From contig NC_090361.1 in the NCBI RefSeq assembly GCF_035084215.1, forward strand, positions 9,300,001 through 9,364,000: DNA of 64,000 bases. The letters run 5' to 3'. This document shows positions 1 through 64,000 of the stretch, in pieces. Made by a program: the position numbers and the translations under genes. Every line of letters starts with the position of its first letter. Positions within the stretch are counted from its first letter, which is position 1. This DNA comes from Heptranchias perlo (lineage: Eukaryota). The notes beneath the pieces are model-generated. The model worked only from the letters and a program-made list of their open reading frames with translations, was not told the origin of the DNA and made no database searches.

Positions 1-572
1 CAGCTATACAAAACCCTGGTTAGACCGCACCTGGAGTACTGAGAGCAGTTCTGGGCACCGCACCTTCAGAAGGACATATTGGCCTTGGAGGGAGTGCAGC
101 GTAGGTTTACTAGAATGATACCCAGACTTCAAGGGTTAAGTTACGAGGAGAGATTACACAAATTGGAGTTGTATTCTCTGGAGTTTAGAAGGTTAAGGGG
201 TGATCTGATCAAAGTTTAAGATATTAAGGGGAACGGATAGGGTGGATAGAGAGAAACTATTTCCGCTGGTTGGGGATTCTAGGAGTAGGGGGCACAGTCT
301 AAAAATTAGAGCCAGATCTTTCAGGAGCGAGATTAGAAAACATTTCTACACACAAAGGGTGATAGAAGCTTGGAACTCTCTTCCGCAAATGGCAATTGAT
401 ACTAGCTCAATTGCTAAATTTAAATCGGAGATAGTTAGCTTTTTGGCAACCAAAGGTATTAAGGGATATGGGCCAAAGGCAGGTATACGGAGCTAGATCA
501 CAGATCAGCCATGATCTTATCAAATGGCGGAGCAGGCACGAGGGGCTGAATGGCCTACTCCTGTTCCTATGT
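1..572 (+). mobile_element. CR1-clade LINE, 3' end (5'-truncated, runs off window)
   Basis: ORF2 C-terminal motifs ([28 protein letters not shown]) followed by the CR1 3' tail 'ggggctgaatggcctactcctgttcctatg'. Confidence 0.9.
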
Positions 573-1449
573 ACTAACTTAACTGGCATTGCATCTTCAT
601 CATAGCCTGGCTCTGAAGAGACACTCTCACCCGAGGAAACATTAAAAGCTTAGTTGGGAATGCTGCAGTCCTCGTCCTGAGCGCACTCAGTTCCTCAGCG
701 CCTGTGACTCCATACCAATGCTCTACAGATTATTAATTACAACATTCCTCGGTGTTTATACCAGGGATACAATTTTCCCTCGACAGGAATTCTCCCCCAC
801 CACCCCCTCACCAACTTTCCCCCCACTCTTCTCTAAAAGCAACTACCCTTTGGTGGAGTACAGGAGTCACAGGCACCATCTGGTATCTCACCAAAGAGGC
901 ATCAGTCAACACAAAAGATGCAGTATGTGGTGAGAACAGCTATTCAGTAAAGATGTACTTAAAAATTGACAATGTTCATTAATCCCTTTTTTTTTTAAGA
1001 AAATAAAAAAAGTGATGTTTATTTTAATAACGCCCTCCCCCATTCCCCATTCCCTCTCGATTTACCCCCCCCCCCCCTCCCTTGAAGGGACTCACTATTG
1101 CTGGTCTACAGCTGCCAACAGCCGCCCAGTGCCTGGTCATTGTCTCCCTTTTTCCTTATGGGGAGGCCATTCAACCCCTCGAGCCTATTCCACCATTCAA
1201 TTAGATCGTGGCAGATTTGTACCTCAACTCTATTTGATCCATATATCTCGATGCCCTTACCCAACAAAAATCGGTCAATTCTTTATGTGTAAAGATGAAT
1301 GATGAGTGTCAGCAGATTATTTAATTGTGAGGACATCACCAACAGGCCTGATGTCCACACGTGCAAACTTCTGACAGGACTGTCTCAATCAGAATCAGGC
1401 ACCAAGGCCAAGTTTCCCTTCCCTGGCAACAAGGCCAATTGTAGCACCT

Positions 1450-1781
1450 CGCCCTAGCTCTGTAACCTTCTCCAGCCCTACAACCCTTCAGATCTCTGCG
1501 CTCCTCCAATTCTGGCCTCTTGCGCATCCCCGATTTATGTCATCCACCATTGGCGGCCGTGCTTTCAGCCGCTTAGGCCCTAAGCTCTGGAATTCCCTCT
1601 CTAAACCTCTGCATCTATCTCTCCTCCTTCAAGACGCTCCTTAAAAGCTACCTCTTTGACCAACCTTTTGGTCACCAGTCCTAATATCCCTTATGTGGCT
1701 CGATGTTACATTTTGTTTGATAATGCTCCTCGAGACGCTTTTACTACGTTAAAAAGGTGCTGTATAAATGCAAGCTGTTGT
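1450..1781 (+). mobile_element. L2-clade LINE 3' fragment
   Basis: 'ggccgtgctttcagc...aagctctggaattccctc' and tail 'gctgtataaatgcaagctgttg', shared with many copies in the window. Confidence 0.75.
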
Positions 1782-2242
1782 ACCAATACCCTGAGAAAGA
1801 TCACCTAACTCAGCACATACCAGGGGTCAGACCTCCCTGGTCAGTGTAGATCAGACCTTCGAGGTGCAAGAGGAGGCAGCTACAGGAATTTTTCCCGGTC
1901 TGTGCAGATGATTGGCCTGTTAAGTGTGGAGTGGGTACCATGTGCTGAGTGGACAATACGTCCTTCAGAGATTAAAATAAAAGGAGTCAACGGCAGAAAT
2001 ACTGAGTAACAAAAAAATTACAGCAGACTCAGCTTAAATCTTCTAGAAGCCTGAGCTTATCTCTGGAACTATAACCACGGCCTTGATTTGAAGTTTTCGC
2101 AGAAAAAACATGTATAGAGTTACAGAATACCTCCCTGAGCATTATCCCAAATTCCAAGAATCCTACGTGAGAAAAACACAATTTGACTTTCAGTCCCCAT
2201 AAACCTTTGGCCCGGATGATAATCCATGATAATTTAAAACAC

Positions 2243-2415
2243 AAATAGACAGTTTCCTAGAAGTAAAGGGAATTAGGGGTTACGGGGAGCGGGCAGGAAA
2301 TTGGACATGAATTTAGATTTGAGGTTAGGATCAGATCAGCCATGATCTTATTGAATGGCGCAGCAGGCTCGAGGGGCCGATTGGCCTACTCCTGCTCCTA
2401 TTTCTTATGTTCTTA
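2243..2415 (+). mobile_element. CR1 LINE 3' tail fragment
   Basis: 'agatcagccatgatcttattgaatggcg...ggcctactcctgctcctatttcttatgttct'. Confidence 0.75.
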
Positions 2416-2744
2416 TACAATTCACCATCAAGTGCTGATGGCATCACGGGAGACGAGGAGAATTGGAAAATGGGATGTTACATTAACAGGACGATAAGAG
2501 GGAAATTAATTCAAAGATGCTCCAGTTCGTTTCAACAAAGCTCATTTCATACAGTTGGTCACGGTCTCCAAGCGAGGTTCTCGACAATGTAACTCAAGTT
2601 TCTTCCCTCCCCTCAAAAGTAGTTGAGTAACTGCAGCTACCAGCCTTCTCCACAGGCCATACAAAAAAGGCACTTGTTTTTTTTTTTGCAATAACATCTG
2701 AGGAGTGTTGACGCGGAGGGAAGAGCGCATCTCTCACGCCCAGA

Positions 2745-3020
2745 TCTCGGTGCACATCCCCGATTTTCATCGCTCCGCCATTTGCGGCTGTGCCTTCAGC
2801 TGCCTGGGCCTTAAGCTCTGGAATTCCCTCCCTAAACCTCTCCACTCTCTCCTCCTTAAAGACGTTCTTTAAAACCTACCTCTTTGATCAAGCTTTGGTC
2901 ACCTGTCCTTATATCGCCTTATGTGGCTCGGTGTCAAATTTTGTTTGATAATGTTCCTGTGAAGCGCCTTGGGACGTTTTACTACGTTAAAGGCGCTATA
3001 TAAATGCAAGTTATTGCTGT
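2745..3020 (+). mobile_element. L2 LINE 3' fragment
   Basis: Same 3' sequence as 46850-47125; ends 'ggcgctatataaatgcaagttattg'. Confidence 0.8.
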
Positions 3021-4424
3021 CCGTGATGGACTCTAAACTATAGTTGCACCTCCACCCCCAAATTTAGCTGGGAGACAGCATTCAAAAATCCTGAAGGGTC
3101 ACACACTGAATTTTAATCTGTAACAACACGGAGCAAAAATAAAAATCCTTTAATCTCCTTTCTCCAGACAACACAGGGTTTAGTAATACTAGGCGAGGCA
3201 GACCGATGTTTAACTGAGGTGATCTCAGTGAGGAATGTGCTCCAAACCCCCGAATTTTAATCTGTTTTAAAACCCATCACTTGACATCCTTGATTTTTCT
3301 TTTTTAAATCCGGTCCGTAAACGGGAAAAATACATAAACCACCTTAGGCTTGTTGCTTTGTTTTCCTAAATGAATTATAATATTCCATAAAGTCAAGTCT
3401 TGCCCTTTTTGCCCATCCCCCTCAACCCACGACCTTTAAGGAGAGCAGAGAAGGAACTCTTTCACTCCAGCTTGGATTTGGACCCAGATCCCAGACGGTG
3501 AAGGAAAATCCACTGCATATGTTCCATAAATATCTCCAGGAGTACAAAATAAATATTGACTGGAACTATAGTCAGCTATTTTCCCTTCAGAACACAGAAG
3601 CAACCTTGACTGTACCAAAACACCAGGTCAAACGCATAACTCTCTGGTCAATCATTTACCTCTGCAGCCTTCACCAGCAGTCACTGTACGATTTTTAAAT
3701 TCAGGTTAAGTCCTTTTAATCATAGACTGTTACAGCACAGTAGGCCATTCTGCCCATCATGCTTGAAAGAGCCATCTATCTCAGTCCCGTTCCCCTGCCC
3801 CCACCCCCTATAAAAATATTTATCTTTTTAAAAGCTATTATGAGCAACTCCCAGTTTCAATCCTAGATCCAGGCTGTCCTAACCAGGGCACTGTTGGAGT
3901 TACTACAATTGCCCACAGAACCTCAAGGCTAGAAGTTTTTTGTTTTTAAAAAAAAAGTCTGCCAGGATTCCTGTTTCCTGATCACAAGAGGAGGAAAGAA
4001 ATGTGTGCGCATTGGACTGTGACGCCCTCCCCAGTTGAATGACCAATCTGAGCCACTTCGCAGTGTACGCTTGAATAAATCAGCAGCTTCAGTGGGGGCA
4101 GCGAAGAGAAAATCAGTTTGTAGTAACAGTTGCAATAAACTCCTTCCAAGACCAATCGCATCATTTGGGACACGTTGCCATGGCTACACCGTCCCCTTTA
4201 AGGTCAGTTGCTTAATTCCTGGCCTCAAACATTCGGAAAATGCCAAGAGATAAAGTACAAGGTATAATGCAAACGAATCAAAGTTACTGTAGCCCTTGAA
4301 AGTACAGGATCTGCCTCAGTTGCAAATTCAGAATAATTCCTTTGTGCCTGTAAAACATAGCAAGGGCTTATCATCATTCCTCTGGCCTAGTGGATTGTGT
4401 GTAGCCATGCCTAGATTACAGGCA

Positions 4425-4583
4425 TGATGTGGAGATGCCAGTGATGGACTGGGGTTGACAAACGTAAGGAATCTTACAACACCAGGTTATAGTCCAACAA
4501 ATTTATTTTAAAATCACAAGCTTTCGGAGATTATCTCCTTAGTCAGATGAATGAGTGAAAAGGTTCTCAAATCGCATATTTTA
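4425..4583 (-). mobile_element. Penelope-like element 3' remnant with degenerate hammerhead motif
   Basis: 13-bp TSD tagattacaggca (4412-4424 and 4584-4596). Terminus 'tgatgtggagatgcc.gtgatggactggggttgaca' is shared with five other copies. Minus strand reads CTGACTA-ggaga-taa-tctcc-GAAA-gctt. Confidence 0.75.
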
Positions 4584-5023
4584 TAGATTACAGGCAGGAA
4601 CGGCAACGAAACATCATCCCTGTAGCCCTCAGTCACGTGCTGCATCACTGGATTTCGCCATGTTTTGGTAAATTGCGGAACCCCACTCTGCTTTGTTCTC
4701 CTGTTTAAATTACTATAAACAGCTGCCAATCCCCCCTCCCCCTGGAACTTCCAAAATTAATGATTTATAACATTATTACACAGAAGGACAGAGCACCTGC
4801 AGGCTCTGATGTGTTAAATATGACGTCCAGCACTTTTAATGCTGCCTTCTGCCCACGTTACAGCATCTGTTGTTTGCGGCGGGGTGGGGGGATTGGAAGG
4901 GAGGAACCAGGGATGGTTTTCTTTTGCAGAATAAGTAGCCTCCTTTGGGATTCGTTCATACAGTCCTTTCCCCTCCGTGCTTTCAAGCCTAAATCCTAGA
5001 CTGATGAGTTGCCAACTCTGGTT

Positions 5024-5346
5024 GGACCTATTCCTGGAGGCGTCATCACATGCCAATGCCCCGCCCCCACACTCCTGCCATTGATCATTCACCATGTCCA
5101 TCCTCATGGTGCCCCGCCTTCCCGCCAATTAGAAAGCAAATGGATTCTTCATTACCCGATTGACTGACAGTCAAGAAACATCCAAAACAGCCTTCTCTCC
5201 CCAGGTCCAATATGCTTATAACTAGTAAACAAAAGCTTTCAAAAACATTTTTTAAAAAAACATAATTGTTTTTCACGCCCCTATGATTTTTCTCCCGGTG
5301 TTTGCTGGAGATTAGTCTTTATTTCCTGGAGACTCCATGGCAATCA
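5024..5346 (+). mobile_element. Degenerate copy of non-autonomous DNA transposon (hAT-like MITE)
   Basis: Homologous to 57202-57472 ('gttgccaactctggttggac.tattcctggagg...ggagactcca'); right TIR not evident. Confidence 0.55.
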
Positions 5347-5591
5347 TGAAAAGAGATCTCAATTCAGTTGCCTTGGGCTCACATAAAAAGCATGGATCCA
5401 TGTCTTTGGAAGAGGAAGGAATAAAATTGGAGAAGCAGGACAAATGAAACCCAGGCATCTCTGGATTGTGGCTTCTTCTCTATAAAGTCCACCCAAAACA
5501 TGGGATTATTAAATGATCTATCATAAGGCAGAGCGTTCAAATCAAACAATTCAGAAAGTGTCAAAACCCACAACACAAATCTAGAAAAAAA

Positions 5592-5750
5592 AGCCTGCCT
5601 TTCGTCACCTCAGGATATAGCGCCTTTCGTCACCTCAGGATATCGCAAAGCGCTTTACAGACAATGAAGTACTTTAGAAGTGTAGTCACTGCTTTAATGT
5701 AGGAAACGAGGCAACCAATTTGCGCACAGCAAGATCCCACAAACAATAAT
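5592..5750 (-). mobile_element. Deu-domain SINE 3' fragment with internal 25-bp duplication
   Basis: Reverse complement of the SINE 3' end; 'gcctttcgtcacctcaggatat' occurs twice in tandem. Confidence 0.7.
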
Positions 5751-6152
5751 TAAATAATAATGCTATATAAATGCAAGTCTTTTTTTGGGGTGGTTCTCTG
5801 AAACAATACAAGCCAGTTTGTCACAAAATAGACTCCCGGCTCTTCCCACAAGTGTACTGATTGATAAGGGACTATCGCTTTAAATAGATTCTTCTCATTT
5901 ACAAAAAAACACAAGACACGAGATATTTCACGGTGTCTTGTTCTGGATTGTAACATCTGGTATAGTTTGGGATGTTACCACCGTGCTTGGTCTTTCATGG
6001 TTGTGGGCAATTTACAATTCTCCCCGCCCCAAAGGACAAATACAGACTTTACATTCTTGGAACTGATCGCACAACTGGGCAGACAGCTGTTGTTCAGGGA
6101 CACCCTGCAAGAAAGTTTGTGGGTGCGTGTGTGGGAGGAGGAGCCTCTCCGT

Positions 6153-6596
6153 TTTGGCTCAGTTGCTGCTACTCTCTCCTCCAGGTCAGAACGTCACGGA
6201 TTCAAGATCAACCCAGGACGTGAGAATCTAGGCTGCTACTTCAGTGCTGTAGTGAGGGAACACTGCACTGTTGGGAGGTGCAGTATTTCAGATGGGACGT
6301 TATACCAAAGCCCCGACTGCCTTTTCAAGTAGGTGCAAAAGACCCCATGGCACCACTGGATAAGGAGCAGGGAGTTCTCCTGGTGTCCTGGCCAATATTA
6401 CTCTCTCAGGTCAACACCAACAGAAACAGATTAACTGGCCACTGATTTCATTGCCGTTTGCGGGATCTTGCTGTGCGTGAATTGGCTGCGACATTTGCCC
6501 ACAAATCAACAGTGATTACACTTCATAAAGTAATTCAATGGATGTAAAGCGCTTTGAGACAGTCTGAGGACTTGAAAGGTGCTATATAAATGCAAG
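6153..6596 (+). mobile_element. tRNA-headed Deu-domain SINE (SacSINE1/DeuSINE type) with L2-like tail
   Basis: tRNA-like head (tggctcagt...ttcaa), conserved core 'cccatggcac...gagcagggagttctcc', tail 'gctatataaatgcaag'. Confidence 0.8.
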
Positions 6597-7414
6597 CGTG
6601 GTCTCCCGATAGTTTGTATATAAAGTGAAAGTTTAGTATTCAGCAGAATTCGCAGACTACCCCGGACCCACGACACACTATAACCTGCTCACCGTCTGCA
6701 ATAGAAAAACTGGGTTCTGCCAGCACGCAACAGCCCCCTCCCAGAGAAAACAAAATTCAACCGGTGGGCCAGTGCCTCACATAGGCCCCCCCCTGCCAAA
6801 AGCCCTCCTTCCCCCTCCTGAAAAGAATCATTTCATAACCATGGGCACAGGAAACAGAAGTCCATTTGGCCAGCAACACTGCCTTTTCCTATTGAATTTG
6901 TCTCGAATGCTCTCTTTCCTGATTTGAAACAGCTACAAAAAGGCACCAAAAAAAAAAACAATTCTTCAATCCCTGAACGTGTCAAAGCATTTAAAGCTGA
7001 ATCGCCATGTTAAGCGTTCACACTTATGACAAAGGGATAAGTCCAGCCATGCTGGAATCTAAATTACTAATTTTACCAATAGCCTGACAAATTATAGAAC
7101 GTAAATAATTGTTGAGTTAATTAACCCCAACATCAGTTTTCCGGGACGTGCGTCTGAAATGCAAAAGCTTTGTACCTTAGGGTCGTGCGGCCTGTTGGAA
7201 GCCGCAACACACGAAGCCTCAGAGTGATGGGCATGGCTCAGGTACCCATGACAATGGCGTCTTCCACACTTGCCAGCAAGCGGATTGCTGTGGGGTCACC
7301 GTCGGCACCCACAAACAAAACGGCGGGGTCGTCATAACAACACTTGCTTGGCGCAGTGTGATTCTGTCCTTCGCAATAGCCACGGAGGAGGTAGAATAGT
7401 CAGTTCAATTGAAC

Positions 7415-7642
7415 AGCAATCTGCATTTATATAGCGCCTTTAACGTAGTAAAACGTCCCCGAGGTGCTTCACAGGAGCGATTATCCAACGAAATTTGACA
7501 CCGAGCCACATAAGGAGATATTAGGAACGGTGAGCAAAAGCTTGATCAAAGAGGTAGGTTTTAAGGAGGAAGGGTGGAGAGGCAGAGGGGTTCAGGTAGG
7601 GAATTCCAGAACTTAAGGCCTAGGCAGCGGAAGGCATAGCTC
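7415..7642 (-). mobile_element. L2 LINE 3' fragment
   Basis: Reverse complement of the L2 tail ('ctgcatttatatagcgcctttaacgtagtaaaacgtccc'). Confidence 0.75.
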
Positions 7643-8124
7643 AGCTATTACTTAAAAAATGGGGCTGATCAAATGGTAGGTGGAGTGCGAGCAGGCCCAG
7701 CTCTTGCGAGGGTGCACAAACAGCACCCGTTAATATCCCCCCCCGACTAAGATGTTTATCTAACTCCCGCTTAAGCTTTGTCTGCTTCAGAAGCTACTTG
7801 AACAAGTGAATATTCTAACAGCTCTTCTACCCTCCTCTTTCCGTAACTAGTGCTAATCCTAAACCTAAAATCCCTAGTTAACGGCACCGACCAGTGGAAA
7901 TAATCATGCGCTATTTACTCTCTCAAACCCTTTCGAAATGCTGACCTCTTCTACTACATTTTACCCCAGACCTTCTCCCCAGTGTATTCAGCTCTTGTTT
8001 TTCCAAGGAGGAATGTTGGCCAGGACACTAGAAGAACTTTGCTCTTCTTCAAATAGCACCCTGGGTTCTTTAGTATCCATCCATCTGAATAGGCAGAGGG
8101 GACCTCGGTTTAATATGTTACCAT

Positions 8125-8485
8125 TGAATCATACAGCACAGAAGAAAGCCATTCGGCCCATCGTGCCAGCACCAGCTCTTTGAGAGAGTTATCCGATTAG
8201 TTATCCACACACTCTCCCCATAGCCCTGTAATTTTTTCATTTTCAAGTATTTATCCAATTCTCTTCTGAAAGTTACTATTGAATCTGCTTCCACCACCCT
8301 TTCAGGCAGCGCATTCCAGATCATCACAACTCACTGCATTAAAAAAATTCCTCATCTCCCCTCTGCTTCTTTTGCCAATTACCTAAATTATGTGTCTTCT
8401 GCTGCCAGTGGAAACAGTTTGTCCTTATTTACTCTTATCAAAACCCTTCATAATTTTGAACACGTATTAAATCTCCCCTGAACAG
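8125..8485 (-). mobile_element. CR1 3' fragment nested in a minus-strand SINE (about 8005-8115 and 8500-8570)
   Basis: ORF 8118-8327 (WNALPERVVEADSIVTFRRELDKYL) is the CR1 ORF2 end; SINE pieces flank it. Confidence 0.75.
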
Positions 8486-9517
8486 CCTATGCTACAAGCT
8501 CAGTTCCTGGTATGGGGTTTGAATCCACGACCTTCTGACTCAGAGGAGAGATTGTAACCGACTGAGCCGAGAAGCTATGACCTTCAGTTTTGTTGCTGCC
8601 TTCACACTCCCCCTGAGGAAACAATCTAAACTCCAGTAGAGTACACAAAGGGCAAACATCTTACACGACAAAAAAGTTGAATTTAAATGTTTCCACACCC
8701 TCCTCAGTTTCCAGAAGATTTAGTCCAAAGTAGACTTGGTGGTATTGGGCCCTTTTGGGTTTCAGTTCCACACAAACGCTGAAGGGTAAACCCTCAGGGG
8801 CGCAAAAGTAGTCAGTCCTCCCTCAGTAACCATCATCAAAGCCATAACATGAAAATATTGACAACAGCAACATCGACCACTACCGCCCCACTGGCATTTG
8901 TCCAACTTTACCAGGGTGTTGTCATTCTGATGCTATCAGTAAAGACAGCTGCCAGCTCTGATGTTGCAAAACCTGTACTTGGACTGGAGGTTGCTCCATC
9001 GAGGTGGGAGGGGTGATGATTTAACACTGCCTATTATTCCTGCTCCCGTCCAAGATCTCAGGGCATCATTCCGTGTTTAAGATGACTAAAGGATTTGATC
9101 GGGTAGATAAGAGAGAAACTCAGCCCTCAAAAAGGCAGGGAACGACCTCTCCAGAATATTAATAATGCAGTAAAGAGACGGATTGAACAAGAATTAAACA
9201 TTCCTTTTGCCGACTGCTGTTCCCCACGTAACATCTTGCAAATTAATTTTTTTTTAAAAATGAAACCCTGCATCACAATATTTTCCTGCAAGTAGAACAT
9301 GGCTCCAATTCGACACAAGAATTGGAACAAACCTAACAAGCCTGCTGCTTCCCCATCCAGGTATAAAACGGTCCCCCCCAGTATTCACTTATTAACCTCA
9401 GTACACTGACTGCAATCAAATCCAATGACAAATTTCACTTACAAACAGCAGCATATTCACTTTTGTATGAAATGCCTCTTTCTTGATGCTTTTCAGTGAT
9501 TGACAATGATTAAATGC

Positions 9518-9880
9518 AACAAATTGCATTTATATAGCGCCTTTAAATTAGGAAAACGGCCCAAGGCGTTTCACAGGAGCGTTATCAGTCAAAAATTGAC
9601 ACCGAGCCAAAGGAGGAGATATTGGCCTGGGGTGGGGCAGATGACAAAAAGCTTGGTCAAAGAGGTAAGTTTTGAGGAGAGCGAGGTGGAGAGACCAAGG
9701 AGGTTTAGGCAGGGATTCCCAGAGTTTAGGGTCTAGATGGCTGAAGGCACAGCCACAAATAGTGAGGCAAAGGGAGTGGGGGATGCGCAAGAGGCCAGAA
9801 TTCAAGGAACGCTGAGTTCTTCGAGGGTTGTAGGGCTGGAGATTACAGGAGGTAGGAAGGGGCGAGGCCTTGAAAGATTG
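9518..9880 (-). mobile_element. L2 LINE 3' fragment
   Basis: ORF 9548-9805 resembles the L2 ORF2 end (AFS...PKLWESLP...LKTYLF); L2 tail present. Confidence 0.75.
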
Positions 9881-10271
9881 CAGTGCAAGGATTTACAGAC
9901 TGGCTATATTTCTTTTTAAATCTGCAGTTTGTAGAAATACTGATTCAAGGCAGAAAATGCGTTGGTAAAATAGAAATAAATGTGTCAAACGGACAAAATC
10001 GGAACAGTTCGAGACACTAAAGAATGACTATAAATGGAGTTACCAGCAGGACCAGGAATTTGCACCAATTGAATATCATGTACTGTCCAGTTACAAAGAG
10101 CAAGACCACTTTGTACTGTGGGCTGCATTGTTCAGCCCATGAATTAATACCCAACATGGACACGCCTCACAGAACGAGTACACCCAATCCCTGCACCCAC
10201 CCCCAACCATTCCCCAATTTAGGCCCATTAAAATATTGTCTCGAACAAACGGTCGTTTCCCTCTTCACTAA

Positions 10272-10897
10272 AAAGACCTGCATTTATATAGAGCCTCTCA
10301 CGACCTCAGGACATCCCAAAGTGCTTTACAGCCAATTGAGTACTTTTTGAATCGTAATCACTGTTGTAATGTAGGAAACACGGCAGCCAATTTGCGCACA
10401 GCAAGATCCCACAAACAGCAACATGATAATGACCAGATCATCTGTTTTAGCGATGTTGGTTGAGGGATAAATATTGGCCAGGACACCGGGGAGAACTCCC
10501 CTGCTTTTCTTCAAAATACTGTCATGGAATCTTTTACATGGTCGCACTCTCACCTCAGTCAGAAGGTTGTGGGTTCAAGTCCCACTCGAGACTTGAACAC
10601 ATAATCTAGCTGACGCGCCTGTGCAGTAGTAAGAGAGTGCTGCACCATCGGAGGTGCTGTCTTTCGGATGCGACGTTAAACAGAGTCTGCCCTCTCAAGT
10701 GGGGGCAGATTATCACACACAGATTATCAGGTCATTATCTCATTGCTGTTTGTCAGATCTTGTTGTACGTAAATTGGCTGCTGCATTTCCTACATTATAA
10801 CAGTGACTACACTTCAAAAATAATTTATTGGCTGCGAAGCACTTTGGGACATCCTGAGATTGTGAAAAGTGCTATATAAATGCAAGTTCTTTCTTTA
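10272..10897. mobile_element. Two Deu-domain SINEs joined head-to-head (minus about 10272-10539, plus about 10540-10897)
   Basis: SINE tail 'gcatttatata' at the left end and 'gctatataaatgcaag' at the right end; the 3' halves are inverted copies. Confidence 0.75.
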
Positions 10898-10989
10898 TTG
10901 CCTACATCAGTTTAGCTGAAGAATTCTTATAAAGTATCGTCTGCTTAGTCTGCAAATGTTTCTGCCCGGTTGTCTGCAAAGGCAGACGA

Positions 10990-11230
10990 GAAGGTCTCGG
11001 ACTGTGCTGAGTTAGCTGATTTCAGTTGGGAAAGTAATTGGCGTGCAACAAAATGACCTTGGAGGCTTTAAGCTTGGGAACAATTAGCCAAAGTCCTGCT
11101 GCTGATCATCACCCAACGACCCATGTATGAAAAGTGCACATGCATGGATAGAGGGCGAGGACAGGATCTGGTTTTTCCACGATGCCTATTATGGTTAAAT
11201 AGTCCAACACTCACATGAATGGCCATTTGG
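10990..11230 (+). mobile_element. Old unclassified SINE-like interspersed repeat
   Basis: 'ctgtgctgagttagctgat...gaggacaggat...aatggcca' recurs at about 41930-42570, 44500-44790, 47270-47460, 56590-56850 and 62490-62780. Confidence 0.5.
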
Positions 11231-11573
11231 GAAAAACATGCAGCTATGTACCCAAGCCTGAACCTTGGGAGGGCGGGGGGGGAAGAAAGAGGAAGGGGTA
11301 GGAGATTGGAAAATTATTTCTTGTGGATCAGATTCAGAAGGATATCAACAACAGCACACTGTACAGGGATGGCTTAGCCTCTCATCTACCAGCAGCCTGC
11401 TAACATGTAGCACTAGAGGAATTAAAGGGTTAATGGCCTCCAGCATTTGATAGAAAATTACAAAGTTCCCTCATTACCTCAAGGCAACGTAATCCGATTC
11501 CATACATTTTAAATTATTCTGCAAGGAAATCAGTAGTTCAGCTACTAGACATAACTACTCTGTATTCTTGTAG

Positions 11574-11731
11574 CCATGATGTGGAGATGCCGGTGATGGA
11601 CTGGGGTTGACAATTGTAAACAATTTTACAACACCAAGTTATAGTCCAGCAATTTTATTTTTAAGGAAAGCTTGTGGGATTAAAAATAAAATTGTTGGAC
11701 TATAACTTGGTGTTGTAAAATTGTTTACAAT
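11574..11731 (-). mobile_element. Penelope-like element remnant, hairpin-shaped (hammerhead core deleted)
   Basis: 13-bp TSD tgtattcttgtag (11561-11573 and 11732-11744); inverted arms 'acaattgtaaac...gtttacaattgt'. Confidence 0.75.
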
Positions 11732-11964
11732 TGTATTCTTGTAGGCAGTGGTCACTTACAGGGACCACCCTCCACACCAAGCCCTGAGCCCAAAAGGTTT
11801 CGTGAACTAACCCAAAATGAACAGGAGAGAATTTTTTTTTAAAATCCCACAGTCTTGGTACAACTGCAGCCGTCTGGAAAGCTTCCGAATCTCCACACGT
11901 GGCTATGACAACGATTAAACTGCAACCGAGTTTGCAAATGCCCCATTATACACCGATTTGAATA

Positions 11965-12427
11965 AAGAACGAACTTGCAATTTATATAGTGCCTTTCACG
12001 ACCTCAGGATGTCCCAAAGTGCTTCAAAAGGCAAAAAATAACTTTTTAAAAAAAAGTGCAGTCACTGTTGTAAAGTAGGAAATGCAGCAGCCAATTTGCA
12101 CACAGCAAGATCCCACAAACAACAACGTGATAACAACCAGAATATCTGTTTTTAGTGATGTGGAGGGATAAGTATTGGCCCAGGACACTGGGAGAACTCC
12201 CCTGCTCTTGTTTGAAATTGTGCCATGAGAACTTCTGCCTCCATCTCAGGAGGATCGACAGGGCCTCGGTTTAATGTCCCATCCGAAAGATGGCACCTCC
12301 AACAGTGCAGCACTCCAATGGAGTGTCAGCCTGGTTTATGCGCTTAAAGTCTCTGGAGTGGGGATTGAACCCACAATCTTCTGACTCAGGAAGAGAGAGT
12401 GCTACCCACTGAGCCATGGCTGACACC
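11965..12427 (-). mobile_element. Deu-domain SINE, near full length
   Basis: Reverse complement of the 55370-55812 copy, including the tRNA-like head at 12355-12420. Confidence 0.8.
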
Positions 12428-13729
12428 TGGTGAACGAAGTAACACCAGATCTTCCCCCTCCTCTCGAAGGTCCAAACTCTTGGTTGCCTCCAGTTCCGTT
12501 GACATTGGATGCTCTCCGAATTGCCTTGACCAACTGGCTATTCATTGATCAGACTACACATCGACTTTTTGCAGACTATTTCAGCATGAAGGGCAGCACA
12601 GCCTAGTTCAACCCTGTTTCAACCCCTTACCCATCTTCTCAGCAAGGTCACTGGAGCAGGAAACCTGGCTGATCTTTCTCCCCCCTCCCCAAGAAAGCTG
12701 AAGCCAATTGCAGCAACTGCATGCTAAAGGTTACCAATTGCTCCAGTACCTCATCCAAGCCACCAAGTTTGACAGTAAGTTTCAGCTGGCTCGACGACTT
12801 CGGGGGGGACGGGGAGTGGTGAAAAGCAGCTCGATCTCTTGCCAATTCTCCACTCGCTGACCCCCAGGCACCGAGGCCAACTGTAAGGTCCCGACCGCTA
12901 CCCTGACTGGAAGCACATCACTTAGCACGGAGCAGGAATTGAGCCAGAGGCTAAATGTTTGAGGGATTGTCCTTATCCAGAGATTTCGCTTAGAACTCTT
13001 CTAGGTAACAGCGAGAAGAACTCCCATTTTGTGACTGTTATCGATGATAATTTTGACCCGACATGCTTGGTGCTGATACCAAGGGCACATTTTAAAGAGT
13101 AAGACATCACTTTCATGCAGAGTAATGTTGCTGAATCCATGACCAATGTGGCATTATTGTGCATGACTCACTGAATTGATCAAAACAAATTATACTTGTG
13201 TTAGTGTGACTGGGACTTAATACTTTGGAATAATACCAATATTTATCCCTCAATCAATGTCACTACAATAGATCACATTGCTGTTTGTGGAATCTTGCTG
13301 TGCGCAACTTGGCTGCTGCGTTTCCTACTTTACAATAGTGACTACAGCCAATAAAGTACTTTTTTGAAGCGTCAAGTGCTTTGGGACATCTGGAGGTTGT
13401 GAAAGGCACTATGTAAATGCACGCTCCATCTTTCTTTACAGATGTTTATTTAACTGGCCTAGCTGTGCACTACCTGGATCTCGGTGGGGTTCATCATGCA
13501 ACTCCCACTATATTTCCTTAGCTGCTTTTATATTGCCCTTTGGCCGCCAGCTGCTTCAGCTCGGTCAGATTTTCTTTGGACTGGTGCAGAAGAGCTCTGT
13601 TTTTCACTGGGCCTTCCTGGCTGCCACCAGTCATACTGGGGTTTAGGAAACACATTATTGAGATGGCACCCAGGGTAGCACATATTGTAGATCAAGCAAA
13701 ACGGCCTCCAACCTTGCACCCTCTAAACT

Positions 13730-14200
13730 TGAACTCATCCAAAATTCTGCTGCCTGTATCCTAACTCGCACCAAGTCCCATTCACCCATCACTCCTATCC
13801 TCACTAATCTACATTGGCTCCCGATCCAGTAACGCCTCGATTTTAAAATTCTCATCCTAGTTTTCAAATCCCTCCATGGCCTCGCCCCCTCCCTATTTCT
13901 GTGACCTCCTCCAGCCCTACAACCCTCCGGGATCCCTGCGTTCCTCCCGTTCTGGCCTCTTGCGCATCCCTGATTTTCATCGCTCCAACACCAGCGGCTG
14001 TGCCTTCAGCTGCCTAGGCTCTTTATTCTGTAATCCCTCCCTAAACCCCTCCGCCTCTCTCTCCTTTAAAGACGCTCCTTAAAAACTACCTCTTTCGCCA
14101 AGCTTATGACCACATGTCTCTATGTGGCTCAATGTCAAATTTTGTTTGATAACACTCCTGGGACGTTTCACTACGTTAAAGGCACTATATAAATGCAAGT
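13730..14200 (+). mobile_element. L2 LINE 3' fragment
   Basis: Encodes degenerate 'LIQNSAA..LTRTKS.SPITPIL..LHWLP..RLDFKILIL' and the L2 tail. Confidence 0.8.
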
Positions 14201-14329
14201 GTCTGTACGCGGAGTAGATAACACTACTCCGCGTACAGACACTGTTCTGACCATCGTGGCTAGCCTGCACTTGCCCAGAACGATGCCCATTCTGTATAGC
14301 TGGTTTACAGGATGCACATTACAAAACTA

Positions 14330-15020
14330 AGTGGGGCAGCTCAGTCAGCTTGCTCTCCAAAACTTGGCATTGAGTTTCTGAATCCAAGTCATTGATGTAA
14401 ATTAGAAACAGCGGTAATTCCAATGCAGAGTCCTGAGACACCCCACTCAGTACTTCCTCCCTACCTTGACATTACCCCTCTAACCTTTACCTGTTGTTTT
14501 CTATCAATCATTCAGCCAATTGCTTATCCATATCCAAGTTTTGCCCTCAATCCCCACAGCTTAGAGTTTATTTAGTAACCCATCATGTGGAACTTTATCA
14601 AATCCCTTTTGCAAGTCTAAGTACACAATGTTGTAGAGTTAATCACAGTTGGGTTGGGTTGTCACTTCCTCAAAGAAACCAACAAGGTTGATCAAGTGGG
14701 ATCTTCCCCGACTAAAGCAGTGTTGCCTGCAGTTTATTAGGGGGATGTTGAACAGATAATCCTCAAGTTTACACTTGACAAACAATTCCATTATTTCACA
14801 CGGAATTGAAGCAAGACGAACGGGTCTGCAGTTGCTTGTGCCTGTTTTGTCATCTTTTTTGACTACATGAGTATCACGTTAGCCTGTTTTCAATCTATTG
14901 TTGTCCCACGAGTGTCAACTGACTCCCTCAATGATTAGCAGTACCTCGCAAATCTCCTCACTAGTCTTTCTCAACGCTCTTGGGGTAAATACCATCTATT
15001 CTTGGAGATTTGTGTGTTTT
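14330..15020 (-). mobile_element. Old, decayed CR1-like RT fragment
   Basis: Minus strand has remnants of 'YLDLQKGFDKVPH' and 'GVSQDSAL' RT motifs. Confidence 0.5.
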
Positions 15021-15586
15021 AAGCCCTTTCGACTTTCAAAAAGTTTAGATGTAGCTGGGCAGAGCGAGGGCTTAGGGTCCGGCCCGCAGCGTGAGCAGGA
15101 GTTTAGCCAGCTGAAACCATACAGCTTACAGGAGCCGCTCGGCTGGCTAGGATCACAGAAACCGTGGACACTGGCTTGCAGGATTATCTGGAGCAAAGTG
15201 GAAAGAATCCCAGCCTCAGACATGTCTACTCCTCCAGATTCCATTGATGAGCCAGGCTGGCCGGCACCAACTGCAGGTACTACTGACCTCCCCGTGTATT
15301 CGGGCAATGGACTACTGAGCATGATCATGGTTCCGATCTTCTATCGCCAGGTTTGTCATCTCTGTACCACCTGAACTCCAATGAAACTCCACCCCCGCAT
15401 GGAGGACACTGGTCAGGAACTTTTGGGTTCATTGACCTTGGGACTCTTAAACAACAAACATTCTCCATTGGGAGAAAGAGCAAGTCTGCAGTCAATTGAA
15501 ACAGAATCTCTGGAAGAAATTATGCACAATCTCTGAGGTCACTCAATCACATGACAAATCAAATTTTAAAAAAATATATATTGAGA

Positions 15587-17130
15587 AATGGATACGGCAA
15601 AGGCTATGAGCCCCGACAACATCCCGGCAGTAGGGCTGAAGACTTGTGCTCCAGAACTAGCTGCGCCTCTAGCCAAGCTGTTCCAGTACAGCTACGACAC
15701 TGGCATCTACCTGAATGTGGAAAATTGCCCAGGTATGTCCTGTCCACAAAAAGCAGGACAAATCCAATCACCACCCCATCAGTCTACTCTCAATCATCAG
15801 CAAAGTGATGGAAGGTGTCGTTGACAGTGTTATCAAGCGGCACTTACTCACCAATAACCTGCTCACCGATGCTCAGTTTAGGTTCCGCCAGGACCACTCT
15901 GCTCCAGACCTCATTACAGCCTTGGTCCAAACATGGACAAAAGAGCTGAATTCCAGAGGTGAGATGAGAGTGACTGCCCTTGACACCAAGGCAGCATTTG
16001 ACCAAGTGTGGCACCAAGGAGCCCTAGTAAAATTGAAGTCAATGTGAATCAGGGGGAAAACTCTCCAGTGGCTGGCGTCATACCTACCACAAAGGAAGAT
16101 GGTAGTGGTTGTTGACGGCCAATCATCTCAGTCCCAGGGCATTGCTGCAGGAGTTCCTCAGGGTATTGTCCTAGGCCCAACCATTTTCAGCTGCTTCATC
16201 AATGACCTTCCCTCCATCATAAGGTCAGAAATGGGGATGTTCACTGATTGCACAGTGTTCAGTTCCATTCGCAACCCCTCAAATAATGAAGCAGTCCGAG
16301 CCCGCATGCAGCAAGACCTGGACAACATCCAAGCTTGGGCTCATAAGTGGCAAGTAACATTCGCGCCAGACAAGTGCCAGGCAATGACCATCTCCAACAA
16401 GAGAGTGTCTAACCACCTCCCCTTGACATTCAACGGCATTACCATCGCCAAATCCCCTACTATCAACATCCTGGGGATCACCATTGACCAGAAACTTAAC
16501 TGGACCTGCCACATAAATACTGTGGCTACAAGAGCAGGTCAGAGGCTGGGTATTCTGCGGCGAGTGACTCACCTCCTGACTCCCCAAAGCCTTTTCACCA
16601 TCTACAAGGCACAAGTCAGGAGTGTGATGGAATACTCTCCACTTGCCTGGATGAGTGCAGCTCCAACAACACTCAAGAAGCTCAACACCATCCAGGACAA
16701 AGCAGCCTGCTTGATTGGCATCCCATCCACCACCCTAAACATTCACTCCCTTCACCACCGGCGCACAGTGGCTGCAGTGTGTACCATCCACAGGATGCAC
16801 TGCAGCAACTCGCCAAGGCTTCCTCGACAGCACCTCCCAAACCCGCGACCTCTACCACCTAGAAGGTCAAAAGCAGCAGGTACATGGGAACAACACCACC
16901 TGCATGTTCCCCTCCAAGTCACACACCATCCTGACTTGGAAATATATCGCCGTTCCTTCATCGTCGCTGGGTCAAAATCCTGGAACTCCCTTCCTAACAG
17001 CACTGTGGGAGAACCTTCACCACACGGACTGCAGTGGTTCAAGACGGCGGCTCACCACCACCTTCTCAAGGGAAATTAGGGATGGGCAATAAATGCCGGC
17101 CTCGCCAGCGACGCCCACATCCCATGAACA
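15587..17130 (+). mobile_element. CR1/Jockey-group non-LTR retrotransposon, 5'-truncated, RT domain with frameshifts and stops
   Basis: ORFs 15588-15824, 15715-16047 and 16099-17079: WKIAQVCPVHKK, AAFDQVWH, GVPQG..LGPTIFSCFINDLP. The YADD motif is degenerate. 3' tail 'gggcaataaatgccggcctcgccagcgacgcccacatccc'. Confidence 0.9.
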
Positions 17131-18959
17131 AATTTTTTAAAAATCAAGTAGAATGGCCAAGGCCCATCGCACAGGTCTCCACCAAGGTTAAAAAGATGAG
17201 GTAAATTAGGAAGTAGATACAACACCAATAACATAGATACAAGGAGCTAAGTAATGGCAAGCATCCATTTTAATGGACTGATGATTGTAGGAAGGGAAGA
17301 CTTTGGAGGAGAGTAGAGTTGCAGGATAAGGAATTCCACAATTTTGAGGTCTTAAAAATAAGCTGGAGCAGGAGACAGTGCAGTTTAACTTGATTTCAAC
17401 ACACTGAGGATATAGAGAAGGTTCTGCTGCATTTAACTTCTATATAATGCAGAAACATGATGCATCGTGGAATATTAGTGTTTGTAACAAATACACCCAC
17501 TGATTGAAGGGGCATCAAAGAGCGAGCTCTGTTCAATAGGGAGTTTCCGGCTACAACAACAACTTGCATTTATATAGCACCTTTAACATAGTAAAAAATC
17601 CCAAGGCGCTTCATAGGAGCCTTAACAATATTTGACATCAAACCACATAGCTCAGTTTACGATTCAGATCAAAACTTCAGATTATTGGCTTAATTTAAAA
17701 ATCAGATTGATGACTTTTTTTGTAGTTTAATCCCTTCCCAAAATTCATCTACTTCTCTCCCCACAAGCAGTAATTACACAGAATAATTATTGGAGGTGTG
17801 GCTATGGCAGTGGAATAAATTATCAACGTTGTGAGTAAAAAGCCTAACAAATGGAGAACTGTATTTGGAAGCTTCGTCCCATGTCTGAATTATTGTTTGT
17901 TTTGTAAAAAGTCAAAATTATTGCAGTTGTGGAAGACCAAGGGAGACGGAAGCTGTTTGGTGTAAAAAGGATTTATTTTCCCACCAGTGTTACAATTACA
18001 TTTTAATGGCCATGCATGCCAGTCACAAAGTGTTCTGATGAGGAATGGAATTCAAAGTGTTCCACTGAGATGAAAGAAACTGGGGCTCTTTTCATTAGAA
18101 CAAAGAGGAGATCTGATAGAGGAGTTCCATATTATGAGGGATTTTGAAGTAGTAATTAAGGACAAATTATTTCCACTGGTCAGTGAATCATTAACTAGAA
18201 GGCATAAATTTAAGATCAGCACTAAACGAAGGATGGGAGAGGTGAGGAGAATTTTTTTTGAACAAAAGGCAGAGTAAGAGTAGGAACAAAGAATGCCCCA
18301 TCAGAAGCAATGGCAGAAGCAGAACTATTAAAAGGGAATTGGAAAGCTATTCATCAAGATGAGGGAACACTTACAATTCAAGCTACTGCCCAGTTTTAAT
18401 CATGCTCACTGCAATGGTTAGATTCCCCCCCCAAGCTTCCTATGACCCAAAACTTAACCTAATGCAGGACATATCTGGGATAGCAGGTGTCTGGTTGAAT
18501 GATGAACTCTTCTACCATGGGTGAAGACACCAGAAGTACCTGCCCACCCTGTGTTCCAGATCTCTGAACGGACAAAGAGTAATCCACTGACCGATAACAT
18601 GGCTCAGGCTCAAAACTATTAGTTTATGTTCCTTTGAAATTAAGGTTGTGCAAAAACAAGAATAAATCCACTGACTAACAATCACTTACTTCAAAAACAG
18701 TTTGTTTTTCCTTGAACACATGTTTTGACGTATTTTTTACTCCAGAACACATTGTTCCTCTCTGGAGCGATTTGCATGAGCGATGATGGAAGGGAACTAA
18801 ACTAATGCCCTGCCACATTTATCCTCAGATTCAGGCTATGAAGCCGTCAATTAAGAATCAAAACAAAGACACAATGATCAGAGATGGCATGTATACCATA
18901 GTGATTGGCAGTAACACCCTGCATTTGCATTATTAATCATCATAAATCCAGATAATAGA

Positions 18960-19340
18960 ACCTTACAACACAGGAGAACCATTTAGCCCATCATGCCTGC
19001 TCTTTGAAAGAGCCATCCAATTAGTCCCACTCCCCTGTTCTTTCCCCATGGCTCTGAAATTTTTTCCCCTTTCAAGTATAAATCCAATTCCCTTTTGAAA
19101 GTTACTTTTGAATCTGCTTCCACTACCCTTTCAGGCAGTGCATTCCAGATCATAACAACTCGCTGCGTACAAAAAATTCTCATCTCCCCCACTGGTTCTT
19201 TTGCCAATTATCTTAAATCTGTCCACTCTGGTAACCAACCGTCCTGTCAGTGGAAACAGTCTCTCCATACCTATCAAAACCCCTCACAATATTGAACACC
19301 TCGAGTAAATCTCCCCTTAACCTTCTCTACTCCAAGAAGA
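18960..19340 (-). mobile_element. CR1 LINE 3' fragment
   Basis: ORF 18983-19207 (TQRVVMIWNALPERVVEADS). Confidence 0.8.
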
Positions 19341-20654
19341 AGAATTCTGGCACAATATGCATAGATACACACAAAGCTGCCTTAGTGTCAAAAATTCTAT
19401 TGGTTCAGGTGAATTTTTAAAAAAGGAATTCAATTTGGTGAATCTCTGGCATGGAACAATGTCAACCTCAATAAACAGCTCACAGCTAATAAGGTCTGAG
19501 CAAGTTAATTAGCAACATAATCATTTATAAACATTAAAAAAAAATTAGGAAAAAGACCATTACCCCCACAGGACAGTGGTTATGGTACTGAAGGTTGACT
19601 AACTGAATTCAATAAATCTGGTCATTTGTGGGCTGGCGCCAGAAAAAATGACCATGAAAGTTGCTGGATTGTTGCAACAACTCGATTTGTTCACTAATGC
19701 CCTTCGGGGAAGGAAGCTACCACCCATACCTAGTCTAATCTACATGTGACTAGTACAAAGTGGATTCTTAATGCCATCTAAAATGGCGTAGCAAACTACT
19801 TAAGTTATACAATCACTATGAAATAAGTAGGAAGCCCACCACCACCTTCGCAGGGCAACTAGGGCTGGGCAATCAATATGGCCTTACCAGCATCGCCCAA
19901 ACCCCAAATAAAACTAGCATGTTGCTTTAATCGCTGAGTTAACCCCACCTATACACTTTCTCAATGTCCCTCAGTCGCTTCTCTCTCCAGCTTCTGATCT
20001 CACACATAATCTCCTTTGGTTCCATAGGTGTGAACATCTACAGCTTGTCTATGGAGACCTTGTTCAGTTTAAGGAAGGTTGGTCACAAACGTTCTCAGTC
20101 TAACTCCAAACATTTGATTTGGATGATTTAAGACCTCATTTCCTTTGAAAATTTGTACATGAATATCTGTGCCTCTCCCCTCCCCAAAGACCAGTCAAAT
20201 ACACTTCCCTTTTCCTCCAACCTTAAAACAGCTTGCAACACAAGACAGAAAAATCACATGCAAAACATTTTGTATTGACTGTCAAGACCATTTGTACGAA
20301 ACTCTCACTTGCTCTCTGGAAACTTGTAAATCAGCAGGATCGATTGTCTTGTTACAATATTGCTTTTTTCACACACCCCCCCCCCACTTCTGTTCATTCT
20401 TCAGGTGTGAGAGACTCAAAGACGGGGCCACCCATTCTGCTTTGCATTGATAAAGCTGCTCTACAAGCAGAGAGAGACATTCGCCAACATTGAGGAGCGT
20501 GGCCTGACCTCTCTCACATCGGAAAATATGAACCATCCTCTGTTGAGACCAGAATGGAATATTGAAGTGAGGCAGCAAGAAAGGAGAGCAAGGCAGGAAA
20601 GGAGGGCCAAGCTCACAGGACAACAACTATTCCACAAAGCAGCACATAAACCCT

Positions 20655-20769
20655 TGCAGCGGTTCAAGGCGGCGGCTCACCACCACCTTCTCAAGGGCAA
20701 TTAGGGATGGGCAATAAATGCTGGCCTCGCCAGCGATGCCCACATCCCACGAACGAATAAAAAAAAAAT
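20655..20769 (+). mobile_element. 3' tail of the 15587-17130 LINE family with poly(A)
   Basis: 'cagcggttcaaggcggcggctcaccaccaccttctcaagggcaattagg...aataaaaaaaaaa'. Confidence 0.8.
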
Positions 20770-23298
20770 TCGGGCGTAGGTGCGGACGACGGACAAAGCC
20801 AAATCAGAACATGCTGGGGATGTTTGGGGTCAGATCTCAAACTACGACATGAGACCCAACGAAGCTTCTGACTGTCGTCAATTGAGTGGGTAGTAATTCT
20901 ATTTTTAAAAATTGCACTTATTTTCTGTAAGTTGAACCATCAACTTAATATATACCTGGAATCATGTCTATAAAACATGGTTATGTTCAGTGCTGACAGC
21001 AGAAACATGACTGAGATTGTCAAGAAAAGTTACATAGTCATTCAGCTTTAAGACAGGGAAAATTGTTAATTAAAAAGGCCAAATTCAAAGCTGTGAGGTG
21101 ATTAAGCACATAAAAATCAAAGTCAGGCTCTTAATGCAAAATGTATCACAAAATGGGCCTTCTTCACCCAAACTAGTCGGCCCATTTGATTATGTGCTTT
21201 CAGAATATCAACCCGACCATCTTCCTATTACAGCAGAGTGGGTTCTTACATTAGTCCAGGTCTCCGGCCTTAAATCGCACTTTCTGATGACCCATTCCAC
21301 CTGATCAGGCTCAACACTACAGCAGCTTGGAGATTACAGCGACTGCTAAAGCCCCAAAGAACTTTGAAACACAAATGTTCTAGATCACGTGCGATTGACT
21401 GCAGACCGTGGCTCAGTCAATGTTAGTGAAATCCTCTCTGACAATTAGACATGCACAAGCTTGATCAGAACCAAATATTACAAATCTGTACATAACTAAA
21501 GAGAAGGCCCAAGACCAGGGCTCGTCCCTCTTTCCGCCACAGTGCAAATCCTAGGAATGTGGAAAACACTGCATTGGAGTAATGGCATTGTCAGAGATGA
21601 GATGTTAACTGAGGTGTCTGTTCCCAAGATGGAGATCCATTATCCTGGAGATGTGTTAATGAGGAGCTCCCTCAGAATCTTGATCAAAACTTACAATGTA
21701 AGTACAATTCCCCCCCTCCTCCAAAAAAATCTAACATTTTAGGATCACAACCTTTAAAAAGGTCCAGCCAGTCACTGGGCTCTCTCCAGTTAACCCTTTG
21801 TACACTAAACTCTCATAACATGACAAAATACAAATATGCTGGATCAAAAAGCAAATCATTATACAACAATGGAGGGCACACATCCAGTTTTCATGCATTC
21901 CTGTGCTATTTTCCCCATACACCTGCTGCAATAAAGACACAAATTAAATAGTAATGTTGTCCAAATCATCTTCACCCATGGCAGACCTGGAAGTGCTGGG
22001 ATGTTCAGTGCCAGCTGAGAAACTGACTCTCTCCTTCCTCCCCCAACTTGACATCACAGGTTTATAAACAAGAACAAGAGGGAGTGATTACAACATTATC
22101 TAATCTTGTGGCCCAGCGTCAATTATAAACCTTACTCAATCTCACTCTCCTTGTTCAGATTAGATTCAGGTTCATACACCCTAGCAAGCTTTACTCTACA
22201 TGCACTGAAAGGATTTTTTTTTTTAAATTACATGACAATTAATTGAAGCCACAGCTCAATTGTGGAATAATCACTTAAAATAAATGCATGTTTTAAAAAA
22301 AAAAGCAACTCATGTCTCGCCAACAGTACTTGAAAGGGTTAAGGGTAAATTGACCTCGCCTACTCGTTACACATCACCAACTGGCTTGAGTCACGATCAA
22401 GCTACAATTTACATGTGATGTGTTAACAATAACATCGTCAATCGCGGTCATAAAAGCCAAGTGTTAAGCCAGGAGCCACCGAAGAGATTAAAAAATTAAT
22501 TTTAATTGATACACACGATCCCAACCTTATCACTTGGTTGGAAAACCATTAAAATCCCGCTCGTCCATAGATGCCAGCTGTCAATATCACCATTGAAACT
22601 GACAACATTCACCTCCTACCATTCCATTAAAGCTCGACTTGTTCCTTTAATCGGTGAAATATGTTCATGGCGCTGCTGACAGAAGGACTTTGGATGAAAA
22701 ACAAACCCTTTCTTTGAGAAAAAAAAGGTCATTTCATTTAAGCAGCATCGACAGCGAGCCCGGGAGAAAATGAAACCCAATCAGATTTGCTTCTTAAACC
22801 TCCTCTCAACCAGTTTTAATTAATGATTCAGCCCGAATATATTCGATCAATAACACATTGCAGTTTTTTTAAAAAAGACATATCTTGCAATTAGTGTTTT
22901 GCTTATAATTCAACAAACCTAAATAATGGCCAAGCAGCAAAGACCCTGCAACAATGGTCCATAAATCAATGAGCAGTTGAGAGTCTAGGAGCGAAAATGA
23001 GCTTCCAATTTATTAAATAAATGCCAAAAAAAACCCATTGACGCCTGAAAACAAGCAAAATGGAAAAATAAAGGCTTAAAATAAAATGGGATTGCTCCTT
23101 CCACCCCCCCAATATATATTCTATTCCAAGCTGGGAGCTTTGGACTGCAAAACAGGTTTAATGCCGTTGGCTTGTTTTAATGAGACATCTTCCGGTTGCG
23201 CATTGCATTGACTGGCCTCAAAAAACACACAGAGGGGAGAAGAGAGAAACCTTTCCCAGCGAACAATAAGAGAACGGGCTCCGTCTATAATCATGTAC

Positions 23299-23428
23299 CT
23301 GGTCCGTAGGATTTGGCCAGCAGCCACGAAAGGCTTCCTGCGATCTTCGCTCTGGAAAAATCGTACTGATCCAAAGGCTTAATCTCCGGGACAAGGAAGG
23401 TCTTCCTCATTTCATCCACATCTACCAT
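23299..23428 (-). CDS. CAMSAP3: Calmodulin-regulated spectrin-associated protein (CAMSAP/patronin family), first coding exon; most like CAMSAP3
   Basis: Translates to MVDVDEMRKTFLVPEIKPLDQYDFSRAKIAGSLSWLLAKSYGP, matching the CAMSAP2/3 N-terminus (human CAMSAP3 TFLVPEIKSLDQYDFSRAK). 130 nt ending at a phase-1 GT donor (CCA G|GTACAT). I found no downstream exon in 1-23298. Paralogue assignment is less certain than family. Confidence 0.85.
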
Positions 23429-23972
23429 AGCAAGAGGAAAGAGCGGCCATCCGCAGTGTCAGGGGCAAACAAGGCGATTAAAACAAGTAAAATTTAAGAT
23501 TTTCCACCTCTGATAGCTTCCCTCTGGGCTGTCAGCAATGGTTCTACGAGCGTGTCTGCTCAGAGTTGCAGACCATTATGGATGAAGAGCCTTCATTCCT
23601 TCCTTCCCCGCTTACCTCCTCCCTCTTTCTGCCGGCTTTCTGATCCCAGGTACTGCGCTGACTCACTCACACAAGGGCTGGAGGCTGGGCTGTGCCTAAC
23701 TCGTCATTTTTCAATGGGTTCAGGTGTCTTGTGCCTTCACACACAGCACCATCTAGAGGTAACCTCTCGACCGTCTCATTCACTCAGTAATCCCCCTCCC
23801 TCCTTGCATTCTGTGTGTTCGATCTTTATGGTTCACTGTGTGCACTCTCCTTGAATGATTGACCCAGTTCCTATCAAAGAAACAATGTACTTGGTTGGTC
23901 ATATATATATATATGTATATGTGATCATCTTGCGCCCATTTACATGGAAGCTGCAATGCCCTATTTTAGATC

Positions 23973-24193
23973 GTGATGTGGAGATGCCGGTGATGGACTG
24001 GGGTTGACAATTGTAAACAATTTTACAACACCAAGTTATAGTCCAGCAATTTTATTTTAAATTCACAAGCTTTCGGAGGCTTCCTCCTTCGTCAGGTGAA
24101 CGATCGTTCACCTGAGGAAGGAGGAAGCCTCCGAAAGCTTGTGAATTTAAAATAAAATTGCTGGACTATAACTTGGTGTTGTAAAATTGTTTA
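23973..24193 (-). mobile_element. Penelope-like element remnant forming a 182-bp palindrome with hammerhead motifs on both strands
   Basis: 12-bp TSD ctattttagatc (23961-23972 and 24194-24205). Arms 24013-24103 and 24104-24194 have one mismatch. Confidence 0.8.
24107..24145 (+). ncRNA. Minimal hammerhead ribozyme motif (Penelope type); mirror copy on minus strand at 24062-24100
   Basis: ttcac-CTGAGGA-a-ggag-gaagc-ctcc-GAAA-gctt-gtgaa: stem I ttcac/gtgaa, core CUGANGA...GAAA, stem II ggag/ctcc, palindromic stem III AAGCTT. Confidence 0.7.
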
Positions 24194-24341
24194 CTATTTT
24201 AGATCATAAGGTAATAGACGAGGAAGGCCGTTCGGCCCATCTTAGCCCATCCCTCAATAGCTACCCAAAGTTAACCCTACCCTATACAGCATCCAATTAT
24301 TTCTTAAATTATTCCAGGCTCCACTACTTTAGTCCATTTCA

Positions 24342-24480
24342 AATGTAAGGAATCTCAGGTGACGAAGGAGAAAGCCTCCGAAAGCTTGTGATTTTCAAAT
24401 AAAACTGTTGGACTATAACCTGGTGTTGTAAGATTCCTTACATTTGTCCACCCCAGTCCATCACCGGCATCTCCACATCA
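24342..24480 (+). mobile_element. Penelope-like element 3' remnant
   Basis: 13-bp TSD ttagtccatttca (24329-24341 and 24481-24493). Ends 'ccccagtccatcaccggcatctccacatca'. Short inverted 5' piece and truncated hammerhead (gTGACGA...GAAA). Confidence 0.75.
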
Positions 24481-24799
24481 TTAGTCCATTTCAGGAATTG
24501 AATTATATAGAATGTACAGCACAGAAACAGGCCATTCAGCCCAACAGGCTTTGTTTCAAGAACTTAATAAGATCAGGCTTAAATTTACCTTTCACTAGTT
24601 TCAACCTGTGCTCCCTTGTCCTACTCTCACAATTTAATTTAAAGATATATTCTGGGCACTCAGGACTCAACTAGGAGTAACAGTTGACTCCTAACTGTCC
24701 TCTGAAGTGGCCGAGGTTACATCAAGTAGGCTAACTAGCGATGCCTACATCCCGAGAATTAATAAAAAAAATTCTTGTTCAGTATTGCACGGAACAATC

Positions 24800-25940
24800 A
24801 ATAACAACAACTTATTTATATGTAAATATCACCTTTAACGTAGGAAAATGACCCCCCGTGCTTCACAGACCAAAATGGATGCTGAGCTGAAGAAGGAGAT
24901 ATTAGGAGGGGTGACTAAAAGCTTGGTCAAAGAGGTGGGTTTTAAGGAGGGTCTTAAAGGAGGAGAGGGAGGTGTAGAGGTGGAAGGATTATGGAGGGAA
25001 TTCAAGAGCATGGGGTCTAGACGGCTGGAGGCACAGCTGTCAATGGTGGGGTGAAGGGATCACAAAAGGCCAGAGTTGGAGGAACGGAGAGTTTGGGGGC
25101 AGGGGTTGTAGGGCTGGAGAAAGTTACAGAAATAGATGGGGTGAGGCTTTGAAGGGATTTAAACTCAAGGATGAGAGTTTTACTTTGGAGGCATTGAGAG
25201 ACTGGGAGCTAATGTGGGTCAGCGAGGACAGGGGTGATAGATGAGAGGAACTTGACACAGGATAGTATATGGGCTGCAGAGTTTTGTATGAGCTGAAGTT
25301 CATGGAGGATGGGAGATCGACCAGGAGAGCATTGGAATAGTCCCAACTTGAACATATATCGGCCGTTCTTTCATCGTCGCTGGTTCAAAATCTTGGAACT
25401 CCTTACCGAACAGCACTGTGGGAGCACCTTCATCACATAGACTGCAACAATTCAAGTAGAAGGCCCACCACCACCCTCTTAAGGGCTAATTGGCAACAGG
25501 CAATAAAATACCGGCCTTGCCAGTGACGCCCATATTCTGAGAATAAAAAAAGGATGAGTCTGGAAGTGACAAAGGCATGGATGAGGGATGAACTGAGGTA
25601 CGGGCATAAGGGGACAATGTTACGGAGGTGGAAGTAGATGGACTTTGTGACGGAGAGGATATGAGGTTGGAAGCTGAGCTTGGGGTCAATAGGACACCAA
25701 GGATGCAAACAGTCTAGTTTAGCCGGAGACAATGTCTGGGGAGGGGGGTGAAATCAGTGGCCAAGGTATGGAGGGGGCCAAAGACGAGAGAGGTGGCAGA
25801 GAGGGCAAGCTGGGTGTAGTCAGTGTACACGTGGATGTTGACTTTGTGTCTGAAGATGATGTCACCGAAGGGCAGCATGTAGATGAGGAAGAAATGGAGG
25901 GGGCCAAGGAAAGATCCTTGGGGTCTCCAGAGGTAACAAG
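24800..25940 (-). mobile_element. Decayed L2 LINE with nested LINE tail (about 25345-25550)
   Basis: Minus strand encodes L2 RT/C-terminal remnants ([49 protein letters not shown]). Confidence 0.7.
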
Positions 25941-26046
25941 AGTTCAGGGCTAAGCCTGGGGGTGGTGAGATTTGGCTTTATGGGCAAGGGGAATTGGGGG
26001 AAGCAGCAGAGGCAGTTGAACAAATGCCTGTCTGGATATACAGTGG

Positions 26047-26280
26047 TGTAGGATCAGCTTGTGTAGACTAAACAAGTGCAACATGTTAATTGTATCCATG
26101 TGATTTATATCAATTAGTGTTAATTGTATTCAGGTGGTGTGTATCAATTGGGAACTCTCGTATCCATTTATAAGAGAGCTGATCTAGGATGCCATGTTAC
26201 AAATTGGATAGCCCAGTGGTGAAGGATAGAACACTAGAGCCTGGTCTTCAGTTGCTTCCAAGCCTTTATTCACAGACGCA
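26047..26280. mobile_element. Rearranged solo-LTR fragments (5' part plus strand, 3' part inverted)
   Basis: 26090-26188 matches 42131-42221 directly. 26195-26276 is the reverse complement of 42250-42315 and ends in ...TAACA on the minus strand. Begins TG. Confidence 0.55.
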
Positions 26281-27467
26281 TACAGTTGAAGTACATACAC
26301 TATCTCACGCTGCACAATTAAAGGAATCTGCGACTAATACATTCATCACAGATTAAAACTCCTTGTGACCAGTGTAATCTGTTCATTTTCATCGTTATCT
26401 TCACCCTGTTCCTTATCACAACGCTCAGTGGAGGAACAAAAAAAAAATTAGAAGTCAAATAAGGAGCAAGAATGACTGCTACAAATCAAATAGGGAGAAA
26501 GGTGAAGGAGTTTATTGGGATGAGTCCAGAAACATGTTCAAAGGGTGGACAGAGGGGTAACAAGAGATTTGGAAAAGTGTGTTTCCAGACAGAAAACTCA
26601 ACAGTAAGAAATATTTTCAGTATTTTAAGGATAGGAGGACAGTTAGAGAAAAGCAGAGATCTATAAACGGTGTAAAGAGAGCTGAAATAGAAAATGAACA
26701 CAAGATAGTTAATATTCTGAATGATTACTGCCTCCAAGTATTCACAAGGGAAGACATGAGTAACAGGCCCGTCCTAAGTAGCAATAACCTTTGATATAAG
26801 TGAGATGCAAGTCTGAAACAGGCTAAAGGGGCTGCAAACAAATCCCCAGGGATAGATGACATTCATCCCAGAGATAAAAACAGGGACAAGGAAGGAGAAT
26901 TGTGAGCTATGGCTGGTGACTATGAGGGAGTCGATCGATACTGTGGAGGTATCGTTTGATTGGAAACATGCTAACTTGGTGCCCATTCTCAAGAAGAGGA
27001 ATGCATCAGATGCAGGCATCTATAGCCCCATTGGTCTTAGTTTTGGATGGGCAATCATCTTCGAACGACACCCCAAAAATCTTTGTTTATAAATGCAAGT
27101 CCAGTTTTGTCACCTACTCCTGTGCTCCATGACGTGGAGGCGTTAGTTACTGAGGTTATTTGAGGTTTTAGATGAGCTTTCTTCATCAGAAAACCAAACG
27201 TCAGAACTCAAACCAAGATCCCTACCTCAATCCACTCCTGTTCCCCCTGTTCAGCTTTGGCCTCGGCAAAAAATGGCAACCTTAGAGGTTGTAAATCTCC
27301 ACCACAGCACGAGTCACAGCCTTCAGGAGAAACGGGGGGAAATGGAAGCTAGAGAAAAGTATAATAATGGAGATTGATAACTCACAAGCAGCACTTCCAC
27401 AATGGGCTCGCACGGTGAACATTGTTAATTTGCTGCTGCCTGGTCGCATCCCCATTTGTTTTGTCCC

Positions 27468-28142
27468 AAATCATTGAAAGCCTGCAGACAGGTACAAGGA
27501 GCAATCAAAAAGGCTAATGGAATGTTGGCCTTTAATCTCAAGGGGGCTGGATTACAAAGGGGAGGAGGTTATGCTTCAGTTGTACAGAGCTGTAGTCAGA
27601 CCCCATCTGGAATACTACATTCAGTTTTGAGCACTACACCCCAGAAAGGATATATTGGCCTTGGAGGGGGTGCAGCGCAGATTTACCAAACGATATCAGG
27701 GCTTAAGGGGTTAAATTATGAGGCCTGGTTGCATAAACTTGGCTTGAGTACAGGAGACTGAAGGATGATCTGATCAAGGAGTTTAAAATGTTAAAAGGAT
27801 TTGATAGGGTAGATATAGAGAAACTATTTCCTCTGATGGGGGAATCAAGAACAAGGGGACATAATCTTAAAATTAGAGCCAGGCCCTTTAGGAGGGAAAT
27901 CAGGAAGCACTTCTTCATACAATGAGTCGTAGAAATCTGGAACTCTCTCCCTCAAAAGGCTCTGGATGCTGGGGGACAATTGGAGCTTTTCAGGGTGAGA
28001 TCGACAGCTTTTTGTTGGGTAAGGGTTTCAAGGGATATGGAGCAAAGATGGGAAAATGGAGTTAAGATACAGGTCACCCATGAGCTAATTGAATGGCGGA
28101 GCAGGCTCAAGGGGCTGAATGGCCTACTCCTGTTCCTATGTT
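27468..28142 (+). mobile_element. CR1 LINE 3' portion
   Basis: [15 protein letters not shown] motif, 'aactatttcctctgatggggga' and CR1 tail. Confidence 0.85.
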
Positions 28143-28520
28143 CCACAAGCCTATTAATGGCCCAGTTTCAAAATCAATGCATTCTGATAATGGTACACTA
28201 TGACACACCTCTCGATCTATCCCTGTCTATCTCCTTCTTTCTCTTACTTTCTTTACTTCTTCCTTGTATCTTTAATCATTTTCCTGTAAAATAAATTCTG
28301 GTAGATGTGGAAACATTGCTGGGAGTGAGTTGCTGTCATTTCGCTGCTGTGTACTGTGTTTAAGGGTGTGTTTTGTGGCTTGCCCAGTTTATTATCCTCT
28401 TGATTACAGTTAGAAATACTAGTCTCGTGGTTTGACTCACGTGTATGTTATCCACCTTCACAGATCCTGTTTCACTCTCACTATGATCTCATGGACTCAC
28501 ACAAACAGAGTGACATCTGG

Positions 28521-28537
28521 AGTGCCCTCTGCAGGCC
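28521..28537 (-). promoter_or_regulatory. Candidate CTCF site
   Basis: Minus strand GGCCTGCAGAGGGCACT resembles the CTCF core GGCCACCAGGGGGCGCT. An AP-1 motif (TGACTCA) lies at about 28433. Non-repetitive context. Confidence 0.35.
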
Positions 28538-29449
28538 GACAGAATAAAAGCAATAATGTGTAATTTAAATATTAATGTTAATAGCTGAATTTCTCTAAAG
28601 GGCTATCTATATTTTATCTATAACCTAGCAAGGAGTCAAAGTCTTCAGGAATAGAAGAGGGGTGTGGAGAAAATGGGCAAAATAAATTCCCTTTTCATTT
28701 TTCTGATCTTAAAAGAGCTGTAATTAACTATGATACAGTTGTGTTTATTTTATTCAACTATTTCTGCTGAATATTTTTGCCTAAACAGCAAGTGGCTGGA
28801 ATATCATCCAAGGAGCAGGCTAACAGCACACACAAGAACTGAATTAACATGCACACACCTGGAATGATAAGGTCGCTGAAGCACTTTAGGTTAACAATCA
28901 TCACTACTGTGGTGGTGAGAATTTAGTTCGGTCGCAATGTTGGGCTCACAAAATAAATAAGGATGAGGAAAGACATCTGGCTCATATTAGCTCAAACACC
29001 TTGAAAAACCTACAGTGCCTTCATCACAATATCCAACTGTCTCTTAAATGGCTCCAGGGTGTTTATAAGGAAACATGGTCTGACAGTGTCACTGCCCCAT
29101 CTATATCTCGCTCTCCGAGGGGGGGCGACTTGCTGGGAGGGTGGGAACGCTGAATTTGTCCTCAGTGCCAAGTTTGGGACTGGATGGTAAATGTCATGGA
29201 CTTATATGGCAGTGGGGATCTGCAACGGGCCCACTTGGATTTTGTCATCACCTGATGTTTATGGATATCCACTTCCAGCAGAGATGGGAGTTAGGGATTT
29301 GCTGTAATATCCTTTATTTATTTTCTCTACAGCATGTTTTTTGTTTGAACAGGAAATGGTTTAAATATTATCTGCGGGGCTGGCTAACTCTACAGCACTG
29401 GGCTGGATCAGCAGATAGCCCTGCAACTACAGGCTACACGGAGATTGCT

Positions 29450-29845
29450 CAGAGACTTGTGCACATAATCTAGGCTGACACTCGTCGTGCAGTATTGAGG
29501 GAGTGCTGCGTTGTCGGAGGAGGCGTCTTTTGGATGAGACGTTAAACCGAGGCCCCATCTGCCCTCTCAGGTGGATGTAAAAGATCCCATGGCACTATTT
29601 CAAAGAAGAGCTGGGGAGTTCTCCCCGGGGTTCTGGACAATATTTATCCCTCAATCAACACATAAAACAGATTATCTGGTCATTATCACATTGCTGTTTG
29701 CGGGACCTTGCTGTGCACGAATTAGCTGCTGCGTTCCCTACATTACAAAAGTGACTACATTTCAAAAAGTACTTCATTGGTTGTAAAGCGCTTTGGGAAG
29801 TCCTGAGGTTGTGAAAGGCGCTATATACATGCAAGTCTTTCTTTC
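29450..29845 (+). mobile_element. Deu-domain SINE (head truncated)
   Basis: Core and L2-type tail similar to the other copies. Confidence 0.8.
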
Positions 29846-29889
29846 TATGATGATCTTCAGTTTGGTCAGGCAATCTTACAAATAACATC

Positions 29890-29993
29890 TTCCAGTTCTG
29901 ACGAAGGGTCTTCGACCTGAAACATTAACTCTCTTTCTTTCTCCACAGATGCTGCCTGACTTGCTGAGCTTCCCCAGCACTTTCTGTTTTTAT
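29890..29993 (+). mobile_element. Second Penelope-type terminal repeat with minimal hammerhead motif
   Basis: agtt-CTGACGA-agggtc-ttc-gacct-GAAA-catt-aact, followed by 'ctccacagatgctgcctgac...'. Confidence 0.6.
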
Positions 29994-31009
29994 TACAAAT
30001 GAGGGCTGTGGACTCCTCCATAGGTACTCCCAAACTCTACAGCTTGGCACACTCTCAAATGTGATGCTGCTGAGCTACCAAAGTATCTTTGTAGGCGGGC
30101 ACCATGAGATCCGAATCCCTGGGCTCAGTAGGTTACATCATCTGCAGTTCTTCTTGTACTTGTTCCTCCTCACCCATGCTCTGTGCTTCACCAAGTTGCC
30201 CCTTCACTAACTGACCAGTAGATAGATCAATGATGGTGCTTGCTTCTGTACGTGCAGGGTGCAGTGAGGTACTCAGTTGAGGTTGTCACCTCCTTCTCTT
30301 GGGCACCTCGACCAGTGGAAAGAGGACATATTTCACAATGCCTGCAGCAAGACATTGCGTGAAGTATAGCTCCACCTGCCAGCCTAGCAAAAGCTGACAG
30401 CTTCAATAAACTGACTCGGCACCCACCGTCCACCCACAACACAAACAAAAAGCTGACAACTTTAAAAGCATCTGACAGCTCAGAAACAGACTCGCTATGG
30501 GGCTAATGAGCGAGACCAATGTTTTAAGGTGACTGAACAAGTTAAGTTGGGATTTCAGCCAATGCTTTGAGGGATCATCTGCGCAAAGGAGCACATTTCA
30601 GAAATGCCCAGAACAGTAACTTCAAGGCAGTTTTCATCCAATGTCATTGATGAAGACACTGAACAGGATGGGTGACCATGGCGGAATACCAGCCGGGTAC
30701 TAGTTGGGATACTGTAATTCACCTCAGCGTGGAGGCCAATGAGAGGGCAAATCAGTCTGGTTTGACATTGCTTCTGGCTTCTATTGGCCCTTAGAAGTGG
30801 ACATTGCCTGAACATTGATTCAGGGTTAAATAAGACAATGGTTTGGATTGGCTGCCAAGTGTGCAGGTTGACACCTGGGTGACTTTGTGAAGGTGAACTC
30901 GAGTCTTCAGAACTGTTCTATAGTGAGGAGTAGATGCCTTGGAGAAGAATATATAAAAATAAACAGTAAATTTAGTAATAATGCAATTTGTGGATGGAGA
31001 AGTTTTGAA

Positions 31010-31385
31010 AAAAAGAACTTGCATTTATATAGTGCCTTTCATGGCCTCAGGACTTCCCAAAGCACCTTACAGCCAATTAAGTACTTTTGAAGTGTAGTTA
31101 CTGTTGTAATGTTGGAAACACGGCAGACAATTTGCGCACAGCAAGATCCCACACACAGCAATGTGTTGATGACCAGATAATCTGCTATAGTGATGTTGGT
31201 TGAGGGATAAATATTGGCCTGGACACCGGGAGTACTCCCCTGCACTTGAAATAATGTCATGGGATCTTTTGCATCCATCTAAGAGGGCAGACAGGGCCTC
31301 GGTTTTATGTCTCATCTGGAAGACGGCACCTCCAACAGTGCAGCACTCCCTCAGTACTAGATTTTGTGCTGAAGTCTCTGGAAGG
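31010..31385 (-). mobile_element. Deu-domain SINE
   Basis: Reverse complement of the SINE core and tail. Confidence 0.8.
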
Positions 31386-31782
31386 GTATGTGCTGAGGTA
31401 CTGAAGGGCTGCTGGCGCCAGTGAAACACTCCAACTGCAGGAGTCGGTGCCTTTGGTGGGGGGGGGGGGAAGGGGTAACCGTGATGCTCTGATCCATCGG
31501 CCCAGTTTTGGCCATGCTGGAAATTCCTGATGCTGAGACTGCACATGTTAACATCTGAGAAGTTAAACAACAATTCACTTTTATTGGTCATTTTAAAGCA
31601 GGACAATGTTGACATTGTCCTTCCAAAATCTCACAGTGTGACCCTTGTTTGACATTCGGGTCACAGCCCCTCACTGAAACCTACAGCATGAGGCTTCAAA
31701 GAATAATGACTAAAATCTGCGACAGTCTGCCTGTTGATGGGAGAGGTTTCAATTGGTATTTTAATGTACCCTTTAATGGACT

Positions 31783-33272
31783 TAGAGTCATAGAGTTATA
31801 CAGCACGGATAGAGGCCCTTCGGCCCATCGTGTCCGCGCCGGCCATCAAGCCCTGTCTAATCTAATCCCATATTCCAGCATTTGGTCCGTAGCCTTGTAT
31901 GCTATGGCATTTCAAGTGCTCATCCAAATGCTTCTTGAATGTTGTGAGGGTTCCTGCCTCCACAACCCTTTCAGGCAGTGAGTTCCAGACTCCAACCACC
32001 CTCTGGGTGAAAAAGTTCTTTCTCAAATCCCCTCTAAACCTCCCGCCTTTTACCTTGAATCTATGCCCCCTTGTTATAGAACCCTCAACGAAGGGAAAAA
32101 GCTCCTTAGTATCCATCCTATCTGTGCCCCTCATAATTTTGTACACCTCAATCATGTCCCCCCTCAGCCTCCTCTGCTCCAAGGAAAACAAACCCAATCT
32201 TCCCAGTCTCTCTTCATAGCTGAAGCGCTCCAGCCCTGGTAACATCCTGGTGAATCTCCTCTGCACCCTCTCCAAAGCGATCACATCCTTCCTGTAGTGT
32301 GGCGACCAGAACTGCACACAGTACTCCAGCTGTGGCCTAACCAGTGTTTTATACAGCTCCATCATAACCTCCTTGCTCTTATATTCTATGCCTCGGCTAA
32401 GAAAGGCAAGTATCCCATATGCCTTCTTTACCACCTTATCTACTGTTCCGCCGCCTTCAGGGATCTGTGAACTTGCACACCAAGATCCCTCTGACCCTCT
32501 GTCTTGCCTAGGGTCCTCCCATTCATTGTGTATTCCCTTGCCTTGTTAGTCCCTCCAAAGTGCATCACCTCGCACTTTTCCGGGTTAAATTCCATTTGCC
32601 ACTGTTCCGCCCATCTGACCAACCCATCTATATCGTCCTGCAGACTGAGGCTATCCTCCTCGCTATTTACCACCCTACCAATTTTTGTATCATCAGCGAA
32701 CTTACTGATCATACCTTTTACATTCATATCCAAGTCGTTAATGTAGACCACAAACAGCAAGGGACCCAGCACCGATCCCTGTGGTACCCCACTGGCCACA
32801 GGCTTCCAGTCACAAAAACAACCTTCGACCATCACCCTCTACCTTCTGCCACTAAGCCAGTTTTGTATCCAAAGTGCCAAGGCACCCTGGATTCCATGGG
32901 CTCGTACCTTCTTGACCAGTCTCCTGTGCGGGACTTTATCGAAGGCCTTACTGAAATCCATGTATATCACATCCACTGCGTTACCCTCATCCACACGCCT
33001 AGTCACCCCCTCAAAAAATTCAATCAAATTAGTCAGACATGATCTTCCCTTGACAAAGCCATGTTGACTATCCCTGATTAATCCTTGCTTCTCCAAGTGG
33101 AGACTAATTTTGTCCTTCAGAATTTTTTCCAATAATTTTCCTACCACTGATGTTAGGCTCACTGGCCTGTAGTTCCCCGGTTTTTCCCTACTCCCCTTCT
33201 TGAATAATGGTACTACATTAGCGGTTCTCCAGTCCTCTGGCACATCCCCTGTGGCCAGAGAGGTTCTGAATA
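31783..33272 (-). mobile_element. Young CR1 LINE, 5'-truncated ORF2 (RT) interrupted by stops
   Basis: ORFs 32839-33306, 32440-32835 and 31862-32434: VPEDWRTANVVPLFKKG, YMDFSKAFDKVPH, GVPQGSVLGPLLF, SKFADDTK, WNSLPERVVEA. Confidence 0.95.
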
Positions 33273-34519
33273 TATGTGACTTGTTTGGGACCACAGGAGT
33301 GCACATCGCCCTGAGGGGAGGGAGATGATGGGGCAGATGGAGTTGCAGAGACCCCCCAGAATTCTTCTACATTGTACCTGAATCCTGACTTCAGATCCAT
33401 GTCTTGCCAATGCCTCTGTGACCCTTCTCATCCCTGTAACAATCACTTTGCTGGAATAAAGTTGCCCATTTAAAGAAGGAGTCAGGTTGTTCTTGAGGGC
33501 TGAGATTCCCCTGGAAGTGTTTGTTTCAACAACTGATTCTCCCTGGCATCACTTCAGTGTAGGTCGGTCTCAGGTATATGTGAATCAAACTGCTGTACCA
33601 TCATTGCCCACTTGAGGGCAGCTGTGAGCATAGACAATAGTCGCAGCTGATAACAATGAGCCATCCTTGTTAAAGACAAATCAAGTTAGATTAGAAACTT
33701 GAAACACAAACTCAGTGCAAATCTGAGTAATTATGTACATGCAGTTGAAATAAATGCAAATGAGAGAATTAATTTGATACATCTGGCTCATCTTTCTAAT
33801 GATACTTTAAAAAGTCCCCTCCCGCAGGTATAGCATTGATTGAGTGATGGCAGAATTCTTGTTTCTATCACTCTGCCCAGATATTCAAGTCAGGGAGTCA
33901 TTGTTCTTTTTGTGACGTGCTTCCTGGCTGCTGCTCTAAACCCTTGGTATTAGTTTCTGCCTCCTTTTAATAATATTTACCTATGTCCCATTGTCCTACA
34001 GTTGTATTGCAAGTTAATAGTGCTCAGGATTAAGCTTTTCTATTTCCCCCTTTCCCTCCGCCCCCTTTCCTCTCTTTCTTCCCCCCCCCCCCCCCCCCTT
34101 CTGTCTTGTAGCCATCCTTGGGACGTATTGACAATGCGAGTGTAGCGTCAGTGGTTTGTTTTTGGTAACTCTCCAATTGTAGTGTAACGTCAGCCCGAGA
34201 ACAGTATCCTGTCCTGAGCAGACACCCGAAGGAAGTTGAGGGAGACTCCTTAAGGAAAGGGGGAGTTGGGGGGCTGCTAATTCTTTTGTCAGTTTTGAAG
34301 TGAGATGTCTCCACTGTGCACACTGGTCTGGTAACATTATTCAGCTTCTCATTATTGACTGGCTGGCTTGTCTCAGTAATGGAATGTGAAGGCGTCAATA
34401 TAAGTCATCCATTCTAAACTCGGTCTTGAATAAGCCGCAATTTTCTCCAGTTAAACATTAAGGAGATTGAAGCCATCGTCTTTCAGCCCCTGCCACAAAC
34501 TCCTAGCCATGGATTGCAT

Positions 34520-35180
34520 CCCCCTCCCAGTCCATTGTCTCAGACTGAACCAGGCTGTTTGCAACCTTGGCATCCCATTCGACTCAGCTGAGCTACTGAC
34601 CCCACGGACTCTCCGTCACAAAGCTTGCCTACTTCCACCTCTGTAATGTCAGCCGCCTCCATCCCCACATCAGCCACTGAAACCATCATCCATGCCTTTA
34701 TCACCTCCAGATGTGATTATTCCACGACTCTCCTGGCCAGTCTCCCATCTTCCACCCTCTATAATTTTCAATTCATCCAAAACTCTGCCCACATCCTGTC
34801 CTCACTGACCTGCATTGGCTCCTGGTCTCCCGGTGCCTCAAATTTAAAATTCTCATCCTCGTGTTTAAATCACTACATGAATTCGACCTTCCTTTTTCTC
34901 CCTAACTTCCTCCGGCCCTATAACCTCACCCCCGACCTCTTCATTCTTCTGATTCTGGCCTCTTGTGCACCTCTGCCCCTTCGTCCCACAAATGATGACC
35001 AGGCCTATGCTCTATAATTCCCTCCCTTAAGCCCCCCCAGCCCCCTCTCATCCTTTAAACCCAAAGCTTTTGGTTCCCCCTCCTCCTATCTCCTTCTTTA
35101 TCTCAGTATTCATTTTTTTCTGATTACGCCTCTGTGAAGTGCCTTGAATGTTTTTTCTACGTTGAAGGCATGTTGTTATT
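34520..35180 (+). mobile_element. Decayed L2 LINE 3' portion
   Basis: ORF 34625-35017 (TETIIHAFITSRCDYS..LLASLP). Confidence 0.7.
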
Positions 35181-35584
35181 GTATTGATCCCATCCATCAA
35201 GATTTAAAACCATGTATGCCCGAATCTTGATGAAGTGGGGTCCATGCATGTGCACCCCAAACGTCCTTGGAATGGGGTCCATGCATGAATTATGAGGACC
35301 CTGGTGGGATTGGTCTGGATCTGGATGGAGATTTGGATTACACATGCATTGACCCCATTCCATTGAGATTGGAATAGTGTGGGTAATCTAAATCACAGTG
35401 GGAGCAGTGTGTGCAGGCTAGATCCCCGTGGATTGTGTCTGTGTGTGTAACATGGATTCTAATGAGATGAGATATGTGTGTACCCCAGTTTCTGATGGGT
35501 TGGGGTCAGTCAGCGTGTGCCCCAAATCTCCATGGGATGTCACTGCGTGAGTTACCAGGATCCTGATGGGATGGAGTCAATGAG

Positions 35585-36446
35585 TTTTTTTTTTATTCGT
35601 TCATGGGATGCGGGCGTCGCTGGCAAGGCCAGCATTTATTGCCCATCCCTAATTTCCCTTGAGAAGGTGGTGGTGAGCCGCCTTCTTGAACCGCTGCAGT
35701 CCGTGTGGTAACGGTTCTCCCACAGTGCTGTTAGGAAGGGAGTTCCAGGATTTTGACCCAGCGACGATGAAGGTACGGTGATATATTTCCAAGTCGGGAT
35801 GGTGTGTGACTTGGAGGGGAACGTGCAGGTGGTGATGTTCCCATGTGCCTGCTGCCCTTGTCCTTCTAGGTGGTAGAGGTCGCGGGTTTGGGAGGTGCTG
35901 TCGAAGAAGCCTTGGCGAGTTGCTGCAGTGCATCCTGTGGATGATACACACTGCAGCCACAGTGCGCCAGTAGTGAAGGGAGTGAATGTTTAGGGTGGTG
36001 GATGGGGTGCCAATCAATCGGGCTGCTTTGTCCTGGATGGTGTTGAGCTTCTTGAGTGTTGTTGGAGCTGCACTCGTCCAAGCAAGTGGAGAGTATTCCA
36101 TCACACTCCTGACTTGTGCCTTGTAGATGGTGGAAAGGCTTTGGGGAGTCAGCAGGTGAGTCACTCGCTGCAGAATACCCAGCCTCTGACCTGCTCTCGT
36201 AGCCACAATATTTATGTGGCTGATCCAGTTAAGTTTCTGGTCAATGGTGACCCCCAGGATGTTGATGGTGGGGGATTCGGTGATGGTAATACCGTTGAAT
36301 GTCAAGGGGAGGTGGTTAGACTCTCTCTTGTTGGAGATGGTCATTGCCTGGCACTTGTCTGGCGCGAATGTTACTTGCCACTTATCAGCCCAAGCCTGGA
36401 TGTTGTCCAGGTCTTGCTGCATGCGGGCACGGACTGCTTCATTATC
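35585..36446 (-). mobile_element. CR1/Jockey-group LINE 3' portion (same family as 15587-17130)
   Basis: ORF 35649-36422 is nearly identical to the C-terminus of 16099-17079; poly(T) at 35585-35594. Confidence 0.9.
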
Positions 36447-37569
36447 CCTAGATTCTGATTGGATGAGGTCAGTGAGTAGATCCTGATGGGCTGATGTGTG
36501 ACTCAGATCTTTGTGAATCGATATTAATTTTGTGCTTGGCTACAGAAATTTGAAGTGAGCTACCAACTTTGTGTAATCAGTAGTGCATTGATTACTGGGA
36601 AATCTTAAATCAGTCAATTTATACGGTGGATTGTTTCTGAGCTAGAAAGAATTACAGGACCAGTCCTGTAAAGGAAACATCCCTACTCACTGCTGATGAG
36701 TAACACATTAGTTTTGTCTCCTTGTTGGGAAAGATGATTTGATGATAAATGATTGCATCAAATCTTCCAGCGCTTCTGTAAAACGCAGACCACATCCTCA
36801 CACAGCTTTAAATTAATCGCTCTTCATAGCTCCGTGGGTGTGGCATCAGCTGTAACTGTATGGGTACCTGTTCACTGTGTATACTTCAGATCCTGATGGG
36901 AGAGGGCTCAATGTCTGTAACCAGGCCCAACAATGAGATGGGTTTAGTGTCTGTAACCTGATCCCTATGGAATGGTGTCTAACCAGATCCTTATGGAATT
37001 GGGACCAGAATCTGTAACCTGATCTGTATAGGATGGGGCCTGGTGCTGCAACCAGACTCCTATGGGATGGGGGTCAATGTAGATAACCTGCACTGTTGGA
37101 TGAAGGTTAAGAGCAGTGGACAGGGAGAGTAAGGAACAAATGTAATTGAAACAGTTTTAAAAATAAAAATGACTAATAGATTCCTGTAACTCTGGTCATC
37201 GAGTGCTAGAATCGAACCCAATGGCCCCAGCCTTGACCAATCAGTGCAATTCTTGGACCTGTAACAGGCTCTAACACTATCTGTGTACCTGTACCAATTG
37301 TAGAATGATATTGACGATGCCTGTCATATCCCAAATTGCCCAAGTTAACTGATGGTGTTGTCCACCTATCGTGACTGTGTTGCTGGTTGTGAAGATATGT
37401 GTGGCCTCCATGGCTCCACCGTCATTGGTTTGAGAGGACGACGAAAAGCTCTTAGTTCAACAATTGTCCGAAGAAACGAGACACGTTCCAATAGGATAAA
37501 AAAAACATGCCCCGTTGTACAAGGGAACAAGGACAGTAAAATAACCGATTGCACCAACACAGACACTCC

Positions 37570-37620
37570 CTCTTCCTGTTAAGGAGTATTGCACATAGTC
37601 ACTGAGCAGAAGGGAAGTAA
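37570..37620 (+). promoter_or_regulatory. Putative TATA-less ETS-site promoter of the IgSF receptor gene
   Basis: 'cttcctgtt' (minus ACAGGAAG) at about 37572 and 'agggaagta' at about 37611, just upstream of the leader ATG. Confidence 0.3.
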
Positions 37621-37635
37621 TCAGCAAAGGCGAAC

Positions 37636-37699
37636 ATGGATTGTCCAGGCATCATCTTGCTGGTTTGGCACTTGTCTCTCACTGGCCTTTATTTTGCAG
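37636..37699 (+). CDS. IgSF receptor exon 1: signal peptide
   Basis: MDCPGIILLVWHLSLTGLYFA then G|GTACAAG donor (phase 1), in frame with the V exon. ATG context aacATGg. Confidence 0.75.
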
Positions 37700-39206
37700 G
37701 TACAAGAATCAGATTTTGACTTTCTTTTTACTCTTTGCCTTTCATTCATCAGTGAGTCAGTTGTCGGTGGAGTTTGGGGGATGAAAAGCATGTTGGTTGG
37801 GCAGGGCAAGCAGTTTCTGATTTCGTTCTTAAATAGATTGTGCCTAATGGCAGAGTGAGTCACCTGGTCCTTTAATTGTGCGTTAAGGAGTGGGATTCTC
37901 TGGCAATAAGTCTGAAGTGTGTTGGGTTTAACTGGTCGTCCAATTGCTTTGCGAGAGAGGGGAGATTGCATTCAGCCTCGCACATTTGATTGCATCTATT
38001 TTTATTGTTTCTTCTCATTTCATTTTTTTATACTCAAGCTTTTTAGGGATCTTTAGTATTTCTATACAGTGATATGATTTATGGGGAAAAAAGGACAGGA
38101 TGTGGTAATGCAGTGTGGGCTGCCTGAGATGAATTTCCTTCAGCTAAATTTTGGGGAAAGAAGGAATGTCTACTTCACCTCCAGCCTCAACCCCATCAAT
38201 ATCTCCCTTGCCACCCAGGAACCTTGTGCACTGCTCGGCTCGAAGCTCAGTTTGTTCTCTGCGCCTACCTCACCTCACCTGCTGTGGAAACCCTTACCCT
38301 AGTCTTTATTACCTCAAGGCTTAACTTCTCCAGTGCCCTCGTTGCTGGCCTCCACCCTTCACAAGCTCCGACTCGTCTGCAGTCCATGTCCTGACCCACA
38401 GTAAGGGTGGCACTCTCGTCGTCAGCAAGTTGACTTCATAATCCTTCTCCTTACCTTCAAACCTCTCCATGGCTTCATGCCGCCCCACCTCCAAGACCTC
38501 CTCCAGCTGTATGTCCCGAGATACACTCTGGTCCTCCAACCCTAGTCTACTCGTCATTCCCCTACCTCTCCGTACCACCCACGCGCAGCTACTCTTTCAG
38601 GCACAATTCTCCCCCCTCCACCAGCGTCTCTTCCTTGTTGCCTCCATGCTGGACTTCAAAAGCCTCAGGAAGGCCTCTTCTCTTCAATCATGTTTTTGCC
38701 CCCAACGCTGCCCTTTTCCCTTCTATTTGTTCACTGCCCTGTACAGCACTCTGAGGCAGCTCCCTGGACGGAACGAGTGCGGCTCGGGACGCAACTTGTG
38801 ATTGTTGTTGTGTGTGATTGGAGACTGTGCTGGCGAGGGTTTCCCGTGATCGATTCAGTCCACTTTTTAAAAGAAGTATAATTTCCTGCCTTGCTCTGCT
38901 CTCCTGAAGGTGTTGATAGATGGGCACTCGTATCTGTCCCTAACCTCACCAAAGTGACCATTCTTCATGTGTGAGCCCAGACAATGAGTGTGGGTAGGCT
39001 TTGGATTGTCGGGGCCAATGAGATGGCGCAACTGGGAAACTGCACATCTTGCTGCGATGCTGAGGTCACTGGTTATGATCACCTGACCGTTTAAGTCCAC
39101 ATCATCTCGGGTGGTTCTCTTAACCTTTCACAGGTAGTTGAAATTATTCCATTTTAGAAAAAAATACCCATTACATTCCCTTGTGTATTTTAACTTGTTT
39201 TTCCAG

Positions 39207-39575
39207 GTACAAGTAGCAACAATGAACAACATGTGAAGCAAATCTACGCTGTAAAGGGGAAGGATGTGACACTCACCTGCAAGTACAGAGACATTACCCC
39301 GAAGACAACCATGGAACTGAAAGTGAACCCAGATAACTCGAGCCTGTGGCCTGCTGAGGCACAGACAGTGATATGGCAACGTTACAAACAGCCCGAAAAC
39401 CAAATGAATAAACAGATCATTCTATTAACTGGTCGTTTCACATCAAAGGCTTCCTCGTCCAGTGCACAGCTCTACATCAAAGGATTACAAGTGACAGACG
39501 TTGGATTCTACTCCTGTCGCCCAGTTTTCACAGTTATTAAGGGCGAGTCTGATGTAACACAGCTGATTATCACAG
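39207..39575 (+). CDS. IgSF receptor exon 2: V-set Ig domain
   Basis: Acceptor ttttccag| and donor G|GTGGG. Motifs GKDVTLTC, VIWQR, GRF, AQLYIKGLQVTDVGFYSC, TQLIIT. Phase 1-1. Confidence 0.9.
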
Positions 39576-39679
39576 GTGGGTGCTGGTCTGGTGAAATCAG
39601 GTCCCCACAGGGTACGTGTGCAGACACATGTTTCCAATTGGCTGGGAGAGGGTTCTTGCAAAGTGGGAAATCCGACAAA

Positions 39680-41712
39680 GAAATAAAACAGCAGTGGGAA
39701 ATATTTAAAACGGTGATCAGTAGAGTCCAGGAGAAATATATCCCACTAGAACAAACTCGTCAGTAACGATACACCAGTAAAGAAATAAGGGCGAAATTGA
39801 AACTGAAGAGAAAGGCAACAAAGGAGAGGATGACAAAAGGGAATATGAAAAGGTTAGGAAAGAAGTAAAAAAGAAACAATTACGAAAGCAAAATGAAACC
39901 ATGAAATTAAATTATCAAGGAATATCAAAAAAAAAGTAAAGTATTCTACAGGCATATAAATAACAAAAGAAAAATTAGGATAGGAACAGGACCACTAAGG
40001 GATACACATGACAAACTCGCAATGATAGCGCAATGGCAGAAATATTAAATAATTGCATTGCTTCAGTATTTACCAGTGGGCAGAACATTAGAAGAGAGAT
40101 CAAAAAAGATGTAAAGGCATTTTAGATAGAAAGGGGGGAGATAATTGATAAACTAATTAAACTTAGAGAGGATAAAACCCCTGGTCCAGATGGATTGTAT
40201 CCATGCATATTACAAGAAGCTAGGGAAGAGATAGCAGAGGCACTATTACATATACATACAAATTCATTAGAAAAGGGAATAATTCCAGAGGACTGGCGGA
40301 CAGCGAAAGTGATTCCTATATTTAAAAAGGGAGATAGAACAAATCCAGGGAATTATAGACCAGTTAGCTTAACGTCAGTGGTAGGATAGACAATGGAATC
40401 CATACTCAAAGATGTAATAGAGAAACATCTAGAAACCAAAAATATAATAAAGAATAGTCAGCACGGATTTCAAAAGGGGAGGTCATGCTTTGACCAATCT
40501 TATTGAATTCTTTGAAGAAGTAACAGAAAGAGTAGACAAGGGCAATGTAATAGATGTAATATATTTGGATTTTCAAAAGGCCTTCGATAAGCATAAGTAG
40601 ACTCATGACTAAGGTCAGGGCACGTGGAGTCAGGGGACAAGTAGCAGAATGGATAGCAAGCTGGCTACAAAACAAAAAACAGAGTAGGGGTTAAGGGTAG
40701 TTACTCAAACTGGCAAAAGGCGGGAAGTGGTGTTCCACAAGGATCGGTGCTGGGACCACTATTGTTCAGATATACATATATACATATAAACTTTCTGGAC
40801 TCGGGAATTGGAAGTATAATTTCAAAATTTGTGGACGGCACCAAATTAGGGGGTATAGTTAATACTGAGGAGGACTGCGACAAAATACAATTAGACATTA
40901 ATAAACTTGCAGAATGGGCATGTAATTGGCAAATTAATTACTGTGAGGTGGTACATTTTGGTGGGAATAATGAGGTGGTCACATACTCCTTGGAAAATAA
41001 GAGTCTAAACAGGATAGAGGAACAGAGGGATTTAGGGGTACAGATACACAAATCACTAAAAGTAGTGGCGCAGGTTAATAAGATCATTAAAAAAAAAGCA
41101 AACCAAGCACTGGGGTCCATTTCTAGAGGGATAGTATTGGAAAGCAAAGAAGTTATGTTAAACTTGCATAGAACCTTGGTTAGACCACACTTGGAGTACT
41201 GCAAACAGTTCTGGTCTCCACACTATAAAGAGGATACTGAGGCACTGGAGAAGGTGAAAAAAACATTTACTAGGATGATTGCAGAAATGAGAAGTTGTAC
41301 CTATCAGGAAAGATTGAATAGGCTGGGGCTTTTTTCTCTAAAAAAGAGAAGACTGAGGGGTGACCTGATAGAGGTCTTTAAGATAATGATAGAGTTTGAT
41401 AGGGTAGATGGAGAGAAGCTGTTTCCACTTGCGGGGGAGACCAGAACTAGGGGCCATGAATATAAGATAGTCACTAACAAATCCAATATGGAATTCAGGA
41501 GAAACATCTTCACCCAGAGAGTGGTAAAAATGTGGAACTCGCTACCACAAGGAGTAGTTGAGACGACGAGCATAGATACATTTAAGGGCAAGCTAAATAA
41601 ACACATGAAGGAGAAGGGAATAGAAGGATACTCTGTAGGGGTAGATGAAGAAGGGTGGGAGGAAACTCACATGGAGCATAAACACCGGCATGGACCTGTT
41701 GGGCTGAATGGC
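39680..41712 (+). mobile_element. CR1 LINE ORF2 (about 2 kb, frameshifted) in intron 2
   Basis: ORFs 40195-40389 and 40747-41733: [50 protein letters not shown]. Confidence 0.9.
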
Positions 41713-42129
41713 TGTAAATTCTTTGTAGAGTGATTGGATATTGGTGATTGTTCTACAGTGATAGCTGGTGTCCATCGAACACTGGCTGAGACTGGCTCTT
41801 GGCCAACTGCTTATCACATTGGTAACATCTCAGGGCTCCTGCCAATGGCTCAGTGAGTAAATGGACCATATGATGCCATACTGGTGGAAACTCATGAGAT
41901 CCCAAGAAGGGCTGTTTGACGTTTTCTCCTGACGTTCACACGAGCTTTCCAGCAGGGCTTCACCAGAGGGCAATCAGGGGTGGGAATTTTGTCTGGTTTG
42001 CCCCTTCCTGACCCAGAGGGCTATGGCCAACTGCAGCACCCCCTGGCTGAGATGCGCCAACTCAGCACAGACCAGGGAAAAAACATGGCACCTTCTTGGT
42101 CTGCATGGCTCAGTAGCTTATTGGGTGGT

Positions 42130-42315
42130 TAATTGTATCCATGTGATCTATATCAATTAGTGTTAATTGTATTCAGGTGGTGCACATCAATTGTATCCAT
42201 TTATAAGAGAGTTGATCTAGGGTGCGGTGTGGGTGTAATGTGGAGTTCTGGGAATAAAGGCTTGGAAGCAACTGAAGACTCGGCTCTAGTATTTTATCCT
42301 TCGCCACCTGGCTGG
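42130..42315 (+). mobile_element. Partial solo LTR
   Basis: TATA-like 'tttataag' and 'aataaa'; homologous to 26047-26280. Confidence 0.5.
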
Positions 42316-42733
42316 TGATAGGGACCTCGGAATCTCTGGCTGGGAGGCGGAAACGGCCAATGACTCCTGCTTGCTATCCAGCAACCTCTCCTGAAATGTC
42401 GATGTGTGGACCTGGAGGTGAGGACACAATTGGCATGGCTTTGGATGAATATCCTGCAGCCTAGGCCTACGCATGGCTATCTGGGTTAGGTACCAAAGAG
42501 GCACAGCAACCATCGCCCCCCATGAGTCTGTGCCTTCAGCACGGGACGGGTTGAGAGAGGAGGATTGCTGAGGCAAAAGAATAAATATCTGTTTTCAACT
42601 TTTTTTTTAAAGTATGTACCTAAATAAATAATTACAAGTATGAACTGATAGCTGGGTTACTACACAAGTCCGAGTTCATTATTGCTCCTATTGTGGCAAA
42701 GTATTTTAATAATTTTCTCTCTTATTTTTTAAG

Positions 42734-43036
42734 CTTCACCAGCTTTTCAGGATACTTCCACCCTGCCCCAATTAGAGGTGAACAAAACCAGGACTCTGAG
42801 CTGCAAAATAGTCGGATTTTATCCAAAGCAGTTTAAGATGGAATGGTTGAAGGGCGGGAATCAGTTGCGTCAACAACATCTGCATGTCGCCACTAACCGG
42901 GACGGAACCTTCAGTGCCGAGTCCACAATTTTATTTGTACCACAGCTCAATGACCACAATAAAATGATTACTTGCAGGGTCACTCACCAATCTGTGAAGA
43001 CGCCTATCCAGTGGTCTCAAAAGCTCAACGTTTTAT
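42734..43036 (+). CDS. IgSF receptor exon 3: C1-set Ig domain
   Basis: Acceptor ttttttaag| and donor T|GTAAGT. C1 hallmarks LSCKIVGFYP, MEWLK, NRDGTFS, ITCRVTHQS. Phase 1-1. Confidence 0.9.
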
Positions 43037-43243
43037 GTAAGTACGGTACGGTCAGAACTTCCGGCAACAAAACACTTTTTCTTCCTCCTTCCCTGAAGGC
43101 GCTGAGTCCTTGCTGGGGGTAGGGCTGGACATGCAACAAGTATTTTCTAGCGACTTTTTAGACAGCGAGTTGTTACGATCTGGAATGCATTGCCCTGAAA
43201 GGGCGGCGGAAGCAGATTCAATAATAACTTTCGTGGAAACGTA

Positions 43244-44343
43244 GAAACATAGAAAATAGGAGCAAGAGTAGGCCATTCGGCCCTTCGGGCCTGCTCCGCC
43301 ATTCAAAATGATCATGGCTGATCGTCTAACTCAGTACCCTGTTCCCGCTTTTTCCCCATACCCCTTGATCCCTTTAGCATTAAGAAATATATCCATCTCC
43401 TTCTTGAATACATCTAATGACTTGGCCTCCACTGCCTTCTGTGGTAGAGAATTCCACAGGTTCACCACCCTCTGAGTGAAGAAATTTCTCCTCATCTCGG
43501 TTCTAAATGGCATTCCCCGTATCCTGAGACTGTGACCCCTGGTTCTGGACTCCGCAGCCATCGGGAACATCCTCCCTGCATCTAGTCTGTCTAGTCTGGT
43601 TAGAATTTTATATGTTTCAATGAGATCACCTCTCAGTCTTCTAAACTGAAGTGAATATAGGCCTAGTCGATCCAATCTCTCCTCATACGACAGTCCTGCC
43701 ATCCCAGGAATCAGTCTGGTAAACCTTCATTGCACTCCCTCCATGGCAAGGACATCCTTCCTCAGATAAGGAGACCAAAACTGCACACAATACTCCAGAT
43801 GTGGTCTCACCAAGGCCCTGTATAACTGCAGTAAGACATCCCTGCTCCTGTACTCAAAATCCTCTTGCAATGAAGGCCAACATACCATTCGCCTTCCTCA
43901 CTGCTTGCTGCACCTGAATGCTCACTTTCAGCGACTGGTGTACAAGGACACCCAGGTCTCGTTGCACCTCCCCTTTTCCCAATCTATCACCATTCAGATA
44001 ATAATCTGCCTTTCTGTTTTTACAACCAAACTGGATAACCTCACATTTATCCACGTTATACTGCATCTGCCATGTTCTTGCCCACTCACCCAACTTGTCT
44101 AAATCACATTGGAGCCTCTTTGCATCCTCCTCACAGCTCACATTCCACCCCAGCTTTGTGTCGTCTGCAAACTTGGAAATGTTACTTTTAGTTCCCTCAT
44201 CCAAATCATTGATATATATTGTGAATAGCTGGGGCCCAAGCACTGATCCCTGCGGTACCCCACTAGTCACTGCCTGCCACCTGGAAAAAGACCCGTTTAT
44301 TCCTACTCTCTGTTTCCTGTCTGTCAACCAATTCTCAATCCAT
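43244..44343 (-). mobile_element. Young CR1 LINE inserted into an older CR1 tail (about 43150-43240 and 44344-44490)
   Basis: ORFs 43854-44327 (GVPQGSVLGPQLF, SKFADDTK) and 43331-43702. The flanks join to form a plus-strand CR1 3' end. Confidence 0.9.
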
Positions 44344-44871
44344 GGGAATTGGATATATAATTGGAAAGGAAAACATTTGCAGGGCTATGGGAAGGAGCAG
44401 GGGAGTGGAACTAATTGGATAACTCTTTCAAAGAGTCGGCACAGGCACGATGGGCCAAATGGCCTCCTTCTGCGCTGTATGATTCTATGATCTTGCTCGA
44501 GCGACCATTCTTCACCTGTGAACCTTGTCAGTGGGCTATTCAACTGTGGGAGACATCACAGCCAAGCACAATCCTCTCCTCATGTCCACACAAATGCTGG
44601 AAAGTGATCAAGAATCCTGGTTGATTTTTCCCTTTCCCAGCTCAGGGGCACTTGAGGCCAATTCCAGCACCCTTACTACTGCCCAGGCTGTGATCAGCTA
44701 GCTCGGCACAGACCAGGGATCAGACAGACTGGGGCCTTCTGGTCTGCTTGGCTCAGTACCATGCTGGGCATTGATTCTGCCCACTAGGCTATTATTGTAT
44801 GTTACTTTTATCCACTGTTTCAGATATTATTTAAATGTTTGATATGATGCTCTCCGGTTCTTTTCTAACAG

Positions 44872-45150
44872 ATGGGCCTGTAGATCTTAGGGTGGAACCA
44901 GGGAACAATGTTGTGAAGATGAAAGGTGACCTGCTTGAGTTATCATGCAAGGCCAATAGCAACCCTCAAGCCCAAATGTCTTGGCTCCTAAATGGAAAGG
45001 TTTTGCTGACGGCTACAACTAATCATCTGATGATCAAGGTTGAGAACATCACATCCAGCAAGCAAGGGAACTACACCTGCTCCGCAGAGAACAAGCTGGG
45101 AAGGAGAGAGTCTGTGGTGATGGTCACTGTGATTGACAGACCGATATCCA
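44872..45150 (+). CDS. IgSF receptor exon 4: C2/I-set Ig domain
   Basis: Acceptor ttttctaacag|. (Y)GPVDLRVEP...LELSCKANSNPQAQMSW...QGNYTCSAENKLG...VTVIDRPIS. Donor A|GTTTGT is phase 1 and weaker than the others. Confidence 0.85.
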
Positions 45151-45199
45151 GTTTGTATCTCAGATTTGTACTGAAGACATCACAAGTTTTTTTTATACA

Positions 45200-45700
45200 G
45201 GATCATACAGCACAGGAGGAGGCCATTCGGCCCATCGTGCCTGTGCCGGCTCTCTGAAACAGCTACTAATTAATCCCACTTCCCCTTCTCTTACCCCATA
45301 GCCCTGCAAATGTTTCCTTTTTAACTATATATCCACTTCCCTCTTGAAAGTTACTATTGAATCTGCATTCCAGCTCGTAATAATTCACTGCATAAAAAAT
45401 TTCTCTTCATCTCCCCCCTGGCTTTTTTGCCAATTATCTTAACTTTGTGTCCTCTGGTTACCGACCCTCCTGCCGGTGGAAATCATTTCTTCCTATCTGC
45501 TCTATCAAAACCCCTCATAGCTTTAAACATCTCTATTAAATCTCCCCTTAACCTTCTCTGCTCTAAAGAGAACAATCCCAGTTCTCCAGTCTCTCCACAA
45601 AACTGATTTCCCTCATCACTGGTCCCATTCTGGTGAATCTCCTCTGTACCCTCTTCGAGGCCTTGACGCCTCCCTAAAGTGTGGTGTCCACAACAGAACA
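45200..45700 (-). mobile_element. CR1 LINE 3' fragment
   Basis: ORF 45483-45701 ([17 protein letters not shown]). Confidence 0.8.
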
Positions 45701-46136
45701 CAATTTTTTAAAATTTAGTTGTTTTGTTCTTTTTCTCTTTTCAATTTTCTCCTCCCTTCTTCCCAAAAATGCTGACTCACAGCTGGGTAGCAGTTCCATG
45801 CACCCTGGACACTCTCTAGTACCTCGGTCCTCACCCAAGGGTCGGCTATCACGGTGAGTGTTGGCGGGTAGTTCAACCATGAAGGGCCAACAATCCCGAA
45901 GGCAAACCCAAGACTGCTCTCGTCCAGCACGCACGTGTGCACACGTGCACTGAATGTTAACAGGGGATTTAACTGAGGTGTTCAAAATTATGAAGGGTTT
46001 TGAGAGAGTAGATATATACTTGAAAGGGAGAAATTTACAGGGCTATGGGAAAAGAGCAGGGGGAATGGGAACTGGATAGCTCTTTCAAAGAGCTGGCATA
46101 TGCATGATGGGCTGAACAGCCTCCTTCTGCGCTGTA

Positions 46137-47130
46137 TCGGTGACATCATCCGAAAACACGACATCAGGTTCCACACATATGCTGACGACACCCAGCTCTA
46201 CCTCACTGCTGCCTCTCCCAACCTCTCCACTGCTTCTCATTTATCACTCTGCTTGTCCGACATCCAGTACTGGATGAGCAGAAATTTTCTCCAACTAAAT
46301 ATTGGCAAGATCGAAGCCATTGTCTTCGGCCCCCACCACAAACTCAGTTTCCGAGCCACCAACTCCATCCTTCTCCCTGGCCACCATCTGAAGCTGAACC
46401 AGACTGTTCGAAACCTTGGAGTTCTATTTGACCCGGAGATAAGCTTCCGATCGCATATCTGCTCCATCACCAAGACCGTCCACTTCTACCTCTGTAACAT
46501 CTCCAGTCTCTGCACCTGCCTCAACTCATCTGCTGCTGAAACCCTCATCCATGCCTTTGTTACCTCTAGAATTGACTATTCCAATGCTTTGCTGGCCGGC
46601 TTCCCATCTTCCAGCCTCCTTAAACTTCAGCTCATGCAAAACTCTGATGCCCATATCCTAACTCGCACCAAGTCCTGTTCACCCATCACCCCTGTGCTCA
46701 CTGACCTACGTTGACTCCCGGTCCGGCAATGTCTCGATTTTTAAAATTCTTATCCTTGTTTTCAAATCCCCCCATGGCCTCACCCCTCCCTATCTCTGTA
46801 GCCTCCTCCAGCACTACAACCCTCCGAGATCTCTGCGCTCCTCCAATTCTTGCCTCTTGCGCATCCCCAATTTTAATCGCTCCACCATTGGCGGCCGTGC
46901 CTTCAGCTGCCTAGGCCCTGAGCTCTGGAATTCCCTCCCTAAACCTCTCCACCTCTCTCTCCTCCTTTAAGATGCTCCTTAAACCTACCTCTTTGATCAA
47001 GCTTTTGGTCACCTGTCCTAATATCTCATGTGGCTCGGTGTCAAATTTTGTTTGATGATCACTCCTGTGAAGAGCATTGGGACGTTTTACTATGTTAAAG
47101 GTGCTATATAAATGCAGGTTGTTGTCGTAG
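46137..47130 (+). mobile_element. L2 LINE 3' portion (about 1 kb) including RT motif
   Basis: ORF 46100-46714: FHTYADDTQLY, NFLQLNIGK, LIHAFVTSRIDYSNALL. L2 tail 'gctatataaatgcaggttgttg'. Confidence 0.9.
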
Positions 47131-47499
47131 TTGTATGATTCTATGATTTACCAGAAGGGATCACTGAATCTCTGGGCCCCGTCCCTCAGTGCGTCTCTGA
47201 GTTTCCTGCCCCTCAGATTCTGCTGATTTTACTTGCAGCATGATAGCGTACAATCCTGTTCGCTATCCATTGACTCCTGCTGGCAAGTCTGGATGGCAGC
47301 TGAAGATAGAATTGGGCTCAGCTGGGACCCCCTCTTCACCCCCACCCCCTGCCCCCACCATGGTTACATAGCCTGTCTACTCTTGCTGTCAAGACTCACA
47401 CTTGTGAAGTAACAGAGGCTACCTGGTACACAACGGTGCTTCCAGGAGAGATGGGGAGCAAGTTGGTTTAAAAAGTGAGTTGGTAATTCTGTGGAGTGC

Positions 47500-47753
47500 A
47501 ACTACATGGAATGTACAGCGCAGAAACAGCCACATTCAGCCCAACTGGTCTATGCTGGTGTTTATGCTCCACACGAGCCTCCTCCCATCCCTCCATCTAA
47601 CCCCATCAGCATGTCCTTCTATTCCTTTCACCCTCATGTACTTATCTAGCTTCCCCTTAAATGCATCTATGATATTCGCCTCAACTATTCCTTGCGGTAG
47701 AGATTTCCACATTCTAACCACTCTCTGGGTAAAGATGTTTCTCCTGAGTTCCC
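47500..47753 (-). mobile_element. CR1 3' fragment abutting the TM-exon acceptor
   Basis: ORF 47536-47721 (MWKSLPQGIVEANIIDAFKGKLDKYM). Confidence 0.75.
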
Positions 47754-47767
47754 CGTTTGTATTGCAG

Positions 47768-47856
47768 ATGTAATTGCCAGGTACACGTTGGTTATTGCGG
47801 TCAGCCTCAGTGTTGTGCTACTCCTGATCATCCTGATACCCGTCGCCACATGTGCT
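47768..47856 (+). CDS. IgSF receptor exon 5: transmembrane segment
   Basis: Acceptor attgcag|, (N)VIARYTLVIAVSLSVVLLLIILIPVATCA, donor |GTAAGT. Phase 1-0. Confidence 0.85.
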
Positions 47857-47962
47857 GTAAGTACCTTTTACCTTCTTTTGGAGTTCATCCTCCTCCCGCT
47901 CAGAGCCTGCTTACCAACCTGCTTCTCGAGTAACTGCATCTTATCAGGGAAGCCCTCGAGCG

Positions 47963-48150
47963 AAAAATAACATTATTGCAGGTGCTGGAAATCTGAAAAC
48001 GGAAACAGGACAGGCTGCAAATAGACAGCAAGGCCCGGCAGCATCTGCGGAGAGACCGAATTCAGATCCTAAGACACTTGCTCGGGTGTCCTTGATGCCT
48101 GAAACGTCTCCACAGATGCTGCCTGGCCTGTGGAGCATCTCCAGCCTTTT
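47963..48150. mobile_element. Degenerate palindromic copy of the 29890-29993 Penelope-type repeat
   Basis: 'gcagcatctgcggaga' ... 'tctccacagatgctgc' inverted arms; remnant 'cctgaaacgt'. Confidence 0.5.
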
Positions 48151-48214
48151 CCACTTCAGTTTACAATTAAGCGGTGGTGGGATAAATGTGTCAATCACGG
48201 TGTCTCCCTTTCAG

Positions 48215-48268
48215 ATCGTAAAGAGGTGCAGAGCGACAAGGTGGCAGGAGGAGGAACCGGTTTACATG
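48215..48268 (+). CDS. IgSF receptor exon 6: cytoplasmic (IVKRCRATRWQEEEPVYM)
   Basis: Acceptor ccctttcag|, donor |GTGAGT, phase 0-0. Basic stop-transfer residues. Confidence 0.8.
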
Positions 48269-48369
48269 GTGAGTGTGAATGTGAGCGTTGTGTGTACATG
48301 AGTGAGGGACAGCAGTAAGGCCCCTAGGATTTCCAGACATTGGATCCAGTCAATGACCTTTCTTTGATA

Positions 48370-48631
48370 TGATGTGGAGATGCCGGTGATGGACTGGGGT
48401 TGACAATTGTAAACAATTTTACAACACCAAGTTATAGTCCAGCAATTTTATTTTAAATTCACAAGCTTTCGGAGGCTACCTCCTTCCTCAGGTGAACGAT
48501 GTGGAAATGAAATCCTCGAAATGAAGTCGCATTTATAATTCACAGAACAATGCTTGGTGAGTACAGACAGTTTTTTCAACTGCCCGTTGCCAAGGCAATC
48601 AGTGTGCAGACAGACAGGTGTTACCTGCCAG
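48370..48631 (-). mobile_element. Penelope-like element 3' remnant with intact hammerhead motif (minus strand)
   Basis: 11-bp TSD tttctttgata (48359-48369 and 48632-48642). Minus strand ttcac-CTGAGGA-aggaggtagcctcc-GAAA-gctt-gtgaa. Confidence 0.75.
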
Positions 48632-48829
48632 TTTCTTTGATAGTCATTGTGCTACAAGCCTGGGACCATTGTTAGTGACGAGCCATTCCATGAGGAAGTG
48701 CACAAGAATGGGGTTTTATCCTCAGTTTTCTCCCATCCCTCCCTCCCAAACCCATTGACTCTTGCTGAGGTACATCACTGGTCACCCATGTGTTAGCCAT
48801 GAGAGTGAGTGTTGGCAGGTTGTTTGACT

Positions 48830-49232
48830 CTGGTCCGGCAATGCCTCGATTTTAAAATTCTCATCCTTGTTTTCAAATCCTTCCACCCTGTGACTTCCTC
48901 TAACCCTACAACCCTCCAAAATCTCTGCGCTCCCCCAATTCTGGCCTCTTGCACATCCCCGATTTTCCTTGCTCCACCATTGGCGGCCGTGCCTTCAGCT
49001 GCCTGGGCCCTAAGTTCTAGAATTCTCTCCTTAAACCTCTCTGCCTCTCTACCTCCCTCTCCTCCTTTAAGATGCTCCTTTAAAAGCTACCTCTTTGACC
49101 AAGCTTTTGGTCACCTGTCCCATTATCTCCTTATGTGGCTCGGTGTCAAATTTTGTTTGATAATCGCTCCTGTGAAGCCTTGGAACATTTTACTACGTTA
49201 AAGGTGCTATATAAATGCACATCGTTGTTGTT
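48830..49232 (+). mobile_element. L2 LINE 3' fragment
   Basis: Same as 46720-47125. Confidence 0.8.
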
Positions 49233-49975
49233 GTGGGGAATCACAGCCGAGTGTGATCTTGGAATGACTCGATGTCTACACAGACTCACCTTCCACAACG
49301 AGTCACTTGATTGTGATCAAGAGCTGATATTCCCTCCACCCCACTCTTCCCCCCTGCCCCCAACTTATCCTAGGAGTGCTGAGACATTTGGAGCCTCTCT
49401 CCTACCATCTGGACTGAGATCAGTCAACATGGCTCAGATTCGAACCTTCCTGGTCTCTACGTCTCTGGTGCAGTTACCCACGGAGCTGTTGGGGGAGCCA
49501 GGTCTGGCCCACTGTCCTGCATTCCCAGTAGCAGCAACTGTTTCCATTGCTGGGAGCAGGGATGACCTTCCACCCCTCTGTAACCCTGAGGTCACCGCTA
49601 GGGTGCAGTTAGAGCTCTACACTCAACACAGCTTTGATTTCTTCCTATTTTTGGATGAGGAAGTAAGTCTCTTGGGTTGCCTGTTGCTCACCGTGAGAGA
49701 GCCCTCTCCATTAAGCCCATTACCCACAGAGTTTAGGAACAGGAGTAGGCCATTCAGCCCCTCGAGCCTGTTCCTTCCTGTAGGCTAACAGGAAGTGGTG
49801 TGCAGCACGGAATGGACAGGATAAGTTGAGGGGGGAAGGAAACAACATGGGATTACACCTCAGTCTGTACCTGCCCAGCCAGTTCAGGAAAGCTGCAGAT
49901 GTGCCCACTCTGATGTATCTGTCAAGACCATGATTCAGAACGACTCCCTAGTGGTTATGCTTTTCTCCCTTTAAG

Positions 49976-50053
49976 GTGTCTTCACAGCCCACCGCTGATG
50001 TTTATGATACTCTGACCACAGCCGGTACTGAGGAACCCAGCGCCCAGCAAAAG
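49976..50053 (+). CDS. IgSF receptor exon 7: cytoplasmic (VSSQPTADVYDTLTTAGTEEPSAQQK)
   Basis: Acceptor ctccctttaag|, donor AAG|GTAACT, phase 0-0, YxxL motif. Confidence 0.75.
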
Positions 50054-50822
50054 GTAACTAGCTGCAGGCAGAAGCTGATGAGGCGGGTGAGGAGCCTGGG
50101 GGTGGGGGCAACTGTGCTGCTGGGTACCAGTGCACAGGTCCAGGTTACTCAGGTCTCTGAGCAGCAGAGGCTGGGAACAGTTCACTTGCTCAGCCTCACA
50201 GCAATGGGAGGGTGTATGCAGGTGGGTATGGGGGCCGTGTCTGGATGGTATTCATTGGATGGGTGGGGTGGGTATGACGTTTGGGGGCCGTGTCTAGATG
50301 GTATTCAGTGTTTGGGTGGGGTGGGTGTGATGTTTGGGGGCCGTGTCTGGATGGTGTTCAGTGGGGAGGGTGTATTGGGTATGGTATTTGGGGTGGGTGT
50401 CCAATTGGTGTTACTCATATACCGTGATGGAAACCTTCAGAAGTGCCACCCATCAGTTTCCATGGAAACTCGAGCTGTATTTCTCCAAAGGAATCGGACC
50501 CATTTCTGATTCCTTTCTTTACTTTTACTTACCACAAGCTCTGGGAAGCTTTTGTCCATTGTATTTTTTTGTGATCCTCTCAATTAGACATTAACTGAAT
50601 GTTAAGGAATTTTGTCCTGTTCACTGAGAAGTGGACTAAAATAGATCAAGGTTATTTTCCTGGGAATTTTAGCAGCCACTGGGGAAGTCCTTGATCCCCC
50701 CCACTCCGTGTGAACTGGGTTCCTGGGTTTGAGACTCTACTGAAGCCAATTGTAATACACTGCACCACCCAGCCCCCCGTCCGGTGGGTCTCACTAACCT
50801 CTGCTTTTCATTTCTTTTTAAG

Positions 50823-50852
50823 GCGACTGATAGCATTTATGCAAACATTTAA
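50823..50852 (+). CDS. IgSF receptor exon 8: C-terminal ITIM-type motif (ATDSIYANI*)
   Basis: Acceptor tttctttttaag|, in-frame TAA at 50850-50852. SxYxxI matches the ITIM consensus. A further donor G|GTAAGC lies at 50891. Confidence 0.7.
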   Translation, partial: ATDSIYANI

Positions 50853-50894
50853 AGATCCAGAGGCTGTAAATCGGCAACAGCCAAGAGCAAGGTA

Positions 50895-51566
50895 AGCCAA
50901 GGTGAAGTGGATAGCACTCTCGCCTCTGAGTCAGAAGGTCCATTCCAGAGACTTGAGAACAAAACCTAGGCTGACCCTCCAGTGCAGTACTGAGGGAGTG
51001 CTGCACTGTCGGAGATGTTGTCTTTCTGATGAGATGTTAAACTGAAGCCCCGTCTGCCCTATCAAGTGGATGTATAAGATCCCATGGCACTACTTTGAAG
51101 AAGAGCAGGGGAGTTCTTCCCGGTGTCCTGGCCAATATTTATCCCTCAACTAACACCATTAATGTGGAGATGCCGGTGATGGACTGGGGTTGACAATTGT
51201 AAACAATTTTACAACACCAAGTTATAGTCCAGCAATTTTATTTTAAATTCACAAGCTTTCGGAGGCTTCCTCCTTCCTCAGGTAAATGTTCCTGAGGAAG
51301 GAGGAAGCCTCCGAAAGCTTGTGAATTTAAAATAAAATTGCTGGACTATAACTTGGTGTTGTAAAATTGTTTACAATTAACACCATTAAAACAGATTACC
51401 TGATCATTATCACATTTCTGTTTATGGGATCTTGCTGTGCACAAATTAGCTGCCCCGGTTCACTGCATTATAACAGTGACTACACTTCAAAAAGTACTTC
51501 ATTGGCTGTAAAGCACTTTGGGTTGTCCTGAGGTCGTGAAAGGTAATATATAAATGCAAGTCTTTC
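50895..51566 (+). mobile_element. Deu-domain SINE interrupted by a Penelope-like insertion
   Basis: Head, core and tail are present, split at 51163-51377. Confidence 0.8.
51163..51377 (-). mobile_element. Penelope-like hairpin remnant with hammerhead cores on both strands
   Basis: 12-bp TSD taacaccattaa (51151-51162 and 51378-51389); long inverted arms. Confidence 0.75.
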
Positions 51567-51707
51567 TAACCCGTGCTGTACCTGCCCTGGGAGTGTTTGA
51601 TGGGACAGTGTAGAGGGAGCTTTACTTCGTACCTAACCTGTGCTGTACCTGCACTGGGAGTGTTAGATGGGGCAACGTAGAGGGACCTTTACTTGGTATC
51701 TAACCTG
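51566..51707 (-). repeat. 67-bp tandem repeat, about 2 copies (inverted relative to 52158-52477)
   Basis: Reverse complement of the unit in the 52158-52477 array. Confidence 0.75.
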
Positions 51708-52157
51708 TATTTATCCCAGAGGACTAATGTGAGTCATTAACAGTCATTGTGAGGGAGTCGAACACTGGAACAGTAGAATGGAAACAGATTAACATAGTGC
51801 CCAAAATCAAAGGGGTGACAAAGTAGATGCAGCCAACTAGAGACCCATTAGTCTTCCTTCACTACTGTGTAAAATAACGGAATTGGTTATCAGGAGAAAC
51901 CTTCAGGGTTATCTGTACAATAATCCAGTAAACAGTTTACAACATGGATTCAGAAGGGGAAGTTCCTGCCTGACAAACATCTGACTTTTTTGAGGAAGTG
52001 TCACTAATTTTCGTTACTGGCAGATTGCTAATTGCTTCCTCTGTCGAATTATTTCTGACCTTTTCGTGTTTATCAAGGTGAGGGATGTTAGCGCTGGGAA
52101 ATGGAACTATCGCCATTTTAGACTCCCAGTGTCAGCACCAAACAAATGCTCCTAGAT

Positions 52158-52477
52158 CAGGTACAGCACGGGTTAGATACAGAGTAAAGCTCCCTCTACA
52201 CTGTCCCATCAAACTCTCCCAGGGCAGGTACAGCACGGGTTAGATACAGAGTAAAGCTCCCTCTACACTGTCCCATCAAACACTCCCAGGGTAGGTACAG
52301 CACGGGTTGGATACAGAGTAAAGCTCCCTCTACACTGTCCCATCAAACACTCCCAGGGTAGGTACAGCACGGGTTAGATACAGAGTAAAGCTCCCTCTAC
52401 ACTGTCCCATCAAACACTCCCAGGGCAGGTACAGCACGGGTTAGATAGAGTAAAGCTCCCTCTACACTGTCCCATCA
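52158..52477 (+). repeat. 67-bp tandem repeat, about 4.7 copies
   Basis: 'ggtacagcacgggttagatacagagtaaagctccctctacactgtcccatcaaacactccca' starts recur at 52160, 52227, 52294, 52361 and 52428. Confidence 0.9.
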
Positions 52478-53264
52478 ATATGTATAAACCCCAACCTCGG
52501 AATGCCCATAATGTACCAGTTGACATGTTTCCATTTCTCATTCCAGTCCTCCTTTGGCCTCTCTGAATGACAATGTTGATTTTGTGTTAATTGGTGGAAC
52601 TTATTTCACATGGAACCCTCACACTCAGTGATATTGGAGGGAATGATATATTTTTGTTCAAAGTACCTTTCCTTTCTGTGTTACCAAGAATTTCTTCAAC
52701 TTTTTTTAAATTGAAAAACAACGTCAATCGTTTAGTTGCCATGGAGACCAGCCCATCCTGGCTGCCGGCAGTATTCACCGGTATGGGGGCGAGACCAGTG
52801 TGTTTTGGCTACAGATGGAATCGTGGTGGAGAGAGGTTATAACACTTGTTCGCGTTGATTTTTTTGGAATGCAAGTTATAAAACTGTTCTTAAATGGTGC
52901 GCTACAGAGACAGGTGATGAGGCAACATTCTGGGCTGTAGAATGAGAATTCCCCAGAGCCTGAGCTCCATATTAATCCCTCTGGGACGGAGAATGAGCAG
53001 TCGACTCAAACTGCCGTCATGTACCTCCCAGACACCCACCACCAGAGTGACAGAGGCAAAACCTTGCAACAAGTCCCTGCTGGTCCAGATAGATGAGAAG
53101 GAGGAAGGAACATAATGAGGGGAAAGATATGTAACCAGCTTCAGAGGGAAGCTGAATGTAAGGAGCCTACTCAATGATTTCTACAGGCTCCCATGATGGC
53201 TGAGTGGGTAGTGGCGCTGACCAGTGTAGGACTAGGTCCTGCAGATCAGTCCCAGGTTTCAGTT

Positions 53265-53655
53265 TGTGCTCGTGGCCGGCCTCCCATCATCCGCCCTCCG
53301 TAAACTTCAGCTCATCCGAAACCCTGCTCGCCGTATCCCAACTCGCACCAGGTCGCGTTCACCCATCACCCCTGTGCTCGCTGACCTACATTGGGTCTCA
53401 GTCAAGCAACAGCTCCAATATAAAATTCTCATCCTCGTGTTCAAATCCCACCATAGCCTCGCCCCTCCCAATCTCTGTAACCTTCTCCAGCCCTCTGAGA
53501 ACTCTGCGTTCCTCCAATTCTGGCCTCCTGTGACTCTCAGATTTCCTTCACCCCACCATTGGCGGCCTTCAGCTGGCTAGGCCCCAAGTCCTGGAATTCT
53601 CTCTCGAAACTTTTCTGCCTCTTTACCCCTCTCTCCTCCTTTAAGAAGCTCCTTG
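53265..53655 (+). mobile_element. L2 LINE 3' fragment
   Basis: ORF 53266-53580 (LRKLQLIRNPARR..TRTRSRSPITPVLADLHW). Confidence 0.8.
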
Positions 53656-54994
53656 AAACCATTGAAGTCAATTGAACTGAATATTGGATGGGGCGTATAT
53701 CGGGCGGGAGATGCGATAACCCCTGATTTGCGTCCCCGCCCAAATCGAATGACACCACCCCATATGTGGAATATTGGGTCCGCACGGAAAGCATGGGAAA
53801 GAGTTCGGAGTTCAGCGAGAAGGAAATATCAGGTTTCAGATCATAAAAGTATGACAAATAGCTGAGGAAACCCAGCCCATTCCCAGAGACACAAAGATTA
53901 ACGGAGGCTGTAAAATTATTCAAATACAGAAGGAACCGAGTAGCTTGGACATGGGGAGTTTGTGTGGAACCAGGAATAACGAGTCAATGCTGGGCATTGG
54001 AGCTAAAAATGACTGAGAGATTCACATCACAGCTGATACTTGGGGACCTTCACCGAATGCAGGGAATGTGGACTCGGGTGAAAAGAAATGGGGTGGGATT
54101 TCTGATCAAGCAAGAAGGAGGCGCATGTGGGTTTGGGGCAGACAAGAGCTATGATGATCCAGGCAGATGCTGTGGGGCTGAGAGAGACGTCCGAGGCCCC
54201 TTCTCTTCTGTCCACATTCTTCCGTTTCTTGTTTCATTTTATTCTGTTGGACAGAAGCCAAGGGCTACGTTCGTTCCCTAAACTCTGCTCTATTTAATTT
54301 CTTTTACAGGTCGCCAAAGAAAGACCAGACCAAAGAAGGTTCGACATTCGTAACTTGTGATTCAACTGATTACTACAACTTCTCTGGCTCAGCTCACGCT
54401 CAGACCTGATGGTCTCCACCAGGGTTTAGCAGGTGGATGGTAGAAGGGGCCACGGTCATTTCTCCTGCCTTGTCATCAACATGGAGCTCGTATGAAAATC
54501 ACAGACATGCCTTGTTACTGCTCGTTCACACCCATTTGGTATAATTTGTTCACCGGCCGCAGCACGTCTGAGCAGTAAGATTCTGAGCTGTTGCTGGCCA
54601 GACAGAGTTTCGTCCCTCCTTCCAGGAGAGAAAAATAGGAAAATTACCAAAGGGAGCTTATCTTCATTTTTAAAAAAATCATCTATTTCCCTGATTAGTA
54701 ATTGTACAGTAAATCATTATTACATAAGCAATCACTCCATTTGTCAGTGATGTCGGAATTGATTAAATAAGCTTTTAATTTAAGTCTTTTGCTGTTTGTT
54801 CCCAAAGAGGATCCTGTCCTTTCGCTGTGGTCTTGCCTGTCATCCCAATGAGCTGACATTTTCAGACTAGGCCTCATTGGAGTGTCGATGGCTTTTCCTG
54901 CGATCCCAGGATTGATGCTCAGCCCTCCTGTCTCCTGAGCTCCTGCCAGTACGTTTCGGGGTTTCCTAATGTCTGCGACACCCCTTCCCCACGG

Positions 54995-55275
54995 GAACAT
55001 AAGAACATAAGGAATAGGATCAGGAGTAGGCCATCTGGCCCCTCGAGCCTGCTCCGCCATTCAACAAGCTCATGGCTGATCTTCTACCTCAACGCCATTT
55101 TCCTGCACTATCCCCACATCCCTTGATGCCTTTAATATCTAGAAATCTATCGATCTGTGTTTTGAATGTACTCAATGACTGAGCCTCCACTGCCCTCTGG
55201 GGTAGAGAATTCCAAAGACTCACCACCCTCTGAGTGAAGAAATTTCTCCTCATCTCAGACCTAAATGGCGCACCC
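54995..55275 (-). mobile_element. CR1 LINE 3' end
   Basis: Starts 'aacataagaacataaggaatagga', the reverse complement of the CR1 terminal repeat. Confidence 0.8.
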
Positions 55276-55369
55276 TATATTCTATATACCCTTCCCACGG
55301 ATAGTGACACTCCTTCCCACTGGCAGCCCTTCCTTCCCACTAACAGTTATTACTCATTATTACTAACTG

Positions 55370-55812
55370 TCAGCCATGGCAGGGTTGGTAGCACTCTTTC
55401 CACTGAGTCAGAAGATTGTGGGTTCAAGTCCCACTCCAGATTTGACCCCATAATCCAGGCTGATACTCTCGTGCAGGACTGAGGGAGTGCTGCACCGTCG
55501 TTGATGCCACCTTTCGGATGAAACGTTAAATCGAGGCCCCGTCTGCCCTCGCACATGGACATAAAAGATCCCATGGCACTATTTCGAAGAAGAGCAGGGG
55601 AGTTCTTCCCGGAGTCCTGGCCAATATTAATCCCTCAACCAACATCACTAAAACGGATGATCTGGTCATTATCTCAATGCTGTTTGTGGGACCTTGCTGT
55701 GCACAAATTGGCTGCTGCGTTTCCCTGCATTATAATGGTAGCTACACTTCAAAAGTACTTCATTGACTGTAAAGTACTTTGGGACGTCCTGAGATCGTGA
55801 AATGTGCAAGAC
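55370..55812 (+). mobile_element. Deu-domain SINE, near full length
   Basis: tRNA-like head 'ggttggtagcactct...gggttcaagtcccact', core and tail. Confidence 0.8.
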
Positions 55813-57201
55813 TTCCTTTATCTTTTGTTATGAAATGTAACAGTGTCCATTTTCCTAGACACTGTTTGCTTTGAGATGTATTTCATTGGCTGCAGATAAG
55901 CCCCAGTGTGACCTGTTGCCGTGAGAACAATCTACATAATATGTGCTGACAACGATCTTCCTCAGCCAATGGAAATGCAGGGTCGTAGACCAACACACCC
56001 CAGCGTGTCTGGGCTTGTACACCAGTCAGCCTGCTCATTCAGGCAAATATTTGGGTACCTCCTGCGATACTGAGGTAATGCAGGAACCTACCCGAGCCTC
56101 TCACATTAAACCATCCCACACATGCAGAGACCGTGTCTAGAGCTGCGGCTCAAAGCAATGCATGAAGTAGGAAAGTGCTGACGGTATTTTACATGGGACC
56201 CTGTCGAGAGCAAGCTGCACAAATCATAGGAAGTGGGAGAACGACGACCTCATCCAGCTCGTGCTGGTTGTCGCAATTCATCCCACGGCTGCGTCGTAAA
56301 GTGTAATTTTTCCTTATGATCAAAGCAACCTCGTTTTCTCCCCTCGTTTCCTGAAGGCGGCAACTCCGTCACGGTTTCACAAACCCCAGCCCCCCTCAAG
56401 TAGCTCATCCCAGGCCATTCTTCGATTGTAGGCCAAGGTGGTGAGGATCACAGAATTAGAAATTACGCAACACAAAAACAGGCCATTCGGCCCAACTGGT
56501 GTTTCTCCTCCACACGAGCGGTAGTCCTAATCCCATGTGTCTGCTCTGACCCCTTAATCCCTCTTTCCTTCAACTACCCATCTAAGACAGACTGTTGGCC
56601 TACATTGACATAGCAACAAGCCCAAGTCTATCTTCACTCAACATCTGGACACAGGTACTTGTTAGCTGTAGGGGGGAGGGGCTTGACTGGATAGTGATCA
56701 CGAGCAAAACTGCTGGATGATTTTCACCCCCATCCTAGTCCAGAGATGCTGAGGGTGACTAGCACTCCAAACTAACAGCACAGACTGAGAATGAACCTGG
56801 GACTTTCCTGGTCTATGTGATCTGCAGCCGCTGCAGTTCCCAACTGAGCCACGTAGACTTTGGACCATGTTTATTAATCATCTCTACGTCCACTGGCTCG
56901 GGGTAGAGTTTGGTCTGTCGCGCAGAGATGCAATGCATCCTGATAAAGGAACGTGGTCTGACATAGTCAAACTTGATTTTATTTTAATACATCAGTTTTA
57001 AATTTTTAAAAAAAGAACATCTGATTTCTTGCGAATGCCAAAGCAACAGAAACTGAGCAAAATACAGAGCAAAAAGTGACATCAAATACCTCATCTGCAA
57101 CCTTTTTGCTCGACTTTGCACAGCTTGCCTGCATTCGACAGCTTCCTGTCTTGTAACTGTCTTTCTGACATGAGCCACTGTACCATGTGATCGCTCTCCA
57201 C

Positions 57202-57472
57202 TAGGGTTGCCAACTCTGGTTGGACGTATTCCTGGAGGTTTCATCACATGACCTCCCGCCTCCAACTGCCCCGCCCGGTCAAACAGCCTTTTTACCTCAC
57301 TCTCCGATATATTTATGACTAATAAAGGCAAGTGTTCAAAGAAAATGGTCACAATTTTTTTTTTAATGCCCCTATGATTCTACTCCCGGCTTTGTTGCTT
57401 GCAGCAGTGTCCAGAAGATTGATCTCTAGTTCCCGGAGACTCCAGGACAGTCCTGGAGGGTTGGCAACCCTT
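57202..57472 (+). mobile_element. Non-autonomous DNA transposon (MITE) with hAT-like TIRs
   Basis: TIRs AGGGTTGCCAAC ... GTTGGCAACCCT; second copy at about 5024-5346; no clean TSD seen. Confidence 0.6.
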
Positions 57473-57696
57473 TATTCCTCCACTTTGGGGAAGGTGAGCG
57501 ACGGACATTCCGAACCATTGCGAGAGAGCGACCCTGGAATGAGATAGGTCCCAGGCCGAAGCAGCCAACTCCACCCTCTGCCCCCCACTCCCCCCACCCC
57601 ATGTTGCATCCTTGTCGAAACACTTGCACCATTTCGGATAAAGTGAGATATTGAAGGAGTGATTTGCGAGCACATATTCTGAAAACGGGGGAGGAG

Positions 57697-58105
57697 CATT
57701 CGGAATTCTAGAGCCTGTTCCATCATTCAATTAGATCATAACCGACCTGTATCTTAACTCCATCTACTCGCCTTGGTTCCATATCCCTTAATACCCTTCC
57801 CTAACAAAAATCTATCAATCTCAGTTTTGAAATTTTCAATTGACCCCCAGCCTCAACAGCTTTTCAGGGGGAAGCGAATTCCAGGTTTCCACTTCCCTTT
57901 GTGTGAAGAAGTGTTTCCTGACATCCCCTCTTGAACGGCCTAGCCCTAATTTTAAGGTTGTGCCCCCTTGTTCTGGACTCCCCCACCAGAGGAAATAGTT
58001 TCTCCCTATCTACCCTTAAACTCCTCAATTAGATCACCCCTTAATCTTCTATACTCTAGAGAATACAGGCCTAGTCTATGCAACTTGTCCCCGTAAATTT
58101 AACCC
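57697..58105 (-). mobile_element. CR1 3' fragment directly downstream of the Tctex gene stop
   Basis: Reverse complement of the 27720-28100 type sequence. Confidence 0.75.
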
Positions 58106-58131
58106 TTTTTTTTTTAGCCCCGGGGAGCTAC

Positions 58132-58479
58132 TCATTCGCAGTACACAGCGAAGATACTGGCCGCGCAGAACACGGTGCTGTTCTCGTAGCCGTGAGAAGC
58201 AAAGGTGTCGGCATAAGAATCCCAGAGAGCGCGGCTGGTCAGCAGGACATCCTCGTTGCTCCTCTCTCCCACCGTCACGACGCACACCAGCTTGTACCTG
58301 GGAGGCAGGGCCCCCTTCGCAAACTCCTTAATTTCTTCGCTCATCTCCTTTGCGAGTCTACCGGCGAGGGCGGGGCTGTACGAGACGCTTTTCAGCTTGT
58401 CGGGCACGTATTCCTCCAGGAACTTCTGAACTGGGAAAGTGCAGAATTTCTCCGGGGGTTTCGAGGAAAATGGCAGCAC
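58132..58479 (-). CDS. Tctex-1 domain dynein light chain-like protein, last exon (TCTEX1D/DYNLT family)
   Basis: VQKFLEEYV..KL..VSY...AKEMSEEIKE...PPRYKLVCVVTVGE...SRALWD..D.FAS..YEN..VFC...FAVYCE* is the Tctex-1 domain signature. Acceptor tttccag|. Confidence 0.9.
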   Translation of the reverse strand: MLPFSSKPPEKFCTFPVQKFLEEYVPDKLKSVSYSPALAGRLAKEMSEEIKEFAKGALPPRYKLVCVVTVGERSNEDVLLTSRALWDSYADTFASHGYENSTVFCAASIFAVYCE

Positions 58480-58551
58480 CTGGAAACGGAACGCAAACGA
58501 AGAGTTGGGGAGGGAGGGGTAAATTCCGTAATTAGTTACATTTTTATTGCA

Positions 58552-58760
58552 ACAAGAAGCACTTTTTCACGCACAAAGGGTAGTAGAAATCTGGAACTCT
58601 CTTCCCCCAAAAGACCATGGACGCTGGGGGACAATTGGAGCTTTCAAGACCGAGATTGGTAGATTTTTGTTGGGTAAGGGTATTTGTTGGGATATGGAGC
58701 TAAGGCGAGTGAATGGAGTTGAGGTGCAGGTCAGCCATGATCTGATTGAATGGAGTGGGA
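58552..58760 (+). mobile_element. CR1 3' fragment
   Basis: ORF 58547-58765 (QRVVEIWNSLP). Confidence 0.75.
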
Positions 58761-59607
58761 CTTGAACCCACAACCTTGTGACTCAGAGGCGATAGTGCTT
58801 CATTGGGCCACAGCTGACACAGGGTGTAGGAATCAAAATGGATCACTGGTCGGGGGGCACTCCCTGAGCATTTGGGTCTGAGTTCATGGAGTTTACTCTG
58901 CATCTAACCAGTGTGATATATCTACGCTGGGACCACTTGATGTTGACACAGCAGGGAGAGAGGGGGCAAAGTGAAATTATTTGATTCCTCAGCACTACCA
59001 TCCTTCGCCTGGGTGAGCGACCAATAAAAAGCCAATGGAATCATAGACTCTTAAAGCACAGAAGGAGGCCATTCGACCCATCGTGCCTGTGCCGGCTTTT
59101 TGAAAGAGCTGTCCAATTCAGTCCCACACCCCAGCTTTTTCCCCATAACCCTGCAAATGAGTCCTCTTCAAGTACATGTCCAATTGACTTTTGAAAGTTC
59201 CTATGGAATCTGATTCCACCACCCTTTCAGGTTGTGCGTTCCTACAATAGGAACAGGATTTGGCCATTCAGCCCTTCTTACACCCCCGGGGCCTGACAAC
59301 TGTGAACACTGCACACCGGTGAGTTCCTTCAACAATGACATTGTTCAGAAGCATAGTTACATCGAGCGACAAAAATGACTTCACACCCATCGTCCTCAAC
59401 ATAGCGACTGGATTGCCTGGTGTCAGCTGTGGTGTTGTCAGGAGGCCCTATTAAAGGCTTGGTGCTTTTCCCAGAGAGGGAGAGATGGTCAGAGGAAGAG
59501 CTAGCAGCCTCCCGACAACGGTTAACGTTACAGCGTTGGTAGAGGAGAGGGAGAGGGCTACCCACCCTCCCATCGAGAGAGAGAGAGAGAGAGAGAGAAT
59601 TACAGAC

Positions 59608-59670
59608 CTGTTCATTTATGATCTTGGTGACAGCTGGTTTCTTTGCAGCTATCTTCAAAGCTGTTCTTTC
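59608..59670 (-). CDS. Tctex-1 domain gene, internal exon (ERTALKIAAKKPAVTKIINEQ)
   Basis: Long polypyrimidine acceptor ...tttgaag|, donor CAG|GTCTGT, phase 0-0, in frame with the last exon. Confidence 0.7.
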
Positions 59671-59768
59671 CTTCAAATAGAAAAACAAAAAAAGTTAGTT
59701 CCTCAGTTCAAGCCTCTGTTGATGGAGAAGCTGGAATTCTTTACCACCAAATGTGCATTTTCAGTCAC

Positions 59769-59882
59769 CTTCAAATTCTTTGTCAGTCTCCTGGCAACGA
59801 GAAGCCCTTTGAAGCTAAAGGTGGAAGGATGTGCTTCACTTAAAAGATTCCCCAGCGAGGCTCTCCCTCTCACTGCTCCAAG
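59769..59882 (-). CDS. Tctex-1 domain gene, internal exon (LGAVRGRASLGNLLSEAHPSTFSFKGLLVARRLTKNLK)
   Basis: Acceptor cttttacag|, donor AAG|GTGACT, 114 nt open, phase 0-0. Confidence 0.6.
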
Positions 59883-60074
59883 CTGTAAAAGAAGTTTGGA
59901 GGGAGTTAAGGAATTGATTTCAGCTGCACGGTGCCAGCGATTAAAGGAGGAATGTCCATGGCCGCATGCCTTTCAAGGATGGAGTTTCCAACCAGACCCT
60001 GTTCGAGGAGGGAGTGTGAGAGTTTCTACAGAGACCTGTTGTAAAAGGCAAACAGTTCCAAAGATGTAATGCTA

Positions 60075-60400
60075 ATTATTAAAGGTTTTGATAGAGTGAA
60101 TAAGGAGAAACTGTTTCCATTGGCAGAAGGGTCGGTAACCAGGTGGCACAGATTTAAGGTCATTGGCAAAAGAACCAGAGGGGAGATTAGAATTTCTTTA
60201 ATGCAAATTGTTATGATCTGGAATGCACTGCCTGAAAGGGATTCAGGAACAACTTTCAAAAGGGAATTGGATAAATATTTGAAAAGGAAAATTTTGCAGG
60301 GCTATGGGGAAAGAGCGGGGGAGTGGGACGAATTGGATAGCTCTTTCACAGGCACGAGGGGCCAAATGGCCTCCTTCAGTGCTGTATGATTGTACGATTC
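60075..60400 (+). mobile_element. CR1 3' fragment
   Basis: ORF 60069-60389 (KGFDRVNKEKLFPL...WNALPER). Confidence 0.8.
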
Positions 60401-60499
60401 TAAGTATCTGCAGCACTCGGATGGTGCAAGCAACAATTTGAGGGAACTTCATCCTGATACAAAAGCAAAGAGAATAACTTGTAAACGAGCAGCCACACC

Positions 60500-61147
60500 T
60501 TTGCCATTCTCACATTATACCTGTACTATTCTCATTACCATTCTCACATTATACCTGTACTATTCATATTACCATTCTCACATTATACCTGTACTATTCT
60601 CATTGCCATTCTCACATTATACCTGTACTATTCTCATTACCATTCTCACATTATACCTGTACTATTCTCATTACCATTCTCACGTTATACCTGTGCTATT
60701 CACATTACCATTCTCACATTATACCTGTACTATTCTCATTACCATTCTCACATTATACCTGTACTATTCTCATTACCATTCTCACATTATACCTGTGCTA
60801 TTCACATTACCATTCTCACATTATACCTGTACTATTCTCATTACCATTCTCACATTATACCTGTACTATTCTCATTACCATTCTCACATTATACCTGTAC
60901 TATTCTCATTACCATTCTCACATTATACCTGTACTATTCACATTACCATTCTCACATTATACCTGTACTATTCTCATTACCATTCTCACATTATACCTGT
61001 GCTATTCTCATTGCCATTCTCACGTTATACCTGTACTATTCTCATTACCATTCTCACATTATACCTGTACTATTCATATTACCATTCTCACATTATACCT
61101 GTACTATTCTCATTACCATTCTCACATTATACCTGTACTATTCTCAT
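60500..61147 (+). repeat. 34-bp minisatellite, about 19 copies
   Basis: Unit ttaccattctcacattatacctgtactattctca. It produces the 34-aa periodic ORF 60390-61193. Confidence 0.95.
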
Positions 61148-61624
61148 GCCCGAGCTGTGCCATGCTTTACCTCGCTTGTTGCTTTGCTTGTGAAAGGGAT
61201 ACTGTTGGTTCGTCCTTTGTTTGAGATAGACATTCTTTTCTCTGTGCCTCTGTCAGGGGCCAGACTCAATCTCCTTCTGTCCATGTTGGGATGCTTTGAA
61301 GCTCAGTGAAACACTTGGACCTCCTACTGATCGAATAGTCCCTCGTTGCTTGTTACTGCGACATAGAAAACAGTGGATTCAGTACCTCCGTCACACCTAC
61401 CCACTTGTCCCTGTCTGTTGGTTGACACATTGCCTGTGTTGATCTGCAGGAGATGTTCAAGTCATAGCTTAAATGAGAGGGTTCATTGTTTCAAATTCCT
61501 TCCATATAATGATAAGATAGCGCAGACAATACTGAAATTGTACTACGGAGGGAGCAGCATGCCTGAAACAAAAGAGCTTTGTTTTTTGTAGTCTTCTTGA
61601 TAACCTTATTTTTCAATATATTTG

Positions 61625-61985
61625 TTTCTGGAATGTGGGCAGTGGTTGCAAATGCTGCATTTTGACTGCCCTTTCCCGAGTTGCCCTGTGAAGGTGGTGG
61701 TGAGCCGCCTTCTCGAACTGCTGCAGTCCGTGTGGCGATGATGCTCCCACCGGTAGTGTTAGGAAGGGAGTTCCAGCATTTGGACCCAGTGACGATGAAG
61801 AAACGGCGATGTACGCCCAAGTCAGGGTGTTGTGTGACTGGAGTTGATGGTTTTCCCGTGATTTTGCTGCTCTTGTCCAGAGGCTGTGGGACTGGGAGGT
61901 GTTGTGAGAGTAACCTTGGTGAGTTGCTGCAGTACATCTTATAGATGGTACATTCGGCAGCCTCACTGCAGAGGGTGGTAGCGGG
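61625..61985 (-). mobile_element. Decayed 3' fragment of the 15587-17130 LINE family
   Basis: ORF 61491-61937 (MYCSNSPRLL.QHLP...WNSLPNT). Confidence 0.7.
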
Positions 61986-62099
61986 GGGAGGGGTGTCTGT
62001 ACGGATGGAACGTTTATGCAGATAAAATGAGCAGAATGAAAATGATTTCTAGGTTGTGTCTGTCTAGCTCAATAAAAGATAAAAGGGATTTATTCTTTG

Positions 62100-62280
62100 T
62101 ACAACCAACATCACGAAAACAGATTATCTGGTCATTATCACATTGCTGTTTGTGGGACCTTGCTGCACCCAACTTGGCTGCTGCGTTTCCTACATCGCAA
62201 CAGTGACTACACTGTAAAGCGCTTTGGGATGTCCTGAGGTCGTGAAAGGCGCTATATAAATGCAAGTCTTTCTTTATTTC
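62100..62280 (+). mobile_element. Deu-domain SINE 3' fragment
   Basis: SINE tail 'ggcgctatataaatgcaagtctttcttt'. Confidence 0.75.
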
Positions 62281-63042
62281 TTTCATTGACTCGACAGTTG
62301 ATAATATATTGTAGTAAAATCCTTTAATGAAAATAATCAGTAAAATCATGCCATTCCACTCATATTTTCATGAAAATTAAAAATTGATATAGGTAAATCA
62401 GGGCAGGTGTGAAGAAGCCCTTGGGCTGATCGAGTTCGTTATTACCCACAGCAACGAGCTGCTGCACTAATTCCGTTTTGCAGTGCTATCCCCCCAGTTT
62501 TTGCCCCTCCTTTGCTGAAGGCACTAACTCTCGTCGGGCTACATTTCAGTCGCCTCACGACCAAAGTGGCCATTCCTCATGTGTGAACCTTCATAGTGAG
62601 TGTTGGCAGGCTATTCCACTGTAGGGGCATCACAGCCGAGCCCAATCCTGTCCTCACCCGACATACGCGGGCACTGGACAGCAGTCAGGAGTGGGTAACC
62701 TTTGTGATTCCTCGCTCCAACACAGTGGACCTGTGACCAAATATAGCGCTGAGGTCAAGTAGCTCAGGTACTGAACTTTAACTATTGGGATGCTGTTAGT
62801 TATGTCTCTATCAGGACTGAGCCCTCACACCTGTGCTGCCATGCAGTGCTTGTAAACGCACCACTCCTTCATCGTCGCTGGGTCAAAAGCCTGGAGCTCT
62901 TTCACCACACGGACGGCAGCAGTTTAAGAAGGCGGTTTACCAACCACCTTCTCAAGGGCGATTGGGGATGGGCAATAAATGCCGGCCTTGCCAGCGACGC
63001 CCATATTCCAAGAATGAATTTAATAGAGGTCAGAGTTCTTAC

Positions 63043-63075
63043 CTTATGCTCCAGTGCAAAATGGTTATCAGCCAT
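63043..63075 (-). CDS. Tctex-1 domain gene, putative first coding exon (MADNHFALEHK)
   Basis: cagATGG start with an upstream in-frame stop, strong donor AAG|GTAAGA, phase 0 compatible with the 59882 acceptor. Confidence 0.55.
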
Positions 63076-64000
63076 CTGCGCTTGTACTGATTCCAGGAGT
63101 CTTTGCTGTGTCAACACAGTTCGAGGCTTCAGAGAGTGAGAGGCAGAGCAGGAAATTATCTGCCCTTTTAAGATTTATTCACTGCACTCAGGACCAGCAT
63201 CAAAATGCACTAATCGGGAACATGAAGTCTTTAGATAAGATCCCAGAGTAGAATGGTGTGTGGGATACCAGTTCCAATCAGTGCTAGGCTGGGAAGGGGT
63301 GGAGAAGGAGGGGTGCTGAGCTACACATAGATCCACGAACAAGATCTTAAAGTAAATATTTACTCCCAGTGTTGTTAACAACTTTATTACTTGGAAAGCA
63401 ATCGATCAGCGGCTGAACAGGACGAGAGAGAAGCCTCCTTGGCATCTGTCAAACATTCAGACTCCTGTTAAAAGTAAATATTTGCACTTTTTGAAAGTAA
63501 AAACTTTGAGTTATGGAGGTGACAGAGCTGAACAATCCAAAATTTACAACAGCCATCTCATTATTCAGCTGAATTGTGATTACAGCTCTCGATGAAAGAC
63601 AAAGACAACAATAAGGGACTGGACCTTAGGGTCAGGCACTGCTCAGAAACTAAATACTGGAACCAAGATTTATTTCAATGGAACTTATGCTCCTCTGAGT
63701 CATCACATCATTGTAACTAACACATACATTCAGCCCTCACCTCCAACAACAAGTGCGAGGAGCTCATGGACTCCTTTGTCACAAAGATTGAGAACATTCA
63801 CTCAGCTGCCTCTGCTACTCCACCCCTCCCCCCAGTCACCCAGCCAAACCTCCCCGCAGGCTCCCCCCTGCCCTAACTCTGAACCTGTGTGTCTCTCTCT
63901 CATCTCCCCTCGTGCCCATCCTGATCTTATCTTGTCCACGCCACCCGCCTCTTGATCCCACGTCCCCAGTCCCACTAAAATGATGACCACTGAACTTCCA

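What the first reader, a model, noticed from the sequence alone, without database searches (positions are those of the whole stretch)
37636..50852. Intact, unnamed V-C1-C2 inhibitory-type Ig-superfamily receptor
Seen: eight exons (37636-37699, 39207-39575, 42734-43036, 44872-45150, 47768-47856, 48215-48268, 49976-50053, 50823-50852) have GT-AG sites and consistent phases. They join into a 1266-nt ORF (421 aa): leader, V, C1, C2/I, uncharged TM and a tail ending in SIYANI. Established: C1-set domains with GFYP/NxDGTF/CxVxH motifs are mostly restricted to Ig/TCR, MHC, tapasin, SIRP and some B7-family proteins, and SIRPs are V-C1-C1. Inference: V-C1-C2-TM-ITIM with an LNVLYGP domain junction (Siglec/CEACAM-like) fits no family I recognise exactly. 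It may be an undescribed cartilaginous-fish inhibitory immune receptor lineage.
Basis: partly seen in the sequence, partly recalled or inferred. Interest (0 to 1): 0.75.

Follow-up and report, generated by a model that had tools for sequence, protein, structure and literature searches.

The report
Shark mosaic immune-type surface receptor
This is a real shark gene for a three-domain cell-surface receptor that databases mislabel as a Siglec or CADM; its conserved tail looks more like a worn-down activating motif than an inhibitory one.

Summary
The gene is real. The eight exons join into a 421-aa protein identical to RefSeq XP_067829186.1 (Heptranchias perlo, auto-named 'Siglec-14'). Contigs of probable RNA join exons 2-3-4-5 as stated. 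One orthologue each turns up in five other sharks (43-50% identity), under conflicting names; none turned up outside sharks.

V-C1-C2 is not a new order: RAGE, nectins and MAG/CD22 D1-3 have it. The ITIM is not conserved: SIYANI occurs only here, ends at a stop absent from relatives, and only 2 of 6 tails hold an ITIM.

What 6 of 6 keep is D/E/NxxY-x10-YxxL, plus YxN. Here a phase-0 intron splits the first tyrosine module, as in ITAMs, but the first Leu is missing. The V-C1 half is closest to B7-H6-like V-C1 proteins of coelacanth, lungfish and frogs; the C2 resembles CEACAM/Siglec domains.

Best reading (0.45): an undescribed, shark-conserved mosaic receptor that signals by itself through an ITAM-derived tail, probably activating or endocytic. 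An inhibitory role stays possible (0.25). No function was tested.

The parts
37636..37699 (+). Exon 1 coding part, signal peptide (aa 1-21), phase 1
   Evidence: bin depth in run X1 fits about 92 nt of contig 1 lying here
39207..39575 (+). Exon 2, V-set domain: Cys46-Cys125, long 31-32-residue B-Cys-to-Trp stretch, short C-F stretch, no GxG J-motif
   Evidence: Pfam V-set; spliced in contigs
42734..43036 (+). Exon 3, C1-set domain of B7-H6/SIRP/B7 type
   Evidence: Pfam C1-set 2.7e-13; nearest non-orthologues; spliced in contigs
44872..45150 (+). Exon 4, C2/I-set domain, CEACAM-B/Siglec-like; weak but used donor
47768..47856 (+). Exon 5, uncharged transmembrane helix, phase 1 to 0
   Evidence: junction 4-5 in run X4
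48215..48268 (+). Exon 6, first tail exon, ends just after Tyr385-Met386 (phase-0 intron splits the first tyrosine module)
   Evidence: identical in the RefSeq model
49976..50053 (+). Exon 7, second tail exon with the invariant DVY(D/E)TL motif (Tyr396)
50823..50891 (+). Exon 8, IYxN motif (Tyr418), stop at 50850-50852, strong donor after 50891
   Evidence: no read-through piece among the longest contig pieces (inference)
54310..54780 (+). Probable exon 9, non-coding in this species (end approximate; ATTAAA at 54762)
   Evidence: Inferred: best acceptor downstream (score 8.9) and contig length arithmetic; outside the stretch laid, so not shown
23300..23428 (-). Neighbour: first coding exon of a CAMSAP gene, head-to-head with the receptor
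   Evidence: Pfam CH_CAMSAP2_N 1.2e-8
58132..58479 (-). Neighbour: last exon of a Tctex-1-domain dynein light chain gene, tail-to-tail
   Evidence: Pfam Tctex-1 1.6e-20

Best explanation
A shark-conserved, apparently single-locus type I receptor built as a mosaic: a B7-H6-like V-C1 module, one extra CEACAM/Siglec-type C2/I domain, a neutral TM, and a three-tyrosine tail derived from an ITAM-type exon pair. Shown: exon structure, domains, conservation, motifs. Inferred: the V domain, with its long and fast-changing B-C loop, binds a cell-surface ligand. Clustering lets a Src-family kinase phosphorylate Tyr385 (acidic residues upstream), Tyr396 and Tyr418. pTyr396-D/E-T-L acts as a half-ITAM or endocytic YxxL site, and pTyr418-x-N binds a GRB2-type adaptor. 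The output would be co-stimulatory or endocytic, as for ITAM-like CEACAMs, and needs no DAP12/FcR-gamma partner. The ITIM of this species is incidental.
For: Tail: D/E/N at -3, exactly 7 spacer residues and a second YxxL in 6 of 6 sharks; this pattern arises in 0.08% of shuffled tails. The phase-0 intron after Tyr385+1 splits the first module; random placement of the two tail introns does so 12% of the time, 4% at that exact spot. [quoted passage not shown] PMC2110893, PMC2832619 and PMC5112662 (passages) say the same of ITAM/ITAM-like CEACAMs, the last adding conserved YxN GRB2 motifs. YxN is present in 6 of 6. The tail is the best-conserved part (60% mean identity; V 48%, B-C loop 32%). Ectodomain: the best non-orthologous C1 and V-C1 matches among stored proteins are V-C1 proteins of coelacanth, lungfish and frogs; the coelacanth one's best non-antibody solved relatives are CD276, SIRPa and B7-H6. 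V profile against that group 91.5%, against CD22-like 0.4%, CEACAM N 11.7%. 5 of 6 shark C1 domains lack the B-strand Cys, as do several of those proteins.
Against: 0 of 6 tails are strict ITAMs: the first Tyr+3 is S, C or P, so tandem Syk/ZAP70 binding is doubtful. The motif pattern was chosen after seeing the data. The intron position was seen only in this species. Generic I-set control groups reached 6-93% against the V profile (B7-H6-like subsets 80-96%; 12 draws each), no nectin, CADM or SIRP V group was available, and one of three CEACAM slices was not an N domain. The comparison proteins are unnamed in their records; 'B7-H6-like' is my label. Structure searches do not separate families (V model: B7-H6, nectin-1 and SIRPa tie at Z 8.4), the ESM Atlas ranks nectin/CADM/MAG clusters first, and domain trees leave the deep joins open. 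Tissue of expression is unknown.
Confidence: 0.45

Rival explanations
1. Inhibitory receptor: pTyr396 and pTyr418 together bind the tandem SH2 domains of SHP-1, SHP-2 or SHP-2L, as a loose ITIM/ITSM pair.
For: SIYANI fits (S/I/V/L)xYxx(I/V/L), and the sawshark repeat holds VVYDTL. Neutral TM in 6 of 6. The 22-residue spacing is near PD-1's Y223-Y248, and shark PD-1 motifs deviate from consensus (PMC12151841 passages).
Against: ITIM in only 2 of 6 tails; Tyr+3 of the last motif is Thr in 3 of 6; -2 of the invariant motif is Asp; no ITSM in any. An ITIM arises in 5.8% of shuffled tails. The frame runs on past the stop and matches the Heterodontus tail.
Confidence: 0.25
2. Mainly a B7-family ligand (for a shark NKp30- or CD28-family receptor) lengthened by one C2 domain, the tail serving reverse signalling or trafficking.
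For: V-C1 module closest to B7-H6/B7-H3-type proteins. B7 genes lie in MHC paralogons and 19p13 is one (PMC11599192 passages); the neighbour is a CAMSAP gene, which would fit 19p13 if it is CAMSAP3 (paralogue not determined).
Against: B7-H6 has two domains (PMC6514059 passage). V identity to those proteins is low and the B-C loop is about 14 residues longer. The tail is the best-conserved part.
Confidence: 0.13
3. A diverged nectin/CADM/CD96-type adhesion receptor.
For: Same three-domain order and size; Atlas feature and structure neighbours are nectin-3 and CADM1/3 clusters (TM about 0.5-0.6); 4 of 6 RefSeq/UniRef names are CADM-like.
Against: The C1 scores far better to C1-set than to C2-set_2. 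C-termini vary freely among sharks with no conserved PDZ-type end (PDZ end recalled). No nectin or CADM record was among the hits.
Confidence: 0.12
4. A Siglec, as the RefSeq name says.
For: MAG and CD22 D1-3 are the top fold matches and match domains 2-3 by sequence; an Arg follows the F-strand Cys in this species.
Against: That Arg is A, V, D, D, V in the other five. The V domain has the ordinary B-F Cys pair and no extra Cys for Siglec-type bonds in this species. V profile against CD22-like V 0.4%.
Confidence: 0.04

Closest known systems
B7-H6 (NCR3LG1) and the B7-H6-like V-C1 proteins of coelacanth, lungfish and frogs
   Same: V without J motif followed by an antigen-receptor-type C1; best non-orthologous V-C1 matches; shared loss of the C1 B-strand Cys in several members.
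   Different: Extra C2/I domain, much longer B-C loop, own three-tyrosine tail; about 27% identity.
ITAM/ITAM-like CEACAMs (CEACAM3, CEACAM4, Xenopus ITAM-like Ceacams)
   Same: CEA B-like C2 with an identical domain-junction heptapeptide; tyrosine module split by a phase-0 intron; YxN motif; neutral TM.
   Different: C1 as second domain; V keeps its disulfide in 5 of 6; first YxxL lost; neighbours seen are CAMSAP and Tctex, not LIPE/BCL3; no paired paralogue found.
Nectins, CADM/Necl, RAGE (V-C1-C2 ectodomains)
   Same: Three-domain order, size and overall fold.
   Different: Second domain is a stronger C1-set; tail unrelated; no conserved C-terminal end.
Siglecs (MAG, CD22)
   Same: D1-3 order and sequence match over domains 2-3.
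   Different: Arg not conserved, ordinary V disulfide, ITIM not conserved.
SIRP alpha/gamma
   Same: C1 domain matches SIRP D3 (2.8e-15); three Ig domains; tyrosine tail.
   Different: Third domain is C2/I, no VJ-type G strand, no ITIM pairs.

Membership tests
Siglec | Conserved Arg on the V-domain F strand (position recalled) | tested here: not met
   Arg in 1 of 6 orthologues
Siglec | B-E intra-sheet and D1-D2 inter-domain disulfides (recalled) | tested here: not met
   Only the B-F pair in each ectodomain domain of this species
Siglec | Sialic acid binding | not testable with these tools
   Needs a glycan array
SIRP | V-C1-C1 ectodomain | tested here: not met
   Domain 3 is Ig_2/I-set with no C1-set hit at E 0.1
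SIRP | VJ-type V with GxG in the G strand (PMC11599192) | tested here: not met
   No GxG in 6 of 6
B7 / B7-H6 | V followed by C1-type domain, related by sequence | tested here: met
   moderate, controls overlap
B7 / B7-H6 | Two-domain ectodomain (PMC6514059) | tested here: not met
   Third C2/I domain
B7 / B7-H6 | Binds NKp30 or a CD28-family receptor | not testable with these tools
   No assay; no complex job sent
CEACAM | Disulfide-free N domain followed by A/B C2 domains (recalled) | tested here: not met
   5 of 6 keep both V Cys; domain 2 is C1-set; V profile against CEACAM N 11.7%
CEACAM | Synteny with LIPE/BCL3 (PMC5112662, PMC2832619) | tested here: inconclusive
   Only two neighbours seen, CAMSAP and Tctex; no genome held
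Nectin/CADM | V-C1-C2/I ectodomain | tested here: met
Nectin/CADM | Conserved C-terminal PDZ-binding end (recalled) | tested here: not met
   Six different C-termini
Nectin/CADM | Orthology by phylogeny and synteny | not tested
RAGE (AGER) | V-C1-C2 order; sequence orthology | tested here: inconclusive
   Order met, fold ranks 25-40; not among the 60 rows shown or 36
ITAM | D/E/N at -3, 7-residue spacer, second YxxL/I | tested here: met
   6 of 6
ITAM | First module YxxL/I | tested here: not met
   0 of 6
ITAM | Exon border splits the first tyrosine module (PMC4536121) | tested here: met
   This species only; other genes not available
ITIM receptor | Conserved (S/I/V/L)xYxx(I/V/L) in the tail | tested here: not met
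   2 of 6 tails, at different places

The most novel reading that the evidence does not exclude
A relic of the primordial immune complex: a non-rearranging V-C1 receptor of B7-H6 type in the MHC paralogon matching human 19p13, carrying its own ITAM-type exon pair. It would join an antigen-receptor-type C1 ectodomain and the ITAM module in one chain, and would have been lost or changed beyond recognition in bony vertebrates.
Probability: 0.15. Interest if true: 0.75.

Novelty: new variant of a known kind. Interest (0 to 1): 0.45.

Why it matters
True C1-set domains outside Ig, TCR and MHC are few and are used to trace how adaptive immunity arose (PMC10751288 passages). A gene kept across deep shark lineages that joins a B7-H6-type V-C1 to an ITAM-like tail adds a member to that short list and gives a testable shark co-receptor. 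It also corrects six contradictory automated names. It is not a new architecture class, and the inhibitory label should not be passed on.

Tried and rejected
Whole-genome synteny: no genome held. Pfam on 141 unmasked ORFs of 62 aa or more (141 of the 158 listed) found nothing; 37 of 82 exon-like candidates gave one clear hit, CAMSAP. The 1.84-billion-protein search was swamped by multi-Ig proteins: 3 of the 150 rows shown were family members, cut-off 133 bits, so weak full-length relatives could lie below it. No RNA holder is on record as RNA. Joints were dominated by repeats, so tail junctions were not displayed. AlphaFold models were weak (pLDDT 56.5 full, 63.5 V) and fold searches did not name a family. 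Weak VNAR hits to the V profile (E about 1e-4) probably reflect the short C-F stretch; not taken as kinship. Domain trees left deep joins open, with long branches meeting in the C2 tree. Read-through at exon 8 would end at 51330, beside an AATAAA, so length alone does not prove exon 9. Earlier scan notes: nothing by place, words or sequence. Papers: nine searches found none on this gene; six accession numbers gave 0 papers. The 2012 B7-family paper that covers shark B7H6 is not held. No complex prediction was sent, since no partner is claimed.
Full report
Observation. All seven introns are GT-AG, with phases 1,1,1,1,0,0,0, and the join gives 421 aa. A search with the C1 exon returned a 100% match. 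[quoted passage not shown] So the gene is predicted and named in RefSeq, by automated likeness. Pfam gives V-set, C1-set (2.7e-13, against 1.8e-6 for C2-set_2) and Ig_2/I-set for exons 2-4.

Splicing. Four coded runs of one sample held 12-19% of the words of a stretch that is about 18% exon (RNA is the tool's guess). Laid on 36500-51150, one 1775-nt contig (X1) and one 1319-nt contig (X2) carry exons 2, 3 and 4 end to end with no differences, and an X4 contig joins 45150 to 47768. This shows that the weak donor after exon 4 is used. The tail junctions were not among the rows shown. These runs may be the data behind the RefSeq model, so they are not independent of it.

The 3' end. A strong donor follows 50891, 39 nt after the stop. 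The frame past the stop resembles the Heterodontus tail up to that donor, and all five relatives run on past the YxN+1 position. No read-through piece appears among the longest contig pieces. The best downstream acceptor is at 54310, and the X1 contig would then end at 54748, just before ATTAAA at 54762. Read-through would end at 51330, also beside a poly(A) signal, so exon 9 is probable, not shown. A stop within 50 nt of the last junction should escape decay (recalled rule). The C-terminal SIYANI is therefore most likely a lineage-specific truncation.

Orthologues. One search gave 9 hits among 5848 candidates, 7 of them this family from six sharks: Heptranchias, Heterodontus, Pristiophorus, Carcharodon, Cetorhinus and Scyliorhinus, at 43-50% identity over the full length. 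Each species gave isoforms that fit one locus, named Siglec-14, Siglec-8, Siglec-12, CADM1-like or CADM3-like. The C1 tree follows the expected shark branching. A profile search (12 hits among the 7999 candidates scored) and a full HMMER scan (150 rows shown of 6711) added no species. The collection does hold Mobula and Chiloscyllium proteins, so absence from rays, carpet sharks, chimaeras and bony fish is suggested, but these searches are word-limited or cut off and do not prove it.

Ectodomain. The order V-C1-C2 is known: the top fold matches are MAG and CD22 D1-3, nectin-1, Necl-4, RAGE 'VC1C2' and SIRP, and the Atlas gives nectin, CADM and MAG clusters. What is less usual is a C1 of the antigen-receptor type (Ig, SIRP and beta-2-microglobulin lead). 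For the coelacanth protein, the best non-antibody solved relatives are CD276, SIRPa and B7-H6, and it aligns in order over both V and C1 (27%). The V profile matches that group at 91.5%, against 0.4% for CD22-like and 11.7% for CEACAM N (small groups, one bad slice). Subsets gave 80-96% over 78-90 columns, while generic I-set groups gave 6-93% over 22-74 columns. This is moderate support. Five of six shark C1 domains lack the B-strand Cys, as do several of those proteins. The V has a 31-32-residue B-Cys-to-Trp stretch whose loop is the least conserved part (32%), a short C-F stretch and no GxG. Its model is a V-type sandwich with a low-confidence loop, and does not pick a family. The C2 is closest to CEA among solved structures, with an identical junction heptapeptide.

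Tail. It is the best-conserved part (60%). The ITIM is not: 2 of 6 tails have one, at different places, none has an ITSM, and chance gives one in 5.8% of shuffles. All six keep D/E/NxxY, then exactly ten residues, then YxxL, and later YxN. Here a phase-0 intron falls after the first Tyr+1. PMC4536121 states that classical ITAMs (D/E/NxxYxxL/I-x7-YxxL/I) are always split this way. Three CEACAM papers say the same for ITAM and ITAM-like tails, and one notes conserved YxN GRB2 sites in them. Against this, the first module lacks Leu/Ile in all six, the pattern was picked after the fact (shuffle rate 0.08%; intron placement 4-12%), and I saw the intron in one species. I read the tail as an ITAM-derived half-motif plus an adaptor site.

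Mechanism. Shown: a spliced, conserved type I protein with a neutral TM and three conserved tyrosines. Inferred, from general knowledge of such motifs: ligand binding by the V domain, Src-family phosphorylation, Syk or AP-2 at pTyr396, GRB2-type adaptor at pTyr418, and an activating or endocytic output (0.45). Rivals are SHP-based inhibition (0.25), B7-type ligand (0.13), nectin/CADM-type adhesion (0.12) and Siglec (0.04).

Surroundings. A CAMSAP first coding exon lies head-to-head 14 kb upstream, and a Tctex-1-domain gene lies tail-to-tail. No second Ig gene was found in the window. [quoted passage not shown] This leg of the novel case is weak.

Literature seen. Passages only (find mode) of PMC12227049, PMC5112662, PMC2832619, PMC4079198, PMC13278318, PMC13262535, PMC12151841, PMC2110893, PMC4536121, PMC11599192, PMC4015844, PMC10751288 and PMC6514059; all others as search listings. 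No supplements were read. Nine searches found no paper on this gene, but subscription papers on shark B7H6 and the primordial immune complex, and their supplements, were not available and could list it.

Verdict. Real, shark-conserved, misnamed and apparently undescribed; a new variant of known Ig-superfamily receptors rather than a new class. The inhibitory label is not supported. Interest 0.45.

Noticed in passing
window 23300-23428 (-): First coding exon of a CAMSAP gene (Pfam CH_CAMSAP2_N 1.2e-8); further exons not located, paralogue not determined.
   Followed up: partly
window 58132-58479 (-), candidate exons 59566-59670 and 59769-59882 (-): Tctex-1-domain dynein light chain gene, probably multi-exon.
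   Followed up: partly
window 45151-45156: Very weak donor (GTTTGT, score -3.6) that is nonetheless used in an X4 contig.
   Followed up: yes
P0008 / P0012 (Pristiophorus japonicus): Both V-domain cysteines are Ser, the exon-7-like tail unit is duplicated, and one isoform lacks the whole C1 domain.
   Followed up: no
P0009, P0010, P0011: The three species with an extra Cys in a V-domain insertion also have an extra Cys in the C1 D-E region; a lineage-specific disulfide is possible.
   Followed up: no
P0016, P0017, P0004: Alternative isoform models with other N-termini that show no obvious signal peptide; one X2 contig has 27 unlaid letters upstream of exon 2.
   Followed up: no
P0013 (Chiloscyllium punctatum GCC32115.1): A V plus three C1 domains plus TM protein, unnamed; not an orthologue of this gene.
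   Followed up: no
P0166 (Protopterus annectens LOC122813971): V-C1-C1-TM-V-C1-TM layout with two apparent TM segments.
   Followed up: no
window 51162-51378, 51566-51708, 52158-52478, 60390-61309, 16048-17079, 40657-41733: A short inverted-repeat element with a 98% copy at 48372-48496, 67-nt tandem arrays, a long low-complexity tandem array, and LINE-like reverse transcriptase remnants (label by eye); about 35% of the window is self-repeated.
   Followed up: no
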